DNA of 64,000 bases, taken from the NCBI GenBank assembly GCA_003153935.1, contig PMCA01000011.1:67912-131911 (forward strand), written 5' to 3'. This document shows positions 1 through 64,000 of this stretch, piece after piece (position 1 is the stretch's first letter; each line of letters opens with the position of its first letter). The position numbers were made by a program, and so were the translations under genes. The stretch is from Elusimicrobiota bacterium (GTDB lineage Bacteria > CAYTYR01 > UBA6262). The notes beneath the pieces were generated by a model. The model ran no database searches. It was not told where the DNA came from and saw only the letters and a program-made list of their open reading frames with translations.

Positions 1-594
1 GATCTTATAATTGGCGCCTATCTGAAAGAGCCGGGCCTTATTTATTACCAGTTCCCCGACCAGGTTCATCAAGTTATCCAGGTGTTCGATGTTAATACGC
101 ACGCTGGTCTGGGTTTTTTTCTTGTCGGCTTCGCTACTTACTGTTTTTTTTTCGCCTGCGGTGGAATCGGTCGGTGTTTCTTTCGCCGGAGCCGGACCTT
201 CGGCTGGCTTAGTCTCCAGGACCATCTTCAACTTGACGGTCATGGCCGTAATATCCACTTTGCGGTCTTCCCCGCTGGCCACTTCCTGTAACAATGGCTC
301 CAGCACATCCAGGGCTTTGAACAGCACTTCGATAATTTCCGGAGTGACCTTAGCTTCCTGTTTGCGCAGGACATCCAGCAGGTCTTCCATCTGGTGCGCC
401 AGGGTGGTGATCTTCTGGTAACCCATGGTCGCCGCCATACCTTTCATGGTATGGGCCAAACGAAAGATCTCGTTCAATAGCTCCAGGTTTTCCGGGGCTT
501 TTTCCAATTCCAACAGGGATTTGTTGAGATTCTGGAGATATTCCGTCGCTTCACTGATGAACATGTCCTTATAGCGCGACATATCTTCGGTCAT
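1..594 (-). CDS. cheA: Chemotaxis histidine kinase CheA, N-terminal part (gene continues beyond window start)
   Basis: Reverse-strand translation from the ATG at 594 gives MTEDMSRYKDMFISEATEYL...HTMKGMAATMGY (Hpt/P1 phospho-His motif) followed by SVRINIEHLDNLMNLVGELVINKARL (start of dimerisation/kinase region). Not in the ORF track because it is truncated at the window edge. Confidence 0.85.
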   Translation of the reverse strand, partial: MTEDMSRYKDMFISEATEYLQNLNKSLLELEKAPENLELLNEIFRLAHTMKGMAATMGYQKITTLAHQMEDLLDVLRKQEAKVTPEIIEVLFKALDVLEPLLQEVASGEDRKVDITAMTVKLKMVLETKPAEGPAPAKETPTDSTAGEKKTVSSEADKKKTQTSVRINIEHLDNLMNLVGELVINKARLFQIGANYKI

Positions 595-603
595 GGCAAC
601 CCC

Positions 604-1659
604 TTAGATCAGTTTTAATATCTCTTCGACAATCTTATTGGCTGGCACTACTTTATCAACTACTCCCTCTTCGATAGCCGCCTTGGCCATGCCAAAGACG
701 ATACTGGAAGATTCATCCTGGGCGATAGTCTTGCCGCCCACCGCCTTGATCGCTTTGAGTCCTTTAACGCCGTCACGGCCCATGCCGCTCAACAGGACGC
801 CGATGGCTTTCGCTCCGTATACTTGCGCCGCGGCTTCCATCATCGCGTCAATGCAAGGTTTTACCCGGTGAATGGAGGGTTCACTTGATAAAGTAATTGC
901 TCCGCCTTTCTTTATTCTTTCCACCTTTATAGTATAGCTTTCGGGCGCTAAAAAGGCTGTAGAGGAGGGGACAATATCCCCGATCTTGGCCTCCCGTACG
1001 CCGATCTTGGAAATATTGCTTAAACGTTCGGTGAAAGATTTGATAAAAAATGATGGCATATGTTGCGCCACCAAAACTCCGCTGGGCAGGTCATAAGGGA
1101 ATAAGGGCATGATCTCCATCAGCACTTTCGGCCCTCCGGCTGAAGATCCGATGCAAATTACCCGGTCAGACGGTTCCGCCACTCCGGTCACTCTCTCCCG
1201 GATACGGGTGGTGGGATATAAAACTTTCAATTTATTGCGGTCGATGCGGGCAGCGATCTTGATCTTGTCGATTAATTCGTTCTTGACTTTATCAATCTCC
1301 ATTTTGATACTGCCCAGATCAGCGTCTTGGGGCTTGGTAACAAAATCTACGGCACCGAATTCCAGCGCTTTTAGCGTGGCCTCCGCTCCATCCCTGGTAA
1401 CCTTGCTGAACATAACTACCGGCGTCGGATTGGTCTTCATCAACATCTCCAGGGCAGTCAAACCATCCATTTCCGGCATAATAATGTCCAGGGTGATAAC
1501 GTCGGGATTAAGATTTTTGACCTTCTCTACCGTTTCCCGGCCGTCACTGGCGGTACCTACCACGGTTATCTGCGGGTCAGAATTAAGCATATCCGTGATG
1601 ATTTTGCGCATAAAGTTGCTATCATCAACAACCAGTACCTTTATCTTTTCCACGCTCAA
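604..1659 (-). CDS. cheB: Protein-glutamate methylesterase CheB (REC + CheB methylesterase domains)
   Basis: N-terminal receiver KVLVVDDSNFMRK...LDIIMPEMDG. C-terminal methylesterase with GSSAGGP and the conserved catalytic region. 351 aa. Confidence 0.9.
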   Translation of the reverse strand: MSVEKIKVLVVDDSNFMRKIITDMLNSDPQITVVGTASDGRETVEKVKNLNPDVITLDIIMPEMDGLTALEMLMKTNPTPVVMFSKVTRDGAEATLKALEFGAVDFVTKPQDADLGSIKMEIDKVKNELIDKIKIAARIDRNKLKVLYPTTRIRERVTGVAEPSDRVICIGSSAGGPKVLMEIMPLFPYDLPSGVLVAQHMPSFFIKSFTERLSNISKIGVREAKIGDIVPSSTAFLAPESYTIKVERIKKGGAITLSSEPSIHRVKPCIDAMMEAAAQVYGAKAIGVLLSGMGRDGVKGLKAIKAVGGKTIAQDESSSIVFGMAKAAIEEGVVDKVVPANKIVEEILKLI

Positions 1660-1676
1660 ACCCCTTTCCTCAATGG

Positions 1677-2042
1677 TTACGTCTTCAAAACTTTTCTAAC
1701 CGCTTCAATCACCTTTTCCGGCTGGAACGGTTTGATAATGAAATTTTTGGCACCGGCTTGCATGGCTTCCACGATCAGAGCTTCCTGCCCCATGGCACTG
1801 ACCATCAGGATCTGGGCGCTGCCATTTACTTTCATGATCTCCTTAACCGCTTTAATCCCGTTCTCTCCCGGCATGATGATATCCATGGTTACCAGATCGG
1901 GTTTTAATTCGGTATACTTGGCCACAGCTTGTTCGGCGTTTTCCGCTTCCCCGGCAATTTCATAACCCTCTTTAGAAAGAATGTTCTTGAGGGTCATACG
2001 CATGAAAGCTGAGTCATCCACAATCATAATCCTTGTTCCCAT
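1677..2042 (-). CDS. cheY: Single-domain response regulator, CheY-like
   Basis: 121 aa, IMIVDDSAFMR...DLVTMDIIMPGENG...KNFIIKPF. Sits between cheR and cheB. Confidence 0.8.
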   Translation of the reverse strand: MGTRIMIVDDSAFMRMTLKNILSKEGYEIAGEAENAEQAVAKYTELKPDLVTMDIIMPGENGIKAVKEIMKVNGSAQILMVSAMGQEALIVEAMQAGAKNFIIKPFQPEKVIEAVRKVLKT

Positions 2043-2088
2043 AATTTATCGCCTCCCCCTTTTGTTGAGTTCGTTGAAAACCTGAACT

Positions 2089-2904
2089 CTAGCTTTTTTG
2101 GAAAATCCGTTCGGTTACATTGAACCTTTCGAATAAACCCTCGTTGACGCTCATTAAGCTTTCTACTTTCCCCAGGACCAGGAATCCTTTAGGATTCAGG
2201 CTTTTGTAAAAATTCACCAGCATCCTGGTCTGCATTTCCTTGGTCAGGTAGATCATCACGTTGCGGCAAAAAACAATATCCAGGTTCTTCAGCGGTTCCT
2301 CGCGGATAAAATCATGTTTGATGAATTTAACCATCGAGCGGATCTCATCTTTGACCCGGAATTTGCCGGTTTCCGGTATAAAATACTTGCTTACTACATC
2401 CGGCACCGCGTTCTCCAGGGCGGCCGGCCCGTAAATCCCGGCCCGGGCCTTATTCAAACTGAAATCATCTATGTCCGTCCCAAAAATAGAAATAGTATAC
2501 TTGTCCAGGTTGCTTTTGAGCCGGTCCATCAGGCAAATAGAGATGGAATACGGTTCTTCGCCGCTGGAACAACCGCAGCTCCAAACCCTGATGATATTAT
2601 TCTGGCTCTTTTTCTTTTCTGCCAGTAGCGAAGGTATCACCACGCTGTCAAAAACCTTATACACGGATATGTCCCGGAAGAACTGGGTAACATTGATAGT
2701 AATATCGTCAAAGAGCTTAATATACTCTTCCGGGTGGTTATCCAGAACGTTGGCGTATTCATTGAAGGTGGACACCTTCCAGGCCCGCATGCGCACGCCA
2801 AAGCGTCTTTTCAGGTAACTTTCACGGTACTGCCGGCAATCAAATCCGCGATCCTTAAAAATTTTCCTGACTAAATATTCAAAATCCGGTTCGCTATATG
2901 TCAT
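2089..2904 (-). CDS. cheR: Chemotaxis protein methyltransferase CheR
   Basis: 271 aa with CheR N-terminal helical domain and SAM-MTase region (IRVWSCGCSSGEEPYSI, VFCRNVMIYL). Confidence 0.9.
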   Translation of the reverse strand: MTYSEPDFEYLVRKIFKDRGFDCRQYRESYLKRRFGVRMRAWKVSTFNEYANVLDNHPEEYIKLFDDITINVTQFFRDISVYKVFDSVVIPSLLAEKKKSQNNIIRVWSCGCSSGEEPYSISICLMDRLKSNLDKYTISIFGTDIDDFSLNKARAGIYGPAALENAVPDVVSKYFIPETGKFRVKDEIRSMVKFIKHDFIREEPLKNLDIVFCRNVMIYLTKEMQTRMLVNFYKSLNPKGFLVLGKVESLMSVNEGLFERFNVTERIFQKS

Positions 2905-2905
2905 T

Positions 2906-3445
2906 TTATTCCGCTGCCGCCTGGTTTTCTTTTTTGGCGCCAGTGGCTCCCGGACCTTCCTCCGCAGCCATCTTATTCAATTTTTCCAGGGTGCTCTTCT
3001 CCAGGTCAGTCAGGACCTTATCCAGGTCCAGCAATATGATGAGGCGCCGATCCATTTTACCCACGCCCTTGAGGTATTCGGCGTCAATATCGGTAATGGT
3101 CGGCGGTAAAGGGTCGATCGCATCATTGGCAAGGCGCAGGACTTCACTCACGCTGTCTACCACCAACCCGACGGTTTGGCTGGAAACCTCGGCCACTACC
3201 ACCCGGGTATTGGCGTCATCCTCCTTTTTGGTCAGACCGAAACGGTCCCGCAGGTCGATTATGGGGATAATCTTGCCGCGCAGATTGATCACGCCCTCTA
3301 CAAAAGTGGGCATGCCCGGTATACGGGTGATACCTACCGGGCGAATAATTTCCTGAACTTGCGCGATGCCGATGCCATATTCTTCGTTGGACAGGCCAAA
3401 GACCACTATTTGGGAGGTGCCTTCTTCTTTCTTCTCCTGGATCAT
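2906..3445 (-). CDS. cheW: Chemotaxis coupling protein CheW
   Basis: 179 aa CheW-like domain (VVFGLSNEEYGIGIAQVQEIIRPVGITRIPGMPTFVEGVINLRGKIIPIIDLRDRFGL). Confidence 0.85.
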   Translation of the reverse strand: MIQEKKEEGTSQIVVFGLSNEEYGIGIAQVQEIIRPVGITRIPGMPTFVEGVINLRGKIIPIIDLRDRFGLTKKEDDANTRVVVAEVSSQTVGLVVDSVSEVLRLANDAIDPLPPTITDIDAEYLKGVGKMDRRLIILLDLDKVLTDLEKSTLEKLNKMAAEEGPGATGAKKENQAAAE

Positions 3446-3514
3446 GTTGGTCTCCTTAAAATTATCCTTGGACCTCGACCATATTTTTGGTAAAGTTAGA
3501 CTCTATTCAATTGA

Positions 3515-3543
3515 TTTTATTATATATCCGGGCACTTTGTCAA
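3515..3543 (-). promoter_or_regulatory. Candidate sigma70-like promoter upstream of cheW (minus-strand TTGACA at 3543..3538 with an AT-rich TATATAAT-like -10)
   Basis: Minus-strand sequence is TTGACAaagtgcccggaTATATAATaaaa in the 120-bp gap between pilQ and cheW. Spacer length is ambiguous. Confidence 0.2.
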
Positions 3544-3565
3544 GTACATTTATCCGTCAGGAATT

Positions 3566-5119
3566 TTATTTCCTCTCCTGCTCTATTTTCAACATATTTT
3601 CGCGGGAATATTCCTCGATCCGGCTGGAAGTCAGGATATGAGGCGTGACAAAGATCATCAGGTCGACTTTCTGAACTGTATCGCTGTTTTGCCGGAACAG
3701 GGCCCCCAGCAAGGGAATGCTGCCCAGGATCGGGATCTTATAAGAAACCTTGGATTTGCGGGTGGTGGTCAAACCTCCGATTACCACGGTTTTGCCGTCG
3801 CGCACGTTAACCTTGGTAGAAGCTTTCCGGAGAGATCTTATCGGGATCCCGATGTTTTCCCCGTTCTGGAAGGATACTTCCGGTTCCAGCTCCAGGTTAA
3901 CTACGTTACCCTCTTTAATATGCGGCGTAACGCCCAGGATTATACCGACATCCAGAAATTCTATGGCGTACTGAGGATTACCCTTGGCGTCATAGCCGGA
4001 AAATTGGTTATACGGGAACTTATCGGTTATTTCTATCCTGGCCTTTTCATTGTTGACCACCGTAATGGTGGGATTGGACAGGAGTTCGGCCTTATTGGTA
4101 GTTACCAGCGCGTTGATCATGGCCCGGAATTTATCTGTTACTTCGCCGTAAACCAGGCTAGTGCCCAGGCCCTGCGTAACATAACCCAGATTCTGGGTAT
4201 CCGTAGCTATGGGTGGGGTGTTGTACACGGTATTAAAAGTGAAAGTCTGGCCATGGCTGCCAGGCTGGTAGATCCACTGGGCGCCGATCTGGCTCAAAAC
4301 ATTGGAATTCACTTCAACTAATTCCGCGCTGATGATAACCTGGGGAGTTTCCCGGTCCAATTTCAGCACTAGGTCCGCGATCTTATCCAGAATATTATTC
4401 TGATCCTTAACTACCAAGGAGTTCAGGCTTTCATCCACATCCGCGGCTCCGTCCGAAGACAGGGTCTTGGCGATCTCATCCTTTACTTTGGCCGCGGAGG
4501 CGTATTGCAAGGTGAAAACACGGGTTTGAACTTCGGTGCCGGACCCGGCGGGCCGTTCTGAACCGGCCGATTTCACGTCCAGCGCGTCAATGACATCAAT
4601 GATACGGTTAAAATTCCTATAGGTATCGGAAACTATCAGAACTTTGGTCTCGCGGTCCACGTCGATATTACCTTGCGCGCTTAACACATTGACCACCGTG
4701 GTCTTAGCTTGCAGCGGATCCATGTTCTTGATGTTGAAGATCCGGGTATCGATCTGGGTGGGCAGGAGAGCCGAGATCTCGATAATATTTTTATCCGGGA
4801 AAACCTTATAGGCGAAACCGCTGTTGGTGAGAATGGAGGTCAGCACGTCTTCGATCGGTACATCCTTAAAAAAGAAATTAACCTTGCGGCCCCGAACCTT
4901 GTCCACCAGATAAAAATTTATGTTGTTCTGCTGGGACAGGAGTCGGAGAGCATCGTCCAGGTCGACGTTGCGGAAATCGATGGAGATTTTCTTGGCTCGG
5001 ACCAGATCCCAAAAATTCGGATTGTCCGCGGCCCAAAGCCGGGCCGTCGGCAGCGGCCCCGGTACTATCCAGGAAACCGCCAGGAACAGCGCTATTGCCA
5101 AGATTATTTTTTTATACAT
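3566..5119 (-). CDS. pilQ: Type IV pilus secretin PilQ
   Basis: 517 aa. Signal peptide, N-terminal AMIN/N0-like region, C-terminal secretin domain (VISAELVEVNSN, GGLTTTRKSKVSYKIPILGSIPLLGALFR, LMIFVTPHIL). Confidence 0.85.
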   Translation of the reverse strand: MYKKIILAIALFLAVSWIVPGPLPTARLWAADNPNFWDLVRAKKISIDFRNVDLDDALRLLSQQNNINFYLVDKVRGRKVNFFFKDVPIEDVLTSILTNSGFAYKVFPDKNIIEISALLPTQIDTRIFNIKNMDPLQAKTTVVNVLSAQGNIDVDRETKVLIVSDTYRNFNRIIDVIDALDVKSAGSERPAGSGTEVQTRVFTLQYASAAKVKDEIAKTLSSDGAADVDESLNSLVVKDQNNILDKIADLVLKLDRETPQVIISAELVEVNSNVLSQIGAQWIYQPGSHGQTFTFNTVYNTPPIATDTQNLGYVTQGLGTSLVYGEVTDKFRAMINALVTTNKAELLSNPTITVVNNEKARIEITDKFPYNQFSGYDAKGNPQYAIEFLDVGIILGVTPHIKEGNVVNLELEPEVSFQNGENIGIPIRSLRKASTKVNVRDGKTVVIGGLTTTRKSKVSYKIPILGSIPLLGALFRQNSDTVQKVDLMIFVTPHILTSSRIEEYSRENMLKIEQERK

Positions 5120-5123
5120 TGCC

Positions 5124-5678
5124 TCAACCTCCCCTGACCCTCAAAGTTATAGTTTTCGCATCGTTTTTTAGCAATACCCGGTTCTTTAAAATACTTATGA
5201 CCAGGTAAGCTTTTTTACCTTTGATATAAAGATATTCGCCTTCGTGCACTACTTGACCGTTAATGACCGCCAAGGCTTTATTCTTGTACCAGGCTATGCC
5301 TGTAAGCTCCAGCAGGTCTTCCTCTTTAGCGGGAGTTACCGCTACAGGACCGGGAGTTACCGTATTATTCTCCGGGCTCGAATCGCCTGCACCGACAAAG
5401 GGATCCCGGCCCCAAGCTTGGCCGCTGCTGTCACCAGCCGCTTCCGGTGTTGATCCCAGTACGGCGAATTCCTTCTCCGTCGTATTGGCCCTGGTCGATG
5501 GTACGGACTCAACCGGTACCGCAGTGTCCGTCACTTCTCCCGTCGCCGCGGGCGCGCTTTCCGGTGCCGGAGTTGGTTTTAATACCATCTGTTTGTAAAC
5601 AAATAAAATAGCCAGTCCCAGCGCGACCAGGATAATGATTTGCTTTTTGTCGGGTGACTTCTTTCCTTCCGGAGCCAT
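5124..5678 (-). CDS. PilP-like pilus assembly protein (membrane anchor, Pro/Ala-rich linker, C-terminal beta domain)
   Basis: 184 aa. N-terminal TM helix, a low-complexity linker rich in Pro, Ala, Thr and Glu, and a C-terminal KALAVINGQVVHEGEYL...LLKNDAKTITLRV like PilP/GspC beta-sandwich. Sits between pilO and pilQ. Confidence 0.5.
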   Translation of the reverse strand: MAPEGKKSPDKKQIIILVALGLAILFVYKQMVLKPTPAPESAPAATGEVTDTAVPVESVPSTRANTTEKEFAVLGSTPEAAGDSSGQAWGRDPFVGAGDSSPENNTVTPGPVAVTPAKEEDLLELTGIAWYKNKALAVINGQVVHEGEYLYIKGKKAYLVISILKNRVLLKNDAKTITLRVRGG

Positions 5679-5680
5679 GG

Positions 5681-6244
5681 TTATCCTTCACTGCTAATGA
5701 TATACGTATATACCTGCAGGGTAACATCGATATAAGGCAGCTTTTCCGTATTGCGGGTGATCTTCAGGCTTTCCACCTTGATCAACCGTGGCAGTTTTTT
5801 CAAGTTAGCTAAATATTCGCCCAAATTACGGTAACGGCAGCGCATGGTGATCTCGATCGGCAGCCGGTTATAGGACAAACCTCCCTGCTGTTCCCCTGTT
5901 TCCAGGGGTTTAGTATTGATCGAAACATAAGTGATATTAGCCTGGTTGGCCACAGTGGCCAGGGCTTGCAGCAAGCTGGGGATCTGCTTGGAATCCGGCA
6001 GTTTATTCCTAAAGTACTGCCATTGCTGTTCCATCTTACCGGCTTCTTCGCGGATCTTATTCAGGTCCCGCAGAAATTCGTAGGCTCGTTGTATCTCATC
6101 GTTTATTTGTTGTATCTCCGCTTTTTGCTGCGCGATCTTATCACGGGCCGGCTGGATAAAGAAATACTGGCTGAAGCCGGCGATACCGGCGAAGATCAGG
6201 AAGTATTTCAATAAAGCCTTTTCTTTCGCGCCTATCTTTTTCAT
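5681..6244 (-). CDS. pilO: Type IV pilus assembly protein PilO
   Basis: 187 aa. N-terminal TM, coiled coil, C-terminal ferredoxin-like region. Sits between pilMN and pilP-like. Confidence 0.7.
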   Translation of the reverse strand: MKKIGAKEKALLKYFLIFAGIAGFSQYFFIQPARDKIAQQKAEIQQINDEIQRAYEFLRDLNKIREEAGKMEQQWQYFRNKLPDSKQIPSLLQALATVANQANITYVSINTKPLETGEQQGGLSYNRLPIEITMRCRYRNLGEYLANLKKLPRLIKVESLKITRNTEKLPYIDVTLQVYTYIISSEG

Positions 6245-8004
6245 GGTTGGCCGCCAAGCTCGTCTTTTAGTTTACACTGCACCTCGAACGTTATAAAATT
6301 TTTATTCTGTCCTGCCGCTTCCTGCTCCTTTTGCAGGGAGATCAAGTCGGTATCCTTAAAATAGGCCGATTTTTCCAGTGCTTGCAAGAACTGGGCCAGG
6401 ACCGCCTCCGGCCGGTCTCCTCCCAGCATCACCATGCCTTTTAAATTGAGAATGGGTAAGAGTGACGGCGGTGTTACTCTCGGAGTGCCAGCAGCTTCGG
6501 CTCCGGTGGTCGGCGGCGGAACCGCGGAGGCGTCAATTTTTTCCTTTTCAAAGGAAAGTTCATCCAAAATTACCCGGCCGGGGGTTATGTTGCTCAGGGA
6601 CTTGAGCATTTCTACCCATTTAGGATCTCCGACCGTCAATAGGTTGATTAAATTTTGCCGGGTGGTCATTTTTTCTTTTAATTGCTGCAGTTCATAGGCC
6701 TGGGATACCTGCTGTTTAATATCATCCAGGGCCGTCTGGTTGCTGGACACGATCTTCTGATAAGTCCTGATTTGCATGTACAATGAAATATAGACCATGC
6801 CAAAAATGAAAACTATCAGGAAACTGATAATGGCTGTCATAGCGCTGCGGGCAGTCTTAGAGGCCTGCTCCTTCAGCTCCTGCGGCAACAGGTTGATGCC
6901 TTTGGTACCGGTCAGCGCCGCGCCGACAGCAATGGATAATCGCGGGCTCAGTTCGGCCAGTTCTTTTTGGCGCTCCTCCGGCAAGTCCATCTGTATGTTT
7001 TTTAGGGGTTGGCTTACTTCGACGTCCATGCCTAAAGCGCCTTGCAGGAATTCACGCAACCCTTTTAATTCCGCGTTGCCGCCCAACAAAACTACTTTGG
7101 CCACCCGCCGGCCGCGCGATTCTTCTCGATAATAGTCCAGGGAACGGCGTATTTCGTTGGCCAACCGCTCCATCACCGGCCGCACTAAAGGCACGATCTG
7201 GTTGCTATTGATCTCGGGGGTCAACTGCTGGGGATTTTTTTCATCCGGAATGCCCCAGTTCTTTTTCAGGATATCCGCCTGATTTATATCTATTTCTATC
7301 TGCCCGCTGTCAGAGATCAGGGTGCCAACCATAGCCCGGGTGATGGTGTTGCCGCCTAGCGGAATCTCCCGGTTAAAGACCAGGGTTTCCCCAAAGAATA
7401 TGTTGATCGTGGTGGCTTCGGCGCCGGTATTGACCACGGCCAGGGCCTCATCAGCCTTGAAATAATCATTTTTCTTAAAGATCTCCCGCAGGGCGAAAGG
7501 CGCGACAGTGACGCTTTGCGGGCGTATCTGCACGTTCTGCAGCAGGGCCAGGTGCTGGTCGATAACGAATTTCTCTACGGCTACTACCAGCAGTTCCAGC
7601 TTCTTAACATTTTTATCGGTAACTTCTCCCAATACCTGATAATCTACTACCGCGTTCTCAATAGGGAAGGGGATGTGCTCCTTGGCTTCCCATTTCACCG
7701 CCTCCAGCAATTCATCTTTGGGCATGTTCGGCACCAACACTTTGCGTACCGACACGCGCTGGCCGGAGATCACCGTAACTATTCTGGTTTTTTTAAGATT
7801 GATCCCTTCGATACTTTTGCGCAATACCTCCAGGACTACTTCCATGGAAACATTTTCTTTTTTCTCGGTACTTAAGGGAAATTCACCTATGCGGTAGTCC
7901 ACTACCGCCAAGCCATTGACGCTTTCTTTCAGCACGATGACCTTAACCGCGGTGGTACCGATATCCAAACCCACCAAAGGTTGTATGTTACGGATGAATT
8001 TCAC
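6241..8004 (-). CDS. pilMN: PilM-PilN fusion protein (actin-like ATPase PilM fused to bitopic PilN)
   Basis: 587 aa. N-terminal ~360 aa PilM/FtsA-like (VGLDIGTTAVKVIVL, VVNTGAEATTINIF), then the INLLP motif that starts PilN, a TM helix (AMTAIISFLIVFIFGMVYISLY) and a periplasmic domain. Confidence 0.8.
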   Translation of the reverse strand: MKFIRNIQPLVGLDIGTTAVKVIVLKESVNGLAVVDYRIGEFPLSTEKKENVSMEVVLEVLRKSIEGINLKKTRIVTVISGQRVSVRKVLVPNMPKDELLEAVKWEAKEHIPFPIENAVVDYQVLGEVTDKNVKKLELLVVAVEKFVIDQHLALLQNVQIRPQSVTVAPFALREIFKKNDYFKADEALAVVNTGAEATTINIFFGETLVFNREIPLGGNTITRAMVGTLISDSGQIEIDINQADILKKNWGIPDEKNPQQLTPEINSNQIVPLVRPVMERLANEIRRSLDYYREESRGRRVAKVVLLGGNAELKGLREFLQGALGMDVEVSQPLKNIQMDLPEERQKELAELSPRLSIAVGAALTGTKGINLLPQELKEQASKTARSAMTAIISFLIVFIFGMVYISLYMQIRTYQKIVSSNQTALDDIKQQVSQAYELQQLKEKMTTRQNLINLLTVGDPKWVEMLKSLSNITPGRVILDELSFEKEKIDASAVPPPTTGAEAAGTPRVTPPSLLPILNLKGMVMLGGDRPEAVLAQFLQALEKSAYFKDTDLISLQKEQEAAGQNKNFITFEVQCKLKDELGGQP

Positions 8005-8028
8005 TCTTTTCCCTTTCGTACCGCAAAC

Positions 8029-8994
8029 TTAATATAAAGCCGCATTGCTGTAAACATTACTGCTGATCTGATCCCAGATGGAAGTTATATTGGTATTCGC
8101 CAAAGTACTCGGCATCACCCGGAAGATGGTAGCTCCCGGTCCGGGAGTACTGGTCAACACGCAACTGCGCACATATTTCTCGGTGAAACTGGCTCCGGAT
8201 ATGTTGTTAATGCGGCAGCGCGAGCGGATGCGTATCCAGGGCACTTCGATCTCGCTCATTTGCACCCGGTTCCCGCTATAACCGGTGATATTACACTGCA
8301 AATAATTAACGTCGGTAACAACAGCCGGAAAAATATCGTTCCACTGGTTGGTTCCGGGATCAACGGCCCGAGTATATCTAACCGTGTAAGTTACGCCGTC
8401 AGTCGAAGTAGACCAGGAATAATTTGTCGGCCGTCCCGCCGCTGCCGCTCCCTGGCGCCTCATTCTTATTTCATTAACGGCGTAATTAGAGCCGTTGGGG
8501 AACTGGATGGTCAAAGTTACCAGCGGGCCGGGGTTATTGACGGTCCGCCAACTGCTCGCCATATTACCATCCACGGCATTAGCCAGGACATTCGCTCCTT
8601 GTACGCCCACATTGGAAGTAATATTAGCGATACCAAAAGGCGCCGGATTAGTACTCAAAGCCAGATTCCAATTATCAACAAGGAAACTGTAACTTACCGA
8701 AAGATTATTTGGCAAATTCTCTGTCTGGGGACCGAAAGTTCCCAGGTTCCCGGCTGCCGGCTGGATCGTGTTCCAGATATTCAAGGAATTATTCTGTAAA
8801 TATTGCACCGCGCGGGCCTGGGCCGCGTCGGCGGCATAGAAAGCCTGGATGCCAGCTTGTTTAACGGCTACGTCCGCCGTACCCCGCCCGGTCAATTCTA
8901 TATAGGCGACCACTATGCCAGCGACCATGATAACGAAGAAAAATACGAAAATTAAGGCAAATCCGTTCTTTTTAGTTAATATTTTTAACGACAT
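8029..8994 (-). CDS. PilX-N family minor pilin-like protein with C-terminal discoidin (F5/8 type C)-like domain
   Basis: 321 aa. N-terminal hydrophobic PilX_N-like segment (GFALIFVFFFVIMVAGIVVAYIEL...AGIQAFYAADAAQARAV). C-terminal part matches the F5/8 type C pattern (ANAVDGNMASSWRT..PLVTLTIQFPNGSNYAVNEIRMRR...STDGVTYTVRY...VQMSEIEV). Confidence 0.6.
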   Translation of the reverse strand: MSLKILTKKNGFALIFVFFFVIMVAGIVVAYIELTGRGTADVAVKQAGIQAFYAADAAQARAVQYLQNNSLNIWNTIQPAAGNLGTFGPQTENLPNNLSVSYSFLVDNWNLALSTNPAPFGIANITSNVGVQGANVLANAVDGNMASSWRTVNNPGPLVTLTIQFPNGSNYAVNEIRMRRQGAAAAGRPTNYSWSTSTDGVTYTVRYTRAVDPGTNQWNDIFPAVVTDVNYLQCNITGYSGNRVQMSEIEVPWIRIRSRCRINNISGASFTEKYVRSCVLTSTPGPGATIFRVMPSTLANTNITSIWDQISSNVYSNAALY

Positions 8995-9530
8995 TATAGA
9001 TTCCGCGGATGTATTTCAAAACGCAAAGCCAAGTTTTGGGTATTTTTGGTTTCGTCAAGTGTCACGATTATCTGATTGCCGACACCGGAAAAATTAGTGC
9101 TGGGAGGTGGGTTTATACCATAGCAGAGTGAACGCCCCGAACCAAAAACCGGGACGCCATTATAGGTCATAAAACGTAATTCATAGGAAGCAAATGGGTA
9201 AGTGCTGGGCCAACCGGCATCACTGGGATTATAGAGGTAAAAGATACAGGATTCCGCGCCCGGAGTGGTCGGATCAACGTTGGCGGTAAAAATAATCCGC
9301 CCCGGATTAATGATCGTAAAAGTGCTGGCTTTCACTAAATAATTATTCATCAGGTCCCGGGCTTGGGATAACTCACCGCGCAGGTTATAAGTATCCTGGC
9401 CGCTGTTCCAGATTCTCATAACAGACGGGTAAAAAGAAACAGTTATGGCCAACAATATCGACAGGAGCGCTATGGCCACCAATAATTCGACTATCGTGAC
9501 ACCCTTCTGGCTGGGTATAATACTCTCCAC
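8994..9530 (-). CDS. Minor pilin / pseudopilin with prepilin N-terminal methylation motif (PilW-like)
   Basis: 178 aa. QKG|VTIVELLVAIALLSILLAI class III signal, then a beta-rich globular part. Confidence 0.65.
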   Translation of the reverse strand: MESIIPSQKGVTIVELLVAIALLSILLAITVSFYPSVMRIWNSGQDTYNLRGELSQARDLMNNYLVKASTFTIINPGRIIFTANVDPTTPGAESCIFYLYNPSDAGWPSTYPFASYELRFMTYNGVPVFGSGRSLCYGINPPPSTNFSGVGNQIIVTLDETKNTQNLALRFEIHPRNL

Positions 9531-9564
9531 CTCTACCTTAAATTATAAGCGCTATATATCTAAT

Positions 9565-9945
9565 TTAATAATTTCCAACGTAAGTTTCCAGTCTAGTCAC
9601 TGGATTGGTCGCCTGTTTAGCGGCCACATAGGAAACGCTGACCACCACGTCTTTTATCTGCCCGGGCAGGGCGCCGATGGGAGTGACAACTACTTGATAT
9701 GAATAATCTACATAAGGAGCGGCATAGGATGTCAGAGCCACCGGATTGACATTGGCGAAGGAGAGATTCTTTATGCTCTCCATTCTTTCCTGCGCCAGGG
9801 TAAGCGCTATGGAATTTTTCCCGGATAGCGAGTCATGATATTGTCCTTCACCCATAATAACCACTACCTCGGCCAAGCCGACCGCCAGGAGCGCGAAGGC
9901 GAAGATTATCTCAACAACCGTAAAACCGTGAGCATTCTTGAACAT
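9565..9945 (-). CDS. Minor pilin (PilV/GspI-like) with prepilin N-terminal methylation motif
   Basis: 126 aa. AHG|FTVVEIIFAFALLAVGL class III signal. Confidence 0.65.
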   Translation of the reverse strand: MFKNAHGFTVVEIIFAFALLAVGLAEVVVIMGEGQYHDSLSGKNSIALTLAQERMESIKNLSFANVNPVALTSYAAPYVDYSYQVVVTPIGALPGQIKDVVVSVSYVAAKQATNPVTRLETYVGNY

Positions 9946-9967
9946 AATCCCTTAAATAGCAGGTAGG

Positions 9968-10004
9968 GGTGGCTGTTTGAGCTTAATTAGGCCCAAACAG
10001 CCAC
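9968..10004 (-). terminator. Strong stem-loop (13-bp stem) just downstream of the major pilin gene. Putative partial terminator/attenuator.
   Basis: GGTGGCTGTTTG-agcttaattagg-CCCAAACAGCCACC. No clean U-tract follows on the minus strand, so a leaky terminator is more likely than a strong one. Confidence 0.4.
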
Positions 10005-10045
10005 CTGTATACCTAAATTAAATTAATTTAATTTGTATCTGCCTA

Positions 10046-10594
10046 CTAGTTGCTCTGAGGTGTGCCATTGGAAACATAAATCGATGTTCCCGCTGCGGTT
10101 ACTGCTCCGGTAGCCGCAGTTGTGCACGCCGTGTTCACCCGGCCGGTGCCGTTGGACCAGATCACGTAATATCCTTGGGCATTGACATAAAAGCCATACT
10201 CCACGGCTCCCGCTGCCGGCGAGAACGGATCCATTAATTCCGCGCTCAGCATGATCGGGCCGTTGGTTCCCAGCACGTTAGTAGTATGGTCAACAGTCAA
10301 GTGCGTGGTCATCCAACCCGTACCGGATACTCTTGAACCAGTATACGCCGCCTGTGCGCCGGTATCGGTATTATCAGGATACTTGGCTAACCCAGTAGAG
10401 CGTGGCGCAGCCGCATAAGCCTCTACGGCAGTACGCAGGGTCGCCAGATTTGACCTGGCCTTGGATTTTGCTCCCTCGTCCTGCATCCCTCTGAAACGTG
10501 GCAAACTAATACCGATTAAAATAGCAATGATTGCCATCACTATCAGAAGCTCGATAAGGGTAAATCCTTCCTTGTTCTTAAAAGCTCTCATCAT
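10046..10594 (-). CDS. pilA: Type IV major pilin / GspG-like pseudopilin (PilA-like)
   Basis: Class III signal MMRAFKNKEG|FTLIELLIVMAIIAILIGISLP. The ORF track start at 10648 adds an unlikely 28-aa leader, so the internal Met at 10594 is preferred. Mature part is rich in Gly, Thr and Ala, as in pilins. Confidence 0.7.
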   Translation of the reverse strand: MMRAFKNKEGFTLIELLIVMAIIAILIGISLPRFRGMQDEGAKSKARSNLATLRTAVEAYAAAPRSTGLAKYPDNTDTGAQAAYTGSRVSGTGWMTTHLTVDHTTNVLGTNGPIMLSAELMDPFSPAAGAVEYGFYVNAQGYYVIWSNGTGRVNTACTTAATGAVTAAGTSIYVSNGTPQSN

Positions 10595-10652
10595 TTTTTT
10601 CACCTCCTTTCTTTTTGAAATATACCACAATTCACTTACTCTATTCAAGTTT

Positions 10653-11861
10653 TTACTTAACCACCTTCATCATATCAAACATCGGCAAGAAGACGCTGGC
10701 CAGCAGGAAGCCCACGGCCGAGCCCACCAGAATCAGGAACACAGGTTCGATCAGAGTAGTAAGCTTTTTAACGCTATAACTGACGTTGGTATCATAAAAA
10801 TCAGCTATCTTGGTGAGCATGGTGTCCAGACTGCCGGATTCTTCGCCGACCGCGATCATCTGGATGGTATCCGGCGGGAATTCCTCACTGATACGCAACG
10901 GCTCAGCGATCTTGCTACCTTCAGTTACGCCTTCCCTGACCCGCCTGATAACCCGGGCGATAATTTCGTTGCCTACAACTTTTTCCACTATCTCCAAAGA
11001 TTCCAGGATAGGTACGCCGCTGGCTGTTAAAGTAGCCAGGGTGCGGGCAAACCTGGCGATGGCTATTTTGCGGGCCAGCACACCCACTACCGGGACCTTC
11101 AACAGGTATTTATCAAACATCAGGGTGCCGGCGGGAGTGGCAAAATACCATTTCAGCGTGACCCAGACCCCGATAAAACCGGCGATAATTACATACCAGA
11201 ATTTCCGGACTATCTGGCTGAAAATAAATACTATCTGCGTCGGCATCGGTAATTTGACGCCGGCTTTCAGGAATACATCAACGAACATCGGGATGAGAAA
11301 GATGGACAGGAACATGATCACGGAGAACCCGACTATCACCAGGATGATGGGATAAACCATCGCGCCTTTTATTTTTTCTTCCAGGTCCGCCTGGTGTTCG
11401 GCGAAAATGGCCAGACGGTTCAAGACCGTATCCAGGGTGCCGCTGACCTCGCCGGCATGTACCATGTGGATCGTCAATTTATTGAAGACCCGCGGATGCT
11501 TGGCCAAGGCGTCGGAAAAAGTGCCGCCGGCCTCGATACCGCGGTAGACGTCCTGGATGATCTCCCGGAACTTGCGGTTTTCCACCTGTTTGGTCAAGGT
11601 ACGCAAACTGGTCAGTAATGACAAGCCCGCACCAATCATATTGGCTAACTGTACGTTAAAAAGGATCAGGTCCTCGTTCTTTACTTTGACAAACCTGTCG
11701 CCAAAACCGAGCTTGATCCCGGATTTTTGTTCCGTGATATCGGTTACAAAATAGCCGATGCTTCCTAATTTGGACGCCAAGGCTTCCCGGTTCTTGGCTT
11801 CCATCACGCCTTTTATCTGTTTGCCCATTTCGTCCCGGGCTTTATAAACGAAAACTGCCAT
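10653..11861 (-). CDS. pilC: Type IV pilus inner-membrane platform protein PilC (GspF family)
   Basis: 402 aa. Two GspF repeats, three TM segments, typical PilC N-terminus. Confidence 0.9.
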   Translation of the reverse strand: MAVFVYKARDEMGKQIKGVMEAKNREALASKLGSIGYFVTDITEQKSGIKLGFGDRFVKVKNEDLILFNVQLANMIGAGLSLLTSLRTLTKQVENRKFREIIQDVYRGIEAGGTFSDALAKHPRVFNKLTIHMVHAGEVSGTLDTVLNRLAIFAEHQADLEEKIKGAMVYPIILVIVGFSVIMFLSIFLIPMFVDVFLKAGVKLPMPTQIVFIFSQIVRKFWYVIIAGFIGVWVTLKWYFATPAGTLMFDKYLLKVPVVGVLARKIAIARFARTLATLTASGVPILESLEIVEKVVGNEIIARVIRRVREGVTEGSKIAEPLRISEEFPPDTIQMIAVGEESGSLDTMLTKIADFYDTNVSYSVKKLTTLIEPVFLILVGSAVGFLLASVFLPMFDMMKVVK

Positions 11862-11879
11862 TAGCTGACCTCGGCTCTT

Positions 11880-13583
11880 TTAATCTTCCTGGGTGGCCCT
11901 GATCACCTCGTCCACCGTGGTAACGCCTTGCAGAACTTTCAATATACCGTCATCGCGCATGGTTTTCATCCCGGCCAGCACCGCTTCCTTGCGCACTACG
12001 TCCATAGAGGTTTTCTGGACGATCAGGCTGCGGATCTTATCATTAGGCAACATAAGCTCGAAAATACAAATACGTCCCTTGTAGCCGGTACCCATGCAGG
12101 TCTTACAGCCTTTGCCATGGTATACCTTCACCCCTTTTTTTGCCGGGTCAATACCGGCCTGCTGCAATAGTCCGTCCGGTGGTTTGAATTCTTCCTTGCA
12201 ATTGGGGCAGATCTTGCGTACCAGGCGCTGGCCGATAACCGCCAGCACCGATGAGGAAACCAGGAACGGCTCCACACCCATATCTACCAACCGGGTAACC
12301 GCGCCCGGCGCGTTATTGGTATGCAGGGTGCTGAAGACCAAATGACCGGTAAGAGCCGCCTGGATGGCGATCTCCGCCGTCTCCAGGTCTCTGATTTCTC
12401 CGACCATCACCACGTCCGGGTCCTGACGCAGAATAGCGCGCAAGCCGGAGGAAAAGGTCAGCCCGGCCTTAACGTTGACCTGCGCCTGCCGGATAAGTTT
12501 TAACCTATATTCCACCGGGTCCTCAACGGTTATGATATTTTTATCGATGGTATTAATAACATTCAAGGAGCTGTAAAGGGTGGTGGTTTTACCGCTGCCG
12601 GTAGGCCCCGTCACCAAGACGATACCGTAAGATTTTTTAATCGTTTTATTAAATTCTTCCAGGACATCCGGCGCGAACCCAAGTTGTTCCAGCCCCAGCA
12701 GGGCTTTGGATACGTCCAGGATCCTCATGACGATATTTTCGCCGTAAATAGTGGGCAAGGTAGAGACACGCATGTCCACCTGCCGGTTCTCCACCTTGAT
12801 GCGGAACCGGCCGTCCTGCGGCACGCGTTTTTCGGCGATATCCATTTCGCTCATGATCTTGACGCGTGACAAAATAGCGGCCTGGATGTTCTTAGGCGGC
12901 GCCGGCACTTCCTGCATCACCCCGTCTATGCGATAACGGATGCGGAGCATGTTCTCTTCCGGCTCGATATGTATGTCGCTGGCTCCATCCCGGATAGCAT
13001 TCATGATTAGCAGGTTCACCAGTTTTATGACCGGCGCTTCTTCCGCCAGGTCCTGTAATTTTTTAGCCTCGATGTCATGTTCGCCAGTCCCGAGCAGTTC
13101 GCCTTCGTCCTCTTCGATCTTCTTGATCACTTCGTCCATGGTGCCGGTGACGCCGTAATACTGGTCGATCGCCCTTTTAATATCGCTGTCCGTAGCCAGC
13201 GCCGGTTCCACCGTGCAACCCGCTTTCAGGCTGACTTCGTCGATAGCAAAAACGTTCAGAGGATCCGCCATGGCTACAGTTAAAGTATCGCCGATCTTGA
13301 ACAACGGCACCAGCTGGTATTTCCTGGCAACGTATTCTGGTACCAGGTTGACCGTTTCCGGGTCCACCAGGTAATCCTTCAGGTCGACATGCGGTATGCC
13401 GAGCTGCTCACCGAGAAAACTGACCAGGGCCTCTTCACTGATCAGGTTCAGCCGCACTAACACCTTGCCCAGCCTCTCGCCGGATTCATGCTGTACTTTC
13501 AAGGCCTCATCGATCTGCTGTTTGCTTACCAGCCCAGCCTCTACCAGTATTTCCCCTAATTTTTTCTTCTCGCCTTTTACCAC
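11880..13583 (-). CDS. pilB: Type IV pilus assembly ATPase PilB (GspE family)
   Basis: 567 aa. GspE_N/MshEN N-domain, Walker A GPTGSGKTTTLYS, Asp/His boxes, tetracysteine motif CPNCK...CKTCMGTGYKGR. Confidence 0.9.
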   Translation of the reverse strand: MVKGEKKKLGEILVEAGLVSKQQIDEALKVQHESGERLGKVLVRLNLISEEALVSFLGEQLGIPHVDLKDYLVDPETVNLVPEYVARKYQLVPLFKIGDTLTVAMADPLNVFAIDEVSLKAGCTVEPALATDSDIKRAIDQYYGVTGTMDEVIKKIEEDEGELLGTGEHDIEAKKLQDLAEEAPVIKLVNLLIMNAIRDGASDIHIEPEENMLRIRYRIDGVMQEVPAPPKNIQAAILSRVKIMSEMDIAEKRVPQDGRFRIKVENRQVDMRVSTLPTIYGENIVMRILDVSKALLGLEQLGFAPDVLEEFNKTIKKSYGIVLVTGPTGSGKTTTLYSSLNVINTIDKNIITVEDPVEYRLKLIRQAQVNVKAGLTFSSGLRAILRQDPDVVMVGEIRDLETAEIAIQAALTGHLVFSTLHTNNAPGAVTRLVDMGVEPFLVSSSVLAVIGQRLVRKICPNCKEEFKPPDGLLQQAGIDPAKKGVKVYHGKGCKTCMGTGYKGRICIFELMLPNDKIRSLIVQKTSMDVVRKEAVLAGMKTMRDDGILKVLQGVTTVDEVIRATQED

Positions 13584-13602
13584 TTTTATCCCCGCAGATT
13601 AT

Positions 13603-13986
13603 TTACTTCTTCATGCCTTGTTCAATGGTTTGGTTAATCTTCCTGATAAGTTCTTCCGGTTCGAATGGCTTGGTCATATAAACGTCGGCTCCGGTCTTAA
13701 AACCAGTCTCCTTATCCACTTCCTGCATGCGCGCGGTCAGCATGATGATCGGAATATGTTTATATTTGTCGTCAAATTTTAATATCCGGCAAACTTTGAA
13801 ACCGTCCATTTTGGGCAACATTATATCCAGGACTATCAGGTCCGGGTTTTCCGTCCGGGCCATTTCCAAGCCCTGGAAGCCATCCATAGCCAAGACAATG
13901 GTAAACCCAGCACTCTCCAAATTCATTTTCACTAATTCCCTGATCAAAGCGTCATCTTCAACTACCAGGATCTTTTTACCGGCCAT
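13603..13986 (-). CDS. Stand-alone response regulator receiver protein
   Basis: 127 aa REC domain (KILVVEDDALIREL...LIVLDIMLPKMDG...MLTAR...YMTKPF). Confidence 0.8.
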   Translation of the reverse strand: MAGKKILVVEDDALIRELVKMNLESAGFTIVLAMDGFQGLEMARTENPDLIVLDIMLPKMDGFKVCRILKFDDKYKHIPIIMLTARMQEVDKETGFKTGADVYMTKPFEPEELIRKINQTIEQGMKK

Positions 13987-14012
13987 TGCTTCCTCCTCAC
14001 AGAATACAGTTG

Positions 14013-14103
14013 CGAGTTATTAAGTTACGAGTGAGCGAGTTTTGGATTAAATTATTAATTTATGAATACCCTAACTCGTAACTCGAAACACGAACTCGTA
14101 ACT
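14013..14103. repeat. Intergenic direct and inverted repeats (AACTCGTAACT x2 direct, AGTTACGAGT inverted) between the two receiver genes
   Basis: AGTTACGAGT at 14023-14032. AACTCGTAACT at 14073-14083 and 14093-14103. These can form alternative long-range hairpins in the minus-strand transcript just upstream of the RBS of the 13603..13986 gene. Confidence 0.35.
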
Positions 14104-14106
14104 GTT

Positions 14107-14472
14107 TTATTCAAGCAGTTTCGTAATTTTTTCCGCCAGGCTTAACGGATCAAAAGGCTTGGTTATGTATTCATCAGCACCGGCAGCCAGTCCCTTTTCG
14201 ATCTCGTCTTTCTGCGCTTTGGCCGAGATCATGATGACCTTGGTGCCCGCGGTCTCCGGATGGCTTTTTATCTGCCGGCAAACCTCGTAGCCGTTCAGAT
14301 CCGGCATCATCACGTCCAGCAGGACCAGGTCGGCTTTTACCTCCAGCGCCTTAGCCAGCCCTTCCCGCCCATTATGAGCGCGAATGATCGTAAACTTGTC
14401 TGGTTCGAAACTATATTCGAACAGGTCCAAGATCAAAGGATCATCATCTACGATCAATATTTTTTTTGTCAT
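14107..14472 (-). CDS. Stand-alone response regulator receiver protein
   Basis: 121 aa REC domain (KILIVDDDPLILDL...LVLLDVMMPDLNG...ISAK...YITKPF). Confidence 0.8.
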   Translation of the reverse strand: MTKKILIVDDDPLILDLFEYSFEPDKFTIIRAHNGREGLAKALEVKADLVLLDVMMPDLNGYEVCRQIKSHPETAGTKVIMISAKAQKDEIEKGLAAGADEYITKPFDPLSLAEKITKLLE

Positions 14473-14476
14473 CCTA

Positions 14477-17020
14477 TCAACCCATGATCCTGTCGATTTC
14501 CGCTACCAGCTCCTTGACTTTGAACGGCTTGGTTATATAGCGTAAAGCCCCCAATTCCAGGCCTTTCCTTTTATCTTCATCCATCTTGCGGGCGGAAATA
14601 ATTATTACCGGTATCCGCTGGATAAATAGGTCCGGATCGGCCTTCAGCTGCTTCAGTACTTCATACCCGTCCAGCTTGGGCATCATCACATCCAGCAGGA
14701 TCAGAGCCGGTTTCAATTCTTTCGCTTTAGCCAGAGCCTCTTCGCCGTCTATGGCCACTTTGGTGTTATATCCCTCTTCCGACAGGGTGATCTTGATAAG
14801 TTCAACTACGTTAGGCTCATCGTCAGCGATCAGGATGGTGCCGCGCTTCTTGCCGCCGCGCACACCCAGGGTCTCGCTGACCTTGGATAACAATTGCTTC
14901 TTATCTACCGGTTTATTCAGATAATCAACCACGCCCATCTGGCGGGTCTGGCTCTCTTTATCCTGTAAGATAGAAACTATCATTACGGGAATATCTTTGG
15001 TTTGGGTGTCTTCTTTGAGCGCTTTCAATACCTGGATGCCATCCATATCAGGCAATTTTATATCCAGGAGTATTAAATCTGGTTTGGCTTCCCGCGCTTG
15101 CTGTAATGCCTGGTACCCGGTCAGGGCCCAGATAACGTGATAGCCTTCATCCTCCAGGTATATCTTATGCAGGTTGAGGATGTCCTGTTCGTCGTCCACC
15201 AGCAGAATGGTTTTTTGCCCGGGTAGTGCGTGCCGGCCGCGGGCCTCACCCAACAGCTCGCCTTCACTGGAAACAGGCCGGAAAGCCGGCAAAGTAAAGC
15301 AGAAACGGCTGCCTTTGTTGGGCCCGTCACTTTCGGCCCAGACCTTGCCTTCATGCATCTCTACGATCCTCTTGACAATGGCCAATCCCAGGCCGGCCCC
15401 GCCGGTTTGCCGGGTCGATGATGAATCCACCTGGTAGAATTTTTCGAATATTTTTTCCAGTTCCTCCGGGGGAATGCCGATACCGCTGTCACTGATGCGC
15501 GCTTCCACCTGGTTCTTGTCTTTTTCAAAAATTTCAATGATGACTTTGCCGTTTTCCGGGGTGAACTTAAAAGCGTTAGTGAGGAAGTTGGCCAGTACCT
15601 GCAGCAACTTATCTTTATCGGCGTAGACAAAGGGCAGGTCATCCTGGATGATGGCGGTCAAACTTATCTTTTTCTGGTCGAAATGGGAACGCATGCGCTC
15701 GATCACGGTTTCCGTCAGCGCTTTCAGGCTGATCGAAGCTTTGTTCATCCGGACCTGGCCGGCTTCGATGCGGGAGAGGTTCAGCAGGTCGGTGATCAAA
15801 GTGGTCAAATGGTCGCTTTGCTCTTCCACGATCTTGAGGAATCTTTTCTGGCTATCGCTGATCTCGCCGGCACGGCCGGCTAGCATCAGGGCGGTATAGC
15901 CCTTTATCGAAGTTAAAGGGGAGCGCAACTCATGGGAAACCATGGAGAGGAAATCGCTCTTGGCCTGGTTTAATTCGCGTAACTTCACCACTAACTGCTG
16001 TTCCTGGGAATAAAGCCGGGCGTTTTCCAGCGCTACTGCGGCCTGGTCGCCAAAAGCCCGTACCAGGTCGATCTGGTGCTGCGTGAATTGTCCGGGATTC
16101 TTGGTGTAAAGGCAAAAAGCGCCTTTAGCCATGTTCTTTACTATCAGGGGGACGCAAAGCAGGGAAGCCATTTTTTCTTGCTGGACGATGGGATTGGACT
16201 GGTACGCCTCATCCCGGTTTAACTCCGGGATGATGACCACGCGTTTTTCCTGTATGGTCTTCCCGGTAATACTGTTATCTACCCGGACAGACTGGGGGTG
16301 AAGGTTGGTATCAACCCCGTAGCTGGCGCTGAGGATCAACTCCTGGCCGGTTTCGTTGAGCAGCCGCAAAGTACAGGCATCCGCCCTGGCAAATTCGGTT
16401 ATGGACCTGACGATAAAATCCAGCACTTCTTTCAAGTCCAGGCTGGCGCCCATCAAGGTGCATAATTTGATCAGTGACTGCAATTCTTTTTGCTGTAACC
16501 AATTCTCTTTTTCCACTTGTTTGAGAATGGTTATATCGGTGAAAAGGTAGATAGAGCCGGCTATTTTGTTCTGGCGGTAGAGAGGCAGGACCTTAACCAT
16601 GGTTTCCATGATGTGACCGCTCTTAGACCGGATGGTGGTTTGGATGAGGCGTTGCTCAGCGGCTTTGCGGTAATTGATCTCTGTTTTAAGCTTATCGCGT
16701 TCGGATTCAACTATCAATTCGGACAGGTTTTTGCCCCGCAACTCGGACGCGGTAAATTCCAGGAATCTTTCGCCGCTGTAATTGACAAAGGTGATGCTCT
16801 CAGTCAGATCGCAGGCAACAACGGCGTCCACTCCTTCGGTCAGAACGCTGGTGGCGATCTCTCTTTCCCCGTCCATGTCGCCGAAATCAAGATCAGGGTC
16901 CTCAGTGCGCAGGGCCAGCTTTCTTATGCCCCTGTTCTGCCAAAAAATACCGGCCAATAACACTGTGATGATACCGATGAAAACGAGCAAGAAGACATTG
17001 AAGACTTGATTGATGGTCAT
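14477..17020 (-). CDS. Hybrid sensor histidine kinase (TM-PAS-GAF-HisKA-HATPase_c-REC-REC)
   Basis: 847 aa. N-terminal TM, PAS-like and GAF regions, H-box SHELRSPLTSIKGY, ATP-binding G-boxes (DSGIGIP, GGAGLGLAIVKR), two C-terminal receivers (ILLVDDEQDI...LLDIKLPDMDG and ILIADDEPNV...LLDVMMPKLDG). Confidence 0.85.
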   Translation of the reverse strand: MTINQVFNVFLLVFIGIITVLLAGIFWQNRGIRKLALRTEDPDLDFGDMDGEREIATSVLTEGVDAVVACDLTESITFVNYSGERFLEFTASELRGKNLSELIVESERDKLKTEINYRKAAEQRLIQTTIRSKSGHIMETMVKVLPLYRQNKIAGSIYLFTDITILKQVEKENWLQQKELQSLIKLCTLMGASLDLKEVLDFIVRSITEFARADACTLRLLNETGQELILSASYGVDTNLHPQSVRVDNSITGKTIQEKRVVIIPELNRDEAYQSNPIVQQEKMASLLCVPLIVKNMAKGAFCLYTKNPGQFTQHQIDLVRAFGDQAAVALENARLYSQEQQLVVKLRELNQAKSDFLSMVSHELRSPLTSIKGYTALMLAGRAGEISDSQKRFLKIVEEQSDHLTTLITDLLNLSRIEAGQVRMNKASISLKALTETVIERMRSHFDQKKISLTAIIQDDLPFVYADKDKLLQVLANFLTNAFKFTPENGKVIIEIFEKDKNQVEARISDSGIGIPPEELEKIFEKFYQVDSSSTRQTGGAGLGLAIVKRIVEMHEGKVWAESDGPNKGSRFCFTLPAFRPVSSEGELLGEARGRHALPGQKTILLVDDEQDILNLHKIYLEDEGYHVIWALTGYQALQQAREAKPDLILLDIKLPDMDGIQVLKALKEDTQTKDIPVMIVSILQDKESQTRQMGVVDYLNKPVDKKQLLSKVSETLGVRGGKKRGTILIADDEPNVVELIKITLSEEGYNTKVAIDGEEALAKAKELKPALILLDVMMPKLDGYEVLKQLKADPDLFIQRIPVIIISARKMDEDKRKGLELGALRYITKPFKVKELVAEIDRIMG

Positions 17021-17056
17021 CTGTAATTATTACCTGCTTTTGAGAAAATTTTCGTT

Positions 17057-18490
17057 CTAGAAAATTTCCGAATACAGAGTCACCTGATTGCGTCCGTGAG
17101 CCTTGCCCCAGTTCAGCGCTTCCTCACTCATCTTCAAAAGTTCTTCCTTGTCATCCGTATCGCCGGGGAAAGTACCCAACCCCATGGTTATGGTAATGTT
17201 GATCACCCCGTTGGGAACAACAAACCCGTGATTTTCCACCAACTGCCTGATACGCCCGGCCACGGCCCGGGAGCCGTCACGCGGCGTGTTTGGCAGGATC
17301 ATGGCTATGCCGTCACCCTCAAAACGGGCGGCGAAATCGACTTCTCGGGTATTATGCATGCAGATCTTGGCCAGTTCACACAGGATTGTGTCGCCCACCG
17401 GATGGCCGTAGGTATCATTGTATACTTTAAAATGGTCCACGTCGAGGATCAGCAGTGACATTTCCTGCTTAAAGCGCTTGGCCCGTGCCAGTTCTTCGCC
17501 TAGTCTCTGGTTAAAGTATTTCTGCACGTACAGTTTGGTCAGGCTGTCAACGATGGTGGCCTCTTCCATTCTCTTGGCCAGGCGGATACTCTGGATCGCT
17601 GTGGCCATCTGATTGCCGAACAGCAATAAATACTTTTCGTCTTCAGCGGACAGCAATTGTTTGGAAAAAACGTTATCGATAGTCAGGACGCCAAGGTATT
17701 CGTCTTTGGTCTTAATCGGCAGGTTAATTATGGGTTTGTGGCGGATATCGTCTACCTGTTTGGAAAATAATGTATCGACTACTTCATTTATGCCGGGGCG
17801 GAGAGGATACTTGTACTCCTCTATCGAACGGACAGTGCCGCCGGCATCCACGGCCATTTTGCCGTTAAGCATATTCTTATCCTGGTCGATCAGGAACAGC
17901 TTGGCCCGATCCACTCCCAGGTGCTTGACGATATTCTTCAGGATTATTTCCAGCGCTTCGCCCAGGTCCATGGTGCGTACGATCGAATTATTGATCCGGG
18001 ACAAAACTAATAGTTCATCGGTCAGGTTCTGGTTCTTCTCTTGCAGGGAGGCGCCTTCGATGCCAATCTCGAATTTACCCACGAATTCCTGCGCCCGTTT
18101 CGTTTGTTCGTCGCTAAAAGGCGTTTTGGATACCATCATATCCGCCCGCAGGATAGCAATCACGCCGCTGTCATTCCTGATGGGCAGATAAAGGGTCAAC
18201 CCGTTATCGGCGAGCACGCATTCTTTTTTCCCCAAAGCCAATTCGCTGAGGCCAAGATCGCCGCTCTCGGTGGAGATCTTTTCTTCCAGGTTAAGCAGGC
18301 CCTTGCCGTCAATGATAAATCGGCTTTTAAAAACTTGCTCGTTCTTATCCAGGAGAAAGACCGTGGCCCGGTCGCAGTTTACATAGTTCAGGAGGGCTTG
18401 TAATCCTTTCTTCAATACCGCGTCTAATCCATTTTTGATATCTTTGAAGGCTTCTACCAGTTCTTCCCAGACCTTTTTCTGCTCGGCCAT
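17057..18490 (-). CDS. Tandem GAF-domain protein with degenerate GGDEF domain (A-site EGDGI instead of GGEEF; I-site RxxD intact)
   Basis: 477 aa. Two GAF-like regions, then a GGDEF fold with DSLT, DVDHFKVYNDTYGH and GD motifs present. The signature reads R-EVD-FAARF-EGDGI-AMIL. Confidence 0.8.
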   Translation of the reverse strand: MAEQKKVWEELVEAFKDIKNGLDAVLKKGLQALLNYVNCDRATVFLLDKNEQVFKSRFIIDGKGLLNLEEKISTESGDLGLSELALGKKECVLADNGLTLYLPIRNDSGVIAILRADMMVSKTPFSDEQTKRAQEFVGKFEIGIEGASLQEKNQNLTDELLVLSRINNSIVRTMDLGEALEIILKNIVKHLGVDRAKLFLIDQDKNMLNGKMAVDAGGTVRSIEEYKYPLRPGINEVVDTLFSKQVDDIRHKPIINLPIKTKDEYLGVLTIDNVFSKQLLSAEDEKYLLLFGNQMATAIQSIRLAKRMEEATIVDSLTKLYVQKYFNQRLGEELARAKRFKQEMSLLILDVDHFKVYNDTYGHPVGDTILCELAKICMHNTREVDFAARFEGDGIAMILPNTPRDGSRAVAGRIRQLVENHGFVVPNGVINITITMGLGTFPGDTDDKEELLKMSEEALNWGKAHGRNQVTLYSEIF

Positions 18491-18560
18491 TTGCTACCTC
18501 CTCGCCGAAATCACCTTTTCCAATTCATCTTAATTTAACATATCTCGACAATTTTGTCAA

Positions 18561-18604
18561 TAAAAACCCCTAGCCAAATTTAAGCATTTTAGCTAGGGGA
18601 AAAT
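18561..18604 (-). terminator. Rho-independent terminator for the 18632..19405 gene (8-bp GC-rich stem CCCCTAGC/GCTAGGGG, then a U-run on the minus strand)
   Basis: Minus-strand sequence is aattttCCCCTAGCtaaaatgcttaaatttgGCTAGGGGttttta, directly downstream of the stop at 18632. Confidence 0.55.
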
Positions 18605-18631
18605 TACTATCGGGTCTATAGGACAAACGGG

Positions 18632-19405
18632 CTAATTACCCGCTTCGTAAGTCTCTATTTTTTGGAAGCGTTTGTTCATTTCGGCGAAGGTAGCGTCCAT
18701 GTCCTCAAAAATGCGTTTCAGGTCGTTGATCTGGTCTTCGTGCTCTATCATCTTATTATGCATATGTTCGACGTCGGTGCTTACCTTATGCAGATAGCGG
18801 CTGGTTTCTTCCACATTTTTGGCAAATTTTTCCACGTCAGGAGACTTGGCTTCCTTGGGCATCTTCGCCAGTTCCGTCATACTGCCCTGCACCTTGACAA
18901 CGTTCTTGCCCATTTCCTCTACCTGCCGCTGGTTGCCGGCCAGCGCGTCGTTGAAGCGGTGAGTCTTCTCATACAGGTCTTCGATCCTCTTATTCAGGTT
19001 GCTCAATAATTCTTTGTTGCTATCCTGTAATTTAGCCAATACTTCGTCAGCCTTGATACCGGGCCCGCTCTTCTGGGCGGTTTCCACCTGTTTTTTCATA
19101 TCGTCCAGACCCTTCTGGAAGGTGCTGATCTGGGCGTCCCATTTGTTCAGCCGGGCGTACAGGTCCTCCACTTTGCGGTTCAGGGTCGCGCCGATGTTCT
19201 TGCTTTCGGCGAACATGGCGTCAATGTCCTTGGAAAATTTCTTGAAGGCTTCGGGATCGCCGCTAGCCAGGTTCCCCGACTCCAGGGCCTTGTAGGCCTT
19301 GCCTAACCAGCGGATCAGGACGATGACCATGACTCCCATGACGAGCATCATGATGTTGTAAATTATCTCATGCCGTTCCACGAAAATCATTTTTAAAAAT
19401 TCCAT
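18632..19405 (-). CDS. Membrane-anchored coiled-coil protein, function unknown
   Basis: 257 aa. One N-terminal TM helix (IMMLVMGVMVIVLIRWL), the rest charged heptad-rich with a repeated KxxE pattern. Confidence 0.5.
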   Translation of the reverse strand: MEFLKMIFVERHEIIYNIMMLVMGVMVIVLIRWLGKAYKALESGNLASGDPEAFKKFSKDIDAMFAESKNIGATLNRKVEDLYARLNKWDAQISTFQKGLDDMKKQVETAQKSGPGIKADEVLAKLQDSNKELLSNLNKRIEDLYEKTHRFNDALAGNQRQVEEMGKNVVKVQGSMTELAKMPKEAKSPDVEKFAKNVEETSRYLHKVSTDVEHMHNKMIEHEDQINDLKRIFEDMDATFAEMNKRFQKIETYEAGN

Positions 19406-19419
19406 CTATTCACCTCTTT

Positions 19420-20274
19420 TTATTCTTCGAAAATAACGTTATCTATATATAAGGTGCTGTTAGTAGGCGTACCTAAATATTGCTCGAATACGACGGCGTA
19501 ATTACCATTCATCTGCGTCCAGTTCTTAACATCGGTAAAAGCCTTTAAGGGGATAGAAACTCTCTGCCAGGTGGTGCTGGCGCCGTATGGCAGATATTCC
19601 CGGATATCAACCTTGGAGGCGTTTTCACCGTCCCCCAGCTCGATCTCGAACACTTCGCCGCCTTTGGCGCCTTTTACGTAAAAGCTTACCCGGCGGAATT
19701 TGGTCAGGTCCACTCCGTTCAATTTGCTGTAATAACCGGCATAGCCGTTATTAACGTTGTACACCAGTTTCAGGATATATCCGCCTTCTTCATAAACATT
19801 CGAAGCGTTGCCTTTTTGGTAAGACTCCAGGCAGAAACCGCCGGTGCCGCCGAAGGTGCCGGTATAGCCGCCTAATATATTCCGTTTGGATGAATCGTTA
19901 AAATTATCCAGGATCAATTTAGCCGAAGGCGCCGGTTTGGGCGGAGCAACCGGTTCCGCGGGTTTTACCGCCACTGGCTGTGGTTCCAATTTAGGCGCCG
20001 GTTTGGGCGTTACTTTCGGCAAAGGCGGTATAGGCGTAGGTTTAGGCTTAATGACCACCTGTTCTATAGGCAATGGTTCTGGCACCTGTATAACTTTCGG
20101 CGGGGGCGTTGGCTCCTCCACCTTGGCCTGTTGGATTATCGGAGCGTTCTGGCTGGTCGAGACGGCCGTAGTAAAGAATATCTGTTGCACGAGGAAACGA
20201 GCGGCCTCCAGCATTACCAGCGAGTTGATGATAAATATGATTACTAACATGTTCCTGCGCGTAGGCATTCGCAT
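19420..20274 (-). CDS. Secreted protein with Pro-rich linker and C-terminal galactose-binding-like/CBM-like domain
   Basis: 284 aa. Signal/TM at N-terminus, ~90 aa PxP/PKP low-complexity linker, C-terminal ~150 aa ending in LYIDNVIFEE like CBM-type jelly-roll domains. Confidence 0.45.
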   Translation of the reverse strand: MRMPTRRNMLVIIFIINSLVMLEAARFLVQQIFFTTAVSTSQNAPIIQQAKVEEPTPPPKVIQVPEPLPIEQVVIKPKPTPIPPLPKVTPKPAPKLEPQPVAVKPAEPVAPPKPAPSAKLILDNFNDSSKRNILGGYTGTFGGTGGFCLESYQKGNASNVYEEGGYILKLVYNVNNGYAGYYSKLNGVDLTKFRRVSFYVKGAKGGEVFEIELGDGENASKVDIREYLPYGASTTWQRVSIPLKAFTDVKNWTQMNGNYAVVFEQYLGTPTNSTLYIDNVIFEE

Positions 20275-20334
20275 ACCTCTAATAATAAATATGCCCTAAT
20301 TTTGTTAATCAGTCAATAATAATTTTAGCTTTTT

Positions 20335-21165
20335 TTACCATTTTTCTGCTCTATCCAGGACGTAAACCTTCATTGCCCTTTTGCCAAAACGGTCACATTC
20401 GGCCTCGTTATCCACAGCCAAGTCAATTCGTTTCCCCTTAATGGCGCTACCCGTATCGGCTGCATAAGCATACCCGTAACCCGGGATATACAACCTGGTG
20501 CGCAGGGGAATAACCCGGGGATCAACCGCCACAAAACCGCGCCGCAAAACCAGCCCCAGGCAGGTATGGATACCGTCTCCCCCCGGATAACACAGCGGAT
20601 CATAAGGATAATACGAGGTCGCCACCACCCGGATGCTTTTAGCTTTGGTCAGGTCATATTCCCGGGCGATCTTCCCCTTGCTGTTTTTCAAGATCAGTTT
20701 ATAGACCGGCTTCTTTTCTATTTTTTCGGCCACGATCTGCCTCGTATATTCTACCTGGTCATGATAATTTATCTTGATTTGCCGGCGACGGTTACCGACA
20801 TAACCGCGCTGTATTTCCACCAGCCGCAGGTTACGGCGGGATTCGTCCCGTTGAGTGACAGTGTACGGCAGGTTATCCTGACTGTTAATAATTTCCTCAG
20901 TAACTTTTACTATGCTTATATCCTGCCCCGGCGGCAGGCGCTGTTCAAGTTCCGGAGTGATGATATCGTTAGGTCCGTATTCTATCCGGTTAGCTTCCAG
21001 GATATGGGCCACCTGTCGGTCAATAGCCCGGACGTTGATCACCTTGCCGTCCACTTTAATATTCACTTTGGCGTAGATCCAGTAATAGGGGATCAGGACC
21101 ATGCTGCAAAACACCGCGGTGACAGTCCAGAAATTCGGCAGTTTTTTTTGTCCGTTATTTACCAT
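20335..21165 (-). CDS. YabE-like cell-wall-associated protein (TM-DUF348-G5-3D domain architecture)
   Basis: 276 aa. N-terminal TM, C-terminal 3D domain (VVATSYYPYD...GYGYAYAADTGSAIKGKRIDLAV...MKVYVL). Sits where Bacillus yabE lies relative to metS-tatD. Confidence 0.7.
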   Translation of the reverse strand: MVNNGQKKLPNFWTVTAVFCSMVLIPYYWIYAKVNIKVDGKVINVRAIDRQVAHILEANRIEYGPNDIITPELEQRLPPGQDISIVKVTEEIINSQDNLPYTVTQRDESRRNLRLVEIQRGYVGNRRRQIKINYHDQVEYTRQIVAEKIEKKPVYKLILKNSKGKIAREYDLTKAKSIRVVATSYYPYDPLCYPGGDGIHTCLGLVLRRGFVAVDPRVIPLRTRLYIPGYGYAYAADTGSAIKGKRIDLAVDNEAECDRFGKRAMKVYVLDRAEKW

Positions 21166-21769
21166 AGCTCTTTTCTTTCATGATATCGTCATTATGACGC
21201 AACCGGAAGGTCACTCCCAGCTCCCCGGTCACTATTTGTTCCATTTTTTTCACGTCCATCTCCGGCAGGGCTACGGCCGTGACGGTTACCCGGCGAATGT
21301 ATTTTTTGCACTCCAGTATGAACTCTTTCACTTTTTGATAAGTGTCCGGACCGAATTCCGGTTGGCATAGTTCCTGGTACTTCTCGGCGTTCTCCGCGTT
21401 CAGGCTGACGCTGACCGCGTCAATATACGGGGCCAGTTCCGGTACGATATTGCGCTTATATATAAGATTTCCATGCCCGTTGGTATTCAGCCGGACGGTT
21501 ACTTTTTTTTCTTTTAGGTACTTAGCCACGGCCAGCACTTCGGGTAGTCGCAGCAGCGGTTCGCCATAGCCGCAAAAAACCACTTCCCGATACTGGTCCG
21601 GATCGCCTATGGCGGCGATCAATTCTTCCATCGTCGGTTCAGCTGCCAGTTTTAAATTATACCCCTGCAATTGATCAGTTTTAAAGCGCACGCAAAAACT
21701 GCAGGTATTGGTGCAGCGGTTGGTTATATTTAAGTATAGAGAGTGTCCGATACGGTAAACTATATCCAT
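21155..21769 (-). CDS. Radical SAM protein, TatD-associated family
   Basis: 204 aa. CxxxCxxC cluster motif NRCTNTCSFCV near the N-terminus, small SPASM-less radical SAM core. Immediately downstream of tatD on the same strand with an 11-bp overlap with the yabE-like gene. Confidence 0.75.
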   Translation of the reverse strand: MDIVYRIGHSLYLNITNRCTNTCSFCVRFKTDQLQGYNLKLAAEPTMEELIAAIGDPDQYREVVFCGYGEPLLRLPEVLAVAKYLKEKKVTVRLNTNGHGNLIYKRNIVPELAPYIDAVSVSLNAENAEKYQELCQPEFGPDTYQKVKEFILECKKYIRRVTVTAVALPEMDVKKMEQIVTGELGVTFRLRHNDDIMKEKSYGK

Positions 21770-22543
21770 TTAAACCCCGGCTAACGGTAATTTAAAAAGC
21801 CGCGCGGCGTTGGCGGTAGTCTGCCGGGCGATGGTAGCGCTATCCGTGTTCCTTAACTCGGCTACTTTGGCCGCCATGTGCACCAGGTAGCTGGGCTCGT
21901 TGCGCCCGCCCCGATGCTGTTGCGGGGCCAGATAAGGAGCGTCTGTTTCCAGCAATAATTTGTCGGCTGGCAAATACTTTACCGCATCCTGCAGGACCAG
22001 TGAACGGGGAAACGTAACTACGCCGGTAATGCCGATCAAATAACCCAGCCCGACTAGCTCCTCCGCTTCGGAGCGGTTACCGGAAAAACAATGGATAACC
22101 CCGGTCAGACCCGTATATTTTCTTAAAATATCTATTACCTCGTTGGTGGCTTCACGGCTATGGACCACCACCGGCAAGCCCAATTCCCGGGCCAAGTCCA
22201 GCTGGGCGATAAAAGCCTGGCGTTGTACGTCTTTAGGGGAAAGGTTGCGGTAATAATCCAAACCGATCTCCCCGATAGCTACCACTTTCTTTTCTGCCGT
22301 TAACTGTTTAATGACTTGCGCCGTGGCCGGAGTAAAGTTACAAGCGTCGTGGGGATGAACCCCGACGACGGCAAAAATACAGTCGTGCTGAGCGGCCAGG
22401 GATACGGCTTGCCAGCTGGACGATTCGTCGTAACTGACCACAATGATCAGCTCCACCCCGGCATTTTTAGCCCTGGTCATGACCGCCGCCTGGTCCTGGC
22501 TGTAGACCTTATCCTGCAAATGAGCGTGAGTGTCTATGAGCAA
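21770..22543 (-). CDS. tatD: TatD family metal-dependent deoxyribonuclease/hydrolase
   Basis: LIDTHAHLQD...HSREATNEV...GEIGLDYY motifs. The ORF track start (22684) overlaps metG by 150 bp in another frame, so the TTG at 22541-22543 just before LIDTHAHL is the likely start. Confidence 0.8.
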   Translation of the reverse strand: MLIDTHAHLQDKVYSQDQAAVMTRAKNAGVELIIVVSYDESSSWQAVSLAAQHDCIFAVVGVHPHDACNFTPATAQVIKQLTAEKKVVAIGEIGLDYYRNLSPKDVQRQAFIAQLDLARELGLPVVVHSREATNEVIDILRKYTGLTGVIHCFSGNRSEAEELVGLGYLIGITGVVTFPRSLVLQDAVKYLPADKLLLETDAPYLAPQQHRGGRNEPSYLVHMAAKVAELRNTDSATIARQTTANAARLFKLPLAGV

Positions 22544-24090
22544 CGCGCGCCCTCTTCGTTTATTTCCAGTTTGGGGAATAAGGGTTGGCCCTTGAGTATG
22601 CGTGTTTTGCCCGGGAACTGGTTGAGGCTGGTTTTTGTAATTTCCAGCTCTGCCGGCGTTCCGGGTAATCCCAGCTGTTCCCACATCAGCTGGCTGATCT
22701 TGGGCATGAACGGGGAAAGATAGACGGCGACCAGGCGCAAAATATCCACCAGGTTATAGAGGACAGCGGCTAATTCTTCCTTATCCGTTTTGGCTAATTT
22801 CCACGGTGCTTTATTTTCAATATACCGGTTAGCGGCGTCAATTATCTCCCAGATCCTTTCCAACGCTAAACTAAAAGCCAGCTCGCTTAAATGCTGCTCG
22901 ATCCTGGCCGGCAAGGCCTGTGCCAGCCGGGTTAAAGTCTCGTCCGTTTTTCGCCCTGGAGCTGGATCCGGCACGATCCCTGCAAAATATTTTTCCAGCA
23001 TGGTCAGGGTACGATTGAGCAGGTTGCCGAGATTATTGGCCAGGTCCGCCTGGTAACGCGCGGACAAAGCGGTCTCGGAGAAATCCCCGTCCTGGCCAAA
23101 GGGCACTTCCCGCAGCAGGAAGTAGCGATAACTATCCACGCCGAACTGCGCGCTGATCTTAAGCGGGTCCACTACGTTGCCACGCGACTTGGACATCTTC
23201 TCTCCGGCGATGGTCCACCAGCCATGGGCAAATATCTTTTTCGGCAGCTCGATCCCGGCCGCCAGCAGCAGCGCCGGCCAAATTATCGCGTGGAACTTCA
23301 AGATATCCTTGCCGATCACCTGCACATCGGCGGGCCAGACCCGGCCGAAGCGTTCCGGTTCTATTCCGTATCCCGGCGCGCTGATGTAATTAAGGAGCGC
23401 GTCGAACCAGACATAGATCACCTGTTCCTGGTCGAAGGGACAGGCAATGCCCCACCCTCCGATCCGGCTGCGGGGACGGGAAACGCTGAGATCCCTTAAC
23501 CCGCTTTTGACAAAATTTACGATCTCATGATAGCGGCCCAACGGCTGCACAAAATCCGGATGGCTTTCTATATAAGCCAGCAACTGATCCTGGTATTTGG
23601 ACATGCGGAAGAAATATGTATTCTCTTTAAGTTTTTCCAGGGGACGCCCGCAATCCGGGCACAGTCCTTTTTCTATCTGCGTCTCCAGGTAGAAGGTCTC
23701 GCAGGGAACGCAATACCACCCTTCATACTGGCCGGGATAGATATCACCTTTGGCATGCAGATCGGCAAATAACTTCTGCACCACCTTTTCATGCCGGGGA
23801 TCGGTAGTGCGGATAAAATCATCGTTACCGATATTAAGGGCTTTCCACATGGCTTTGTATTTTTCCACTACTTCGTCCACTAATTGCTGTGGTTCTTTAC
23901 CGGCCGCCTTGGCCGCCTGGCTGACTTTCTGCCCATGCTCGTCGGTGCCGGTCAGGAAATAGGTCTCCCGCCCGTTCAGTCGCTGGTAGCGCGACAGCAC
24001 ATCGCAGGCAATCGTGGTATACGAATGCCCGATATGGGGCGTATCGTTTACGTAATAGATCGGGGTGGTAATATAAAAAACCTTGTTCAT
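22534..24090 (-). CDS. metG: Methionine--tRNA ligase
   Basis: HIGH motif (PHIGHSYT), KMSKS motif, Zn knuckle CPDCG. Start taken at MNKVFYITTPIYY (24090), which abuts the stop of the upstream gene at 24087. Confidence 0.9.
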   Translation of the reverse strand: MNKVFYITTPIYYVNDTPHIGHSYTTIACDVLSRYQRLNGRETYFLTGTDEHGQKVSQAAKAAGKEPQQLVDEVVEKYKAMWKALNIGNDDFIRTTDPRHEKVVQKLFADLHAKGDIYPGQYEGWYCVPCETFYLETQIEKGLCPDCGRPLEKLKENTYFFRMSKYQDQLLAYIESHPDFVQPLGRYHEIVNFVKSGLRDLSVSRPRSRIGGWGIACPFDQEQVIYVWFDALLNYISAPGYGIEPERFGRVWPADVQVIGKDILKFHAIIWPALLLAAGIELPKKIFAHGWWTIAGEKMSKSRGNVVDPLKISAQFGVDSYRYFLLREVPFGQDGDFSETALSARYQADLANNLGNLLNRTLTMLEKYFAGIVPDPAPGRKTDETLTRLAQALPARIEQHLSELAFSLALERIWEIIDAANRYIENKAPWKLAKTDKEELAAVLYNLVDILRLVAVYLSPFMPKISQLMWEQLGLPGTPAELEITKTSLNQFPGKTRILKGQPLFPKLEINEEGARCS

Positions 24091-24908
24091 TTTTTGATTT
24101 CCTTGGCCACCGGTTTGGCGCCGCTGATGTCGGCCAGGCTGCACTCACGCACCGTGCCGTCTTCCATCTCGATAATGATCTTCTGGCATAATATATTTAC
24201 GCTTCTAACCCGGCCGTTGCCTTCTTTGATCTTGATCCGGGAGTCAACTTCCGGATATTTTTTTCGCTCTTCCTGGTAAAAATTATATTCGTAGGACAGG
24301 CAGCACATCAGACGGCCGCAAACCCCGGATATCTTGCTGGACGCCAGGGATAATTCCTGTTCCTTGGCCATGTCTATGGTTACCGGTTTGAAATCCTTGA
24401 GAAAAGTAACGCAGCATAGGCGGCGCCCGCAGCAGCCGAAACCGCCAACCATTTTGGCTTCGTCCCTGACCCCGACCTGGCACATCTCGATGCGCGTCTT
24501 GAATATATAGGCCAAATCCTTTACCAACTCCCGGAAATCCACCCTTTCCGGCGCCGTATAATAGATAAATAATTTACTGCGGCTGAAGGTGTATTCAACT
24601 GTGACCAGTTTCATATTTAATTCCCGGTCTTCCACTTTCTCGACGCAGCTTTTGAACGCCTCTTCCTCTTTTTTCTGGTTAACGCTTACCTGGTTGCGGT
24701 CTTCATTGTTCAACCGCCGCACCAGCTTTTTTATATCGGCCGGCGGAGAGTCGCTGTTTTTCGGCAAAGCTACGACCTGACCTGCTTCCAGGCCATTTTC
24801 CGTTTCCACCAGGCATTCCTCGCCGACGTTCAGCTCCAGCTGTTCCGGCATGATAAAATAACTGATCTCTTTCAGTTTGCGATATGAAACATGCACTATT
24901 TTAGGCAT
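24087..24908 (-). CDS. ricT: PSP1-domain protein (RicT/YaaT homologue)
   Basis: 273 aa. PSP1 C-terminal domain with Cys pairs (GGFGCCGRRLCC, GVCGRLMCC). Conserved position downstream of holB. Confidence 0.8.
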   Translation of the reverse strand: MPKIVHVSYRKLKEISYFIMPEQLELNVGEECLVETENGLEAGQVVALPKNSDSPPADIKKLVRRLNNEDRNQVSVNQKKEEEAFKSCVEKVEDRELNMKLVTVEYTFSRSKLFIYYTAPERVDFRELVKDLAYIFKTRIEMCQVGVRDEAKMVGGFGCCGRRLCCVTFLKDFKPVTIDMAKEQELSLASSKISGVCGRLMCCLSYEYNFYQEERKKYPEVDSRIKIKEGNGRVRSVNILCQKIIIEMEDGTVRECSLADISGAKPVAKEIKK

Positions 24909-25731
24909 TTTTTATCCTTAAGAAAATGTTTTCCAGGGTTAACCGGAGATTTATATTTCTGAACATGTTTTGTTTGGCCTGCAGGATACTGTCCACGATA
25001 TCCTGCCGCACTGGCGCCGAGCCACGGGCATAATGATACAACATCAGATCCAGGATTAAATTTACTCCTTCTTTATCCCAGGACAGTTTTTGCGTGGCGT
25101 TAAAGATATTTTCCCAACTCTGCCCAGGCAAGCCTTGGACGAATTCATCCCATTCTTTCTTCTTGGCAAAGATATCCGCCTGCAGATAGTGTTCGGCTAG
25201 GCCCATGCTGCCCTGGGCGAAAGTCGCCAGGAAACTTAATTGCTCCTTATCTAACCCGTCGCGGTTCGGCAGTAAACCGGCCATTTCTTCCGCGGTTAAC
25301 GGCAGGAAATTTATCCGCTGGCACCGGGACAGGATAGTGGGCAACAGGGCCGCGGGATTGGCGCTGACCAGCACCAAAACTGAATCCCCCGGCGGTTCTT
25401 CCAGTGTCTTAAGCAAACAGTTAGCGGCGTCCTTGGTTAAAATATGCGCGTTATCAATGATAAAAACCTTATATTTAGCTACCAGGGGCCGCAGCATTAT
25501 TTCTGCCTGCAATTCCCGTACCTGCTCTATTTTTATAGCGTTGGTTTTTTCTTCCTTGCTGATGATTCGGACATCCGCCTGCAGCGCCCGCGCGAATTCC
25601 AGCGCCACCAGCTTTTTGCCTACGCCTTCCGGACCGGCAAACAGATAGGCCGAAGCGACTTGCCCGTTCTTGACCGCCTGCCGCAACCTGGTTCTTATTT
25701 CCTTATGCCCTACTATGGGCGCTGTTTCCAT
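24901..25731 (-). CDS. holB: DNA polymerase III delta-prime subunit
   Basis: 276 aa AAA+ clamp-loader fold (AYLFAGPEGVGKKLVA, KVFIIDNAHIL...LKTLEEPP). Confidence 0.8.
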   Translation of the reverse strand: METAPIVGHKEIRTRLRQAVKNGQVASAYLFAGPEGVGKKLVALEFARALQADVRIISKEEKTNAIKIEQVRELQAEIMLRPLVAKYKVFIIDNAHILTKDAANCLLKTLEEPPGDSVLVLVSANPAALLPTILSRCQRINFLPLTAEEMAGLLPNRDGLDKEQLSFLATFAQGSMGLAEHYLQADIFAKKKEWDEFVQGLPGQSWENIFNATQKLSWDKEGVNLILDLMLYHYARGSAPVRQDIVDSILQAKQNMFRNINLRLTLENIFLRIKNA

Positions 25732-26357
25732 GATCGTATTTTCTTTTCCAGTAGTTTAATTATCAGTTGATGCGTTTTCTCAATTGATTGTTTGGCCGTG
25801 ATTATTTTGATGCGGCCCGGTTCCCGCCTGGCCAAGGCCAGGTACCCATTACGGACCCGGCGGTGAAAAGCCAGCTTTTCTCTTTCAAACCGGTCCTTGG
25901 TCCCTTTAGCTTGGAGCACTTTTCTCAGTCCCCGCGCCGGGTCTATGTCCAGCAGGAAGGTCAGATCCGGGGCCAACCCCTGGGCTGCCAGGTTATTCAT
26001 TTGGCTGATCATCTTCCGGTCCAAGCCGCGTCCATAACCCTGGTAAGCCAGTGTAGCGTCATTAAACCTCTCACAGACTACTACGCTACCGGCGGCTATC
26101 GCCGGCTTGATCAAATGTCCGACATGCTGGGACCGGCAGGCCCAATAAAGGAAAAGTTCACCCGCGGGGGTGATCTTATTAGCAGGAGCCAATAGGATGC
26201 CGCGTAGCTTTTCGGCTACTGAATCACCACCCGGTTCCCGGGTATGCACCGCCTGCCAACCGTTCTTCTTCAAATAGTCGACCAATAAAAGGGCCTGGGT
26301 GGTTTTGCCACTGCCATCGGGCCCTTCCAGTGTAATAAACAGCCCGGATTTTTTCAT
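25713..26357 (-). CDS. tmk: Thymidylate kinase
   Basis: 214 aa. P-loop FITLEGPDGSGKTTQ, DRF/LID region. Confidence 0.9.
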   Translation of the reverse strand: MKKSGLFITLEGPDGSGKTTQALLLVDYLKKNGWQAVHTREPGGDSVAEKLRGILLAPANKITPAGELFLYWACRSQHVGHLIKPAIAAGSVVVCERFNDATLAYQGYGRGLDRKMISQMNNLAAQGLAPDLTFLLDIDPARGLRKVLQAKGTKDRFEREKLAFHRRVRNGYLALARREPGRIKIITAKQSIEKTHQLIIKLLEKKIRSWKQRP

Positions 26358-26362
26358 TTTAT

Positions 26363-26857
26363 TTACTCGTTTTTAAGGTGGGTGTAGCTTTCCAGAGTTA
26401 CCATTTGCTCGTTCTTAGCTAAAACCAGCTTGATATAGATGCAGCGCGGATCCTCATCCGGGGGAATAGTGGCCGGATTGCTTTTGGCGAAATATATCTG
26501 ATTTAAATTGGCGGTAACGGTGCTTTCCACTCCATTCAATTGACGCCATAAGGTCGTGCCGTTTAAATAATAGCTCACGTTGAAGGTCCCGGTATCCTTT
26601 ACCATAGTGAAAGATATTTTGCTGTTGGCCGGCGTAGCTCCAGTATATACTACGACTGTGGACGCTTGCGCTTGCCGGATATACTGGGTCATTTCGTCCA
26701 TAGCTACCCGGGCGCCCTGCTGTACTTCTACCTGGGAATAATTCTTCTTCCAGCTTTTGGCAGTGTTTTCAAAAAATCTAGCACCAGCTATAACCAGCAC
26801 CCCCATTATCATGACTACCATCATGATTTCTGTGAGGGTAAACCCTTTATCCTTCAC
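26363..26857 (-). CDS. Pseudopilin / minor pilin with prepilin N-terminal methylation motif (GspJ/PilW-like)
   Basis: 164 aa. DKG|FTLTEIMMVVMIMGVLVIAG class III signal. Confidence 0.65.
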   Translation of the reverse strand: MKDKGFTLTEIMMVVMIMGVLVIAGARFFENTAKSWKKNYSQVEVQQGARVAMDEMTQYIRQAQASTVVVYTGATPANSKISFTMVKDTGTFNVSYYLNGTTLWRQLNGVESTVTANLNQIYFAKSNPATIPPDEDPRCIYIKLVLAKNEQMVTLESYTHLKNE

Positions 26858-26907
26858 GCTGTCCCCCGAGAGCCTAAACTTTCTTCCCTACGGACATATT
26901 ATACTGA

Positions 26908-28323
26908 TTATTTCACTTCTTGCCAAGTAATAATTTTAAATGGGTACAAGCTGTCGGCATTGCTTATGGCGGTGGGGTCGTAAAGTATATCCGCAGTGCC
27001 AAGGATAGCCGCCACATCAACCATGGATTGGGTCAAGATACTACCGCGAATTAAGGCATGCCCGGCCATATGAAAACTGCCTAAGACATAGATAACGCCG
27101 TCGAATTGTCCGCCGCCATTCATGTCAAAATCGCCATTTACTATCAAGATCCCGCTGCCCGACCAGCCCGCATTGACATGAAAATTACCCTCGATCCAGG
27201 TGATCCCATGGCAAGCCACGTTATTGGCCGGGTTATAATATTTAGCATTGGCAAACCCAACTAATTGCGCCTGGGTCAAACCGAAAACATCTTCAAAACT
27301 GGGGAAGGGAGCGTTCCCTGTGGGAGGATTGCCGGCGACTGAACCGCTGCCAAAGGTGTTGACATTGTTGCCCACAGGCACCAGCACCCCGGTTATAGAA
27401 CCGCCGCCAATATGGGCGTTACCGCCTATGTTAACGTTACCGCCGCATGTCAACGCGCTGTCCACGGAGATATTGCCCGCTAATTTTTCGACGGTTGCTT
27501 TTATCTTCTTGGAATATACGCTTACTTTACTGGTAGACAATATGTCCCGTTTATTGGGAAAGCCGGCCGGCGTGGAAACAACCACAGTAAATTGGCCCTC
27601 TCCTAACGAAGTCCCGTCCTCTCCGGCATAGCTGGCGTCTCGGTTCAATTCCCACATCGCTTTTTCTATCCCGGCGTCAGCTACATAAAGAGCGCTATTC
27701 CCCTTACTGCTTTTTACGGTTTTTTGGCTTTCGCTCCTGGTAACATAAACCAAGGAAGTGCCTATACCTAAAACAATGATCAGTACGCCTACGGCAAATA
27801 GCAGGGTATTACCTCGGTTATCTTTGACCTTCATTTTCCTGACTAGGATGAAGATCCCAAACCCTAACAGGACTAAAAGCATCGCTCCCGGCAGCCAGAT
27901 AGGCCAGCCAGAGCCACTTTCTTCATTGGCCAAGGCTTTTTCTCTGGCTTGCGCTGCTTCTTTATTAATCATGACCATTGATGGTGCTGGTTGGCTGCCT
28001 ATAGGGGATACCGTGTTCGTATTTTGGTTAGCTGGTATATTAAGCTTGTCACTGTTGGCCTTCTTCCTGGCAATTTCCTCTTTGGAAGGCATGGGATAGG
28101 ACCTGGGCGCCGGCTTAACCAGGGGAACCTTGATACCTGATAAGGCTTTGGCTTTCTTTTCAGTAAGGATCTGCTGTTTCATGGCATCTTCGCGAGCTAC
28201 AGCGCTACTCAAGTCCGGGACGCCATCAGCCACGTTCCGTAAAGCAAACACCTGACTGCAAACCGTTATTAACATTAATGTCATTATTACTGAAGTTAAT
28301 AAAACCTTATGTTTCGACATCAT
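26908..28323 (-). CDS. PilX-N family protein with N-terminal 160-aa extension and C-terminal Gly-rich beta-helix-like repeats
   Basis: 471 aa. Residues ~163 onward (MKVKDNRGNTLLFAVGVLIIVLGIG...ALYVADAGIEKAMWEL) align with the start of the downstream paralog. C-terminal repeats GGNVNIGGNAHIGGGSITG...VNGDFDMNGGGQFDGVIYVLGSF. The start abuts the upstream stop, which supports the long form. Confidence 0.55.
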   Translation of the reverse strand: MMSKHKVLLTSVIMTLMLITVCSQVFALRNVADGVPDLSSAVAREDAMKQQILTEKKAKALSGIKVPLVKPAPRSYPMPSKEEIARKKANSDKLNIPANQNTNTVSPIGSQPAPSMVMINKEAAQAREKALANEESGSGWPIWLPGAMLLVLLGFGIFILVRKMKVKDNRGNTLLFAVGVLIIVLGIGTSLVYVTRSESQKTVKSSKGNSALYVADAGIEKAMWELNRDASYAGEDGTSLGEGQFTVVVSTPAGFPNKRDILSTSKVSVYSKKIKATVEKLAGNISVDSALTCGGNVNIGGNAHIGGGSITGVLVPVGNNVNTFGSGSVAGNPPTGNAPFPSFEDVFGLTQAQLVGFANAKYYNPANNVACHGITWIEGNFHVNAGWSGSGILIVNGDFDMNGGGQFDGVIYVLGSFHMAGHALIRGSILTQSMVDVAAILGTADILYDPTAISNADSLYPFKIITWQEVK

Positions 28324-28332
28324 CCCTCCGGA

Positions 28333-29763
28333 CTATCTAACTTCCTGCCAGGAAACCAGGTATACGCCCCGCACCCGTGGCAACCCCAGATCAATAAACC
28401 TGTTCGGATCGCTATTATAACGGCTGTGCGCGCGTTCATCATAGTTGAACGTCAGACCGCTGCGATATATTATGGCTTCATCTTTGGAGATAATTGAACC
28501 GTTAAACTGGACGTCGTAACCAGAGCGGCCGGCCCAGGCATGATTGGTGTAAAACAGGCCTTCAATTTTAGAGGTATAGTTTGAAGCTAAATCGCTATAA
28601 TTGTTCACTCCCGCAGGCAAATTGCCAAAGGTAGTTACCGGCGTCTGTGTTTCCACGTCGGTCCAATTATAATTGCGCTCAATCACGCCATCTTCATTGG
28701 GGTCCGCACCCATATCAAATAAATATTGATCAGAGTACCACTGATCAGACCCGTTATATCCGTAATGATTATCCTTGGTATAATCGCCTAATATGATGTT
28801 ACCCCTGGCGGCATAAGCCACCATATCGCAATTTTTATTAGCATCTACCCATTGGTCTTCGGTTTGGCCTGCCGCCGGCCGCGGGGTAGCGGGCGCGTTT
28901 TTGTATCCCAAATTATCGGCAACATAAATGTTCCTACCGGTATATAAGGTCCCTTTACCGGTAACCACTCCTTTAAGGATAACATCTCCTCTCACCACTA
29001 CAGTACCGGTTATCTCAATAGGATGAGCAGAAGTGCCAACAAGTACTATGTTGCCGCTTTCACCGGCATCATCACCATAAACCTTGTCGATTACCGTGGC
29101 TCCGTTGATTGTCACCGTACCACTGGAAGTAAAAGCCTTGGATTCATAATAATCCAGAGACTGGAGATTAGGCATTGGTAACTGTTCAGAAAATTCATGT
29201 TGATGCGCCGGATTCCCACCCAGACCGCGGACTGGAGTACCATGGTCATCTATTTCTGCTCCGGCATAGATATCCCCTTCCACCTTGGGCCCATCAACAA
29301 AATCAAAACGCCCGTTGGAACGAACGTCGCCATAGGCTGTAATATCATGGCCCCAATACCAGCCCCAGTTATTAATGAAGTAACAATAATCAAAGACCCG
29401 CGAAATAGGATCTTTTTCAATTACCGCTTTTATCTTCTTCGTAACATTAATGCTGGTACTGTTCATTAAGGCGGTAGAAAAGAGTTGGTAGCGGCTGCTG
29501 GTTAGCTGGGTAACTGCCACGCTGAATGACCCTACGCCTAACGGAGTATTATTCTCTCCTATATAGGCATCATTATTGGTGAACTCCCAGATGGCTTTTT
29601 CAATGCCACCGTCGGCGATATAAAGAGCTTCTACTGATTTTTGGCTACGCAGGGTGTTTTTGCTGTTGCTGTGGGAAAGAAAAACCAGGGTACTTCCTAT
29701 CATAAAGATCAGCAGTAAAAACCCAAGCATGTAAACTGTGGTGAACCCTTTATTTTTTTTCAT
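28333..29763 (-). CDS. PilX-N family protein with C-terminal beta-helix-like repeat domain (paralog of 26908..28323)
   Basis: 476 aa. MKKNKGFTTVYMLGFLLLIFMIGSTLVFL...ALYIADGGIEKAIWEF (PilX_N). C-terminal GTVVVRGDVILKGVVTGKGTLYTGRNIYVADN repeat region. Confidence 0.6.
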   Translation of the reverse strand: MKKNKGFTTVYMLGFLLLIFMIGSTLVFLSHSNSKNTLRSQKSVEALYIADGGIEKAIWEFTNNDAYIGENNTPLGVGSFSVAVTQLTSSRYQLFSTALMNSTSINVTKKIKAVIEKDPISRVFDYCYFINNWGWYWGHDITAYGDVRSNGRFDFVDGPKVEGDIYAGAEIDDHGTPVRGLGGNPAHQHEFSEQLPMPNLQSLDYYESKAFTSSGTVTINGATVIDKVYGDDAGESGNIVLVGTSAHPIEITGTVVVRGDVILKGVVTGKGTLYTGRNIYVADNLGYKNAPATPRPAAGQTEDQWVDANKNCDMVAYAARGNIILGDYTKDNHYGYNGSDQWYSDQYLFDMGADPNEDGVIERNYNWTDVETQTPVTTFGNLPAGVNNYSDLASNYTSKIEGLFYTNHAWAGRSGYDVQFNGSIISKDEAIIYRSGLTFNYDERAHSRYNSDPNRFIDLGLPRVRGVYLVSWQEVR

Positions 29764-29779
29764 AGGCCACCTCCTTAGG

Positions 29780-30226
29780 TCAAATGCCCCTGGCGACCAA
29801 GCTAACGTATTCCATGTTGCGCTGGGCGCCGCGTTCTTCCCACACCACTTTTACCGATACCTGCTTCAATCCCTGATCTATAGCCGAAGCGGTTAATACT
29901 CCGCCCACCGTCTGCATATAAGTGACTTTAACTTGCCGGTTAAACATCAAGGACCCCTTCTGGGTTAATCCCTTGGTAACATCAACCGCCCAGACATCGG
30001 AGGTCCAGACCCCTTCCGGCAAAGAGTCATAATCCCGGTTCTTCAAGTCCTCCATTTTCGCCCTGGCAAAGTTACTGGCCAGGGTTTCAAATTCACTGGC
30101 TTTGGCCGACATGGTAACTGAGCCGAACAATTTCGCTACTACGATCATAGAGTAGCCAAGAAGCAGGATACCCAAGCAAATTTCTATCAGGGTGAAACCA
30201 CGTTTATTTTTGAAGCATTTTAACAT
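29780..30226 (-). CDS. Minor pilin (PilV/GspI-like) with prepilin N-terminal methylation motif
   Basis: 148 aa. NKRG|FTLIEICLGILLLG class III signal. Confidence 0.65.
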   Translation of the reverse strand: MLKCFKNKRGFTLIEICLGILLLGYSMIVVAKLFGSVTMSAKASEFETLASNFARAKMEDLKNRDYDSLPEGVWTSDVWAVDVTKGLTQKGSLMFNRQVKVTYMQTVGGVLTASAIDQGLKQVSVKVVWEERGAQRNMEYVSLVARGI

Positions 30227-30370
30227 ATATCCTCCTGCCGATCAACTACTCCCCTAATATAAATATACCACTAAATCTCGTCTATATCAATGTATCATTT
30301 ACGGGGTATTGTACTCCAAGTAGAGGCTAAAAAGCAAGGATAATTGATAAATAAAATGGACAAAAAAATA

Positions 30371-30458
30371 CGGAGAGACAGGGATTCGAACCCTGGGTGA
30401 GGTCACCCCCACATACGCTTTCCAGGCGTACGCCTTCAACCACTCGGCCATCTCTCCA
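30371..30458 (-). tRNA. tRNA-Ser (anticodon GGA)
   Basis: GGAGAGATGGCCGAGTGGTTGAAGGCG-TACGC-CTGGAAA-GCGTA + long variable arm + GGTTCGAATCC T-loop. 88 nt. No encoded CCA. Confidence 0.8.
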
Positions 30459-30482
30459 TTTAGGATATTGGTATTATATTAT

Positions 30483-30572
30483 TGGCGGAGGCGGAAGGAT
30501 TTGAACCTTCGGTCCGGTTACCCGGACTCCGGTTTTCGAGACCGGTGCACTCAACCACTATGCGACGCCTCC
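30483..30572 (-). tRNA. tRNA-Ser (anticodon CGA), CCA encoded
   Basis: GGAGGCGTCGCATAGTGGTTGAGTGC-ACCGG-TCTCGAA-AACCGG... long variable arm, GGTTCAAATCC T-loop, terminal CCA. Confidence 0.8.
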
Positions 30573-30583
30573 AAAGTTATTAT

Positions 30584-30667
30584 CCAGTTTTCCCTCCCTT
30601 GAAGTCTTCGACTTCATACAGGGAGGACAGGCGAGACTGGCGCCTTCAACCACTCGGCCACCCTTCC
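30584..30667 (-). other. tRNA-Ser-like 5'-half fragment (acceptor + D-arm + anticodon stem) with a 40-nt hairpin at the anticodon-loop position. No T-arm or 3' acceptor strand.
   Basis: Minus strand: GGAAGGGTGGCCGAGTGGTTGAAGGCG-CCAGT-CTCG[CCTGTCCTCCCTGTATGAAGTCGAAGACTTCAAGGGAGGG]AAA-ACTGG. The 5' half is near-identical to tRNA-Ser(GGA). Confidence 0.4.
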
Positions 30668-30676
30668 AACTCTACT

Positions 30677-30736
30677 CCGGTTTTCCCCCCGTTGAAGTCT
30701 GTCGACTTCAATACACGGGGGACAGGCGAGACCGGT
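30677..30736 (-). other. tRNA-Ser(CGA)-like anticodon-arm fragment with the same hairpin at the anticodon-loop position
   Basis: Minus strand: ACCGGT-CTCG[CCTGTCCCCCGTGTATTGAAGTCGACAGACTTCAACGGGGGG]AAA-ACCGGAGT. The flanks match the anticodon arm of the real tRNA-Ser(CGA) (ACCGGTCTCGAAAACCGGAGT). Confidence 0.35.
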
Positions 30737-30738
30737 AA

Positions 30739-31194
30739 CTATTTTCGTTTTTCTTTAAAAAACTCTTTTATTAACTCTCTGCATTCTTTTTCTAAAATAC
30801 CAGCATGAACCTTAATGCGATGGTTTAATTTTTTATTACCGGTCACATTTAATACACTGCCGCAAGCCCCGGCTTTCGGGTCTTTGGCTCCAAAATGCAG
30901 TTCCCTGACCCTGGCGTTTACCAATGCTCCTGCGCACATGGCGCAGGGCTCGATGGTTACATAAAGGATGACCTCGGGGAGACGGTAATTGCCGATCTTT
31001 TTGGCCGCTCTACGCAAGGTAACTATTTCCGCATGGGCAGCGGGGTCCGTTGTCATGATCGGGCAGTTATGCCCACGGGCGATTATTTTCCCGTCGAGAA
31101 CTGCCACTGCCCCAATTGGGACCTCATTTTTTCGCTTCGCTTTGCGGGCTTCTTTAAGCGCTGCTTGCATGAAATATTCATTTGTTCTTATCAT
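30739..31194 (-). CDS. tadA: tRNA adenosine(34) deaminase TadA
   Basis: CMP/dCMP deaminase Zn motifs HAEI and PCAMCAGAL. Start taken at MIRTNEYF (31194), because the ORF track extension reads through the tRNA-Arg gene. Confidence 0.85.
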   Translation of the reverse strand: MIRTNEYFMQAALKEARKAKRKNEVPIGAVAVLDGKIIARGHNCPIMTTDPAAHAEIVTLRRAAKKIGNYRLPEVILYVTIEPCAMCAGALVNARVRELHFGAKDPKAGACGSVLNVTGNKKLNHRIKVHAGILEKECRELIKEFFKEKRK

Positions 31195-31207
31195 CGAATA
31201 AAAAAAG

Positions 31208-31281
31208 CGCGCCCTACAGGATTCGAACCTGTGGCCTACTGATTCGTAGTCAGTCGCTCTATCCAACTGAGCTAAGGGCGC
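31208..31281 (-). tRNA. tRNA-Arg (anticodon ACG)
   Basis: GCGCCCTTAGCTCAGTTGGATAGAGCG-ACTGA-CTACGAA-TCAGT-AGGCC-ACAGGTTCGAATCCTGT-AGGGCGC-G, 74 nt. Confidence 0.85.
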
Positions 31282-31345
31282 ATGGAAAGTCCCCTATGGG
31301 ACTAGTACATTATATATTGTTTCGTGGCAGGTTTCAAGGAGAATT

Positions 31346-32020
31346 TCACGGTTTATAGGCAGGATTAAACAAGACTACGATCTCTCCTTTTAGCGGCCTG
31401 ACAGTGATTTTATCGATCAGCTCTGTCAGGGTTCCACGTAGAACTTCCTCGAATTGCTTGGTTATTTCCCTGGCTATCACTACGTAAATATCTCCCAGGG
31501 TCTCGCGCATGATCTTCAAGGTTGCCAGGATCCGGTAAGGCGATTCATAGAAAACCACGGTTCTTTCCAACTGCCCCAGGCCGGCCAGGGTTCTGGCCAA
31601 TTTGCCCTTTTTACGCGGCAAGAATCCCTCAAAGACAAAACTGTCGGTCGGCAAGCCCGACAAAACCAGCGCGCTTATAACAGCGGAGGGACCAGGGATC
31701 ACCGTAATCTGTATATTCCGTTTGACCGCTTCCTTTATGATCAGGAACCCCGGGTCGGATATCCCTGGGGTGCCGCTATCTGAAACCAGGGCGATCTCCT
31801 TACCCAGCTCCAATTCCTCAAGAAGGTAATCCAGTTTTTTTACCTTATTATATTCGTAGAAACTGGTGGTCGGAGTGTGAATGTCAAAATGCGCCAGCAG
31901 TTTCCTGGTGTACCGGGTATCTTCACAAGCGATCAGAGATACTTGTTTCAGCGTCTCTATCGCCCTAAAAGTAATATCCCCCAGGTTGCCAATGGGGGTC
32001 GCTACGATAAATAATGCCAT
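31346..32020 (-). CDS. rsmI: 16S rRNA (cytidine1402-2'-O)-methyltransferase RsmI
   Basis: 224 aa tetrapyrrole-methylase fold (LFIVATPIGNLGDIT, ACEDTRYTRKLL). Confidence 0.85.
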   Translation of the reverse strand: MALFIVATPIGNLGDITFRAIETLKQVSLIACEDTRYTRKLLAHFDIHTPTTSFYEYNKVKKLDYLLEELELGKEIALVSDSGTPGISDPGFLIIKEAVKRNIQITVIPGPSAVISALVLSGLPTDSFVFEGFLPRKKGKLARTLAGLGQLERTVVFYESPYRILATLKIMRETLGDIYVVIAREITKQFEEVLRGTLTELIDKITVRPLKGEIVVLFNPAYKP

Positions 32021-32032
32021 CTATGGTCCTGT

Positions 32033-32179
32033 CTACTTTTTTTCTCTCAAGGTAGGGCAGAATATATAATCCTTGCTTTCGCAATATTTAATCTTATATT
32101 GGTCGTCAACTACCAGCGGGCGATCGGGATAAGCGACGCAACAATCAGTGTCGGTTTTTTTCAAGAAAGGGCAAGCCAT
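32033..32179 (-). CDS. Possible small Cys-rich protein (48 aa, C3..C13-C14..C33..C41)
   Basis: Translation MACPFLKKTDTDCCVAYPDRPLVVDDQYKIKYCESKDYIFCPTLREKK fills the gap between rsmI and the HD-GYP gene. Below the ORF-track length cutoff. No RBS check done. Confidence 0.25.
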   Translation of the reverse strand: MACPFLKKTDTDCCVAYPDRPLVVDDQYKIKYCESKDYIFCPTLREKK

Positions 32180-32195
32180 AAAACCACCCCCGGTA

Positions 32196-33428
32196 CTATG
32201 TCATCTTAGCTTTTTTATCGCGAATTATTTTCAAAAATATCGTTACCAGGTCAGGATCGAACTGGGTCCCGGAACACCGTTTCAATTCTTTAAGCGCCGT
32301 CTCTTCAGGTAATCCTTTCCGGTAAGGCCGATCGCTGACCATCGCGTCGTAGGAATCAGCTACGGTGATCATCCTGGCCACTAAAGGTATGTCTTCTCCC
32401 GTGATCTTATCCGGATAGCCGCCACCGTTATAATGCTGGTGATGGTAATAAATCAACGGAGCCAGGGCGCTCAGGAATTCTATCGGCTTTACCATGTCGC
32501 TGCCGGTAACCGGATGTTTCTTGATCTCGGTAAATTCATCGTCAGTTAGGCGTCCGGGCTTTAACAGGATCTCTTCCCTGATACCGATCTTTCCTATATC
32601 ATGGATAACCGCTGCGGCTTCGGCTACTTTCTTCATTTCCGGGTCAAGCCGCATTTCCTCCGCCATACTTATCACATATTCGGTAACCCGTTGCGAATGT
32701 CCATAGGTGTAGTGATCCTTGGCATCTACGGCCATAGACAAGGTTTTAATTACACCCAGGTAGACTTGCTGTAAATTTTTGTACAGGTTCAGGTTTTCCA
32801 GGACGATCGCGGTCTGGTCGGCCAAAGTAGCCAACACCCTTAAATCTTCAGGGGCGAACTGACCTTCGCCAATTTTATCATTAACATTTATAATGCCGAT
32901 AACTTTGTTTTGGATCTTCAACGGCACGCTGATAAAGGAGCCTTGGTTAAAGGGGGTGACCTCTCCCAAGGCGAGTTTTATAAACTCTCCCGAAGATAAG
33001 TGGTCTCCTTTTTGCCCGCTTTCGTTGAAAATCCTCTGGCTTATAGGTAAATTCGCCCCATTTGTATCTACGCCATCAAACCCGAGAACCGCTCGCAGCT
33101 CCAGGTGATTGGTTTTATTGTCAAATAAGAATAAAGATCCTCGTTTGGCCCCTAATATCTTAATGGCGTTAGCCAGGGCTAACTTAGCGATCTCGCCCAA
33201 CTCCAAAGTGGTCGGAGTGATATTCAGTTGATGGAAAGAGCTCATCAGCCCCAGCAAACCGTTAAGTTCATCGGAATAATTCCGCAGTTTGCCCTGGGCG
33301 TCCTTTAATTGGGATAGTATCTGGTCAGTTTCTTCCGAGGCTTCTTTTTTCCATAAGGAATTAAAGATAATGAAAGAAGCTATTACTACCCCGATCACGA
33401 TAATGAAATTATAAATAACAGAGGACAT
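32196..33428 (-). CDS. Membrane-anchored GAF + HD-GYP domain protein (variant motif HHQ..NGGGYP)
   Basis: 410 aa. N-terminal TM, GAF region, HD motif (VIHDIGKIGI), HHQHYNGGGYP in place of the canonical HHExxDGxGYP. Confidence 0.85.
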   Translation of the reverse strand: MSSVIYNFIIVIGVVIASFIIFNSLWKKEASEETDQILSQLKDAQGKLRNYSDELNGLLGLMSSFHQLNITPTTLELGEIAKLALANAIKILGAKRGSLFLFDNKTNHLELRAVLGFDGVDTNGANLPISQRIFNESGQKGDHLSSGEFIKLALGEVTPFNQGSFISVPLKIQNKVIGIINVNDKIGEGQFAPEDLRVLATLADQTAIVLENLNLYKNLQQVYLGVIKTLSMAVDAKDHYTYGHSQRVTEYVISMAEEMRLDPEMKKVAEAAAVIHDIGKIGIREEILLKPGRLTDDEFTEIKKHPVTGSDMVKPIEFLSALAPLIYYHHQHYNGGGYPDKITGEDIPLVARMITVADSYDAMVSDRPYRKGLPEETALKELKRCSGTQFDPDLVTIFLKIIRDKKAKMT

Positions 33429-33633
33429 AGGGTAGAACCTCTTTCTTGAGGCATATTGACTTTCAACATTACCCCAATATAAAAGTAACTCTACTTTACA
33501 TCCCTGTCAATGGGTTTATGTACCACAACCGCGCCCTTTTAGTCAACCCAAAATTACGTCATTCTCCTTGACAAACAGCCACTTTTATGTTAAAAGTTCA
33601 TTTCACTGAAAATCCTGAATAGCGAGGGATCCC

Positions 33634-34119
33634 ATGGTACAAAAAACACTGGTTTTGATCAAACCGGATGGATTGCAAAAATCACTTACCGGTAATATTC
33701 TTACCAAATTATCCGAGGCCAAGCTGGATATAGTGGGAGCCAAGGTAGTTCGTGTTTCTAAAGAACTGGCGGAACAACATTATCAACACCTTAAGGATAA
33801 GCCCTTTTTTACTGAATTAGTAAGATATATACAGGGGAAATTGCATGGCCCGCACTATGAGCGGGTCCTGGCCCTGGTATACGAAGGCGAGGATGCCATT
33901 AACCGGGTGAGAAAGATAGCGGGGGCCACTAATCCTGAAGAGGCCGATCCTACCACCATCCGTGGCGCTTATGGCCGTATCACTACCAAAGGCGTTTATG
34001 AGAACGTTATACACTCTTCCAGCGACCCTAAAGACGCTGAGAGGGAGATCGCCTTATGGTTCAAGCCTGAAGAAATTGTCGTCTCATCGGCCGAACCGAA
34101 GAAAGAGGACCAGGCATAA
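33634..34119 (+). CDS. ndk: Nucleoside diphosphate kinase
   Basis: 161 aa. LVLIKPDG, NVIHSSSD active-site region with a short C-terminal extension. Confidence 0.9.
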   Translation: MVQKTLVLIKPDGLQKSLTGNILTKLSEAKLDIVGAKVVRVSKELAEQHYQHLKDKPFFTELVRYIQGKLHGPHYERVLALVYEGEDAINRVRKIAGATNPEEADPTTIRGAYGRITTKGVYENVIHSSSDPKDAEREIALWFKPEEIVVSSAEPKKEDQA

Positions 34120-35312
34120 TGGTATTAGCTAAACGGGCCACCTTAATAAGCCCCTCCTTGACCCTGGGCATAACCGCTAAAGTTAACCAGCTTTGCTCCC
34201 AGGGCATTGATGTGATAGGGTTTGGAGCCGGCGAACCTGATTTTGACACTCCCGTTTATATAAAGGAGGAGGCGATCAGGGCCCTTAATTCCGGTTTTAC
34301 TAAATATACCGCTACTTCGGGTATCAAGGAGCTTAAAGAAGCTATCATCGCCAAATTCCAACGGGATAATCGGTTGGTTTATACTCCCGAAGAGATCATT
34401 GTTTCCTGCGGCGCTAAGCATTCTTTATATAACGCTATACAGGTGCTGTGCGAGAAGGGTGATGAGGCCATTTTGGCCTCACCGTACTGGAACAGCTATC
34501 TGGAAATGATCAAGCTCAGCGGCGCTAAGCCGGTTATCATTAAGACCAAAGAAAAAGATGGCTTTAAGATACTACCGGAAGCGCTGCAGCAGAAAATTTC
34601 TCCTAAGACCAAACTGTTGATCCTGAACAGCCCATCCAACCCCACCGGCACGGTTTATACCCCGGTGGAGATCAAGGCCCTGGGCCGGATCATCGCCGAT
34701 AATAATATAATGACGATCTCCGACGAAATCTACGAAAAGCTGATCTACAGCGATGTCGTGCCGGTCAGCCTGGCTTCCTTAAGCGACAAATTAAAATCCT
34801 TGACCTTGGTGATTAATGGGGTCAGTAAAACTTATGCTATGACCGGCTGGCGGATCGGCTACGCAGCCGGGAGCAAAGAGATCATAAAAGCCATGACGAA
34901 CCTGCAGGACCATTCTACTTCCAACCCGGTTTCTTTCGTGCAAAAGGCGGCGGTCGTCGCCCTGAACGGGCCGCAGAACGAGCTGGAAACAATGCGCCAG
35001 GAGTTCAAGAAAAGACGGGATTATATGGTAGCCAGGGTAAATTCCTTAAAAGGATTATCCTGCCTTAACCCCGATGGCGCTTTTTACGTGTTTGCCAACG
35101 TAAAAAAGCTTTTTAATAAGAATATCAAAGGCCTTGAGGTAAAAGATTCCTTGTCTTTAGCGGAATGCTGGTTGAACGAGGCTCGGGTAGCAGTGGTCCC
35201 GGGGGCCGCATTCGGTGCAGATAATTATGTAAGATTTTCCTACGCCACCAGTTTTGAGAAAATCAAGACCGGGCTGGACAGGATTGAAACACTGATCAAT
35301 AAATACTATTAA
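34119..35312 (+). CDS. Aspartate/aromatic aminotransferase (class I PLP-dependent)
   Basis: 397 aa. PLP-Lys region NGVSKTYAMTGWRIGY, fold type I. Confidence 0.85.
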   Translation: MVLAKRATLISPSLTLGITAKVNQLCSQGIDVIGFGAGEPDFDTPVYIKEEAIRALNSGFTKYTATSGIKELKEAIIAKFQRDNRLVYTPEEIIVSCGAKHSLYNAIQVLCEKGDEAILASPYWNSYLEMIKLSGAKPVIIKTKEKDGFKILPEALQQKISPKTKLLILNSPSNPTGTVYTPVEIKALGRIIADNNIMTISDEIYEKLIYSDVVPVSLASLSDKLKSLTLVINGVSKTYAMTGWRIGYAAGSKEIIKAMTNLQDHSTSNPVSFVQKAAVVALNGPQNELETMRQEFKKRRDYMVARVNSLKGLSCLNPDGAFYVFANVKKLFNKNIKGLEVKDSLSLAECWLNEARVAVVPGAAFGADNYVRFSYATSFEKIKTGLDRIETLINKYY

Positions 35313-35325
35313 GGAAGAGGAGCCT

Positions 35326-36570
35326 ATGCGGCAAAAACAAAATAAGATTTATATTATCGATGTGACCAATCGTGACGGCGTGCAGACGGCGCGCCTGGGA
35401 TTGGCCAAGTTACAGAAAACCATATTGAATATCTACCTTAACGAGATGGGCGTATTCCAGTCCGAATTTGGCTTCCCGGTAACGCGCCATGAAACTAATT
35501 ACCTGAACGCCAACCTGGACCTGGCAGCCAAGGGGTACCTGGCGCCGATCCGCCTGAGCGGCTGGATCAGGGCGACGGTAGAAGACGTAGAGAACGCTTT
35601 CTCCAAAGTTCATAAGACAAAATACCTGAATCTGTCCATTTCTACCAGCGACCAAATGATCGTCAATAAATTTAAGGGTAAACTCGATCATAAGGGTATA
35701 TTGAAGGAAATGACCGCGGCCGTGAAGCGCGCCCGTAAACTTGGGGCGGAGGGAATCGGCGTTAATGCTGAGGACGCGTCACGCACCAGGATGGATTATT
35801 TATTGGAATTCGCCTATGCCGCCAAGCTGGCCGGCGCTGATCGACTGCGTTACTGCGATACATTGGGGTATGATGACCCCTTTTCTATATATGAGCGCAT
35901 TAAGAAACTAGCCCTGGCCACAAAAATGCCGATTGAATTACATTGTCACAACGATCTGGGTATGGTGGTAGGAACTTCCGTTGCCGGAGCTAAGGCGGCC
36001 ATTGACGCCGGGGTTGACGCTTATATTAATACCACGGTAAATGGCATGGGCGAACGGGCAGGTAATGCCGACCTGGTTTCTGTCCTATTGGCGATCAAAT
36101 ATGCCAGCAGTTTCAGCGAAAAATACCGCTTGAGTGACGGTATCAATCTTTCCAAGGCCTGGAAGATAGCTAAATACGCTTCTTACGCTTTTGGCGTTCC
36201 TATACCGATCAACCAACCTGGCGTAGGAGCCAATGCGTTCGCTCATGAATCAGGCATACACGCGGACGGCGCCTTGAAGGACCGCCGCAATTATGAATTG
36301 TACGACTATGAGGTTTTGGGTCGCGGCGAACCGGAGATAATAGAGACCGGACGCCAGATAGTCGCCGGGGAATATAGCGGTATTAAAGGCTTCCGTAACG
36401 TCTACGGCAAATTGGAAGTAGAATTCAAGGATGATAAGGAAGCGACCAAGATATTGGAGATGGTCCGCTATGCAAATGTCCATACGCAGAAACCATTAAC
36501 CAATGATGAACTTATATTCATAGCCAAATATCCGGAGCAAGCCAGGCAAATAATTACCGTAACACCTTAG
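35326..36570 (+). CDS. 2-isopropylmalate synthase / homocitrate synthase family protein (DRE-TIM metallolyase)
   Basis: 414 aa. IIDVTNRDGVQ and ELHCHNDLGMVVGTSVAG motifs. Lacks a long LeuA regulatory C-domain. Confidence 0.75.
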   Translation: MRQKQNKIYIIDVTNRDGVQTARLGLAKLQKTILNIYLNEMGVFQSEFGFPVTRHETNYLNANLDLAAKGYLAPIRLSGWIRATVEDVENAFSKVHKTKYLNLSISTSDQMIVNKFKGKLDHKGILKEMTAAVKRARKLGAEGIGVNAEDASRTRMDYLLEFAYAAKLAGADRLRYCDTLGYDDPFSIYERIKKLALATKMPIELHCHNDLGMVVGTSVAGAKAAIDAGVDAYINTTVNGMGERAGNADLVSVLLAIKYASSFSEKYRLSDGINLSKAWKIAKYASYAFGVPIPINQPGVGANAFAHESGIHADGALKDRRNYELYDYEVLGRGEPEIIETGRQIVAGEYSGIKGFRNVYGKLEVEFKDDKEATKILEMVRYANVHTQKPLTNDELIFIAKYPEQARQIITVTP

Positions 36571-36610
36571 CGAGTTGATAGTTGATTGTTGATAGTTAAT
36601 AGAATAAGCA

Positions 36611-36655
36611 AAAAAATAAAGCGCTAGTCTTTTCGATTAGCGCTTCGTTTTTTCT
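36611..36655. terminator. Bidirectional Rho-independent terminator between convergent genes (AAGCGCTA-loop-TAGCGCTT flanked by an A-run and a T-run)
   Basis: aaaaaaataAAGCGCTAgtcttttcgatTAGCGCTTcgttttttc. A second perfect hairpin, GTCCCGA-tcaga-TCGGGAC, lies at 36667-36685. Confidence 0.5.
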
Positions 36656-36708
36656 ATCAACTACGAGTCCCGATCAGATCGGGACGGACTATCAACTATG
36701 AACTGTTT

Positions 36709-37560
36709 TTATCTAACGCCCTTCATTACGTTCATTATTCTTTGCAGATCGTCATCGGAATAGAATTTCACTTCAATCTTGCCTTTTCCCCGACGGTATT
36801 TAATATTGACATGGGCGCCCAAAATGCGCTGCAATTCTTCCTCCGCCTCCAGCACATGGACATTTTTGTGCTTGGTGGTGGTAATATCTATTTTCCTGAG
36901 TTTTTTTACCACTTCCTCGGTGTCCCGCACGCTCAGTTTTTCACCGAATATTCTTTTGGCCATTGATTCCTGGTCCTCAAAGCTTTCCAGCCCCATAATC
37001 GCTTTGGCATGTCCTGCTGAAAGATTCCCGTTCAGGATCTGGCTTTTAACTTCGCTGGGCAACTTAAGTAAACGCAACATATTGGCAACCGATGAACGAT
37101 CTTTGCCTATCCTCTTGGACAGGTCTTCCTGGCTCAGATTGAAATTATCCATTAACTGCTTATAGGCTTCGGCTTCCTCTAAAGGATTCAGGTCTTCGCG
37201 CTGGATGTTTTCCACTAATGATAATTCGAACATTTCCGCGTCGTTGACGTCTTTAATTATGGCTGGCACATCTGACAACCCGGCCGCCTTGGCCGCCCGC
37301 CATCTGCGTTCCCCGGCGATCAGTTCGTATCCGCCTTCACACTTCCGCAGCAGTAAGGGATGGACCAGGCCGCTGGTCTTTATGGAATTGGCCAGTTCGG
37401 TAATTTTCTCTTCATTAAAATAATGCCTGGCCTGATATTTGTTAGGTATGATATTGTCCAGCCTGACATGGCTGATACTATCATTAATAATTACATCGCC
37501 ATCGCTTAGCGTTACTCCCGGTATTAGCGCTTCCAATCCCTTACCCAGAGCTTTATGCAT
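36709..37560 (-). CDS. parB: Chromosome partitioning protein ParB
   Basis: 283 aa. ParB box LIAGERRWRAAKAAGL, HTH region, C-terminal dimerisation domain. Confidence 0.9.
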   Translation of the reverse strand: MHKALGKGLEALIPGVTLSDGDVIINDSISHVRLDNIIPNKYQARHYFNEEKITELANSIKTSGLVHPLLLRKCEGGYELIAGERRWRAAKAAGLSDVPAIIKDVNDAEMFELSLVENIQREDLNPLEEAEAYKQLMDNFNLSQEDLSKRIGKDRSSVANMLRLLKLPSEVKSQILNGNLSAGHAKAIMGLESFEDQESMAKRIFGEKLSVRDTEEVVKKLRKIDITTTKHKNVHVLEAEEELQRILGAHVNIKYRRGKGKIEVKFYSDDDLQRIMNVMKGVR

Positions 37561-37588
37561 CTTTGCCTCCTCAATTTATTTTCCTGAA

Positions 37589-38479
37589 TTATTCCTGGTG
37601 ATTTTCTCCGGTAACTGCCGGCACCGCCTCTGCGGTAGCATCCTCGTCAACGCCCTCGGATATTGCTTCAGAAGTTTCCTCAATGGTCGGACTCTTTACC
37701 TGTTCTTCCCCATGCCTGTGGCCGATAACTTCTTTGGCCAGTTCGGCATACGCCACCGCCCCCTTAGAATGAGGGTCATACAGCAAAATAGGTTTCCCGT
37801 GGCTGGGAGCTTCCGAGAGCCTGACCGTCCTGGGGATTACTGTGGTATAAACCTTGCTCTTGAGATATTTCCGCACCTCATCCACTACTTGCCCGGATAG
37901 GTTAACCCGTGAATCATACATAGTTAACAAAACCCCTTCCACTTTAAGATCCGGATTCAGGTTCTTCCTGATCAGTTCAATGGTGTTGAGTAGCTGCCCC
38001 AGCCCCTCCAGCGCGTAATATTCGCATTGCATCGGAATTATCACTGAATCAGCAGCGGTTAAACTGTTAACGGTCAATAACCCCAGTGAAGGCGGACAAT
38101 CTATGATTATGTACTTGTATACGCTATTTAGTTTTTCCAGAGCCTTACGCAGGCGGGTTTCACGGGCCAGAACGTTTACTAATTCAATCTCTGCCCCAAT
38201 CAGGTGTATATTTGCGGGAACGACGTCCAGCCAATCGACATCGCTTGGCACAATTGCATCTTCGATGAGGGTTTCTTCTATTAGTACGTTATATATGGTG
38301 CTTTTCAAGTCATTTTTATCAACGCCTACACCAGCGGTGCTATTACCCTGTGGATCCATATCAATCAGTAGTGTTTCCTGTCCCTGCTGCGCAAGGTAGG
38401 CGGATAGATTAATAGCGGTTGTTGTTTTACCTACCCCACCTTTTTGATTGGCTACAGCAATAACCTGGCTCATTACCAC
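37589..38479 (-). CDS. parA: Chromosome partitioning ATPase ParA/Soj
   Basis: 296 aa. Deviant Walker A ANQKGGVGKTTTAINL. Acidic C-terminal tail. Confidence 0.9.
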   Translation of the reverse strand: MVMSQVIAVANQKGGVGKTTTAINLSAYLAQQGQETLLIDMDPQGNSTAGVGVDKNDLKSTIYNVLIEETLIEDAIVPSDVDWLDVVPANIHLIGAEIELVNVLARETRLRKALEKLNSVYKYIIIDCPPSLGLLTVNSLTAADSVIIPMQCEYYALEGLGQLLNTIELIRKNLNPDLKVEGVLLTMYDSRVNLSGQVVDEVRKYLKSKVYTTVIPRTVRLSEAPSHGKPILLYDPHSKGAVAYAELAKEVIGHRHGEEQVKSPTIEETSEAISEGVDEDATAEAVPAVTGENHQE

Positions 38480-38553
38480 CCCTGTAAATTACTCTGATCG
38501 ATTCGTGTTCATTTTAACAAACACCAATAAATAATGCAAGCAAAATTTTATGC

Positions 38554-39489
38554 TTACCGCTCTTTTATGTACCTATACCATTGATCCTGGAAATCATCCA
38601 GGCTTTTAAACTGGTTTTTGTAGGTGCTCAGTAGTGCCTTCTCCACATTGTCTTCTTTTTTTAAACTTAGGCAGAATTCGTTAAATTTAGCCCTCCCCAG
38701 CTTATGTATCATAAATTCAACAGTACTAAGAGATTGCGCGTACCACAGGTTGATCATGGTCGTCTTGCCTTGCTTCAAAATATCCGCCTTAATAAGCTCT
38801 CTGAAAGGAAAGTATCCACCATTTCTTAACTCCGTCATCCTATTTTCCAGGCTGATGATAAGACTACTATGAACTACTTTGCGTTCTTCATAGGTAGCTA
38901 GCCCTTCGGACAACCACCTCATGGTTATTGGGTCGTATTGCCTACCCATATAATTATACAGCAACATATGTGTTATCTCATGAGGTATCAGGCCAGTTAA
39001 GTTCACCCCTTCAAATGAATAGAAGCTATTCTTATTATAGATGGCCCTGCCCACTGACCACATGGGTTGTCTGATCTTTGACCTGTATTCGTCCTCGTTC
39101 TTAAATATAAATATCTTTATCTTTTTATTGGCCTGAATTTTGAAACTAAGATCTTCGATTATTCTATCATAGACACCCTCAATAGAATCTCCTATGTCTT
39201 CGCAAACTTCATTATTATGGGCATATATCTTGAAGTGGTCGGTTTCCTTACTGCAATAGCTTGCCTCGCTGATCTCCGGGACTTCCATCCCAAAGTTAGA
39301 ATCCACATTGAATTCCGCGTGTTTCTCCAACTCATACAGAATCCTCATCTGATCCATGATCTCCATATTCTGGGCTTGCATTTCCTTTATGCGGTTGTTA
39401 AGGTAGGCTATATGGCCAATATAAACCAATAGAATGCTTACTAAAACTATGAGCAGTAGGATTTTGACCCGTTCTTTACGTGATTTCAT
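38554..39489 (-). CDS. Membrane-anchored protein with HExxH (HEITH...EGLATYEE) putative zinc-metallopeptidase motif
   Basis: Start taken at MKSRKERVKILLLIV (39489). The longer ORF-track start would run into a parS-like site. Single TM, then a ~280-aa domain with HEITHMLL and a downstream EGLAT. Confidence 0.45.
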   Translation of the reverse strand: MKSRKERVKILLLIVLVSILLVYIGHIAYLNNRIKEMQAQNMEIMDQMRILYELEKHAEFNVDSNFGMEVPEISEASYCSKETDHFKIYAHNNEVCEDIGDSIEGVYDRIIEDLSFKIQANKKIKIFIFKNEDEYRSKIRQPMWSVGRAIYNKNSFYSFEGVNLTGLIPHEITHMLLYNYMGRQYDPITMRWLSEGLATYEERKVVHSSLIISLENRMTELRNGGYFPFRELIKADILKQGKTTMINLWYAQSLSTVEFMIHKLGRAKFNEFCLSLKKEDNVEKALLSTYKNQFKSLDDFQDQWYRYIKER

Positions 39490-39505
39490 TATGGCTCCTA
39501 TAGTT

Positions 39506-39521
39506 TGTTGCACGTGAAACA
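39506..39521. promoter_or_regulatory. parS-like site TGTTGCACGTGAAACA (1 mismatch)
   Basis: Matches the parS consensus TGTTTCACGTGAAACA at 15/16 positions. Confidence 0.6.
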
Positions 39522-39538
39522 TGGCTTTTAGCACATAT

Positions 39539-39554
39539 TGTTTCACGTGAAACT
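39539..39554. promoter_or_regulatory. parS-like site TGTTTCACGTGAAACT (1 mismatch)
   Basis: 15/16 match to the parS consensus. Confidence 0.6.
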
Positions 39555-39581
39555 ATGATTTGCACTTAGAACAGCCAAAAA

Positions 39582-39597
39582 TGTTTCACGTGAAACA
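39582..39597. promoter_or_regulatory. parS site TGTTTCACGTGAAACA (perfect)
   Basis: Exact 16-bp palindromic parS consensus between rsmG and the peptidase-like gene. Confidence 0.8.
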
Positions 39598-39606
39598 TTT
39601 TTTGGC

Positions 39607-40332
39607 TTATAATGGCCTTTTTTGTGGAATCCCTGACTTTCTTGGATACTTTTGAGGGGTGGACTGCTTTTTTCTAATGAAAATGAAGGTCCGTATAAAA
39701 TCCTTTATACCAATCTCTATGAACCTTTCTTCCTCTCCTCCCAACTCTATTATAGCTTGCCTAGCTCCTTCCAGCTCTTGTTTTCCTTTAGGTCCTTTGT
39801 AAGCAACAAAATATCCATCAGACTTAATAAAAGGTAACGCTAACTCAACCAATGTATTCATCTCGGCTACTGCCCGGCTAACTACTATATCAAACTTCTC
39901 CCTGTACACTGGATGGTGAGCATATTCCTCTGATCTACCCCAAATTACGCTTACTTTGTCCAACATTAGCTTTTCAACTATTTCCTGAAGAAATTCTGTT
40001 TTCTTCTTGGTCGCCTCTATTATAACCAGCTGAAGATCAGGAAAGACTATCTTTATCGGTATCCCGGGGAATCCAGCTCCTGAACCTATATCAAGCAGCG
40101 TAATATCCTTACTCCCAGATATAGTTTCTTTAAATTGTTGGTGCACCGCTAAGGAGTCTATAAAGTGCTTCCATATAATTTCTTCGGTTTCGCTATTGGA
40201 AATAAGATTAAATTGGCTGTTCCTTTCCTGTAAAAGACCTAAATAGTCCATGAACGCTCTTTCCTGTTCATTTGTTAGGCTCAAGCCTATAGACTTTATT
40301 GCCTCCCTAAGCATTTCCTGCTCTGTTCCCAT
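39607..40332 (-). CDS. rsmG: 16S rRNA (guanine527-N7)-methyltransferase RsmG (GidB)
   Basis: 241 aa. SAM-binding LLDIGSGAGFPGIPIKIVFP. Confidence 0.85.
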   Translation of the reverse strand: MGTEQEMLREAIKSIGLSLTNEQERAFMDYLGLLQERNSQFNLISNSETEEIIWKHFIDSLAVHQQFKETISGSKDITLLDIGSGAGFPGIPIKIVFPDLQLVIIEATKKKTEFLQEIVEKLMLDKVSVIWGRSEEYAHHPVYREKFDIVVSRAVAEMNTLVELALPFIKSDGYFVAYKGPKGKQELEGARQAIIELGGEEERFIEIGIKDFIRTFIFIRKKQSTPQKYPRKSGIPQKRPL

Positions 40333-40349
40333 TGAAATTACCCCAAAAA

Positions 40350-40365
40350 TGTTTCACGTGAAACA
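40350..40365. promoter_or_regulatory. parS site TGTTTCACGTGAAACA (perfect)
   Basis: Exact parS consensus in the 44-bp gap between the patatin gene and rsmG. Confidence 0.8.
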
Positions 40366-40376
40366 TTTTTTACCCA

Positions 40377-41276
40377 TTATTTGAATATTTGGCCTATAAA
40401 CCTCTTGAATCTTGCCTTCCTGATAGTTTCTTTGATCTGCTCAAGCTTTGACCATACTGCCCTTTCCCCTCTTTTGGCGCAATAGTCAATTCTCTTAAAA
40501 TTAGCCCAGTGAATATTACCTACTGCCGGGTTTATTACTATATCCGCGGCTAACAGGTTAAGATCGTTCAGCTTAGTACCAGTTATATAGTTGGCCCTGG
40601 ATATAACCTCCAGGCCATTATCGAGTTTGTCTAGATATCGCTTCCTGCTCTTTACATTTACCGCAATGACTATATCTGCCCCAAGCTTGCGACACCCGTT
40701 AATGGGACACTCGCTTACTGAACCGCCATCTGCTATCAGGTCCCCGTTCCATTCCACAGGAGGCAATATCCCTGGGATACTGGCACTGCCAAGTACAGCC
40801 TTTCTTAATGGGCCGTCTTCTATGACGATTTCTTCACCTTTGAAAAGATTGGTTGCAGTGGCGGCAAAGGGAATGCCCAGCTTTCTTATCTCTATATCGG
40901 GTAGTAATTCATTAATGACGTTTTCTATCCTATCCTTCGAAATTACGCTCAACCTGGTTTTAATGATCGTGCTTAAATACGCTCTCTTTATGAAACCGCT
41001 AAACTTATATAAAAGACCTTCCCGGTCTTTCTCCTTATTCAGGTCAAACATTAATGCCCGGAATGATCCGGTCTCTACGCAAGCTCTAACCTTAGTCATA
41101 ACAGTGTTAATATCAGGATTATACGCGTACAGAGCCCCGATTATTGCCCCCATGCTTGTACCGGAAATTACATCTATGGGAATCTTTTCCTCCTCAAGAA
41201 CCTGCAGTACTCCAAGGTGTGCAAGCCCCCTGGCCCCTCCTCCGCCCAAAGCCAACCCAACTTTTACCTTTGCCAT
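40377..41276 (-). CDS. Patatin-like phospholipase (RssA-like)
   Basis: 299 aa. GxGxxG oxyanion motif LALGGGGARGLAHLGVL, nucleophile GTSMG, catalytic DGG. Confidence 0.8.
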   Translation of the reverse strand: MAKVKVGLALGGGGARGLAHLGVLQVLEEEKIPIDVISGTSMGAIIGALYAYNPDINTVMTKVRACVETGSFRALMFDLNKEKDREGLLYKFSGFIKRAYLSTIIKTRLSVISKDRIENVINELLPDIEIRKLGIPFAATATNLFKGEEIVIEDGPLRKAVLGSASIPGILPPVEWNGDLIADGGSVSECPINGCRKLGADIVIAVNVKSRKRYLDKLDNGLEVISRANYITGTKLNDLNLLAADIVINPAVGNIHWANFKRIDYCAKRGERAVWSKLEQIKETIRKARFKRFIGQIFK

Positions 41277-41303
41277 ATTGCCTCCTGATATTTCAAGCGC
41301 AAA

Positions 41304-42710
41304 TCATTTGCCAATACAGAACCTGGAAAATATTATATTTAATACGTCCTCGCCTATACGTTCCCCGGTTATTTCTCCCAAGTTTTCAATACTCGCTCTT
41401 AAGTTCGGGGCTATAAACTCCTCCCCTGCATCCCTGCCGGCATCAATTAATGCTTCTGCAAGGCGTTTAATTGCCTGTTTCAGCGCCAAAAAGTGTCTTT
41501 GGCTGGTAATGATGCTGTTTTCCGGTAAACCACCACCTACCCGGCTTTTTAGCGCTTGTTTGATTATCGCCTGTTCCAGGGCGCCCAGTCCTGTGCCTTT
41601 TAATGCACTGAACCCTATGGCTTTATCAACGCCAAGAGCCTTGAGCTCAGGCCCTTTTATCACGGCGGGGAGATCTCTCTTGTTCAAGATGGCTATATAA
41701 TTTTTACCTATAAGCTTTGGGCCTATGGCTTTGTCTTCTTTTGACAGCGGCCTATTACCGTCGACAACCCAGAGCAATATATCCGCTTTCTCTATCGCTC
41801 TTTTGGTTCTCTCCTGGCCAATCTTTTCTATTTTATTGTTTGAGCTTCTTAGTCCAGCCGTATCCATCAGCCGTATCAGATGCCCTTTTATACTAATTAC
41901 ATCCTCTACTATATCCCTGGTGGTTCCAGGCAGCTCCGTAACGATGGCCTTTTCTTCTCTCAACAGGCAATTAAGCAGGCTGGATTTGCCCACATTTGGC
42001 TTGCCGATAATAGCGACTCGTATCCCCTCTTTAATTATCTTGCCCTTATCATACGTTTCAATTAGCTTTTCTAATTCCGCCTTGTTGTTTTTTATGCGGG
42101 TTACCACTTCATTTCTCGTCATGGTTTCCAGTTTTTCTTCCGCATAATCTATATTTGCCTCCATTTGCGCCAATATTTCCGTTAAATCGCCCTTTACTTC
42201 TTTTATCTTGTTAGATAATTTCCCCTCTAGCTGCTCCAGCCCTATTTTTAGCGCGGCCTCCGTCTTGGCAGATATAATATCGGCTACGGCCTCCGCCTGG
42301 CTCAGGTCAATTCTACCGTTCAGGAATGCTCTTTTGGTGAATTCACCTGGTTCGGCCAGCCTGGATCCGGCCGCGGTTATCGCCCCGAGTATGCTTTTTA
42401 AGATCAGGGACCCGCCATGGCCATAGAGCTCTACTGTTTCTTCCCGGGTATAAGAATGAGGCGCGCGCATGATGACCGCTAAGACCGCTTCGCCAGCGGC
42501 CGCGCCCTTATTTATCTTACCGTAATATAATTTATGTGTAGCCATATTGGCCACAGATATTCTGTCGGTGGTTTCAAATATTTGCGCCAATATTTTAGGC
42601 GCTTCGGGGCCGCTGATCCTGATCACGCCCAGCCCGCCGCTGCCAGAAGGCGTGGCAATGGCCGCGATAGTGTCCGACAGGTAAGTTATAGCCTTTGGTG
42701 TTTTCTTCAT
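41304..42710 (-). CDS. mnmE: tRNA modification GTPase MnmE (TrmE)
   Basis: 468 aa. G-domain GKPNVGKSSLLN, C-terminal CIGK tetrapeptide. Confidence 0.9.
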   Translation of the reverse strand: MKKTPKAITYLSDTIAAIATPSGSGGLGVIRISGPEAPKILAQIFETTDRISVANMATHKLYYGKINKGAAAGEAVLAVIMRAPHSYTREETVELYGHGGSLILKSILGAITAAGSRLAEPGEFTKRAFLNGRIDLSQAEAVADIISAKTEAALKIGLEQLEGKLSNKIKEVKGDLTEILAQMEANIDYAEEKLETMTRNEVVTRIKNNKAELEKLIETYDKGKIIKEGIRVAIIGKPNVGKSSLLNCLLREEKAIVTELPGTTRDIVEDVISIKGHLIRLMDTAGLRSSNNKIEKIGQERTKRAIEKADILLWVVDGNRPLSKEDKAIGPKLIGKNYIAILNKRDLPAVIKGPELKALGVDKAIGFSALKGTGLGALEQAIIKQALKSRVGGGLPENSIITSQRHFLALKQAIKRLAEALIDAGRDAGEEFIAPNLRASIENLGEITGERIGEDVLNIIFSRFCIGK

Positions 42711-42810
42711 TAGTAAAATATCTTATACCAAATATGCCTTAAAAGCAATAAAAAAACCCTTGCAGCATATTCTGCCGCAAGGGCCATTTATATATGGTCC
42801 CTGACTATTT

Positions 42811-43485
42811 TTAGTCAGGTATGATAACGATCCTTCTAAAGGCGCCTTCCCCTTCGCTCTCTGTGCGCACCCCGGTGGTTTCTTTTAAGGCCAGGTGCAC
42901 TATTCTCCTGTCATGCGCGCTCATCGGCTCCAGGACATCCTTGGCGCCGGACAGGCGTACTTTTTCCGCCCGGCTAAGAGCCAGTTTTATTAAAGCCTCT
43001 TCACGACGGCCACGGTACCCTTCGGTGTCTACCACTATCTTATATTTATCTTCAATAGCTACGTCTTTAACCAGTCCGGCCTTGATCATCCGGTTAGCCA
43101 TCAGGTTAACAATATACTGCAGAGCTTCCAGGGTCTGCCCTTTCTTCCCTATCAGCAGCGCGCTGTCGAGGCTTTCTATGCTGATAACAATATGCTCCGG
43201 CTTATGTTCAATGCAGGTGTCTCCGTCTATTTCCATCTTGGTTAATATATTATTAACGATTTCGCGCGCCTTGATCGCCAGTTCGCCGCCACCCGCCTTA
43301 ATTTCTTCCGTTTCTTTCATTATAACCTTCACTCGGGCCGGCGCTCCACCCATCAAGCCGAATAATCCCGCCTTGCCCTCGTCAATGATTTTTACCTCTA
43401 CATCGTCCTGCTTGGCTTTTAGTTCGGTTAAAGCTTTTTGTATTGCTTCCTCTACGGTTTTCCCTTCTACTTCGATCTCTTTCAT
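42811..43485 (-). CDS. khpB: Jag/KhpB RNA-binding protein (Jag_N-KH-R3H)
   Basis: 224 aa. Conserved position downstream of yidC. R3H region near the C-terminus. Confidence 0.8.
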   Translation of the reverse strand: MKEIEVEGKTVEEAIQKALTELKAKQDDVEVKIIDEGKAGLFGLMGGAPARVKVIMKETEEIKAGGGELAIKAREIVNNILTKMEIDGDTCIEHKPEHIVISIESLDSALLIGKKGQTLEALQYIVNLMANRMIKAGLVKDVAIEDKYKIVVDTEGYRGRREEALIKLALSRAEKVRLSGAKDVLEPMSAHDRRIVHLALKETTGVRTESEGEGAFRRIVIIPD

Positions 43486-43509
43486 TTTAACCGCTCCTCG
43501 TATGCCTGC

Positions 43510-45072
43510 TTATTTTACCACTTCAACTTTGGCTTCCCGCTTATGGATAAAAAGGTACTGCCCAGCCATGGAAACAATACTGTTGATGAACCAGTATAAA
43601 ACCAGGCCGCTGGGCACGTTCCAAAAGAAAAACGTAAAAATTATCGGCATAAACATTACCATCTTGGCCTGCTGAGGATCCACGTTGGACATCTTCTGTT
43701 GCAGCAGCATGGAAATACCCATCACCAGTGGCAGGATGTTTATATTAATACCGGCAATAGCCGTCACTGTATCCGGCAGAGACAAGTCTTTTATCCAGAA
43801 AATAAAGGGGGCTTGACGCAGCTCAATCGTATATCTAATGGTGTTATATAAGGCGAACAGGATGGGCATTTGCAGCAGCATCGGCAGACAGCCGCCAAAG
43901 GGATTGACTTTATGCGCCTTATACAGGTTCATTATCTCTATATTTAGTCTTTTGGCGTCATCTTTATACTTTTCCTGCAATTGCTTCATTAAGGGTTGCA
44001 CACGCTGCATTTCTTTCATGGAGCGATAGCTCTTTAAAGTCAGGGGCAGCAATATTATCTGCAGGATCAGGGTCAATATTACTATCGCCCAGCCATAATT
44101 GTGCACCATACCGTTAATGCCGTTAAGCACGTAATAGCAGAGCTTTTCACTGGGGCCAAAGCCGACGATACGTTCCAGATTGGGTGCTATTGTCTTCAGG
44201 GTCTTATATTCCTTAGGGCCGATATACAGGTCAACCGCATCTTTCTTGGTTTCTCCCGGCGCCAGGATGTATTCTTTTTGCACTAGTCCGACGCTAATCT
44301 TTTTGTCCTGGTTTTTATCGCTTACCACACCCTCGAAAATAGTTTGCGCGGGTAACAAGGTCGCGGCAAAATACTGGCTGCTCAAGGTGACCCAGGAAAC
44401 CACGCCATTCTGCCCGGCGGGTTTTACGCCTTTTTGGAATTTCCCGTCGATCCAGGCCTCGGCATTATTGGTTTCGGCTTTGCTATTTAAGGGGTTTAGT
44501 CCCGGGCCCCAGCTTAAAGTATATCCCGGGATTTTGATGGGAGCGTTCCCTTTATTCTGAAAAATAGCGACGGTGCTGTGTAAATAACCTTCGCCCTTGA
44601 AAATATATTGCCTGGTGATCTCCAAGCCATTGGCTAATTGGATAGTCAGGGACAGGGTCTTGGTTTCGCCAGCTGAGACCTGCAGGCTTTCCTGGCCCGT
44701 ATTATATTCCATCTCTGACAAGAATGGTTCCTGGCCAGTCAGTAAAGCCAGCGGTTTTTTCCCATTCAAAGTGTTGCTGGAGATCATGGTCAGCCATTTA
44801 TTATCTTTATCTTTGATCTGCCAGCTCAGCAGGGAAGCTCCTCTGGTGCTGATGGCGACCTTATTATTAGGAGTGTCAATTAAGATTGTTTTTTCACCGG
44901 TATTTTTAGGCGTAACCGGGGTACTGATAGCCTCGGGGGCGAGATTGGAGCTGGTCGCGGTCGCGGCAGGCGTCTTGGTGGCAGGGGGCGGTGTGCCAGC
45001 GGGCATTAAATACATAAAGGTCACGATAACCAGCATTGATAAAAACGTTGCTATTAAAGCTCTTTTTTCCAT
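43510..45072 (-). CDS. yidC: Membrane protein insertase YidC
   Basis: 520 aa. Large periplasmic P1 domain plus 60-kDa inner-membrane-protein core (five C-terminal TMs). Confidence 0.9.
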   Translation of the reverse strand: MEKRALIATFLSMLVIVTFMYLMPAGTPPPATKTPAATATSSNLAPEAISTPVTPKNTGEKTILIDTPNNKVAISTRGASLLSWQIKDKDNKWLTMISSNTLNGKKPLALLTGQEPFLSEMEYNTGQESLQVSAGETKTLSLTIQLANGLEITRQYIFKGEGYLHSTVAIFQNKGNAPIKIPGYTLSWGPGLNPLNSKAETNNAEAWIDGKFQKGVKPAGQNGVVSWVTLSSQYFAATLLPAQTIFEGVVSDKNQDKKISVGLVQKEYILAPGETKKDAVDLYIGPKEYKTLKTIAPNLERIVGFGPSEKLCYYVLNGINGMVHNYGWAIVILTLILQIILLPLTLKSYRSMKEMQRVQPLMKQLQEKYKDDAKRLNIEIMNLYKAHKVNPFGGCLPMLLQMPILFALYNTIRYTIELRQAPFIFWIKDLSLPDTVTAIAGININILPLVMGISMLLQQKMSNVDPQQAKMVMFMPIIFTFFFWNVPSGLVLYWFINSIVSMAGQYLFIHKREAKVEVVK

Positions 45073-45083
45073 TTTTTTTCCTT

Positions 45084-45296
45084 TTATTTTACTGGATCAT
45101 GACCACCTGGATGAAAAGGGTGGCATTTCAGGATCCGTTTCACCCCTAAAAAACAACCTCGGGCGACCCCGTATTTTTCCACCGCCTCCAGGCAATATTG
45201 CGAGCAGGAAGGGGTGAACCGGCACGCTCGAGGGAAAAAGCGAGAAAAAGCTTGATATATCTTAATTAGGGCAATAACTGTTTTTCTGGCTAGCAT
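45084..45296 (-). CDS. yidD: Membrane protein insertion efficiency factor YidD
   Basis: Conserved [25 protein letters not shown]...[17 protein letters not shown]. Start taken at the internal Met (45296), so it does not overlap rnpA. Confidence 0.7.
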
Positions 45297-45298
45297 GC

Positions 45299-45658
45299 TT
45301 ATATTAGATGCGCTTTCTGGCAAAGGTCGATAAATGCCGGCTGGAGCATGGCTCCGGTAATTTTCCGCGCCGCCGGTTTCAGGACTAAAACTATCAGGGT
45401 GGGACTTTTTAGCCGGTGTTTATTCTGCCGGTAGGCCTCACGCAAGACCCGTTTCAGGTAATTTCTCTGAGGGGCCGAGCCAACCTTGCGCGAAGCTACG
45501 ATTCCAAGCTTAGAACCTTCCGGGCCAGGCCCCGGGGCTTTTTTAAAATACATGATAAACCAGGGCGCGCTATAACGCTTGCCTGTATTATATACATCGC
45601 TGAATTCTTTTTTCTTTTTGAGCCGTTCCAGACGGCTTAGGGTAAAAGCAAGGGACAT
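45299..45658 (-). CDS. rnpA: Ribonuclease P protein component
   Basis: 119 aa. Basic RNR-like region ([22 protein letters not shown]). Confidence 0.8.
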
Positions 45659-45659
45659 T

Positions 45660-45794
45660 TTATACCGTTAATTTTTTTCTTCCTTTTTGTCGACGAGCTT
45701 TCAGGACCCGGCGTCCGCCGCGGGTTTTCATCCGCTTCCTGAAACCGTGGGTTTTTTTGCGTTTACGATTATTGGGTCTAAATGTAGGTAGCAT
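45660..45794 (-). CDS. rpmH: 50S ribosomal protein L34
   Basis: [44 protein letters not shown]. Start taken at the internal Met to give the canonical 44-aa L34. Confidence 0.8.
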
Positions 45795-45845
45795 TGTTCC
45801 TCCTAAGAAGTAACTTGCTTTTAACAATGTGCTAATATACCCCAT

Positions 45846-46089
45846 TTAGCATTAATTGTCAAGCGATAATCTGCATATTTATGCTCTTTATATGGTTATT
45901 ATTCACATTATTTTTTTCTTGACTTATTATTGCTTTTTTAGTAAAATATGCCTGTGCTGAGAATAGCGCGTTCCATTTACCCTACAATTAGGATTTGGCC
46001 AAAAGCACTACATTATATAGAAAAGAACCAACTTATCCACAATTGTGAATAATTCTGTGGATAACATTTTTTATAGGGGCTCCTTTAGT
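45846..46089. promoter_or_regulatory. Putative oriC / dnaA promoter region with DnaA boxes
   Basis: AT-rich 244 bp between divergent rpmH and dnaA. Perfect DnaA boxes TTATCCACA (46033-46041) and inverted TGTGGATAA (46057-46065). One-mismatch box TTATTCACA at 45899-45907. Confidence 0.6.
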
Positions 46090-47457
46090 ATGGCAATAAC
46101 TCCGCAAGAAGCTTGGGAATCGACAATAAATGATCTAAAAGGCTCTTTGGAAGAAGAGGTTTTTGATCTGTGGGTAAAGCCTACAAAGTACGTCTCTTTT
46201 GAGGGTGGGGTGCTGAATCTGGAGGTACCTAACAAGTTTTTCCAGGAATGGCTGACAGAACACCTTTTACGGCAAACCGTCGATGTTTTTTCGAAACATA
46301 TCGACGCTGAAACCCAGGTTTCTTTAAAATTTAATATTTCTTCCGCTTACCAGGACCCGGCGGGCCAGATCAAAAAGGAAGCTATTGAGCCTTTGCCGAC
46401 CACTAACACGGAAACAAAGTTCGATGATCCGCGTTTTAATCCAAAATATACTTTTGAGACTTTTGTTATCGGTCCCAGTAACCGTTTTGCCCAGGCGGCC
46501 TCACAAGCTGTGGCCAAAGAGCCCGGTAAAGCTTATAATCCGCTATTTATTTATGGCGGCGTAGGGTTAGGAAAGACCCATTTGTTACACTGTATAGGCC
46601 ATTTTATTAAGACCAATTATCCTAATTTACGCCTTCTATATATCACCAGCGAACATTTCGTTAATGAATTCATCGATTCTATCCGGTATTCCAAGCCAAC
46701 CGAATTCCGGACCAAATACCGCAATGTGGATGTGCTGCTGGTTGACGACGTACAGTTCTTTGGCGGTAAAAATAGTTCCCAGGAAGGGTTTTTTCATACT
46801 TTTAACGCTCTTTATGAAACCCATAAGCAGCTGGTGTTTTCCAGCGACCGGCCGCCTAAAGAGATTCCAGATCTGGAAGAACGGCTCACCTCGCGTTTTG
46901 AATGGGGCCTGGTTACCGATATCCAGCCGCCTGACCTTGAAACCAGGATAGCTATATTGCGCCGTAAGCTGGAAGTGGAGAAGGTTAGCGTTCCGGATGA
47001 TGTCTTAATGTTCATTGCTACCAGGATCAAATCTAATATTCGCGAGTTGGAAGGGGCTTTGATCAGGATCGTAGCCTTTTCCTCTCTTACCGGCAGGCGG
47101 ATTAACCTGGATCTGGCGGAAGAAATCCTGCGGGACCTGGTCCCGGCCAGAGAATTAGAGCCGAACGTGACCATTGAACAAATTCAAAAGGTGGTCGCGC
47201 GCCAGTTCAACATCGACATCCGGGATATGGTAAGCAGAAGAAGAACCGATGCCATCGCTTATCCCCGTCAGATCGCCATGTATTTAGCTCGCAGCCTGAC
47301 TGAGTTGTCTTTGCCTGAGATCGGAGCGGCTTTTGGCGGTCGTGATCATACCACCGTACTGTATGCGTACGAAAAAATCAGCGGGAAGGTCAACACTGAC
47401 CCGTTTTTCGCGGCTTTGATAAATAAGATCATAATGGAGATAAAGAATAAGATATGA
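46090..47457 (+). CDS. dnaA: Chromosomal replication initiator protein DnaA
   Basis: AAA+ Walker A GGVGLGKTHLL, box VII, C-terminal DNA-binding HTH. Start taken at MAITPQEAWE, because the ORF-track start at 46045 lies inside the DnaA-box pair. Confidence 0.9.
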   Translation: MAITPQEAWESTINDLKGSLEEEVFDLWVKPTKYVSFEGGVLNLEVPNKFFQEWLTEHLLRQTVDVFSKHIDAETQVSLKFNISSAYQDPAGQIKKEAIEPLPTTNTETKFDDPRFNPKYTFETFVIGPSNRFAQAASQAVAKEPGKAYNPLFIYGGVGLGKTHLLHCIGHFIKTNYPNLRLLYITSEHFVNEFIDSIRYSKPTEFRTKYRNVDVLLVDDVQFFGGKNSSQEGFFHTFNALYETHKQLVFSSDRPPKEIPDLEERLTSRFEWGLVTDIQPPDLETRIAILRRKLEVEKVSVPDDVLMFIATRIKSNIRELEGALIRIVAFSSLTGRRINLDLAEEILRDLVPARELEPNVTIEQIQKVVARQFNIDIRDMVSRRRTDAIAYPRQIAMYLARSLTELSLPEIGAAFGGRDHTTVLYAYEKISGKVNTDPFFAALINKIIMEIKNKI

Positions 47458-47661
47458 GTAACTTGGCTTTTCTGTTAGTAAGACGGTTTATTTGGTTTTT
47501 TTTCTAACAGTGTTCATAAAACAGGTCTTTATCAACTTTTTAAAACTAATGTCTTTTGTATATTTATCAAAGCTTTTGCCGCTTATCAACATATTTGAGC
47601 GCTTATTAATATTATTGTTACTGCTTTGTATATAAGTTATATATATTAAAAGGAGGAAAGT
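47458..47661. promoter_or_regulatory. AT-rich dnaA-dnaN intergenic region with DnaA-box-like TTATCAAC(A/T) elements. Possible second oriC module/DUE.
   Basis: TTATCAACT at 47529-47537. TTATCAACA at 47583-47591. TTTATCAAA near 47563. Long A/T runs. Confidence 0.35.
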
Positions 47662-48777
47662 ATGAAGATCGTATGCTCCCAGGCAGATTTACTAAAAGGG
47701 GTTCAAAGCGTCCAAGCGATCATCTCATCACGAGCTAGTTTACCGGTATTATCAAATATTTTATTAGAAACCCAAAAAGATAAATTAAAATTAGCCGCCA
47801 CAGACCTTGAAGTTGGTATTAAAACGGAGATCCCCACAGAAATACTAAAAGAAGGCTCTATTACCATACCAGCCAAGATATTATTTGATATAGTAAGGGA
47901 ATTACCCAACCAGGATATACAGCTGGAAGTGACCAATGAATATAAGATCATACTATCCTGCGGCAAAATAATCTTTAAGATAATGGGCTTGCCAAAAGAC
48001 GAATTCCCTATTATTCCTGATTTTAAAGAGGATAATGCTTTCACTATTTCCGCCGGGTTGCTTAAAGAAATGATCCAAAAGACAATTTTTGCCATCTCTA
48101 ATGATGAAACCAGGTATATTTTAACCGGGGTCCTGGTACAAACCAGCAACGGCAATATGGAAATGATAGCTACGGATGGGCGCCGGTTATCCTATATTAA
48201 TGGTGGCAAACTGGATAAACAGGGTAAAAACAAACTGGATGTTATAGTGCCGTCTAAGGCCTTGCGTGAAGCCAGCCGCCTGATAGGGGAAAAGGAAACC
48301 GGGGATAAGGACCTGGTGAAAATAGAGCTTACGGAAAACCAGATCGCTTTAAAATTAGATTCTACCGTGTTGGTATCGCGCCTGGTGGAGGGGAAATTCC
48401 CCAATTATAAGCAGGTTATTCCCAAAGATCACAGCACCAGCGTGACCTTGGATACGGAAAAACTGTTAAATGCGGTGAAAAGAGTATCCCTGTTGTCTCC
48501 GGAAAAGGCGGAGTCGGTGAAACTGCAGTTTATCAAAGAGAAATTAATTATCTCTTCCATGGCCCAAGGATTAGGGGAGGCGCAAGAAGAACTCGAGATC
48601 GATTATAAGGGCGCGAACCTGGAAACAGCGTATAATCCCAAGTATTTAATGGATGTGCTCAAAGTTATCAAAGCCGGACAGATAGAAGTTGAGCTAAGCA
48701 ATGCCATGAGCCCCGGCGTGATCAAACCCAAGAGCGGGGAAGAGTACCTCTATGTCATAATGCCGATGCGGCTGTAG
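47662..48777 (+). CDS. dnaN: DNA polymerase III beta sliding clamp
   Basis: 371 aa, three-domain beta-clamp. Strong RBS AAAGGAGG upstream. Confidence 0.9.
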   Translation: MKIVCSQADLLKGVQSVQAIISSRASLPVLSNILLETQKDKLKLAATDLEVGIKTEIPTEILKEGSITIPAKILFDIVRELPNQDIQLEVTNEYKIILSCGKIIFKIMGLPKDEFPIIPDFKEDNAFTISAGLLKEMIQKTIFAISNDETRYILTGVLVQTSNGNMEMIATDGRRLSYINGGKLDKQGKNKLDVIVPSKALREASRLIGEKETGDKDLVKIELTENQIALKLDSTVLVSRLVEGKFPNYKQVIPKDHSTSVTLDTEKLLNAVKRVSLLSPEKAESVKLQFIKEKLIISSMAQGLGEAQEELEIDYKGANLETAYNPKYLMDVLKVIKAGQIEVELSNAMSPGVIKPKSGEEYLYVIMPMRL

Positions 48778-48779
48778 GT

Positions 48780-49881
48780 ATGTATTTAAAATCATTGGGG
48801 TTACAGAATATACGCAACTATGAAAAAATTGAATTAAACTTTGCTCCGGGGATCAATCTCTTTATCGGGCCTAACGGTTCCGGCAAGAGTAATTTACTGG
48901 AAGCTATATATTTTTTGCACACGGGACGCTCTATCCGGGTGATGAACGAGCAGGAGATCATTCGTTGGGGCGAAACTGAGGCCTATATCAGGGGAGAAGT
49001 GGATAATGGCAACGGCCTCCGGCGCGTAGGGATCGGGCTGAACTCAGACCGGGATAAAGAGATACAACTGGATAAAAAAAATCTCAACGGGCCGGGCGAA
49101 CTCAGGAATGCTGTCCCGGAAGTGCTGTTAACCAATAAAGACGGGGAACTGATAAGCGGCGAACCGGTACTGCGGCGAGCCTATTTAAATCAGTGCCTGT
49201 TGGCCATCGAGCCGGAATACAGCTATCAACTGCTAAAACTGAAAAAGATACTGATCTCCCGGAACGAGATCCTACGGCAGATAAGGGATGAGAGACAAAA
49301 ACAGGACACCCTGACAGTCTGGAACCAGAGTCTGGAGGAAGTTTCCGGATTCATCACAAAAAAACGCCGGGAAATAATACAGCGGCTTCAGGAAATAGCT
49401 AACGGGCTGTTGCAGAGACTTAATCCTGACAGCGTAAGAAATATAAAACTGGATTATAAGACTAATTGCCCGGAAGACCCGAAAGCCTGGGCCAACTTGT
49501 GGCTGATGATACAGGGCGAGGAAGTAAAACAGGCCCGCACATTGGTGGGGCCGCAGCGCGACGACGTGGAGATCGGGGTGGAAAAGGACAAGAAGAACGT
49601 GCACCTGCGGTTATTCGGGTCCCAGGGAGAACAAACCCTTACCGCCTATGTGCTAAAATTGAGCCAGGCAGAGATCATAAAAGAAGACAAGAAGCAGAAA
49701 CCGATAATCCTGGCCGATGATATCTTCGCGGAAATAGATGAAAACACTCAGCGCAAAGTGCTGAGTTATTTCCAGGAAACGGAGCAGGTGTTTTTGACTG
49801 CGACCGATCTGGACAGGATAAAGAACCTGCCGACGCCTAACCAGGTGTTCCGGGTCAGCGGCAATGAATGCGTGCGGGTCA

Positions 49882-49904
<23 letters not shown>
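48780..49904 (+). CDS. recF: DNA replication and repair protein RecF
   Basis: 374 aa. Walker A GPNGSGKSNLLEAI, ABC signature and Walker B near the C-terminus. Confidence 0.85.
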
Positions 49905-52693
<2,789 letters not shown>

Positions 52694-52723
52694 ATATTAT
52701 TAATTTCGAGGAGAAGAGATTAA

Positions 52724-55198
52724 ATGGCGGAAGCATTTAAGGAAAATATCGTACCCCGTAATATAGAAGAGGAGATGAAATCCTCCTACATAGATTATTC
52801 CATGAGCGTGATCGTCGGACGCGCCCTCCCGGACGTGCGGGACGGTTTAAAGCCGGTCCATCGGCGCATTTTATACGCCATGAAAGAATTGGGGCTGGTC
52901 CATAATAAGGCCTACCGCAAAAGCGCTACGGTCGTCGGTGACGTGCTCGGTAAATATCACCCGCACGGGGATATGGCGGTCTATGATTCGATCGTACGCA
53001 TGGCCCAGGATTTTTCGCTGCGCTATCCTTTAATAGATGGGCAAGGGAATTTTGGATCCATCGACGGTGATCCGGCGGCGGCTTACAGATATACGGAAGT
53101 TCGTATGGCCGCGCTGGCGGAAGAATTACTGAAGGATATTGATAAGAATACGGTGGATTTCGCGCCGACCTTTGACAACTATAGGGAAGAACCACTGGTA
53201 TTGCCGGCGGCTTTCCCCAATCTGCTGGTCAACGGCTCCAGCGGTATCGCAGTGGGCATGGCCACGAATATCCCGCCGCATAATTTAGGCGAAGTGATCG
53301 ATGCGATCATTTGCCTGATCGAAACTCCGGAAGCGGATATAAAAGAATTGATGAAGTATATTAAAGGGCCTGATTTCCCGACTGCGGCCACTATCCGCGG
53401 TAAAGGAGGTATCCGGGACGCTTATATGACCGGGCGCGGCTCGGTTATGTTGCAGGCTGTGGTGGAGACCGAGGACATAGGTAACGGTAAAGAAGCTATT
53501 ATTGTTAAGGAGCTGCCGTACCAGGTAAACAAAGCCACTTTGCTCGAAACTATCGCCGACCTGGTCAAGGACAAGAAGATCGAGGGCATTTCCGATCTGC
53601 GCGATGAATCTGACCGCGAAGGCATCAGGGTAGTTATTGAGCTGAAACGCGATGCCAACACCGAACTTATCCTGAACCAGCTCTTCAAGCATACCCAGTT
53701 ACAAACTTCATTCGGCATCATCATGCTGGCCCTGGTCAATAACCGGCCGCGTGTACTTAACCTTAAAGAGATGCTGGTTTATTACCTGCGCCACCGGCAG
53801 GAAGTAACGATACGGCGCACCAAGTTCGATTTGGCAAAAGCCGAGGCACGGGCGCATATTTTGGAAGGCTTGAAGATCGCCGTTGACAATATTAATAAAG
53901 TAGTCAAGATCATAAAAGAATCTAAGGACGTGGATGAGGCGCGGGAAGGGCTGATGACTACTTTTGGCTTATCCAAGATACAGGCCCAGGCTATTCTGGA
54001 CATGCGCCTGCAACAGCTGACCGGACTGGAACTGGAAAAACTGGAACGTGAATACCTGGAATTATTAAAAACCATCGAACGGCTGAAAGCTATTCTGGCC
54101 GATCCTAAAAAAGTGCTGGCGTTGATAAAGGAAGAATTGCTGCAGATCAAGGAAAAATATGACGACAAGCGCCGGACCAAGATCATCGCCCAGGAAGCGG
54201 AAGATCTTTCCATGGAGGACTTGATCGAAGAGGAATCCGTGGCTGTGACCATCTCGCACGCCGGCTACGTTAAGCGTATACCGGCCTCCACTTACCACGC
54301 CCAGAATCGCGGCGGTAAAGGCGTAACCGGGGTCACTACGCGCGAGGATGATTTCATCGAGGACGTGTTTGTCACCTCCACGCACGATTATATGCTGCTC
54401 TTCAGCAATATCGGGAGGGTTTATTGGATAAAGGTATATGAGATCCCGGAGGGCGGACGCGTGGCCAAAGGCAAGGCCATAGTCAATTTGGTCAAGCTAT
54501 CCAAGCCCGATGAAATGGTGACCGCGGCTATTACCATTCATGATTTCAACAAGGAGAACGTTTTCCTGATGATGATAACCAAGCAAGGGACGGTAAAAAA
54601 GACACCCTTGAGCGAATACAGCAATCCACGGGCCGGAGGCATTATCGCCATTAATCTGGAAGACAGCGATGAACTGATGGGCGTTAAAATGACTGACGGC
54701 TCTCAGGAGATAATTATCGGCACGCGCGACGGGCTGGCCATCCATTTCAAAGAAGAAGAAGTCAGGCCGATCGGCCGGGTGGGTAAGGGAGTGCGGGGTA
54801 TAGAACTGCGCAAAGAAGACCAGGTCGTCGGCATGGAAGTGGTGAAAAAAGAAGAGATCATCCTGGTAGCAACGGAAAATGGCTACGGCAAAAAAACCAA
54901 GGTTAAGGAATACCGGATACAAAGCCGCGGCGGCAAGGGCGTGATCAATATTAAAGCTAACGAGCGTAACGGCAGGGTTATCAGCATTAAGAGGGTTTCC
55001 GATAACGACGATATCATGGTCATCACCCAAAAGGGTGTCGTGAACCGTCAGCCGGTAAAGGCTATCTCCACGATGGGTCGTAATACTCAAGGGGTAAGGC
55101 TCATTAAATTGCAGGAGGGGGACAGGCTGGTATCCGTAGCCAGAATGATACACGAGTCGGAAGTGCCTAAGGACGAACAGGATGATAAAAAAGTTTGA
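52724..55198 (+). CDS. gyrA: DNA gyrase subunit A
   Basis: 824 aa. Active-site Tyr region (AAMRYTE), QRDR HPHGD, GyrA-box, C-terminal beta-pinwheel repeats. Confidence 0.95.
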
Positions 55199-55625
55199 GC
55201 CGATCGACCAATACAGCGATTCCGAGCTGGGCCTGATAGTTAACGGTGATGACCTGCAGCAGCTGTATTACCATGCGACCATCGGGATGCTGAAGATGAT
55301 CTCCGATACCAACAAGGTCAGAGAGTTGACCAAGGTTAAGATCCAGGCCCAGGGCTCCAGCAAAGAAGAAACCCTGGTTAATTTCCTGAACGCGGTCCTG
55401 AACCAGGTCAATAATAATGATATGCAATTCGCCGCGGTTATGATAACCTACGCCGATTTGAACAGCATCGAAGCGGAGTTAAAGGGCGAAGAATATAACC
55501 GTAATAAACACGATAAAAAAGGAACTATTAAAAGAGTGATCTTTCGCGATGTAACCATTAAAAAAACCGCCCAGGAAGTCAACGGACCGCTGGTATGGCA
55601 CACCGAATTACATTTCGCAGTATAA
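55182..55625 (+). CDS. Archease-like protein
   Basis: 147 aa. Aligns with the archease pattern KxF/YExxDxxxDxxLxxxGDxLxxLFxxAxxGM...VxVxaqG...LLxxFLxxxL. Overlaps the gyrA stop by 17 nt. Confidence 0.55.
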
Positions 55626-55638
55626 AGAGGGCAAGACC

Positions 55639-56913
55639 ATGTTAGATATTAAGAAGATCAGAGAAAACGCTGCACAGATGGAAGAAAGATTGACCAAGCG
55701 CGACCCCAGGATCAACCTGAAACAATTACAGACCAAAGATACGAAGCGTAAAGCGCTCCTGCTGCAGGTGGAGGAATTAAAAGCTAGGCGTAATAAGGCC
55801 AGCGATGAGATCGCGGTCCTGAAAAAAGATAAAAAAGACGCTTCCGCCCTGATCCAGGATATGCAGACAGTATCCGCCCAGATAAAAGCCCTGGACCCTG
55901 AATTAAAAACGCTGGAAGAGGAAATCGATGCAGAACTATTAAACATCCCTAATACCCCGGATGATACTGTGCCCGTCGGGAAAGACGAAAAGGATAATAA
56001 GATTATCCGGGAATGGGGGAAAAAACGGATTTTTGATTTCACCCCCCGGGATCATACGGATGTCGGCGAAATCTTGGGGATATTGGATTTTAAAACCGCG
56101 GCCAAGATCAGCGGCGCCAGGTTTGCTTTGCTTAAGGGGCCAGGGGCGATGCTGGAAAGGGCGATCATTTCATTCTTTTTAGAAACCCATATTCAAAAAC
56201 ACGGCTACCAGGAAGTCTGGGTCCCGTTCCTGGTTAATCCGCAAAGCATGCAAGGGACTGGACAATTACCTAAATTTGAGGCAGAGTTATTTAAGTGCCG
56301 TGACGATGAATACTACCTGATCCCCACTGCGGAGGTCCCAGTGACCAATATCCACCGCGATGAGATCATGGCTGAGGCGGACTTGCCCCGGAAATATGTT
56401 TGTTATACAGCTTGCTTCCGGAGAGAATCCGGCTCATACGGTAAGGATACCAGGGGGCTGATACGCAATCACCAGTTCAATAAAGTGGAGTTGGTAAAAT
56501 TCGTAAAACCGGAAGAATCGTTTAAGGAATTAGAGGTACTGACCGGAGACGCCGAAGAGGTTCTGCAATTGCTGGGGTTGCCCTACCGGGTGGTGGCCTT
56601 ATGCACAGGGGACCTGGGTTTTTCCAGCGCCAAAACATACGACCTGGAAGTCTGGATGCCGGGCGAGAACCGGTACCGGGAAATATCTTCCTGCAGCAAC
56701 TTTACCGATTACCAGGCGCGCCGGATGAACATAAAATATCGCGGCCAGGATAAGGGTATTAACTTTGTCCACACCTTGAATGGTTCTGGCGTCGCGGTGG
56801 GCCGGACGTTTGCGGCTATATTGGAGAATTACCAGCAAAAAGACGGTAGCCTGGATATCCCGGCGGCTCTGCAAAAATATATGAACGGCCTGATGGCGAT
56901 CAGCAAATTATAA
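55639..56913 (+). CDS. serS: Serine--tRNA ligase
   Basis: 424 aa. N-terminal coiled-coil arm, class II motifs 1-3 (FRRE, GSG..VGRT). Confidence 0.9.
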
Positions 56914-56923
56914 GAGGTGACCT

Positions 56924-57229
56924 ATGCCAATAGCCAAGATCAAAGACTGGGAACTGAACACCAAGGCCAACGCGGAGTTTGTTAAAAAATCTATTGATAC
57001 GCAACACTTGAAAATAGGCACCACTAACGGTATTGTACAGGTAGCCGGGGAAATAGTATTTACCGGCGCGAAGATTGACGCCAGTATAGACGCGGAAGTT
57101 ATCAATGTGCTAAAATCGGTGGACCGTATGATCAAGACGATCAACGGGGTAAAGGATGTTAAATACTCGTTAACTAACTGGCAGAAAACCGGCGGCAACT
57201 GGGGCCGTCGCGCCAAAGAAGTAGGCTGA
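56924..57229 (+). CDS. Small BON-like domain protein, function unknown
   Basis: 101 aa. Pattern NGIVQVAGEIVF...DVKY resembles BON/OsmY-type domains. Weak call. Confidence 0.35.
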   Translation: MPIAKIKDWELNTKANAEFVKKSIDTQHLKIGTTNGIVQVAGEIVFTGAKIDASIDAEVINVLKSVDRMIKTINGVKDVKYSLTNWQKTGGNWGRRAKEVG

Positions 57230-57234
57230 TAATT

Positions 57235-57313
57235 GGAGGCGTCGCATAGCGGTTGAACCGGTCTTGCCTGTCCCCCTGTCCTGAAACCGTAGGTTTCAAG
57301 GGGGGAAAACCGG
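57235..57313 (+). other. tRNA-Ser-like 5'-half fragment with ~40-nt hairpin at the anticodon-loop position, immediately upstream of tRNA-Ser(TGA)
   Basis: GGAGGCGTCGCATAGCGGTTGA-ACCGG-TCTTG[CCTGTCCCCCTGTCCTGAAACCGTAGGTTTCAAGGGGGG]AAA-ACCGG. The 5' half is near-identical to tRNA-Ser(CGA) at 30483-30572. The anticodon nucleotides (TGA) match the adjacent real tRNA. Confidence 0.4.
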
Positions 57314-57321
57314 AAAGCAAT

Positions 57322-57408
57322 GGAGGGGTGACCGAGTGGTTTAAGGTGCTGGTCTTGAAAACCAGTGTGGGCTAACGCTCACCGGGGGTTCAAATCCCTC
57401 CCCCTCCG
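57322..57408 (+). tRNA. tRNA-Ser (anticodon TGA)
   Basis: GGAGGGGTGACCGAGTGGTTTAAGGTG-CTGGT-CTTGAAA-ACCAG + long variable arm + GGTTCAAATCC. 87 nt. Confidence 0.8.
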
Positions 57409-57453
57409 ATTAAAACAAAAACATAATAGTAATGATTTTTTAACCGATAATTT

Positions 57454-57544
57454 GGAGAGGTGGCCGAGTGGTTGAAGGCAGCCGCCTGCTAAGCGGTTGT
57501 ACGGGTGAAAACCTGTACCCTGGGTTCGAATCCCAGCCTCTCCG
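57454..57544 (+). tRNA. tRNA-Ser (anticodon GCT)
   Basis: GGAGAGGTGGCCGAGTGGTTGAAGGCAG-CCGC-CTGCTAA-GCGG + long variable arm + GGTTCGAATCC. 91 nt. Confidence 0.8.
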
Positions 57545-57581
57545 TTTTAATTTTTAATCCACCCGAACATAGGGAGCCGGA

Positions 57582-57950
57582 ATGCCGGATTATTCCAGAG
57601 TAATGTTCATACGCCATAAGGGCAAAGAGATCTTGCAGCTGGACTTTTCCAAGTGCAAGTATGAAGAATTCCTGGTAGAAGTGGAAAAAGCCAGGGGTAT
57701 TGTAACTGAGCAGGCGCCTAAGTCCCTGTTGATCCTTAAGATCGTGCAGGATTTCAATTTTAATAAGGAAATTACCAGGTCAATGAAGGAGTTCGCCACC
57801 CATAACCTGCCTTTCGTAAAAGCCGCCGCGGTGGTGGGAGTTACGGGACTGAAAAAGATCATTTATGACGCTATTGAACGATTAACCGGCAGCGAATTCA
57901 GGTATTTTAACGATGTAGATACGGCTAAAGACTGGTTGGCCGAACAATAA
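57582..57950 (+). CDS. Hypothetical ~120-aa protein, tandem paralog 1 (conserved FSKC, ATHN and C-terminal AKxWLA motifs)
   Basis: 122 aa. Shares clear similarity with the next ORF. A loose resemblance to STAS-like regulator C-termini is not supportable without HMMs. Confidence 0.5.
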   Translation: MPDYSRVMFIRHKGKEILQLDFSKCKYEEFLVEVEKARGIVTEQAPKSLLILKIVQDFNFNKEITRSMKEFATHNLPFVKAAAVVGVTGLKKIIYDAIERLTGSEFRYFNDVDTAKDWLAEQ

Positions 57951-57961
57951 AGGGGTGGATA

Positions 57962-58324
57962 ATGGATAAAATAAATTATATCGATTATAAAGGCAAAACC
58001 ATATTATATATTAATTTCTCCAAATGCCATCCGCGGGATATTCAGCCGATAATAGAAGAGGCTAAAAAAGTGGCGGCGCATCAATCTCCGGGCACAGTTC
58101 TTACTCTGACCAATGTCGCGGATATGATGTTCGACAAAAAGACCAATGACAAAATGAAAGACTTGGCTACGCATAACCATCTTTTTACCAAGGCGGAAGC
58201 GGTGATCGGGGCGACCGGGGTATTAAAGGTCATCTTTGACGCCATCGTCCTGTCAGGCAAGGGCAAGGTTAAGCTGTTTGACGATATGTTGTCTGCCAAA
58301 GAATGGCTGGCCGGGCAGAAATAG
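57962..58324 (+). CDS. Hypothetical ~120-aa protein, tandem paralog 2
   Basis: 120 aa. Aligns with paralog 1 at KGKxIL..FSKC, ATHNxxFxKAxAVxGxTGxLKxIxDAI and FxDxxxAKxWLAxQ. Confidence 0.5.
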   Translation: MDKINYIDYKGKTILYINFSKCHPRDIQPIIEEAKKVAAHQSPGTVLTLTNVADMMFDKKTNDKMKDLATHNHLFTKAEAVIGATGVLKVIFDAIVLSGKGKVKLFDDMLSAKEWLAGQK

Positions 58325-58336
58325 GTTTTGTTATAC

Positions 58337-58409
<73 letters not shown>

Positions 58410-58447
58410 TATTTTTCCTCAAAGATGCGGCCAATAGAGGTATTTCC

Positions 58448-59068
58448 ATGGGTACTACTGATAACGTCAAAGAGAAGCAGTTCAGATTTCTTTACCGGTT
58501 GTACCAGTTAAGCGAAGGCGATGAAAACCATCCGGTAGAGGTCGGTAAGATCCGCGAAGAGATCGGCGCAAGCAATACCTTTGCCAAAGATATAATCGAC
58601 TATCTGGAAACAGAGGGCTTGCTAAATTTCCAACCCGGCAGTGACACGGTCAGCATTACTCCCGGCGGCGATGACGAGATCGAAAACGCTTTGATCAATT
58701 CCGACAAAGCCACCGCTCATTTCCCTCCCATGGATAAAATTTATACCACCAGGAAAATGGAAATGGATATGTCCGCCGCCAGCATTTCAGATCTGCAGCT
58801 GGTCACCATCGGCAGTAATAAGCACCGTGAACTTAAAGAAGTGATCGGCCTACTGAAAGAGGCCGCGGATCAACTGGGTCTCGACACCCAACAGAATAAT
58901 ACCCTGCAGGTAGAGATAAACACCATCGAAGGACAACTGCTTTCTTCCAAGCCCAAAGCCAACCTGATTCCCAAAAGCCTGGACTCAATCAGGAGAATTT
59001 TGGAAGGCAGTTCAGGCAATCCCCTGGGCAGCAGCATCCTGACCAAGATCATGTCCATTATAAGTTAA
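58448..59068 (+). CDS. Hypothetical protein (206 aa, acidic, no recognisable domain)
   Basis: Start moved to MGTTDNVKEKQ (58448), because the ORF-track start at 58328 overlaps tRNA-Ala. Confidence 0.45.
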   Translation: MGTTDNVKEKQFRFLYRLYQLSEGDENHPVEVGKIREEIGASNTFAKDIIDYLETEGLLNFQPGSDTVSITPGGDDEIENALINSDKATAHFPPMDKIYTTRKMEMDMSAASISDLQLVTIGSNKHRELKEVIGLLKEAADQLGLDTQQNNTLQVEINTIEGQLLSSKPKANLIPKSLDSIRRILEGSSGNPLGSSILTKIMSIIS

Positions 59069-59084
59069 CCCCAAAGGAGAAATA

Positions 59085-60779
59085 GTGGCATATTTAGTCT
59101 TAGCGAGAAAATACCGGCCGCAAAATTTTGCCGAGGTTATCGGACAGGAGCCGGTGGTCCAAACCCTGCAAAACGCCATTACCAGCGGCAAGATCGGGCA
59201 TGCTTATTTATTCAGCGGCCCGCGCGGCGTCGGTAAAACTACGGTTGCCAGGATATTTGCTAAAGCGGTTAACTGCGATAAGGGACCCAGCGCCGAACCA
59301 TGCGGCAAGTGCAGTATCTGCGCGGAGATCGCAGCTGGCACCGCTTTGGATGTATTGGAGATTGACGGCGCTTCCAACCGCGGCATTGAGGAAATACGGA
59401 CTCTGCGGGAAAATGTGAAATTTGCCCCGGCCTACGCCCGTTATAAAATATATATTATAGATGAAGTTCACCAGGTGACCGATGCCGGGTTTAACGCCCT
59501 GTTAAAGACCTTGGAAGAGCCGCCGGAGCAGGTTATTTTTATCTTCGCTACTACTGAACCGCAAAAGATCCCGGAGACTATTCTATCCCGCTGCCAGAGA
59601 TATAATTTCCGCTTGATCACGATAGAACAGATTGAAAAACAATTAAGCGCGATCACCAAAAAAGAGAAGATCGATATCTCCCGGGAGGCCTTGCTGCTGG
59701 TCAGCCAGGCCGCTGAAGGCAGCATGCGCGACGCCCAGAGTATTCTGGACCAGGTTATATCCTTTATCGGCCCCGGCCAAAAGATAGACGAAGCCAAGGT
59801 CCGGTCCATTCTCGGCTTTACCGGTCAGGGGCTGCTGTTGAAATTTGGCCAGGCTATTTTAGCTAACCAGCCGCAGGAAACGCTGGACCTGGTTAAGGAA
59901 GCGCAGGCCTCGGGTTTGAACCTGCACCAGTTAACCAAAGACCTGGTGGAACATTTTCGCAACTTGTTGATAGCCAAGATAAGTTCGACGCCGCAGGAAT
60001 TGATCAACCTGTCGCAGGGATCCATCAAGGCGCTTAAAGACCAGGCCGCTAACAGCAGAGAAGACGCTTTGTTGAATTATATTGAAAAAGCCAGTGATTT
60101 GGAGAACCAGATGAAATACACCGATCAACCGCAGATAGTGCTGGAGATCGGATTAGTAAAGCTGTCCCAACCGTACTTATCCGTCGATGAAATCCTGCAG
60201 CGGTTAGAAACCTTGGAGCAAAAACTGTCCGGCACCCCGATTCGATCCGGTCCGGACAGCGCTCCTGCCCCGGGGGTTAGTCCCGGACGGAAAATTATAG
60301 AGAATGACCGCGGGCTTAAGGTTGACTCCAGCCTGCCCTTGGCCAAGCAATGGAAGGTGATATTGGAGGAAACAGGGAAGCAAAAACCGGTATTAGCGGT
60401 ATCATTACAGGAGGCCAGGCCCTCTAACCTGCAAGGGAATATATTAACGCTGGAGTTCGGACAACAGGCTAAGTTCCAGAAGAGCACCCTGGAGAGAGCG
60501 GAGAACTTGAAGCTGGCGGAGGAGATAGCCAGCCGGGTTTTTAACGCCAAGATCAGGATAAAAAGCGTGTTTGGCACAGGGATGGAAGAGATCCCGGCAG
60601 CGCTGGAAGAAGGCATAGAGATAGAAGAAACGGAAGTGATATTGCCTAACGGCGACGACCTGAAACAGGTTGCAACCGGGCCAACCACAGCGGCCAATGA
60701 CCCAATGGTACAGAAAGTCCTGGATATTTTTGAGGGCGAGATAATGCCAAAAACAAAAGACCAAGGGAGGAACGCGTAA
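59085..60779 (+). CDS. dnaX: DNA polymerase III subunit gamma/tau
   Basis: 564 aa. Walker A GPRGVGKTT, Zn module CGKCSICAEI, SRC motif. Confidence 0.9.
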   Translation: MAYLVLARKYRPQNFAEVIGQEPVVQTLQNAITSGKIGHAYLFSGPRGVGKTTVARIFAKAVNCDKGPSAEPCGKCSICAEIAAGTALDVLEIDGASNRGIEEIRTLRENVKFAPAYARYKIYIIDEVHQVTDAGFNALLKTLEEPPEQVIFIFATTEPQKIPETILSRCQRYNFRLITIEQIEKQLSAITKKEKIDISREALLLVSQAAEGSMRDAQSILDQVISFIGPGQKIDEAKVRSILGFTGQGLLLKFGQAILANQPQETLDLVKEAQASGLNLHQLTKDLVEHFRNLLIAKISSTPQELINLSQGSIKALKDQAANSREDALLNYIEKASDLENQMKYTDQPQIVLEIGLVKLSQPYLSVDEILQRLETLEQKLSGTPIRSGPDSAPAPGVSPGRKIIENDRGLKVDSSLPLAKQWKVILEETGKQKPVLAVSLQEARPSNLQGNILTLEFGQQAKFQKSTLERAENLKLAEEIASRVFNAKIRIKSVFGTGMEEIPAALEEGIEIEETEVILPNGDDLKQVATGPTTAANDPMVQKVLDIFEGEIMPKTKDQGRNA

Positions 60780-60780
60780 A

Positions 60781-61083
60781 GTGGACATGTTCAAACTTTT
60801 AAAGCAAGCTAAAGAAATGCAATCACAGATGAAGAAAATGCAGGACGAATTAAAAGACAAAACTGTCGAAGCGGATTATCAGGGCGTAAAAGTAGTCATG
60901 AACGGGAAATTGGAAGTGCTTTCCCTGAAGATTGATCCTGCTGTGCTAGCCGGCAACCAGGCGGATAAGGTAGAAAGAATTGTCTTAAGAGCGGTTAATG
61001 ACGCGATCGGGAAAACCCAGGCCTTGATGGCCGGTGAAATGAAAAAAATATCCGGCGGGATGAATATACCGGGATTAACCTAG
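60781..61083 (+). CDS. ybaB: Nucleoid-associated protein YbaB/EbfC
   Basis: ~100 aa (MFKLLKQAKEMQSQMKKMQDEL...). GTG at 60781 or ATG at 60787. Conserved dnaX-ybaB-recR order. Confidence 0.85.
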   Translation: MDMFKLLKQAKEMQSQMKKMQDELKDKTVEADYQGVKVVMNGKLEVLSLKIDPAVLAGNQADKVERIVLRAVNDAIGKTQALMAGEMKKISGGMNIPGLT

Positions 61084-61093
61084 GATAAAATAG

Positions 61094-61693
61094 ATGGTTT
61101 ACCAGATACAGAGCTTGCAAAAGTTAGTGGACGCCTTGCACCGTTTGCCGGGGATAGGCCCGAAATCGGCGGAGAGGCTGGCCTATTATATATTGAAAAC
61201 AAATAAAGAAGAGGTAATAGACCTGGCGGAGGCGATCAAGCTGGCCAAAGAGAGCATTAGGTATTGCTCGATTTGCAGTAATGTGACTGATTTCGACCCT
61301 TGCTCCATTTGCGCTAATGAGAACCGCGACCATACCCAGATCTGCGTAGTGGAAGAACCCTTTGACGTTATCGCCCTGGAGAAGACCAAGGGTTTTAAGG
61401 GCGTATATCACGTTCTATTAGGAGTGCTTTCGCCGATCGAAGGTATCGGGCCGGACGACCTAAAAATAAAGGAATTGTTGGCGCGCATAGAAAAGGACAA
61501 GGTCACAGAAGTTATCATCGCTACCAATCCTAACGTTGAGGGTGAGGCTACGGCCATGTACCTGTCGAGGCTGATCAAACCCCTGGGGGTAAAGGCCGCC
61601 CGTATTGCTTATGGCTTACCAATCGGCTCCAGTCTCGAATTCGCTGACGAAGTGACCTTAGGTAAAGCACTGGAAGGAAGAAAAGAAATTTAG
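61094..61693 (+). CDS. recR: Recombination protein RecR
   Basis: 199 aa. HhH, C4 zinc finger CSICSNVTDFDPCSIC, Toprim. Confidence 0.9.
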   Translation: MVYQIQSLQKLVDALHRLPGIGPKSAERLAYYILKTNKEEVIDLAEAIKLAKESIRYCSICSNVTDFDPCSICANENRDHTQICVVEEPFDVIALEKTKGFKGVYHVLLGVLSPIEGIGPDDLKIKELLARIEKDKVTEVIIATNPNVEGEATAMYLSRLIKPLGVKAARIAYGLPIGSSLEFADEVTLGKALEGRKEI

Positions 61694-61714
61694 CGTTTTG
61701 GATAAGAGGTTGTT

Positions 61715-63163
61715 ATGAAAAGAACGGCATTACTCCTGGCAATTTTACTTAGCACATTGACTATTAAAACCACCTTGGCAGAAGAAATTTATGCTAAACC
61801 GGACCAGGAATTTATGAGCGGTGACTTGCAAGATAAATATGATGACATCAAAACTGGCACTTTGCGTTTCCTTGATAGCTTAAGATCACCCGAAACAGGA
61901 TTATTGCAAAGCTACAAAAGCAGCAGCTTATACTACTACATACCTTCCTCTAATACCTTTGAAAAAGGTCAGGAACCCTACCTGGACAATCAGGCGTATA
62001 CCTATGATATGGCTACGGCCATCATGATTTATGCTGCTACGGGCCAGGCAGAAAAAGCCAAACGTATAATTGAAGTTCTTAATAAGGAATTTTACCGGGA
62101 GAAGAATGGGCAGATCGGGTTACTGACTTCTTATCGTTGCGACCATTTTGCCAGCGACAAAACGCTGATCATGGGTGATGACGGTGACCGCATCCATGTC
62201 GGTCCGAGCATGTGGGTCGCGTTAGCCTGTTTGCAGTATACCCGTATAACCGGTGACGGGAAGTACTTCCCCTTTGTCGTAGATATCGCCAAGTGGGCTT
62301 CGGCTTTACCGCATTATAAATATCCAGACGGTAAATTAGGAGGGGTTTCGATGGGCTCCGGCTGGGGGCCGGACTGGAGTCGGGTTTATTCTACGGAAAA
62401 TTGTAAGGATTATTACTCTATCTTAGTAATTTTATCGCGTATGTACTCACAATGTTCAGATAAAGTCAGACAAGTTTTTATAGATAAAAAATTTACCGAT
62501 AAAGAAATGAACAGGGAAATGGCCGGAATGGAGCGGTGGTTTAAGGAAATTGCCTATAACAAGGAAACTGGCGGCTTCAATTGCGGCTATAATGAAGATG
62601 GACTGGATACCTGTAAGGCCCTGGATACCATTAGCAATAGTATCTCGGTAGTGGGGCCGGAAAAACTTAAGAAGTGGGGCATAGATCCTTTTGGCTTGAT
62701 AGAATTCGCGGAAAAATATCTCCAGGTAAAAGACACTATTAAGGGACAATCCGTGGAAGGATTTGATTTTACGGTTCCGGAGGAAATAGGGAATAAGCGC
62801 CGCAGAGTTATCTGGATAGAAGGAACAGCCCAAATGGTTCTGGCCTATAAGATCATGTCACAATATAGTGCTTCGATCGGGGATACAACCAAGGCTAAGG
62901 ACTATAAAGATAAAGCCGTCAAATTCAGCGGACAGCTGGATAAGATCGCAGAGCTGATAAACTTACCGGATCAGGCTTTGCCCTACGTAACCTATAACCC
63001 GGGCGACCAGGAGAGAATAATGACCCTCCGTTCGGAATGGGAGATTCCCAGGGCGCCAACGGGCCGCTGGGTAGGGTGCATTGCCAGCACGGCCTGGCGG
63101 TTCTTCAGCTTAACCTATTACAATCCCATGATGATGGGATCCTTTTCCTTCTGTTTTGAGTAG
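61715..63163 (+). CDS. Secreted protein of unknown function (signal peptide; possible alpha/alpha-toroid glycosidase-like fold)
   Basis: 482 aa. N-terminal signal MKRTALLLAILLSTLTIKTTLA. No confident motif. Rich in Trp, Tyr and Asp like carbohydrate-active enzymes. Confidence 0.4.
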   Translation: MKRTALLLAILLSTLTIKTTLAEEIYAKPDQEFMSGDLQDKYDDIKTGTLRFLDSLRSPETGLLQSYKSSSLYYYIPSSNTFEKGQEPYLDNQAYTYDMATAIMIYAATGQAEKAKRIIEVLNKEFYREKNGQIGLLTSYRCDHFASDKTLIMGDDGDRIHVGPSMWVALACLQYTRITGDGKYFPFVVDIAKWASALPHYKYPDGKLGGVSMGSGWGPDWSRVYSTENCKDYYSILVILSRMYSQCSDKVRQVFIDKKFTDKEMNREMAGMERWFKEIAYNKETGGFNCGYNEDGLDTCKALDTISNSISVVGPEKLKKWGIDPFGLIEFAEKYLQVKDTIKGQSVEGFDFTVPEEIGNKRRRVIWIEGTAQMVLAYKIMSQYSASIGDTTKAKDYKDKAVKFSGQLDKIAELINLPDQALPYVTYNPGDQERIMTLRSEWEIPRAPTGRWVGCIASTAWRFFSLTYYNPMMMGSFSFCFE

Positions 63164-63166
63164 GGC

Positions 63167-63195
63167 TTGACAAAGGCGGTCAAATCTGATATTAT
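63167..63195 (+). promoter_or_regulatory. Candidate sigma70 promoter for the por operon (TTGACA-17 nt-TATTAT)
   Basis: TTGACA at 63167-63172, 17-nt spacer, TATTAT at 63190-63195. About 70 bp upstream of porG with an intervening short stem-loop. Confidence 0.45.
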
Positions 63196-63265
63196 TAATC
63201 AGTAAGTTGGGGGTCTCTGGTGATATATCAGAGGCCTATTTCATTGATATAAAAGGAGCAAAAGA

Positions 63266-63847
63266 ATGGGCAAGTTAACAGAGATTCGCTGGCATGGCAG
63301 GGGTGGCCAGGGAGCGAAAACGGCCGCGCTATTGTTCGCCGATGCCGCCTTAGGAGAGGGTTTATATATCCAGGCTTTTCCGGAGTATGGCCCGGAACGC
63401 ATGGGCGCGCCTGTGCAGTCCTTTGACCGCTTGAGCGATGAGCCGATAACTATTCATTGCGGGGTCACTAATCCCAGTGTCGTAGTAGTGCTGGACCCTA
63501 CTTTGATCGGCACCGTAGATGTCACCCAGGGATTACCGGAAAACGGGGCGATCATTATCAACACCAGCGAAACAGCAAAGAATATCAAAGCTAAGCTGGG
63601 ATTGACCAAAGGGAAAGTCTATACTGTAGATGCTTCGGCTATTTCCCGCGATACCATTGGCAAGGATATTCCTAATACTCCGATGTTGGGGGCGCTGGCC
63701 AAGGTAACCGGCCTCATCAATTTTGAGCGTATGGTGGAAGATAACCGCAAAAAACTAACCTTGAAGTTCAAAAACAAGCCAGAGGTCATTGAAGGTAATA
63801 TTAAATCCATTCAACGTGCTTATGAAGAAGTAAAAGGCGAGGAGTAA
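63266..63847 (+). CDS. porG: Pyruvate/2-oxoacid:ferredoxin oxidoreductase gamma subunit
   Basis: 193 aa. EIRWHGRGGQGAKTAALLFA motif typical of POR/KOR gamma subunits. Confidence 0.8.
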   Translation: MGKLTEIRWHGRGGQGAKTAALLFADAALGEGLYIQAFPEYGPERMGAPVQSFDRLSDEPITIHCGVTNPSVVVVLDPTLIGTVDVTQGLPENGAIIINTSETAKNIKAKLGLTKGKVYTVDASAISRDTIGKDIPNTPMLGALAKVTGLINFERMVEDNRKKLTLKFKNKPEVIEGNIKSIQRAYEEVKGEE

Positions 63848-63851
63848 AATA

Positions 63852-64000
63852 ATGGCAGAAATTAAAACAGAAAAGAAAAAAGGCTGGAAGGATCTACCCG
63901 CCTGCGACTATCTGGAAGCGGGCAGCGCAACAGCGTTCGAGACTGGGGACTGGCGCAGCGAAAAACCGGTATGGATACCGGAAAATTGCATCCAATGCTT
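63852..64000 (+). CDS. porD: Pyruvate:ferredoxin oxidoreductase delta subunit (4Fe-4S ferredoxin), 5' part (continues beyond window)
   Basis: MAEIKTEKKKGWKDLPACDYLEAGSATAFETGDWRSEKPVWIPENCIQC with the start of a CxxC ferredoxin motif. Truncated at the window end. Confidence 0.6.
   Translation, partial: MAEIKTEKKKGWKDLPACDYLEAGSATAFETGDWRSEKPVWIPENCIQC

Follow-up and report, generated by a model that had tools for sequence, protein, structure and literature searches.

In the stretch of 64,000 nucleotides analysed here (the window; all coordinates refer to it and to its minus strand), four pilin-like genes lie between a tRNA/tadA block and tmk. One of them, gene C, raises a particular question, as its pilin helix begins only at residue 172, behind a signal-peptide-like segment and a membrane helix. 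Does this extension belong to the pilin, was it joined on from another gene, or does it reflect a misplaced start codon or a faulty assembly, and could a prepilin peptidase process such a precursor?

The gene set and its two large proteins

The cluster consists of the four open reading frames at the positions first listed for them: gene A (29780..30226, 148 aa), gene B (28333..29763, 476 aa), gene C (26908..28323, 471 aa) and gene D (26363..26857, 164 aa). They are separated by 16 (A-B), 9 (B-C) and 50 nt (C-D), with two tRNA-Ser genes and one tRNA-Arg gene just upstream, and tmk follows 5 nt beyond the end of gene D. The original prediction took the cluster to be inserted at this place. This does not hold, as the relatives are syntenic (tadA, A-B-C-D, tmk-holB-PSP1-metG) and the G+C content is unremarkable. 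A promoter-like site upstream of gene A (TTGATA-17-TATATT with TG, 30262..30290) is weak evidence, as promoter-like sites occur in the region at chance (10 found, 8.6 expected).

Gene A, the first gene of the cluster in every related locus, encodes a GspI/PilV-like small minor pilin with Glu5 and the leader MLKCFKNKRG/FTLIE (the slash marks the end of the leader). Its N-terminal matches to PilV, GspG and GspH are weak, and that to Pfam N_methyl (PF07963; 13.9 bits) lies under the cut-off of 21.2. Gene D (leader MKDKG/FTLTE, also with Glu5) is GspJ/PilW-like and scores above the cut-offs for N_methyl (24.8 bits against 21.2) and TIGR02532; its N-terminus resembles Verru_Chthon cassette protein C, GspJ and PilV. 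The leaders of A, B and D are short and hydrophilic and end in Gly, as in the class III signal peptide of type IV pilins (IPR012902), and in all four proteins hydropathy reveals that the Gly is followed by a hydrophobic segment some 20 residues long (alpha-1N). These leaders, helices and family matches bear out the assignment of the locus as a minor-pilin or pseudopilin cluster. Genes A-D form a conserved, operon-like minor-pilin set, in which the small Glu5 pilins A and D accompany the Glu5-less, PilX/ComZ-type B and C.

B and C had been described as two paralogues of about 475 aa. They are homologous (27% identity over 296 aa, E 3e-24 by BLASTP), with the similarity peaking in the N-terminal helix and first sheet. 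The similar lengths of their reading frames are a coincidence, because the pilin portion of C spans only 300 aa (residues 172-471), far shorter than the approximately 470 aa of B. Gene B has the leader MKKNKG/FTTVY, without Glu5; over 365 homologues with lengths of about 500 aa were found, and many are named PilX-N or Tad. As for the PilX_N start first attributed to the pair, neither protein has a Pfam match at E<=1, but precomputed assignments to PF14341 exist for some B homologues and to PF13400 (Tad) for others, and NCBI names one C homologue PilX-N. Neither B nor C matched the Pfam N_methyl HMM, nor the GspK family models in Pfam/NCBIfam scans at E<=1. GspK membership was considered and rejected, given this lack of a family match and an insert domain modelled as a beta-solenoid rather than as alpha-helical.

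A beta-helix in both large proteins had been proposed from sequence repeats, and AF2 indeed predicts beta-solenoids with high confidence (pLDDT >=90 across most of residues 210-470 of C; mean pLDDT 89.7 for B). The G-x-I-x-V-x-GD repeat itself is present but loose: by relaxed regular expression, C has four copies and B has two. The model of B comprises a helix (residues 5-63), a four-strand sheet (69-117), the solenoid and a last strand (467-475). In C, the pilin alpha-1 helix NTLLFAVGVLIIVLG... (residues 172-228, 27640..27810), which starts NTLLF and lacks Glu5, is modelled as a helix from 170 to 228 that aligns with B residues 7-60. It leads into a four-strand pilin sheet (229-280, 27484..27639; strands 234-240, 243-250, 258-267 and 270-280, pLDDT about 90) and then a Gly-rich beta-solenoid of short strands (281-461, 26941..27483, pLDDT about 90). 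Like the model of B, that of C closes with a single conserved strand past the solenoid, in this case FKIITWQEVK (462-471, with the stop codon 26908..26940; modelled strand 462-470). Residues 340-470 are conserved across many phyla, and P461, W467 and E469 are invariant.

The best Foldseek match in the PDB was, for both models, the tip pilin ComZ (6qvi; E 4e-8 for B and 5e-7 for C, probability 1.0), followed by DUF3494 ice-binding solenoids (E about 5e-3 to 1e-2). The likeness to ComZ is one of fold only, with low global TM-scores (0.19-0.31), and profile searches of PDB sequences gave no homology to ComZ or to any other PDB chain. According to the models, both B and C bear a beta-solenoid on a pilin helix and sheet. 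The terminal strand of C may return to the pilin sheet as in ComZ. Because the fold match is a tip pilin, the polymer-forming role that had been entertained for these proteins is unlikely.

The N-terminal extension of gene C

Hydropathy places three hydrophobic segments in C (residues 5-29, 139-167 and 169-197), and the order of segments is as first described: signal-peptide-like, Pro-containing (KPAPRSYPMP), membrane helix, pilin helix. Residues 1-27 (28243..28323, by hydropathy) end VFA/LR, where a signal peptide would probably be cleaved. A27, L28 and R29 are invariant among 13 long forms of C, and the stand-alone small proteins described below share a YA/LR or YG/L motif with this end. Residues 28-141 (27901..28242), predicted to be periplasmic, match no Pfam family; AF2 renders them mostly helical or disordered, at low confidence (pLDDT 29-67), and in alignments the motifs QE..L.kQI..EKK and KPxPKSxPMP are conserved. 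The membrane helix (142-161, 27841..27900, by hydropathy) aligns with the C-terminal membrane helix of a separate 120-aa protein in a related genome (L017). It is followed by a basic cytoplasmic loop, RKMKVKDNRG (162-171, 27811..27840), which is the fusion junction. This loop is exactly 10 residues long, basic and begins with K or R in all 14 fused forms, and its last residue, G171, the presumed prepilin cleavage site, is invariant in 20 of 20 sequences.

Gene C is a conserved in-frame fusion, the first 161 residues of which derive from a small membrane-protein gene. Gene fusion was among the options raised originally, and in three related genomes (L017, L055 and L056) the same segment is indeed a separate gene of 120-122 aa, with B on one side and a short C on the other; a profile of the extension matches the small ORF of L017 with E 2.3e-10. 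Of 20 homologues from the first round of searching, 13 have the long form; they retain the motifs and are 42-67% identical to the window protein, and therefore the objection that homologues start at the internal Met fails. A further fused homologue (P0142) brings the total to 14, all from independent assemblies. Searched against 1.84 billion representative proteins, the extension profile found only two fused and two stand-alone clusters, besides one spurious match. A neighbour-joining tree without bootstrap favours one fusion and several losses.

Could the fused reading frame nevertheless be misleading? It is very unlikely that C truly starts at the internal Met164 (MKVKDNRG), which would make the upstream 163 codons a separate or vestigial stop-free frame. 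The window does have an ATG seven codons ahead of Gly171, preceded by AGGAAA, and short forms of C with leaders of this kind exist. However, no internal start codon before Gly171 is conserved, M164 included: one fused homologue (L008) has no ATG, GTG or TTG within the 30 codons preceding the Gly, and the sole candidate in another (L009) is a TTG that falls within the membrane helix. The frame is open throughout 14 diverged sequences, and each of the five loci for which DNA was available has a GGAG Shine-Dalgarno sequence ahead of the long start. Purifying selection acts on the extension, with a dN/dS of 0.26 that comes from one unsaturated pair, dS being saturated in most. Dual initiation of C may occur in this organism. 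An assembly or sequencing artefact, a lost stop or a frameshift between two genes, is more improbable still. The gaps between the small gene and the short C are only 13, 3 and 16 nt in L017, L055 and L056, so that one error could fuse the two. Against this, the fused form recurs in independent JGI, ENA, Logan and NCBI assemblies at 42-100% identity, and its junction is a re-tailored 10-residue loop rather than the unfused junction read through.

In 51 of 67 metagenome loci, B is immediately followed by a small gene with the architecture of this segment, which combines a signal peptide, a charged periplasmic region, a membrane helix at the C-terminus and a basic tail; among background ORFs the figure is 15 of 700. 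Such a gene follows B-type genes across many phyla, often overlapping them by 4 or 13 nt. B and the small segment are co-present or co-absent in all syntenic loci. Because the small gene follows B far more often than the background, the extension of C is the usual partner of B, joined onto C; by origin it belongs to the partner gene of B rather than to C. The small protein matches no known family.

Possible processing of the fused precursor

The original prediction held that canonical prepilin processing could not accommodate the extension. The predicted topology leaves room for it: an N-out/C-in protein has its tail in the cytoplasm, and because this tail is joined to the pilin leader, itself cytoplasmic, Gly171, which is invariant, stays at the cytoplasmic face. 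Prepilin peptidase works on this face (PMC10191384). The fused precursor would insert by way of a cleavable signal peptide, a periplasmic segment, a stop-transfer helix, the 10-residue basic loop and the pilin helix, with the head exported. We infer that prepilin peptidase would then cut after Gly171, parting the two proteins; an ordinary mature pilin would be freed and the small protein left anchored in the membrane.

C lacks the short, wholly hydrophilic leader of the other three proteins, having instead a pre-sequence of 171 residues with two hydrophobic segments, of which only the last 10 residues are leader-like. To our knowledge, all described prepilin substrates have short, purely hydrophilic N-terminal leaders; the long ones of type IVb and S. 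sanguinis pilins run to about 15-30 residues. The length of the leader before the conserved Gly is variable, and leaders in the type IVb and S. sanguinis pilins are hydrophilic (PMC10191384). The pre-sequence of C differs from these, since it stems from another gene and includes both a membrane helix and a signal peptide. With its leader tethered in this way, access of the peptidase may be blocked.

It is possible, though we consider it unlikely, that C is not cleaved and forms a hairpin in the inner membrane, so that the solenoid and the small-protein segment both lie in the periplasm. C would then stay anchored and nucleate the filament, form part of its base or stop it, and would not be set free as a tip subunit. 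A leader that includes a membrane helix lies outside the canonical definition of a prepilin peptidase substrate, and a literature search found no precedent for one. The residue at +1 has shifted from F or L in unfused relatives to N, S or Q in fused C, and the fixed 10-residue loop would fit the constraints of a hairpin equally well. Moreover, TadG-type proteins, which probably stay membrane-bound, share N-terminal PF13400 matches with some B homologues. On the other hand, a mere hairpin would not need the Gly at -1, which is invariant. Unfused C proteins have 11-residue leaders ending KDKRG/F, and in secondarily short forms a piece of the fused membrane helix or loop has been kept as the leader (LLFKKSNGKKEQG/ in L007, KAYSKKEDG/ in L137). 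Since the nearest unfused and secondarily shortened relatives combine ordinary short leaders with an otherwise identical pilin, the core of C is built as a normal pilin. This core is also strongly constrained (dN/dS 0.08), and its fold matches a tip pilin.

Known systems and the proposed role

ComZ of Thermus thermophilus (PDB 6QVI) is a competence-associated tip pilin whose small sheet is GspK-like and whose beta-solenoid, large, triangular and similar to DUF3494 ice-binding proteins, is inserted before the last strand; DNA binding and contact with the neighbouring minor pilin are further properties of ComZ (PMC6561018). It shares with B and C the succession of N-terminal hydrophobic helix, small pilin sheet and beta-solenoid, without a canonical pilin sequence signature, and its gene likewise lies among small minor pilins. 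Its solenoid is larger, at about 380 aa compared with about 180 aa in C, and it has neither an N-terminal fusion nor a reported small partner gene. In cyanobacteria, PilX subfamilies with a solenoid before the last strand are proposed to plug the tip in organisms without PilY1, and several alternative minor-pilin sets per genome prime different filaments (bioRxiv 10.64898/2026.02.12.705559). The window similarly contains two minor-pilin sets; the comparison, with another phylum, is by description only, and a fused membrane-protein segment is not described there. The GspK/PilX (PilK) cap is Glu5-less and expected to start assembly and to sit at the tip (PMC10191384). Within GspI-J-K and PilH-I-J-K it is the largest minor pilin and has small Glu5 partners, as B and C have in A and D. 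The GspK insert is alpha-helical (PMC6561018), in contrast to the solenoids of B and C, and the present type of cluster brings two or three cap-type paralogues together.

The sole type IV filament machine in the window lies at 3566..13583 and includes a secretin, a PilO-like protein, a PilM-PilN fusion, PilC/GspF, a PilB with an MshEN domain and a 200-aa major pilin. It has its own second minor-pilin set, lectin-bearing and PilX-like; no prepilin peptidase gene was found within the 64-kb window. Taken as a whole, our reading of a minor-pilin tip set with a fused C, cleaved after Gly171, and a small partner of B is one that we hold to be probable. A and D, with either B or C as the Glu5-less cap, would form a tip or priming complex for this machine, as an alternative to its own lectin-bearing set, and the solenoid may plug the tip or act as an adhesin, roles that have been proposed for ComZ and for PilX of cyanobacteria.

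It is improbable that the cluster instead serves a type II secretion-like pseudopilus, with A/D/B or A/D/C as GspI/J/K-like tips and a solenoid in contact with a polysaccharide or a secreted substrate, a suggestion also made for the Hps system of cyanobacteria. A and D do have weak N-terminal matches of GspG/H/I/J and HpsC type, the pilin domain of ComZ is nearest to that of GspK (PMC6561018), a link between PilX and EPS/HpsA exists in cyanobacteria (bioRxiv 10.64898/2026.02.12.705559), and the machine has a secretin and GspE/F-type parts. However, its PilM-PilN, PilO, MshEN-type ATPase and 200-aa major pilin are more typical of pili, and no GspC/L/M set was seen. This alternative concerns the use of the filament only and is compatible with the fusion.

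The least secure step in the tip-set proposal is what the small protein does; our guess is that, anchored in the membrane, it may assist the B-type solenoid pilin. If C is cleaved, the fusion would do no more than couple the synthesis of both proteins one-to-one.

The pilin cluster and its solenoid proteins

All four minus-strand genes of the original prediction were found as ORFs at 26363-30226: A (29780-30226, 148 aa), B (28333-29763, 476 aa), C (26908-28323, 471 aa) and D (26363-26857, 164 aa). They are separated by 16, 9 and 50 nt, with 5 nt from the end of D to tmk, and the G+C content of the cluster resembles that of its surroundings. Genes A and D encode typical short prepilin-type proteins (KNKRG/FTLIE and KDKG/FTLTE, with the slash after the leader Gly); D passes both Pfam N_methyl and TIGR02532, and A scores below the N_methyl threshold. 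A promoter and terminator scan of the cluster region gave matches at chance level overall; among these, an 11/12 match to the sigma-70 consensus (TTGGCA-17-TATAAT) at 26898-26926 (minus strand), at the 3′ end of C and ∼40 nt upstream of D, could provide a separate promoter for D and tmk-holB.

Upstream of the cluster lie two tRNA-Ser genes, tadA and tRNA-Arg(ACG). The tadA gene (30739-31281, minus strand), of the tRNA adenosine deaminase type, is directly downstream of tRNA-Arg(ACG), which is the substrate of its product; since the mechanical ORF start (TTG at 31266) falls inside the tRNA gene, the true start must be further in. Elsewhere in the window, 36709-56913 is the neighbourhood of the chromosomal origin, with parB, parA, gidB, mnmE, jag and yidC on the minus strand and dnaA (46045), dnaN, recF, gyrB and gyrA on the plus strand. 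The minimum of the cumulative GC skew is near 34000-35000, not at dnaA. A 482-aa ORF at 61715-63163 (plus strand) has no Pfam match at E ≤ 1e-4.

B and C had been described as PilX_N paralogs. The two are indeed homologous (27% identity over 296 aa, E 3e-24, strongest over the helix and first sheet); a Pfam scan matched neither to any family at E ≤ 1. Both lack Glu5 (KKNKG/FTTVY in B, DNRG/NTLLF in C). The B family is large, with more than 365 matches of ∼500 aa, many from Omnitrophota and some named PilX-N or Tad. The C family is small (21 matches), and the last ∼130 residues of C recur in many phyla.

The beta-helix-like domains proposed for these proteins appear as solenoids in the AF2 models of both, which were built from alignments of 20 sequences for C and 41 for B. 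The model of C, with pLDDT of at least 90 over most of 210-470, consists of a helix (170-228), four strands (234-280), many short strands (289-447) and a last strand (462-470), preceded by low-confidence helices over residues 1-165; B follows the same plan with a larger solenoid (mean pLDDT 89.7). In Foldseek searches of the PDB, ComZ of Thermus thermophilus (6QVI) ranks first for C (E 5e-7) and B (E 4e-8), each with probability 1.0, followed by DUF3494 ice-binding solenoids. Profile searches with B and C matched no PDB sequence and the TM-scores are low (0.19-0.31), so that the likeness is one of fold only. The pilin domain of ComZ is GspK-like, its solenoid interrupts this domain ahead of the last strand, and the protein is placed at the tip because it is too bulky for the fibre body (PMC6561018). 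Cyanobacterial PilX reportedly follows the same plan, and such proteins have been proposed as tip plugs (bioRxiv 10.64898/2026.02.12.705559). As modelled, B and C are ComZ/PilX-type solenoid pilins, new members of an already known kind of protein.

Origin of the N-terminal extension of C

Hydropathy and translation bear out the predicted order in C, in which a signal-peptide-like start is followed by a Pro-containing stretch, then by a membrane helix and the pilin helix, with hydrophobic segments at residues 5-29, 139-167 and 169-197. Were the extension an artefact of start choice, homologues would be expected to start uniformly at the internal Met; instead, the long form (447-468 aa) is found in 13 of the 20 aligned C-family proteins, from JGI, ENA, Logan and NCBI assemblies. 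The long forms share a hydrophobic start, an invariant A-L-R, a QE..L.kQI..EKK stretch and a KPxPKSxPMP motif and, nearer the pilin part, a membrane helix, a basic loop and an invariant Gly. In all five loci examined at the DNA level GGAG precedes the long start, whilst the 30 codons before the Gly contain no conserved start codon, and in one locus (L008) none at all, which makes Met164 of the window's protein a local accident. The dN/dS ratio was usable for one pair (L006 vs L008, dS ∼0.95), giving 0.26 for the periplasmic part, 0.32 for the helix and loop and 0.08 for the pilin core; the other four pairs each had at least one region in which dS was either saturated or undefined. No record matched the C protein of the window exactly, and the database copy (P0001) starts at M17. 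By these comparisons the N-terminal extension of C is real.

Domain databases gave no name to the extension. Pfam and NCBIfam searches with B, C, the extension and six stand-alone small proteins returned only sub-threshold noise, driven by the membrane helix (DUF7649, EssA and AmaP among the matches). A sortase, PEP-CTERM or GlyGly-CTERM sorting signal was considered for the helix and basic tail and rejected, as no conserved signature motif precedes the helix; the sole hint was an LAETG match with E 0.34.

The source of the extension is indicated by L017, a syntenic but more distant MAG, where the genes run A, B, a 120-aa gene, C1 (324 aa), C2 (320 aa), D, tmk, holB and PSP1. The 120-aa protein has a signal peptide, the sequences YALRQIP and KENLEKRKIVEEQK, and a C-terminal membrane helix with KKVKS after it; 13 nt separate the end of its gene from C1. 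When a profile built from the 13 extensions was searched against 4079 ORFs, this ORF matched with E 2.3e-10, and the match covers the N-terminal motif region as well as the C-terminal helix. The relationship is detected solely by the 13-sequence profile; pairwise BLASTP between C and the 120-aa protein gave no significant match (E 0.17). A search of 1.84 billion representative proteins with the profile gave five matches in all. Two are fused clusters, P0005 and the divergent 488-aa P0142, and two are stand-alone proteins of 121 and 122 aa (P0144 and P0145). The fifth, P0143 (4350 aa), was rejected as spurious, its score being a sum of ∼3-bit matches over 211-aa tandem repeats. The genes for P0144 and P0145 are located exactly where expected: L055 has B, the small gene and a short C-type gene that runs off the contig end after its start, and L056 has B, the small gene, short C, D, tmk, holB and PSP1. 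The short C proteins beside them carry ordinary 11-residue leaders (MKTFVLKDKRG/FGIVL). With the same segment encoded by a separate gene in L017, L055 and L056, the extension of C is, judged from sequence, a gene fusion, one of the options originally raised.

The small gene as a neighbour of B

Three arrangements occur among the syntenic loci: A-B-small::C-D with the small segment fused (the window, L004/5, L006, L008, L009), A-B-small-C-D (L017, L056), and A-C-D with neither B nor the small segment (L007/L010, L014, L015, L016, L137). B and the small segment are thus always both present or both absent. In Omnitrophota loci, each B-type gene is followed by a gene of 141-169 aa with the architecture of the small gene; one such locus (L054, 6001-10295) has a tandem double module of B-type solenoid pilin and small membrane protein, of 517 aa + 159 aa and then 523 aa + 169 aa.

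Metagenome contigs were then scanned with the B alignment and the best 80 loci sampled. Among the 67 with enough downstream sequence, a small-type gene directly follows B in 51 (the overlap with the stop of B is 4 nt in 21 loci and 13 nt in 9), against a background of 15/700 other similar-sized ORFs in the same loci that fit the rule. A stricter rule gave 38/75 loci, with wrong frames in G+C-rich loci; the value of 51/67 comes from the looser rule and its control. By gene order, the fused segment of C is B's partner by origin.

In five loci (L102, L103, L092, L119, L089) the gene after B begins as the small partner does and extends to 265-343 aa. The L103 protein has an additional region, presumably cytoplasmic, beyond a detected membrane helix, which suggests that the small-protein tail tolerates other fusions too; a hydropathy scan of the long genes in L089, L092 and L102 detected no second membrane helix.

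In a crude neighbour-joining tree of the C core, the fused forms make up a grade in which the short forms are nested, suggesting that fusion happened once, long ago, and that at least three losses followed. In two secondary short forms the leader retains part of the fused membrane helix or loop (LLFKKSNGKKEQG/SAMIM in L007, KAYSKKEDG/NAMIF in L137). Orphan extra copies of short C-type pilins occur in L001, L011, L012 and L013. In L001, L002 and L012 a C-type copy, remote from any pilin cluster, directly follows a gene of ∼2900 aa of the GH94 type (cyclic glucan synthase-like).

Proposed tip role and processing of the fused precursor

The window contains a type IV filament machine (3566-13583) with a secretin, a PilO-like protein, a PilM-PilN fusion (6241-8004, minus strand, 587 aa; PilM_2 at residues 12-365, PilN at 534-579), PilC, PilB with MshEN and a major pilin (10046-10648, 200 aa). 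Among these genes, a Glu5-less PilX-like protein (8029-8994, minus strand, 321 aa, TKKNG/FALIF) carries an F5/8 type C (discoidin) lectin domain, and two small pilins (9565-9945 and 8994-9530) and the major pilin precede it. From its sequence this group looks like a lectin-type tip set. The Glu5-less B and C, their ComZ-like fold and the analogy with GspI/J/K lead us to infer that A and D, with B or C, would act as the filament tip. The A-D cluster looks like a second, alternative tip set, and the organism appears to have two, one with a lectin domain and one with a solenoid. The MshEN domain of the pilus ATPase (11880-13583) is of the c-di-GMP-binding type, and a GAF-GGDEF protein, a hybrid PAS-GAF histidine kinase and a GAF-HD (HD_5) protein are encoded at 14477-18490 and 32196-33428, hinting at c-di-GMP control of the filament.

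A prepilin leader lies inside. The small protein, once its signal peptide is removed, is predicted to span the membrane with the N-terminus outside and the C-terminus inside; the fusion would therefore keep both topologies. In all 14 fused forms the junction between the two helices is exactly 10 residues, the first K or R and the last an invariant Gly. Given that prepilin peptidases act on the cytoplasmic side, cutting immediately ahead of the hydrophobic helix (PMC10191384), this junction makes cleavage after Gly171 the most likely course. It would probably, though far from certainly, release a normal mature pilin and leave the small protein anchored in the membrane. The main alternative, which we regard as unlikely, is that C stays uncleaved as a hairpin-anchored protein. 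No prepilin peptidase gene lies in the window, and the literature, incompletely covered, yielded no precedent for long or membrane-spanning prepilin leaders. It is possible, if somewhat doubtful, that the peptidase splits a two-protein precursor, at an internal site past a membrane helix, into a tip pilin and an anchored accessory, 1:1 and side by side, the accessory being an undescribed but widespread partner of solenoid PilX in several uncultured phyla.

As far as the searchable literature shows, the fusion of the small segment to C and the link of the small gene to B are new; within that incomplete coverage, neither a prepilin with a membrane-spanning pre-sequence nor the small partner gene has been described. 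The organism, which is uncultured and whose GyrA shares 65-69% identity with proteins named Elusimicrobiota, would add one more, Elusimicrobiota-affiliated, lineage to the bacteria capping type IV filaments with a solenoid PilX/ComZ-type pilin. The new points are that, in many metagenomic lineages, solenoid PilX-type genes are regularly followed by a gene for a small membrane protein, and that in one clade this gene has long been fused to the next pilin. The fusion offers a natural test of the length of pre-sequence that a prepilin peptidase tolerates. Cleavage, if true, would widen the known substrate range of these enzymes and suggest a simple scheme for the co-expression of membrane partners; if C is not cleaved, a pilin-fold protein would be permanently hairpin-anchored and would need a new role in assembly.

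Follow-up and report, generated by a model that had tools for sequence, protein, structure and literature searches.

In actinobacteriophages, the integration mode described as tRNA-dependent lysogeny employs a short core within the anticodon loop and destroys the host tRNA, while a complete tRNA of the same isotype, carried by the element, arrives and becomes indispensable (Guerrero-Bustamante & Hatfull 2024, PMC10865867). In such lysogens, the tRNA fragments are separated by an entire prophage, which encodes a tyrosine integrase and carries the phage tRNA at another place (PMC10865867). A partial tRNA copy beside an intact tRNA is likewise the mark of past site-specific recombination in genomic islands, for which the anticodon loop is a common crossover site, and the classical displaced fragment is the 3′ part, found at the far end of a kilobase-scale island (Islander, PMC4383910). 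Anticodon loops also accommodate introns. The group I introns at position 35/36 of Patescibacteria tRNA-Asn and tRNA-Asp reside in complete, spliced genes, are several-fold larger than the insert described below, and possess a conserved core as well as a U preceding the splice site (PMC13011429), while archaeal introns and split tRNAs need a bulge-helix-bulge (BHB) (PMC4090602).

The DNA analysed here (the window) is a stretch of 64,000 nucleotides from an Elusimicrobiota bacterium (GenBank GCA_003153935.1, contig PMCA01000011.1), in which three units (w1, w2 and w3) were read directly from the sequence. All share one plan, namely a tRNA-Ser anticodon stem closed by the loop CTYG[39–42 nt two-tier hairpin]AAA. 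Their scores against the unit model range between 72 and 87 bits (E about 1e-19 to 1e-24), which exceeds chance expectation. The units and their surroundings are as follows:

30370..30458, minus strand: tRNA-Ser(GGA), live, last gene of the operon (ARAGORN, Rfam)
30483..30572, minus strand: tRNA-Ser(CGA), live, 'GGAGGCG' body type, with encoded CCA (ARAGORN; Rfam tRNA, 61.3 bits)
30584..30667, minus strand: unit w2, tRNA-Ser 5′ half ('GGAAGGG' body type) and arm with hairpin b (unit model, 87.4 bits)
30677..30735, minus strand: unit w1, stub consisting of the anticodon arm only, with hairpin a (sequence; unit model, 80.1 bits)
30739..31194, minus strand: tadA, tRNA adenosine-34 deaminase (open reading frame; homologues named TadA with PF00383/PF14437)
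31207..31281, minus strand: tRNA-Arg(ACG), first gene of the operon (ARAGORN, Rfam)
31309..31337, minus strand: predicted sigma-70-like promoter, TTGAAA-17-TATAAT, 11/12 positions (consensus match only)
55639..57229, plus strand: serS (55639–56913) and a conserved 101-aa reading frame, ORF101 (56924–57229), upstream of w3
57235..57313, plus strand: unit w3, tRNA-Ser 5′ half ('GGAGGCG' type) and hairpin arm (unit model, 73.7 bits)
57321..57409, plus strand: tRNA-Ser(TGA), live, 'GGAGGGG' body type (ARAGORN, Rfam)
57453..57545, plus strand: tRNA-Ser(GCT), live (ARAGORN, Rfam)

Units w1 and w2 occupy the 3′ untranslated region of tadA. The former begins 3 nt past the stop codon (TAG, 30741–30739, minus strand), lacks the 5′ half, and reads CCGGT (30735–30731), CTCG (30730–30727), the 42-nt hairpin a (30726–30685), AAA (30684–30682) and ACCGG (30681–30677); it folds as predicted (z = −3.4). 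In w2, the acceptor 5′ strand and D arm start at 30667 and lead into CCAGT (30640–30636), CTCG (30635–30632), the 40-nt hairpin b (30631–30592), AAA (30591–30589) and ACTGG (30588–30584), with an 11-nt spacer before the live tRNA-Ser(CGA). The 5′ half of w3, which begins at 57235, 5 nt past the ORF101 stop, carries a 4-nt deletion and is followed by CCGGT (57258–57262), CTTG (57263–57266), a 39-nt hairpin (57267–57305), AAA (57306–57308) and ACCGG (57309–57313), with tRNA-Ser(TGA) 8 nt downstream. Each window unit precedes either a complete tRNA-Ser whose anticodon matches, at a distance of 8–11 nt, or another unit. Alignment reveals nothing past the anticodon stem, and the variable arm, T arm and 3′ acceptor strand are absent from every window unit. 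Since w3 is identical in six independent assemblies (ENA, NCBI, JGI, Logan), it is not an assembly artefact.

Direct reading bears out the initial annotation, which had described tRNA-Ser-like fragments with a hairpin in the anticodon loop 5′ of tRNA-Ser(CGA), devoid of a T arm and 3′ acceptor strand. Both a 5′-half copy and an arm-only copy exist, but their order has to be specified, as it is the 5′-half copy (w2) that adjoins the tRNA, and the arm-only copy (w1) lies farther upstream, after tadA. The claim that the loop letters flanking the hairpin reproduce the adjacent live anticodon holds for both anticodons (CTCG..AAA beside CGA, CTTG..AAA beside TGA).

As in tRNA-dependent lysogeny, the anticodon loop of a tRNA gene is disrupted, and an intact tRNA of the same isotype stands beside it. 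The units differ, however, in having no element body, integrase or 3′ fragment, in carrying a hairpin between both strands of the anticodon stem, and in the distance of the presumed replacement tRNA, which is only 7–50 nt away. Similarly, the 5′ halves form partial tRNA copies in direct repeat with the live gene, a feature of integrative-element scars, but the 7–50 nt between a stub and the next gene contain no integrase or element body. In contrast to the fragments left by tRNA/tmRNA genomic islands, the units represent 5′ parts and are arrayed immediately ahead of the live gene, and there is no island.

Integron attC sites are about 60 nt long and consist of an outer and an inner stem with unpaired spacers, extrahelical bases and one folding strand; their structure is conserved while their sequence varies, and they carry RYYYAAC/GTTRRRY boxes and are associated with the IntI integrase. 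By analogy, the units may be called attC-like with regard to their size (~60 nt), two stems with unpaired spacers, conserved extrahelical bases and an apparent folding strand. The attC boxes are nevertheless absent from the units, in which the outer stem is CCGGT/ACCGG or CCAGT/ACTGG, and neither an integron integrase nor cassette reading frames were found among the window open reading frames checked. REP/BIME and MITE-type repeats are dispersed in tens to hundreds of copies per genome. The unit resembles them in being short and imperfectly palindromic and in its single-stranded 5′ tail, which is conserved, whereas its hairpin occurs only in tRNA-Ser anticodon loops, in 1–4 copies per assembly.

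The six real tRNAs were called by both ARAGORN and Rfam (RF00005). On the units, ARAGORN called no gene, intron-containing tRNA or tmRNA, and Rfam returned no family at the gathering score or at E up to 10. The units are pseudogene stubs, not functional tRNA genes. The weak tRNA-derived noise in the Rfam search at E up to 10 fell on real tRNAs only. The suggestion that the units are precursors of intron-containing or split tRNAs, with the hairpin excised and the two halves ligated by RtcB or another RNA ligase together with archease, is largely refuted and must be considered highly improbable. The insert is located in the anticodon loop at or beside 35/36, a position also used by the Patescibacteria group I introns (PMC13011429), and an archease gene lies directly upstream of serS; among the reading frames checked in the 64 kb of genome covered, neither RtcB nor EndA appeared. 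Archease is, however, also present in relatives that lack units. None of the nine units recognized in total (see below) has a 3′ exon or extends past about nt 44 of the tRNA, an orphan tRNA-Ser(CGA/TGA) 3′ half was not found in the window or 12 related loci, and a complete tRNA with the same anticodon is always next door. No BHB can be drawn, as the two stems are connected by one strand of 9 nt (CTYGCCTGT) and one of 4 nt (GAAA), which allow no 4-bp helix. Group I introns contain a conserved catalytic core (P3–P8) and measure roughly 200 nt or more. The insert is 39–42 nt long and lacks a group I or group II core, the base that precedes it is G35 and not the U needed by group I introns, and no Rfam intron or ribozyme matched the units at E up to 10. 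Finally, the 5′ halves are degenerate, with deletions and foreign insertions.

Several other structural motifs were considered and rejected. Judged by eye, CUGU...GAAA is not a hammerhead core, and the internal loop UGUA/A has no tandem G·A pairs as would be expected of a k-turn. A terminator was rejected for either strand because the sense strand has an A run behind the hairpin, and in the antisense strand the T run comes ahead of it. A CRISPR-like mini-array or guide RNA is not consistent with repeats that differ by compensatory changes and 'spacers' that lie in the tRNA sense; no cas or transposase genes are present in the 64 kb.

The compensatory difference in the inner stem reported in the initial annotation (GAAGTC/GACTTC versus GAAACC/GGTTTC) proved to be real and was joined by others, CCCCCG/CGGGGG versus CCTCCC/GGGAGG and, in the outer stem, CCGGT/ACCGG versus CCAGT/ACTGG. 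All three helices covary, with 97 % of cells paired and 5 of 18 pairs changed on both sides (10 cells), in a set of only eight related sequences, some of which were possibly copied from one shared source. The covariation score was reached by none of 500 shuffles, and slid controls fall to 30–59 % paired. The U·G wobble cells in the two hairpin helices (5/5) are valid only on the tRNA-sense, transcribed strand. These comparisons show that the base-pair structure of the hairpin-extended arm has been kept by compensatory change, and the hairpin appears to be under selection.

Exact-pattern scans covered 185,579 species genomes, a metagenome set and IMG/VR, and gave six further true copies. All of these lie in tRNA-Ser anticodon loops of three related Elusimicrobiota-like assemblies, where they occupy the two loci known from the window, downstream of tadA or of serS. 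With the hairpin pattern, 4 of 26 matches among the species genomes were true, only at the two tRNA-Ser loci of two MAGs, as was 1 of 8 in the metagenome set. IMG/VR was scanned three times, first with the hairpin pattern, then with the tRNA 5′ half of the GGAGGCG type, and finally with a loose pattern of the junction whose matches were re-screened by the unit model; none yielded a true match, and a phage or plasmid source was accordingly rejected. A unit covariance model run on the sense strand of 160 kb of the window and related loci found nothing beyond the units. In total, nine units (eight distinct) are present in four assemblies, with zero, one or two copies per locus, and about 11 related loci have none. 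The insert occupies the same loop position in all nine, across two tRNA-Ser body types and two loci, and the spacer between a unit and the next gene is 7–50 nt long at all loci. The hairpin, which matches no known family, is specifically tied to tRNA-Ser anticodon loops and is not a generic dispersed repeat; no copies were found outside these loops in the 160-kb model search or the genome scans. The window open reading frames checked encode housekeeping functions, with no Pfam match for ORF101.

Comparison with relatives (designated by L numbers) reveals an alternation of body types. Unit w2 is of the GGAAGGG type and now stands 5′ of a live GGAGGCG-type tRNA, while w3 is of the GGAGGCG type, which is that of the live tRNA-Ser(TGA) in L007, L012, L014 and L048, and now precedes a live tRNA of the GGAGGGG type. 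The body types of stub and live tRNA differ, with the same anticodon, in w2, w3, L036 B and L041. Unit A of L036 begins 1 nt past the tadA stop, which is where the intact GGAAGGG-type tRNA-Ser(CGA) starts in the unit-free L054 and L056/L057. L014 has one unit, and L010 has that unit and the same 50-nt spacer together with a second unit at the point where the live tRNA of L014 begins, so that the newest stub adjoins the live gene. In both L010 and L014, stub and live gene share 36 identical nt in direct repeat. A decayed tRNA 3′ half was rejected as the origin of the 50-nt spacer, since its local alignment was no better than that of shuffles (547/2000).

The 5′ halves look neutral, being deleted in w1, shortened by 4 nt in w3 and interrupted by foreign D-loop hairpin insertions in L010 u1 and L036 A and B. 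The hairpins, for their part, look more recently shared than the genomes. Hairpin b differs between w2 and L036 B by one indel only, while serS is 72 % identical (47 % at third codon positions), and the hairpin and 50-nt spacer of L014 and L010 show 2 differences, with flanking core DNA 80–82 % identical. The GGAGGCG-type tRNA at the tadA locus of L055 has an upstream flank, ATAGAAATCGT, that matches the serS–ORF101 locus of L014, and tRNA-Ser genes are evidently copied between loci. In these genomes, insertions of 130–190 nt at tRNA 3′ ends are flanked by 16-nt duplicates of the tRNA end, and therefore small insertions directed at tRNA genes do exist here. The large serine recombinase element 3′ of tRNA-Ser(TGA) in L007, L010 and L014 was rejected as the agent, as it joins at the tRNA 3′ end, L007/L008 have the element without units, and the window has units without the element. 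Simple unequal crossing-over was rejected for the second unit of L010 because its spacer differs from that of the first. Where stub and live tRNA are of one type, the loop could simply have received [hairpin + spacer + 5′ half] as an insertion, but this account fails with mixed body types because the live tRNAs have matching acceptor strands; such a tRNA is self-consistent end to end, and a whole gene must therefore have been replaced.

The explanation tentatively preferred here, though far from assured, is that the units are left halves remaining from resident tRNA-Ser genes that fresh copies supplanted in a recurrent event at anticodon position 35/36; it is based on the alternation of stub and live body types and on the newest stub adjoining the live gene. 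Each unit would correspond to nt 1 to about 44 of a tRNA-Ser, the defunct left portion of a gene that formerly worked at that spot, and the same DNA event would have struck tRNA-Ser(NGA) genes of this lineage repeatedly. A hairpin-forming insert of roughly 40 nt would land between positions 35 and 36 (or, just as possibly, between 34 and 35, since its last base is G), the sequence 3′ of the anticodon stem would be lost, and a complete tRNA-Ser with the same anticodon, presumably of foreign origin, would come to lie 7–50 nt downstream. Each new event would turn the current gene into the next stub, leading to an accumulation of stubs on the 5′ side. The hairpin may be the signature of a DNA-level agent acting in trans, being either the sense-strand recombination site, in folded form, of a tiny non-autonomous insertion or the paired ends of such an insertion, and its copies would differ by compensatory changes because the agent needs the fold. 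The logic would be that of tRNA-dependent lysogeny, in which the host tRNA is broken at the anticodon loop and a replacement supplied, and the stubs would be passively transcribed in the tRNA-Arg–tadA–tRNA-Ser and serS–ORF101–tRNA-Ser operons. The earlier proposal of relics of a tRNA-targeting mobile element comes close to this reading, with displaced resident tRNA-Ser remains whose number varies between relatives. Against displacement, recombinase, transposase, reverse transcriptase and element body are missing at all nine units, and the displaced 3′ half was not found in any locus examined. Displacement also leaves unexplained why the stub should retain the anticodon stem's 3′ strand but nothing beyond it, and hairpins a and b, which follow tadA in the same order in the window and L036 on swapped tRNA types, have no clean derivation from serial replacement. 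It is also possible, though somewhat doubtful, that the hairpin is the core of an undescribed tiny element homing to tRNA-Ser(NGA) anticodon loops, either mini mobile DNA or a new RNA family; in the first case, replacement of the resident tRNA gene may be imposed by the hairpin as a folded recombination site, and in the second, the hairpin-extended anticodon arm may be selected for a role at mRNA–tRNA junctions.

A role of an exapted structured RNA in the tRNA-Arg–tadA–tRNA-Ser transcript is nearly as likely as displacement, while still a minority possibility; it is the main rival and corresponds to the new family of tRNA-associated structured RNA suggested in the initial annotation. The hairpin-extended arm, whatever its origin, would now be kept by selection in the polycistronic transcript, in which RNase P cleavage at the 5′ end of the live tRNA-Ser would leave a tadA or serS–ORF101 mRNA ending in one or two stable stem-loops that would block 3′ exonucleases or bind a factor via the invariant unpaired GCCUGU and UGU. 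The covariation of all three helices and the strand-specific wobble pairs point in this direction, as does the preservation of hairpin and outer stem in units with a deleted or disrupted 5′ half (w1, L010 u1, L036 A and B). Furthermore, w3 and the unit of L041 hold the same position in genomes 74 % identical, amid intergenic DNA that cannot be aligned, and both keep the 5′ half (22/22 positions), the stem and a compensatorily diverged hairpin, a retention that looks like selection in place and is not predicted by a passive scar. The predicted promoter at 31309..31337 is the sole strong candidate upstream of tRNA-Arg, tadA, the units and both tRNA-Ser genes, with no promoter or terminator predicted within the units or between tadA and the tRNAs. 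Within the 263-nt precursor, independent folding is predicted for the hairpins and the tRNA cloverleaf. (For the TGA locus, the minimum-energy fold of the tRNA itself was not a cloverleaf, and this prediction was set aside.) In the unit-free L054 and L056/L057, the tRNA starts 1 nt past the tadA stop, and RNase P cleavage would therefore leave the mRNA without 3′ structure. However, the units are missing from most close relatives at both loci, and are therefore not essential; they are newly added in L010, and near-identical hairpins in distant genomes require transfer, not constraint alone. Any hairpin could shield a 3′ end, which leaves the exact anticodon-loop position unexplained, and the outer stem of the youngest units has two C·A mismatches. 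Less probable is one old accident, in which a single ancient hairpin insertion into a redundant tandem tRNA-Ser spread passively, reaching both loci and passing from strain to strain through ordinary tandem duplication, gene conversion and, following gene transfer, homologous recombination, with no dedicated agent and no function. The copying of tRNA-Ser between loci (the L055 flank), the identical hairpins of the two L010 units and the L014/L010 block, which exceeds core-genome similarity and adjoins a 90–92 % identical mobile element, are consistent with such spread. On the other hand, the hairpin helices have a single unpaired cell but at least five independent double changes of the compensatory kind, which is not neutral drift, the same hairpin variant is found in two tRNA backbones (w2 and L036 B), and the 3′-side homology arm of only about 8 nt is too short for ordinary conversion. 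That all nine units end within 3 nt of one tRNA position is likewise not predicted by random decay.

From the practical point of view, tRNA finders silently skip such stubs, and a naive repeat finder could take the pair for a mini CRISPR array. If the hairpin-extended arm is a functional RNA, it would represent a new tRNA-derived structured RNA at mRNA–tRNA junctions. If the replacement of resident genes is the correct reading, these loci would record how an essential tRNA gene was turned over serially, driven by an agent of such small size that nothing but its hairpin remains, and 'tRNA-dependent' integration would extend from actinobacterial phages to miniature elements in an uncultured phylum.

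Three truncated copies of a tRNA-Ser gene (units, or stubs), each with the anticodon loop split by a hairpin of about 40 nt, lie in the window: w1 and w2 after tadA, and w3 after serS and the conserved ORF101.

Gene order at the two window loci
31337-31309, minus: predicted sigma-70-like promoter, 11/12 consensus match
31281-31207, minus: tRNA-Arg(ACG)
31194-30739, minus: tadA
30735-30677, minus: unit w1
30667-30584, minus: unit w2
30572-30483, minus: tRNA-Ser(CGA)
30458-30370, minus: tRNA-Ser(GGA)
upstream of serS, plus: gyrB, gyrA, then archease
55182-55625, plus: archease (PF01951, E = 5e-18), between gyrA and serS
55639-56913, plus: serS
56924-57229, plus: ORF101, conserved, 101 aa
57235-57313, plus: unit w3
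57321-57409, plus: tRNA-Ser(TGA)
57453-57545, plus: tRNA-Ser(GCT)

The tadA gene stands directly 3' of tRNA-Arg(ACG), the gene of the TadA substrate (30739-31281, minus strand). The usual partner of archease is the RNA ligase RtcB, which was not seen among the window ORFs checked.

All units share a tRNA-Ser anticodon stem (CCGGT/ACCGG or CCAGT/ACTGG), and the anticodon loop of every unit consists of C-T-Y-G, an insert of 39-42 nt and A-A-A. The insert begins with CCTGT, a stem of 5-6 bp and TGTA(T), continues with a 7-bp inner stem (TGAAGYC/GRCTTCA) around a 3-4-nt loop, and ends with a single bulged A, the closing strand and a last letter G or A. The 5' acceptor strand and D arm are also present in w2 and w3, while w1 is the arm alone, starting 3 nt past the tadA stop codon; variable arm, T arm and 3' acceptor strand are lacking from every unit in the alignment. 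The computed fold of each unit matches the drawn structure, and in the predicted fold of the 263-nt tadA-to-tRNA precursor the two hairpins and the tRNA cloverleaf form side by side. In the minimum-energy fold of the precursor of w3 and tRNA-Ser(TGA), the 5' acceptor strand of the stub (57235-57241) pairs with the 3' acceptor strand of the live tRNA (57403-57409), which may be a folding artefact or may be relevant to maturation. The initial annotation was correct in every detail that could be checked, including the compensatory differences between hairpins and the match between the loop letters flanking the hairpin and the anticodon of the neighbouring tRNA.

ARAGORN and Rfam called the six true tRNAs and nothing on the units, Rfam even at E-values up to 10. 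Six independent assemblies, drawn from four archives, agree on the sequence of w3. The eight distinct units score 72-87 bits with a covariance model trained on these same units, which gave no further sense-strand match in 160 kb (the window and related loci) and no match in viral contigs totalling 664 kb. Databases were scanned with the exact hairpin pattern, no tRNA context being demanded. One genome from each of 185,579 species gave 26 matches (4 true), metagenome contigs gave 8 (1 true) and IMG/VR gave 1 (0 true). All true matches, from two MAGs or one metagenome contig, are in tRNA-Ser anticodon loops, the others being chance occurrences in coding sequence. This is not the distribution of a generic dispersed repeat unrelated to tRNA loci, which the initial annotation had named as a refuting outcome.

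The window's MAG is GCA_003154495.1. Loci of relatives, those with a label being Elusimicrobia or 'bacterium', were reached via SerS and TadA homologues (SerS 74-80 % identical). Overall, data from a handful of MAGs gave nine units (eight distinct), every one at the tadA or the serS–ORF101 locus.

Units at the two loci in the window and in related loci (L numbers)
serS–ORF101, 0 units: L007/L008/L009, L012, L048
serS–ORF101, 0 units and without any tRNA-Ser(TGA): L049-L052
serS–ORF101, 1 unit: L014 (UBA6262), L041, window
serS–ORF101, 2 units: L010 (CAYTYR010000001)
tadA, 0 units: L054, L055/L058/L059, L056/L057, L060/L061
tadA, 2 units: L036 (on the contig of L010), window

In L049-L052, one related lineage, tRNA-Ser(GCT) directly follows ORF101. 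The position of archease is conserved in relatives with or without units (L007, L010, L012, L048, L049). The gyrB product of L010 (1-1032) has 1261 aa and an intein splicing domain (PF14890), compared with 828 aa in the window and other relatives. In L007 (5715-8365), L008, L010 (5960-9275) and L014 (minus strand, below 899), the 3' end of tRNA-Ser(TGA) adjoins an element with genes for a large serine recombinase, an HTH protein and a type I restriction-modification methylase. Its identity is 90-92 % between genomes with core DNA approximately 82 % identical, and it is missing in L009, which has the same SerS as L008.

Comparison of these loci indicates that the stubs are former resident tRNA-Ser genes. 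The tRNA-Ser genes show two recurring body types, 'GGAAGGG…CCAGT' and 'GGAGGCG…CCGGT'. In relatives without units, the GGAAGGG type is the tRNA-Ser(CGA) that starts 1 nt past the tadA stop (L054, L056), and the GGAGGCG type is the tRNA-Ser(TGA) after ORF101 (L007, L012, L048). In L036, the stub of unit A belongs to the GGAAGGG type and starts exactly 1 nt past the tadA stop, that of unit B belongs to the GGAGGCG type, and the live gene returns to GGAAGGG. In the window, w2 is a GGAAGGG stub (CTCG..AAA) beside a live tRNA-Ser(CGA) of the GGAGGCG type, and w3 is a GGAGGCG stub (CTTG..AAA) beside a live tRNA-Ser(TGA) of a third type, GGAGGGG, an arrangement repeated in L041. L014 and L010 have one unit and its 50-nt spacer in common, and the second unit of L010 occupies the start position of the live tRNA of L014, ahead of a new spacer and then a live tRNA. 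Thus, the resident gene turns into the following stub, and further units accrue on the side nearest the gene. In the manner of pseudogene sequence, the 5' half of w1 is missing, that of w3 carries a 4-nt deletion, and the D loops of L010 u1 and L036 A and B contain foreign small hairpins. Small GC-rich hairpins that fit (T/C)CCGCC-N4-8-GGCGG(A/G) occur repeatedly in the intergenic DNA of L012, L036 and L056 and have been inserted in the D-loop region of three stubs (L010 5630-5653; L036 ~1247-1293 and 1378-1395). The presence of an encoded 3' CCA varies among orthologous tRNA-Ser genes of close relatives in both body types (window 30483-30486, L014, L010, L012 and L054-L056 versus L007, L009, L048 and L036), which fits frequent replacement of these genes. 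A nearly identical flank of 9-11 nt, ATAGAAATC(G/A)T, lies upstream of GGAGGCG-type tRNA-Ser at both loci (L055 1165-1184, tadA; L014 minus strand ~1130-1112, serS–ORF101; L010 5849-5870), and this type appears to have been copied between loci along with a short leader.

In a model-based alignment of the eight units, standard pairs occupy 97 % of 143 cells, and 5 of 18 pairs (10 cells), across all three helices, have changed on both sides. The covariation score was reached by none of 500 column shuffles, pairing fell to 58 % when the partner was slid by one column, and a MAFFT alignment left the covariation result unchanged. The two hairpin helices contain one unpaired cell and five U·G cells, each valid on the tRNA-sense strand only, and the unpaired letters GCCTGT, TGT, the bulged A and AAA are invariant. 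Five or more compensatory events to a single mismatch do not fit neutral decay; the conserved, covarying structure proposed in the initial annotation is supported, although with only eight related sequences the constraint is suggestive rather than conclusive. Two age signals pull in opposite ways. Hairpin b, the w2 variant, is one indel apart between w2 and L036 B, while serS is 72 % identical (third positions 47 %), and L014 and L010 differ at 2 positions in hairpin and 50-nt spacer, while flanking core DNA is 80-82 % identical; hairpins closer than their genomes point to a common source, recently active or transferred. On the other hand, w3 and L041 hold the equivalent position in genomes 74 % identical, with unalignable spacers and downstream intergenic DNA; their 5' halves are identical (22/22) and the stem is retained, while about 9 of the 40 hairpin positions differ, including an A-T to G-C compensation, which points to in-place constraint or ongoing gene conversion. 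The order of hairpins a (the w1 variant) and b after tadA is equal in the window and L036, with the tRNA types swapped.

It is tentatively proposed, at somewhat less than even probability, that the units arose by a DNA-level event. A recurrent event specific for anticodon position 35/36 would leave hairpin and stub and would retain or bring in a complete tRNA-Ser immediately 3' of them; a miniature agent moved in trans would contribute the hairpin, either as its folded site or as its paired ends. Tiny tRNA-targeted insertions do exist in these genomes, since insertions of 130-190 nt at tRNA 3' ends are flanked by 16-nt tRNA-end duplicates, the signature of miniature insertions that integrate at the T loop or the 3' end. 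They directly follow tRNA-Ser(GCT) or tRNA-Ser(GGA), the last 16 nt of which are repeated (AATCCCAGCCTCTCCG or AATCCCTGTCTCTCCG), at L012 ~6005-6195, L048 ~5886-6015, L056/L057 ~3258-3443 and probably the L041 3' end. The replacement logic follows that documented for tRNA-dependent lysogeny (PMC10865867). Against such an agent, no enzyme or element body was found at any of the nine units, and no displaced 3' half in any of the loci; serious weaknesses are that the model gives no reason for the stub ending just past the anticodon stem and that in mixed-type cases the whole gene, not merely a half, was replaced. A single old accident passively spread via duplication, conversion and transfer would account for copying between loci, such as the flank common to L055 and L014, but leaves the covariation and uniform truncation point unaccounted for and is considered unlikely. 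The intron-containing or split tRNA-Ser suggested in the initial annotation is highly improbable: there is no 3' exon, bulge-helix-bulge or intron core, the base preceding the insert is G, and archease also accompanies serS in unit-free relatives. These objections stand although group I introns are known at position 35/36 in Patescibacteria (PMC13011429).

Pieces of tRNA genes lying next to intact ones are a familiar type of scar. Rfam and full-text literature searches gave no description of the features found here in combination: an insert of 40 nt, structured and covarying, at one fixed position of the anticodon loop, the stacking of 5' stubs without an element body, and the alternation of tRNA body types.

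The main rival, a real though lesser possibility, is that selection now maintains the hairpin-extended anticodon arm as an RNA element. All units sit within operons, and the stretch from tadA to the tRNAs contains no predicted promoter or terminator, the strong predicted promoter being upstream of tRNA-Arg. In unit-free relatives with tRNA-Ser 1 nt past the tadA stop (L054 3000-3025, L056 2960-2970), the mRNA and the tRNAs have to be released from a common transcript by cleavage. Without units, the RNase P cut would end the tadA mRNA 1 nt past its stop; with them, the mRNA would terminate in stable stem-loops. The DNA-origin and RNA-element readings are compatible, one concerning the origin of the units and the other their maintenance.

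What the first reader, a model, noticed from the sequence alone, without database searches (positions are those of the whole stretch)
57235..57313. Third copy of the tRNA-Ser 5'-half + anticodon-loop hairpin, on the opposite strand next to serS and tRNA-Ser(TGA)
It has the same architecture as the locus at 30.6 kb. The 5' half is almost identical to tRNA-Ser(CGA), but the loop nucleotides around the hairpin spell TGA, matching the real tRNA-Ser(TGA) 9 nt downstream. It sits 6 bp after the stop of a small BON-like gene. The serS gene, which charges these tRNAs, lies about 320 bp upstream. An archease-like gene lies about 1.6 kb upstream. Archease is the activator of the RtcB RNA ligase. A link to tRNA half processing or ligation is purely speculative but testable.
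Basis: partly seen in the sequence, partly recalled or inferred. Interest (0 to 1): 0.65.

Follow-up and report, generated by a model that had tools for sequence, protein, structure and literature searches.

The report
Hairpin-split tRNA-Ser gene remnant before tRNA-Ser
The feature is the left-over front part of an old serine-tRNA gene whose anticodon loop carries a small, unusually well-preserved hairpin, sitting just ahead of the working tRNA that replaced it; it is not a tRNA half waiting to be ligated, but the hairpin appears to be kept by selection for a role still unknown.

Summary
Window 57235-57313 (+) holds a tRNA-Ser 5' portion. A 39-nt hairpin (H) splits its anticodon loop (CTTG|H|AAA) between positions 35 and 36. 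Two more copies lie at 30735-30677 and 30667-30584 (-).

The RtcB/archease tRNA-half idea is not supported:
- No unit has a 3' half.
- No rtcB lies in the window.
- Archease-serS synteny also occurs in relatives that lack the element.

Comparison with five related genomes (an Omnitrophota-like clade) shows how the unit arose.
- It is the remnant of the ancestral tRNA-Ser(UGA) gene of this locus, which is still intact in relatives L060, L061 and L058.
- That gene was replaced by a different complete tRNA-Ser(UGA).
- In L080 the 3' end of the old gene still lies beyond the new tRNA.

H is not found outside tRNA-Ser(NGA) remnants in the DNA examined. There are 9 copies, at 2 loci, in 4 genomes. 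H keeps its fold through six covarying pairs and sense-strand G-U pairs, and it is far more conserved than neutral sites.

My best reading is that H is a selected, transcribed structure at the mRNA-tRNA junction. The main rival is a site-specific selfish mini-insertion. No known RNA family matches. Function is inferred, not shown.

The parts
57235..57257 (+). Unit C: orphan acceptor 5' strand plus damaged D arm. It is of the GGAGGCG type and lacks GTGC, the 3' strand of the D stem.
   Evidence: 22/22 identical to the start of tRNA-Ser(TGA) in relatives L058/L060.
57258..57266 (+). Unit C: anticodon-stem 5' strand CCGGT, then the loop start CTTG (positions 32-35).
57267..57305 (+). Unit C: hairpin H, a 39-nt insertion between anticodon positions 35 and 36. 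It forms two 6-7 bp helices separated by an internal loop.
57306..57313 (+). Unit C: loop end AAA, then anticodon-stem 3' strand ACCGG.
   Evidence: This strand covaries with the 5' strand across copies (GC vs AU at pair 5:60).
57314..57321 (+). 8-nt spacer AAAGCAAT. It is not conserved in the ortholog L080.
57322..57408 (+). Intact tRNA-Ser(TGA), GGAGGGG type. This is the gene that replaced the old one.
57453..57545 (+). Intact tRNA-Ser(GCT). No unit lies in front of it.
56924..57229 (+). 101-aa ORF with no Pfam match. Its stop codon lies 5 nt before unit C. It serves as the clade marker used to fetch relatives.
30677..30735 (-). Unit A: anticodon arm (CCGGT CTCG | H | AAA ACCGG) without a 5' half. 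It starts 3 nt after the tadA stop codon.
30584..30667 (-). Unit B: GGAAGGG-type 5' half, then the anticodon arm (CCAGT CTCG | H | AAA ACTGG).
30483..30572 (-). Intact tRNA-Ser(CGA), GGAGGCG type. It is 95.6% identical over 90 nt to the tRNA-Ser(TGA) of relatives.
30370..30458 (-). Intact tRNA-Ser(GGA).
30739..31194 (-). tadA (tRNA adenosine-34 deaminase). It is preceded by its substrate gene tRNA-Arg(ACG) at 31207-31281 and by a strong promoter-like site at 31337-31309.

Best explanation
**Origin (well supported).** Unit C is the 5' remnant of the tRNA-Ser(UGA) gene that originally sat right behind the 101-aa ORF. The remnant runs from the acceptor 5' strand through the complete anticodon stem.
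- A 39-43-nt hairpin (H) was inserted cleanly into its anticodon loop between nt 35 and 36.
- Everything 3' of the anticodon stem was replaced by a short spacer plus a different, complete tRNA-Ser(UGA) gene.
- The same thing happened at the tadA locus to tRNA-Ser(CGA) genes.

**Present role (inferred).** H, with the anticodon stem it extends, is not decaying like the rest of the remnant.
- It is kept by purifying selection as a folded structure on the tRNA-sense strand.
- Both loci appear to be co-transcribed ORF-tRNA units.
- I therefore take it to act as RNA, as a cis element at the junction between the upstream mRNA (tadA, or serS plus the 101-aa ORF) and the tRNA-Ser(NGA) precursor.
- Most likely it is a processing or stability hairpin, or a protein-binding hairpin. 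One possibility is a double-strand-specific RNase site that leaves a protective 3' stem on the mRNA once the tRNA is cut out.
- It is not a tRNA half and is not joined to anything.
For: **Origin**
- Relatives L060 and L061 have an intact GGAGGCG-type tRNA-Ser(TGA) after the same ORF and no unit.
- L058 has one unit plus that tRNA. L056 has two units.
- L080-L083 have the same state as the window. There, the relic GGTTC..CCGCCTCCG of the old 3' end lies just beyond the new tRNA.
- The tadA locus of a relative (L084) has tRNA-Ser(CGA) directly after tadA and no unit. L037 has two units there.
- The 3' strand of the anticodon stem after H covaries with the 5' strand before it (CCAGT/ACTGG vs CCGGT/ACCGG). 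In two copies it continues with AGT of the old variable arm. So H is a clean insertion.

**Structure**
- Across 9 copies, 98% of cells are paired and 6 pairs have changes on both sides.
- Slid controls give 0-1 such pairs, and 0/500 shuffles reach the observed covariation score.
- G-U pairs are tolerated only on the tRNA-sense strand.

**Selection**
- Four-fold sites are saturated (0.30-0.40 identity) between the window and all relatives. They are 0.55-0.66 identical between L062 and L073.
- Yet H is 42/42 identical between L062 and L073, and H plus the following 58 nt is 98% identical. The neighbouring serS-ORF intergenic spacer has diverged beyond recognition.
- H of unit B and of L037 unit 2 differ by a single 1-nt indel over about 40 nt.
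- Meanwhile the D arms of the same units carry deletions and insertions.

**Transcription**
- No promoter-like or terminator-like site lies in or between the units.
- A strong promoter-like site precedes tRNA-Arg-tadA.
Against: - No expression or RNA-end data are available.
- The function is inferred only from conservation and position.
- The element has been lost, or was never present, in three relatives: L060, L061 and the tadA locus of L084. It is therefore dispensable.
- The orthologs winC and L080 are only about 74% identical in H. L080 has a mismatch in helix 2 and a mutated loop, which looks like relaxed constraint.
- Nearly identical H copies sit in different tRNA backgrounds in two deeply diverged genomes (unit B vs L037 unit 2). 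That is easier to explain if H can move.
- A mere stability hairpin would not need the sequence-level conservation seen here.
- Only 9 copies from 4 genomes were available, so the covariation statistics are shallow.
Confidence: 0.45

Rival explanations
1. H is a small selfish insertion element, comparable to MITE, REP or attC elements and moved as a DNA hairpin. It targets the anticodon loop of tRNA-Ser(NGA) genes at ...TCTYG^AAAAC... The units are dead genes, tolerated because a second tRNA-Ser copy is present, and they have no role of their own.
For: - H sits at exactly the same loop position in two unrelated tRNA-Ser backbones, GGAAGGG type and GGAGGCG type.
- Nearly identical H copies lie in different backbones in two genomes whose synonymous sites are saturated.
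- There is presence/absence polymorphism among close relatives.
- Other small palindromes have inserted into the D loops of orphans (L073 unit 1, L037 units 1 and 2).
- The fold is maintained by compensatory changes, as expected if the structure is needed for mobility.
Against: - No copy was found outside tRNA-Ser remnants. The searches covered 64 kb of window and 173 kb of loci, one genome per species of 185,579 species, a metagenome collection, viral contigs, plasmids and phages.
- There is no target-site duplication, and no transposase or recombinase in the window. tblastn with the relatives' recombinase gave only antisense-tRNA hits.
- Orthologous copies and the adjacent spacer are 98% conserved in situ where neutral sites are 55-66% identical. 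Dead insertions would not show this.
- It does not explain why every unit lacks its 3' half, even the youngest one (L056 unit 2), whose 5' half is 36/36 identical to the live tRNA.
Confidence: 0.3
2. The unit is an attL-type junction. An integrative element that carries its own tRNA-Ser recombined with the anticodon loop of the resident gene, as in tRNA-dependent lysogeny. H plus the following sequence would then be the arm of the element. The body of the element was later deleted.
For: - In L056 and L058 a large serine recombinase island (recombinase, HTH, type I restriction-modification) starts right after the tRNA-Ser that follows the units.
- In L080 the old 3' end lies beyond the new tRNA, as if the new tRNA had been inserted into the old gene.
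- Whole tRNAs, not only halves, were exchanged.
- There is a precedent: phage integration that destroys a host tRNA and supplies a replacement (PMC10865867).
Against: - The stem strand after H belongs to the old tRNA. It covaries with the 5' strand and continues with AGT, so H is an internal insertion, not an arm of foreign DNA.
- The conserved junction of the recombinase islands is at the tRNA 3' end (CCG|CCA-GTGATACCAATTCGAACC in L062, L073, L076, L074).
- A more distant relative has the same recombinase next to tRNA-Ser(TGA) with no unit.
- No island, recombinase or displaced 3' half is present in the window.
- No displaced 3' half lies within 10 kb downstream in L062.
Confidence: 0.1
3. 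The units are tRNA halves, or intron-containing or split tRNA-Ser genes, whose RNA is cut and then joined by RtcB with archease.
For: - Archease is encoded 1.6 kb upstream.
- In a more distant relative the order is archease-RtcB-serS-tRNA-Ser.
- H sits in the anticodon loop, where tRNA introns sit.
Against: - There is no 3' half anywhere in the window.
- Acceptor strands are incompatible with the neighbouring tRNAs.
- Every genome has an intact, uninterrupted tRNA-Ser with the same anticodon right next to the unit.
- D arms are damaged or absent.
- No bulge-helix-bulge motif can be drawn around H.
- No group I core is present: H is 39-43 nt, and Rfam gives no hit even at E <= 10.
- No rtcB lies in the window.
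- Archease-serS synteny is also found without units.
Confidence: 0.03

Closest known systems
Displaced tRNA-gene fragments at integration hot spots (tDNA relics, as catalogued by Islander, PMC4383910; mis-annotated fragments discussed in PMC9897764)
   Same: - It is a partial tRNA gene next to an intact one of the same isoacceptor.
- The locus carries integrated islands in relatives.
- Fragments accumulate serially.
- Typical 3'-end relics of tRNA-Ser(GCT) are present in the same relatives.
   Different: - The fragments here are 5' portions that directly abut the live gene. They are not 3' portions at the far end of an island.
- They all carry the same conserved hairpin inside the anticodon loop.
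- No island or integrase is present in the window.
tRNA-dependent lysogeny of mycobacteriophages (Guerrero-Bustamante and Hatfull 2024, PMC10865867)
   Same: A resident tRNA gene is destroyed and its function is taken over by an incoming tRNA gene of the same isotype placed beside it.
   Different: - That system uses a tyrosine integrase with a 10-bp core in the 3' half of tRNA-Lys, and the prophage stays in place.
- Here no element is present, and the break is in the anticodon loop and is filled by a hairpin.
- The recombinase islands seen in relatives join at the tRNA 3' end.
Intercistronic RNase III processing hairpins (for example phage T7 R1.1) and 3' stabiliser stem-loops of bacterial mRNAs. 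This comparison rests on my own knowledge and was not tested.
   Same: - It is a roughly 20-bp interrupted helix with an asymmetric internal loop between two co-transcribed genes.
- It would leave a stem at the 3' end of the upstream mRNA.
   Different: - Cleavage has not been shown.
- The element is built on a tRNA anticodon stem.
- It shows sequence-level conservation that a mere stabiliser would not need.
Small palindromic insertion elements (REP/BIME, MITEs, integron attC sites)
   Same: It is a 40-nt imperfect palindrome whose fold is kept by compensatory changes and which lies in non-coding DNA.
   Different: - It is not dispersed: only 2-4 copies per genome were seen, all in one kind of target.
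- There are no terminal repeats, no target duplication and no associated enzyme.
Group I introns in bacterial tRNA anticodon loops
   Same: The insertion site is the anticodon loop of a tRNA gene. A genuine example occurs in a relative (L076, 90.5 bits).
   Different: - H is 39-43 nt and has no catalytic core.
- The host genes are truncated.
- There is no Rfam hit.

Membership tests
tRNA (Rfam RF00005 / ARAGORN) | Complete cloverleaf with T arm and acceptor 3' strand. | tested here: not met
   - ARAGORN and Rfam call only the six intact tRNAs.
- There is no tRNA hit on the unit even at E <= 10.
- There are no orphan T arms.
Split or intron-containing tRNA (archaeal type, ligated by RtcB) | A separate or downstream 3' half with a complementary acceptor strand. 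| tested here: not met
   blastn of all tRNA-Ser sequences against the window finds no 3'-half fragment. A T-arm scan finds only the intact tRNAs.
Split or intron-containing tRNA (archaeal type, ligated by RtcB) | Bulge-helix-bulge motif at the exon-intron junctions. | tested here: not met
   The fold shows an 8-nt/3-nt asymmetric internal loop between the anticodon stem and helix 2. No 3-4-3 bulge-helix-bulge is present.
Split or intron-containing tRNA (archaeal type, ligated by RtcB) | RtcB ligase encoded in the genome. | tested here: inconclusive
   tblastn with the RtcB of L076 finds nothing in the 64-kb window. The rest of the genome could not be searched. Archease is present.
Group I intron in a tRNA anticodon loop | Catalytic core (P3-P9), about 200 nt or more, matching RF00028. 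| tested here: not met
   H is 39-43 nt and gives no Rfam hit. RF00028 does detect a genuine intron in relative L076.
Integration relic / attL of an element integrated in a tRNA gene | Integrase-bearing island bounded by the regenerated tRNA and its displaced fragment. | tested here: not met
   - The window has no island, recombinase or displaced 3' fragment.
- In relatives the recombinase island abuts the tRNA 3' end, not the unit.
tRNA-dependent lysogeny | [quoted passage not shown] | tested here: inconclusive
   A same-anticodon replacement tRNA lies next to each destroyed gene. However, no element could be tied to it, and the far ends of the islands were out of reach.
MITE / REP-like repeat | Many dispersed copies per genome, with terminal inverted repeats or target duplication. 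| tested here: not met
   - The window has only 3 copies, all in tRNA-Ser remnants.
- Genome-collection scans found only one other genome, again at tRNA-Ser.
- There is no duplication at the insertion point.
Intrinsic terminator | GC-rich hairpin followed by a U tract. | tested here: not met
   H is followed by AAAAC. The scan finds no terminator-like site in the units on either strand.
Conserved structured RNA motif (generic criterion) | Base pairs maintained by compensatory substitutions, and conservation above the neutral level. | tested here: met
   - 98% of cells are paired, 6 pairs covary, and the controls are near zero. RNAalifold gives the same structure.
- H is 42/42 identical where four-fold sites are 0.55-0.66 identical.

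The most novel reading that the evidence does not exclude
The hairpin-bearing anticodon arm is a previously undescribed selected RNA module, exapted from dead tRNA-Ser genes. Under this reading it is recognised by a specific RNase or RNA-binding protein at the mRNA-tRNA junction. Alternatively it is the footprint of a new kind of site-specific element that targets the tRNA-Ser anticodon loop and drives serial replacement of tRNA-Ser genes. Either would be a new RNA or DNA element class restricted to an Omnitrophota-like clade.
Probability: 0.3. Interest if true: 0.65.

Novelty: new variant of a known kind. Interest (0 to 1): 0.45.

Why it matters
- It shows tRNA-gene turnover caught in the act. 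Three backbones of tRNA-Ser swap places and anticodons between two loci, and each replacement leaves a 5' remnant.
- The remnants share a small hairpin that resists decay over a divergence at which synonymous sites are saturated. Such a sequence is either a new cis-acting RNA at mRNA-tRNA junctions or a new, extremely target-specific insertion element. Neither is described in Rfam or in the papers I could find.
- For annotation, it is a warning. These units resemble tRNA halves placed next to archease and serS, yet they are not substrates for ligation.

Tried and rejected
1. **Known RNA family.** Rfam finds only the six tRNAs at gathering scores. At E <= 10 it finds nothing on unit C and only chance-level hits on units A and B.
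2. **Wider distribution.**
   - Pattern scan of one genome per species: 45 hits, 44 by chance, only L037 real.
   - Metagenome contigs: 10 chance hits.
   - Viral contigs: 0 hits.
   - Plasmids and phages by blastn: no match.
3. **Serine-recombinase scar.**
   - The recombinase sits beside the tRNA in L056 and L058, but its conserved junction is at the tRNA 3' end. It also occurs without units in L076.
   - No displaced 3' half was found within 10 kb.
   - The recombinase has no relatives in the viral collection.
4. **Decayed 3' half in the 50-nt spacer of L058/L056.** Its alignment to the tRNA 3' half is no better than that of shuffled sequence.
5. **Promoter or terminator inside the unit.** None was predicted.
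6. **Chimeric tRNA made of an orphan 5' half plus the live 3' half.** The acceptor strands mismatch. The pairing of the unit's 5' end with the tRNA 3' end in the minimum-energy fold follows from all tRNA-Ser genes starting with GGAGG.
7. **rtcB in the window.** None was found.
8. **Literature.** Searches for anticodon-loop palindromic insertions or Omnitrophota tRNA introns gave nothing relevant.

Full report
**1. The observation**

Window 57235-57313 (+) reads GGAGGCGTCGCATAGCGGTTGAA-CCGGT-CTTG-[39-nt hairpin]-AAA-ACCGG. An 8-nt spacer follows, then an intact tRNA-Ser(TGA) at 57322-57408 and tRNA-Ser(GCT) at 57453-57545.

Two more copies lie on the minus strand behind tadA.
- Unit A (30735-30677) has only the anticodon arm.
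- Unit B (30667-30584) has a 5' half of another type, GGAAGGG.
- tRNA-Ser(CGA) and tRNA-Ser(GGA) follow them.

In all three copies the hairpin (H) sits between anticodon positions 35 and 36. The split loop spells the anticodon of the tRNA that follows.

The evidence that this is real:
- The hairpin pattern occurs 3 times, against 0 in 100 shuffles.
- A covariance model scores the copies at 72-87 bits and finds nothing else in the window.
- Unit C is identical in ten independent contigs of the same species.

The 101-aa ORF has no Pfam match, so the label 'BON-like' is unsupported.

**2. What it is not**

| Candidate | Result |
|---|---|
| tRNA | Not detected by ARAGORN or Rfam, even at E <= 10 |
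| Split or half tRNA | No orphan T arm or 3' half in the window |
| Terminator or promoter | No such site in the units |
| Any Rfam family | No match |
| RtcB substrate | No rtcB in the 64 kb |

**3. Relatives**

The 101-aa ORF defines a narrow clade of 17 homologs at 74-92% identity. Sources name the relatives' recombinase and TadA homologs as Candidatus Omnitrophota. One record title says 'Clostridia'.

State of the locus behind the 101-aa ORF:

| Locus | State |
|---|---|
| L060, L061 | 130-170 nt of unrelated spacer, then an intact GGAGGCG-type tRNA-Ser(TGA); no unit |
| L058 (= L062) | one unit, a 50-nt spacer, then that tRNA |
| L056 (= L073) | two units, then that tRNA |
| L080-L083 | as in the window: a GGAGGCG-type orphan with H, a 6-nt spacer, then a GGAGGGA-type tRNA-Ser(TGA) |

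In L080-L083 the new tRNA is immediately followed by TTGGTTCCCCGCCTCCG. That is a relic of the 3' end of the old gene.

State of the tadA locus:

| Locus | State |
|---|---|
| L084 | GGAAGGG-type tRNA-Ser(CGA) 1 nt after the stop codon; no unit |
| L037 | two units before that tRNA |

The window's own tRNA-Ser(CGA) is 95.6% identical over 90 nt to the relatives' tRNA-Ser(TGA).

So three tRNA-Ser backbones have exchanged places and anticodons between the two loci. Unit C is the 5' remnant of the ancestral occupant of its locus.

The stem strand after H covaries with the strand before it (CCAGT/ACTGG vs CCGGT/ACCGG). In unit A and in L080 it continues with AGT of the old variable arm. H is therefore a clean insertion into a once-continuous gene, whose 3' part was replaced by a spacer plus a new tRNA.

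**4. The hairpin is constrained**

Structure, over nine copies (eight distinct):
- 98% of cells in the three helices are paired.
- Six pairs show changes on both sides. One helix-2 pair is also lost on both strands together in unit C.
- Partner-slid controls give 0-1 such pairs.
- None of 500 shuffles reaches the observed covariation score.
- RNAalifold recovers the same structure.
- The G-U pairs would be A-C mismatches on the other strand, so the fold belongs to the tRNA-sense strand.

Neutral divergence, for comparison:
- Four-fold sites of serS and the ORF are saturated (0.30-0.40 identity) between the window and every relative.
- They are 0.55-0.66 identical between L062 and L073.

Conservation of H against that background:
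- H is 42/42 identical between L062 and L073.
- H plus the next 58 nt is 98% identical, while the serS-ORF spacer nearby is unalignable.
- H of unit B and of L037 unit 2 differ by a single 1-nt indel over about 40 nt.

The tRNA-like 5' parts of the same units are damaged:
- a 4-nt deletion in unit C;
- hairpin insertions in three D loops;
- complete loss in unit A.

The part that is kept is the anticodon arm with H.

**5. How it most likely works**

Both loci look like ORF-tRNA co-transcription units. No promoter-like or terminator-like site lies between the ORF and the tRNAs, and a strong promoter-like site lies upstream of tRNA-Arg-tadA.

The first unit always begins 1-14 nt after the stop codon. 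That is where the original tRNA began.

I therefore commit to this reading. H, with the anticodon stem, is a selected RNA structure at the mRNA-tRNA junction. It is probably a processing or stability hairpin, or a protein-binding hairpin.

What is shown and what is inferred:
- Shown: the origin, the fold, and the conservation above the neutral level.
- Inferred: transcription, the RNA level of action, and the molecular role.

**6. Rivals**

(a) *A selfish, site-specific mini-insertion.*
- For: the same loop position is used in two different backbones. Near-identical H copies lie in different backbones in deeply diverged genomes. Presence/absence polymorphism is seen.
- Against: no copies elsewhere and in-situ conservation. 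It also fails to explain the missing 3' half even in the youngest unit.

(b) *An attL scar of an element that brings its own tRNA*, as in tRNA-dependent lysogeny (PMC10865867).
- For: recombinase islands follow the tRNA in L056 and L058.
- Against: their conserved junction is at the tRNA 3' end. The same recombinase family sits beside tRNA-Ser(TGA) without any unit in L076.

Archease-serS synteny exists without units.

**7. Novelty and verdict**

tRNA-gene fragments at integration hot spots are ordinary. A conserved, covarying hairpin embedded in the anticodon loop of serially retained 5' remnants is not described in Rfam or in the papers searched.

I classify it as a new variant of a known kind, of moderate interest. 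The sample is small (4 genomes, 9 copies), and expression is untested.

Noticed in passing
window 30483-30572 (-) compared with L062:10448-10537 and L060:2974-3060: The window's tRNA-Ser(CGA) is 95.6% identical over 90 nt to the tRNA-Ser(TGA) of relatives. The native GGAAGGG-type tRNA-Ser(CGA) survives only as orphan B. This looks like an anticodon shift (T34 to C) combined with relocation of a tRNA gene between loci.
   Followed up: partly
L076:11417-11677 (-), within about 11330-11700: A group I intron (RF00028, 90.5 bits) interrupts the anticodon loop of a tRNA gene. The exons read GGGCCGC...CCGCCCTT | ... | AAGGCGGG...CACCA, probably tRNA-Lys(UUU). It lies just upstream of an archease-RtcB-serS cluster in a more distant relative. 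ARAGORN did not call this tRNA.
   Followed up: partly
L062:10433-12208 (-), L073:10751-12076 (-), L076:5602-7341, L074:10001-11719: - A large serine recombinase family (more than 900 relatives at E <= 1e-30, many named Candidatus Omnitrophota) sits convergently against the 3' end of tRNA-Ser(TGA).
- It has a conserved junction, CCG|CCA(GTG)ATACCAATTCGAACCYTTG.
- The called ORF runs antisense into or through the tRNA.
- The islands carry type I restriction-modification genes with inserted SIR2/DUF87 or HEPN-AbiV genes.
   Followed up: partly
window 30459-30482 (-), directly after tRNA-Ser(CGA): The tRNA is followed by CCAATAATATAATACCAAT. This shares CCA...ATACCAAT with the recombinase-island junction of relatives, so it may be a relic of a lost island.
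   Followed up: no
L037:1566-1846, L084:3115-3267, L060:3680-3850: A conserved non-coding block (GTCYGGC-AAAAAGTGTTTTT-GCC.., AAGAGGAAGGGGTTCAGCGAGCCC, CCCTTGTGGAGCGAAACGAGCTTGCGTAGTGAAGCGACT) lies upstream of tRNA-Ser(GGA) or tRNA-Ser(GCT) in relatives. One internal hairpin is swapped for a different one. It has no Rfam hit and is absent from the window.
   Followed up: partly
L060:2830-2973 and L060:3870-3990; L060:4221-4237 and 4335-4348; L080:2240-2262: - A repeat of about 130 nt ending in GGGGAAAAG..TTTTCCCCTATGG precedes both tRNA-Ser(TGA) and tRNA-Ser(GCT) in L060. The second copy carries the first 7 nt (GGAGGCG) of the other tRNA.
- Short 3'-end fragments of tRNA-Ser(GCT) follow that gene. 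These are ordinary integration relics.
   Followed up: no
L073:10318-10341; L037:1379-1393 and 1245-1290; L060:3087-3125: Small GC-rich palindromes (for example TCCGCC..GGCGGATAAACTCCGCC and CCCGCCGTAGGCGGG) are inserted in the D loops of orphan tRNA halves. They also occur in the spacer next to a tRNA in another genome. They look like REP-type elements.
   Followed up: no
window 31207-31281 (-), 30739-31194 (-), 31309-31337 (-): tRNA-Arg(ACG), the substrate of TadA, lies immediately upstream of tadA under a near-consensus promoter-like site (TTGAAA-17-TATAAT). The same arrangement is seen in L037 and L084.
   Followed up: no
L073:1941-5726: gyrB of this relative encodes 1261 aa with an intein-splicing domain (PF14890). 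The ortholog in L062 is 828 aa.
   Followed up: no
GCA_003154495.1 contigs PMDN01000055.1 (L050) and PMDN01000052.1 (L081): The same MAG holds two different versions of the serS-ORF-tRNA-Ser locus, with ORF products 75% identical. The bin therefore mixes two related organisms.
   Followed up: no
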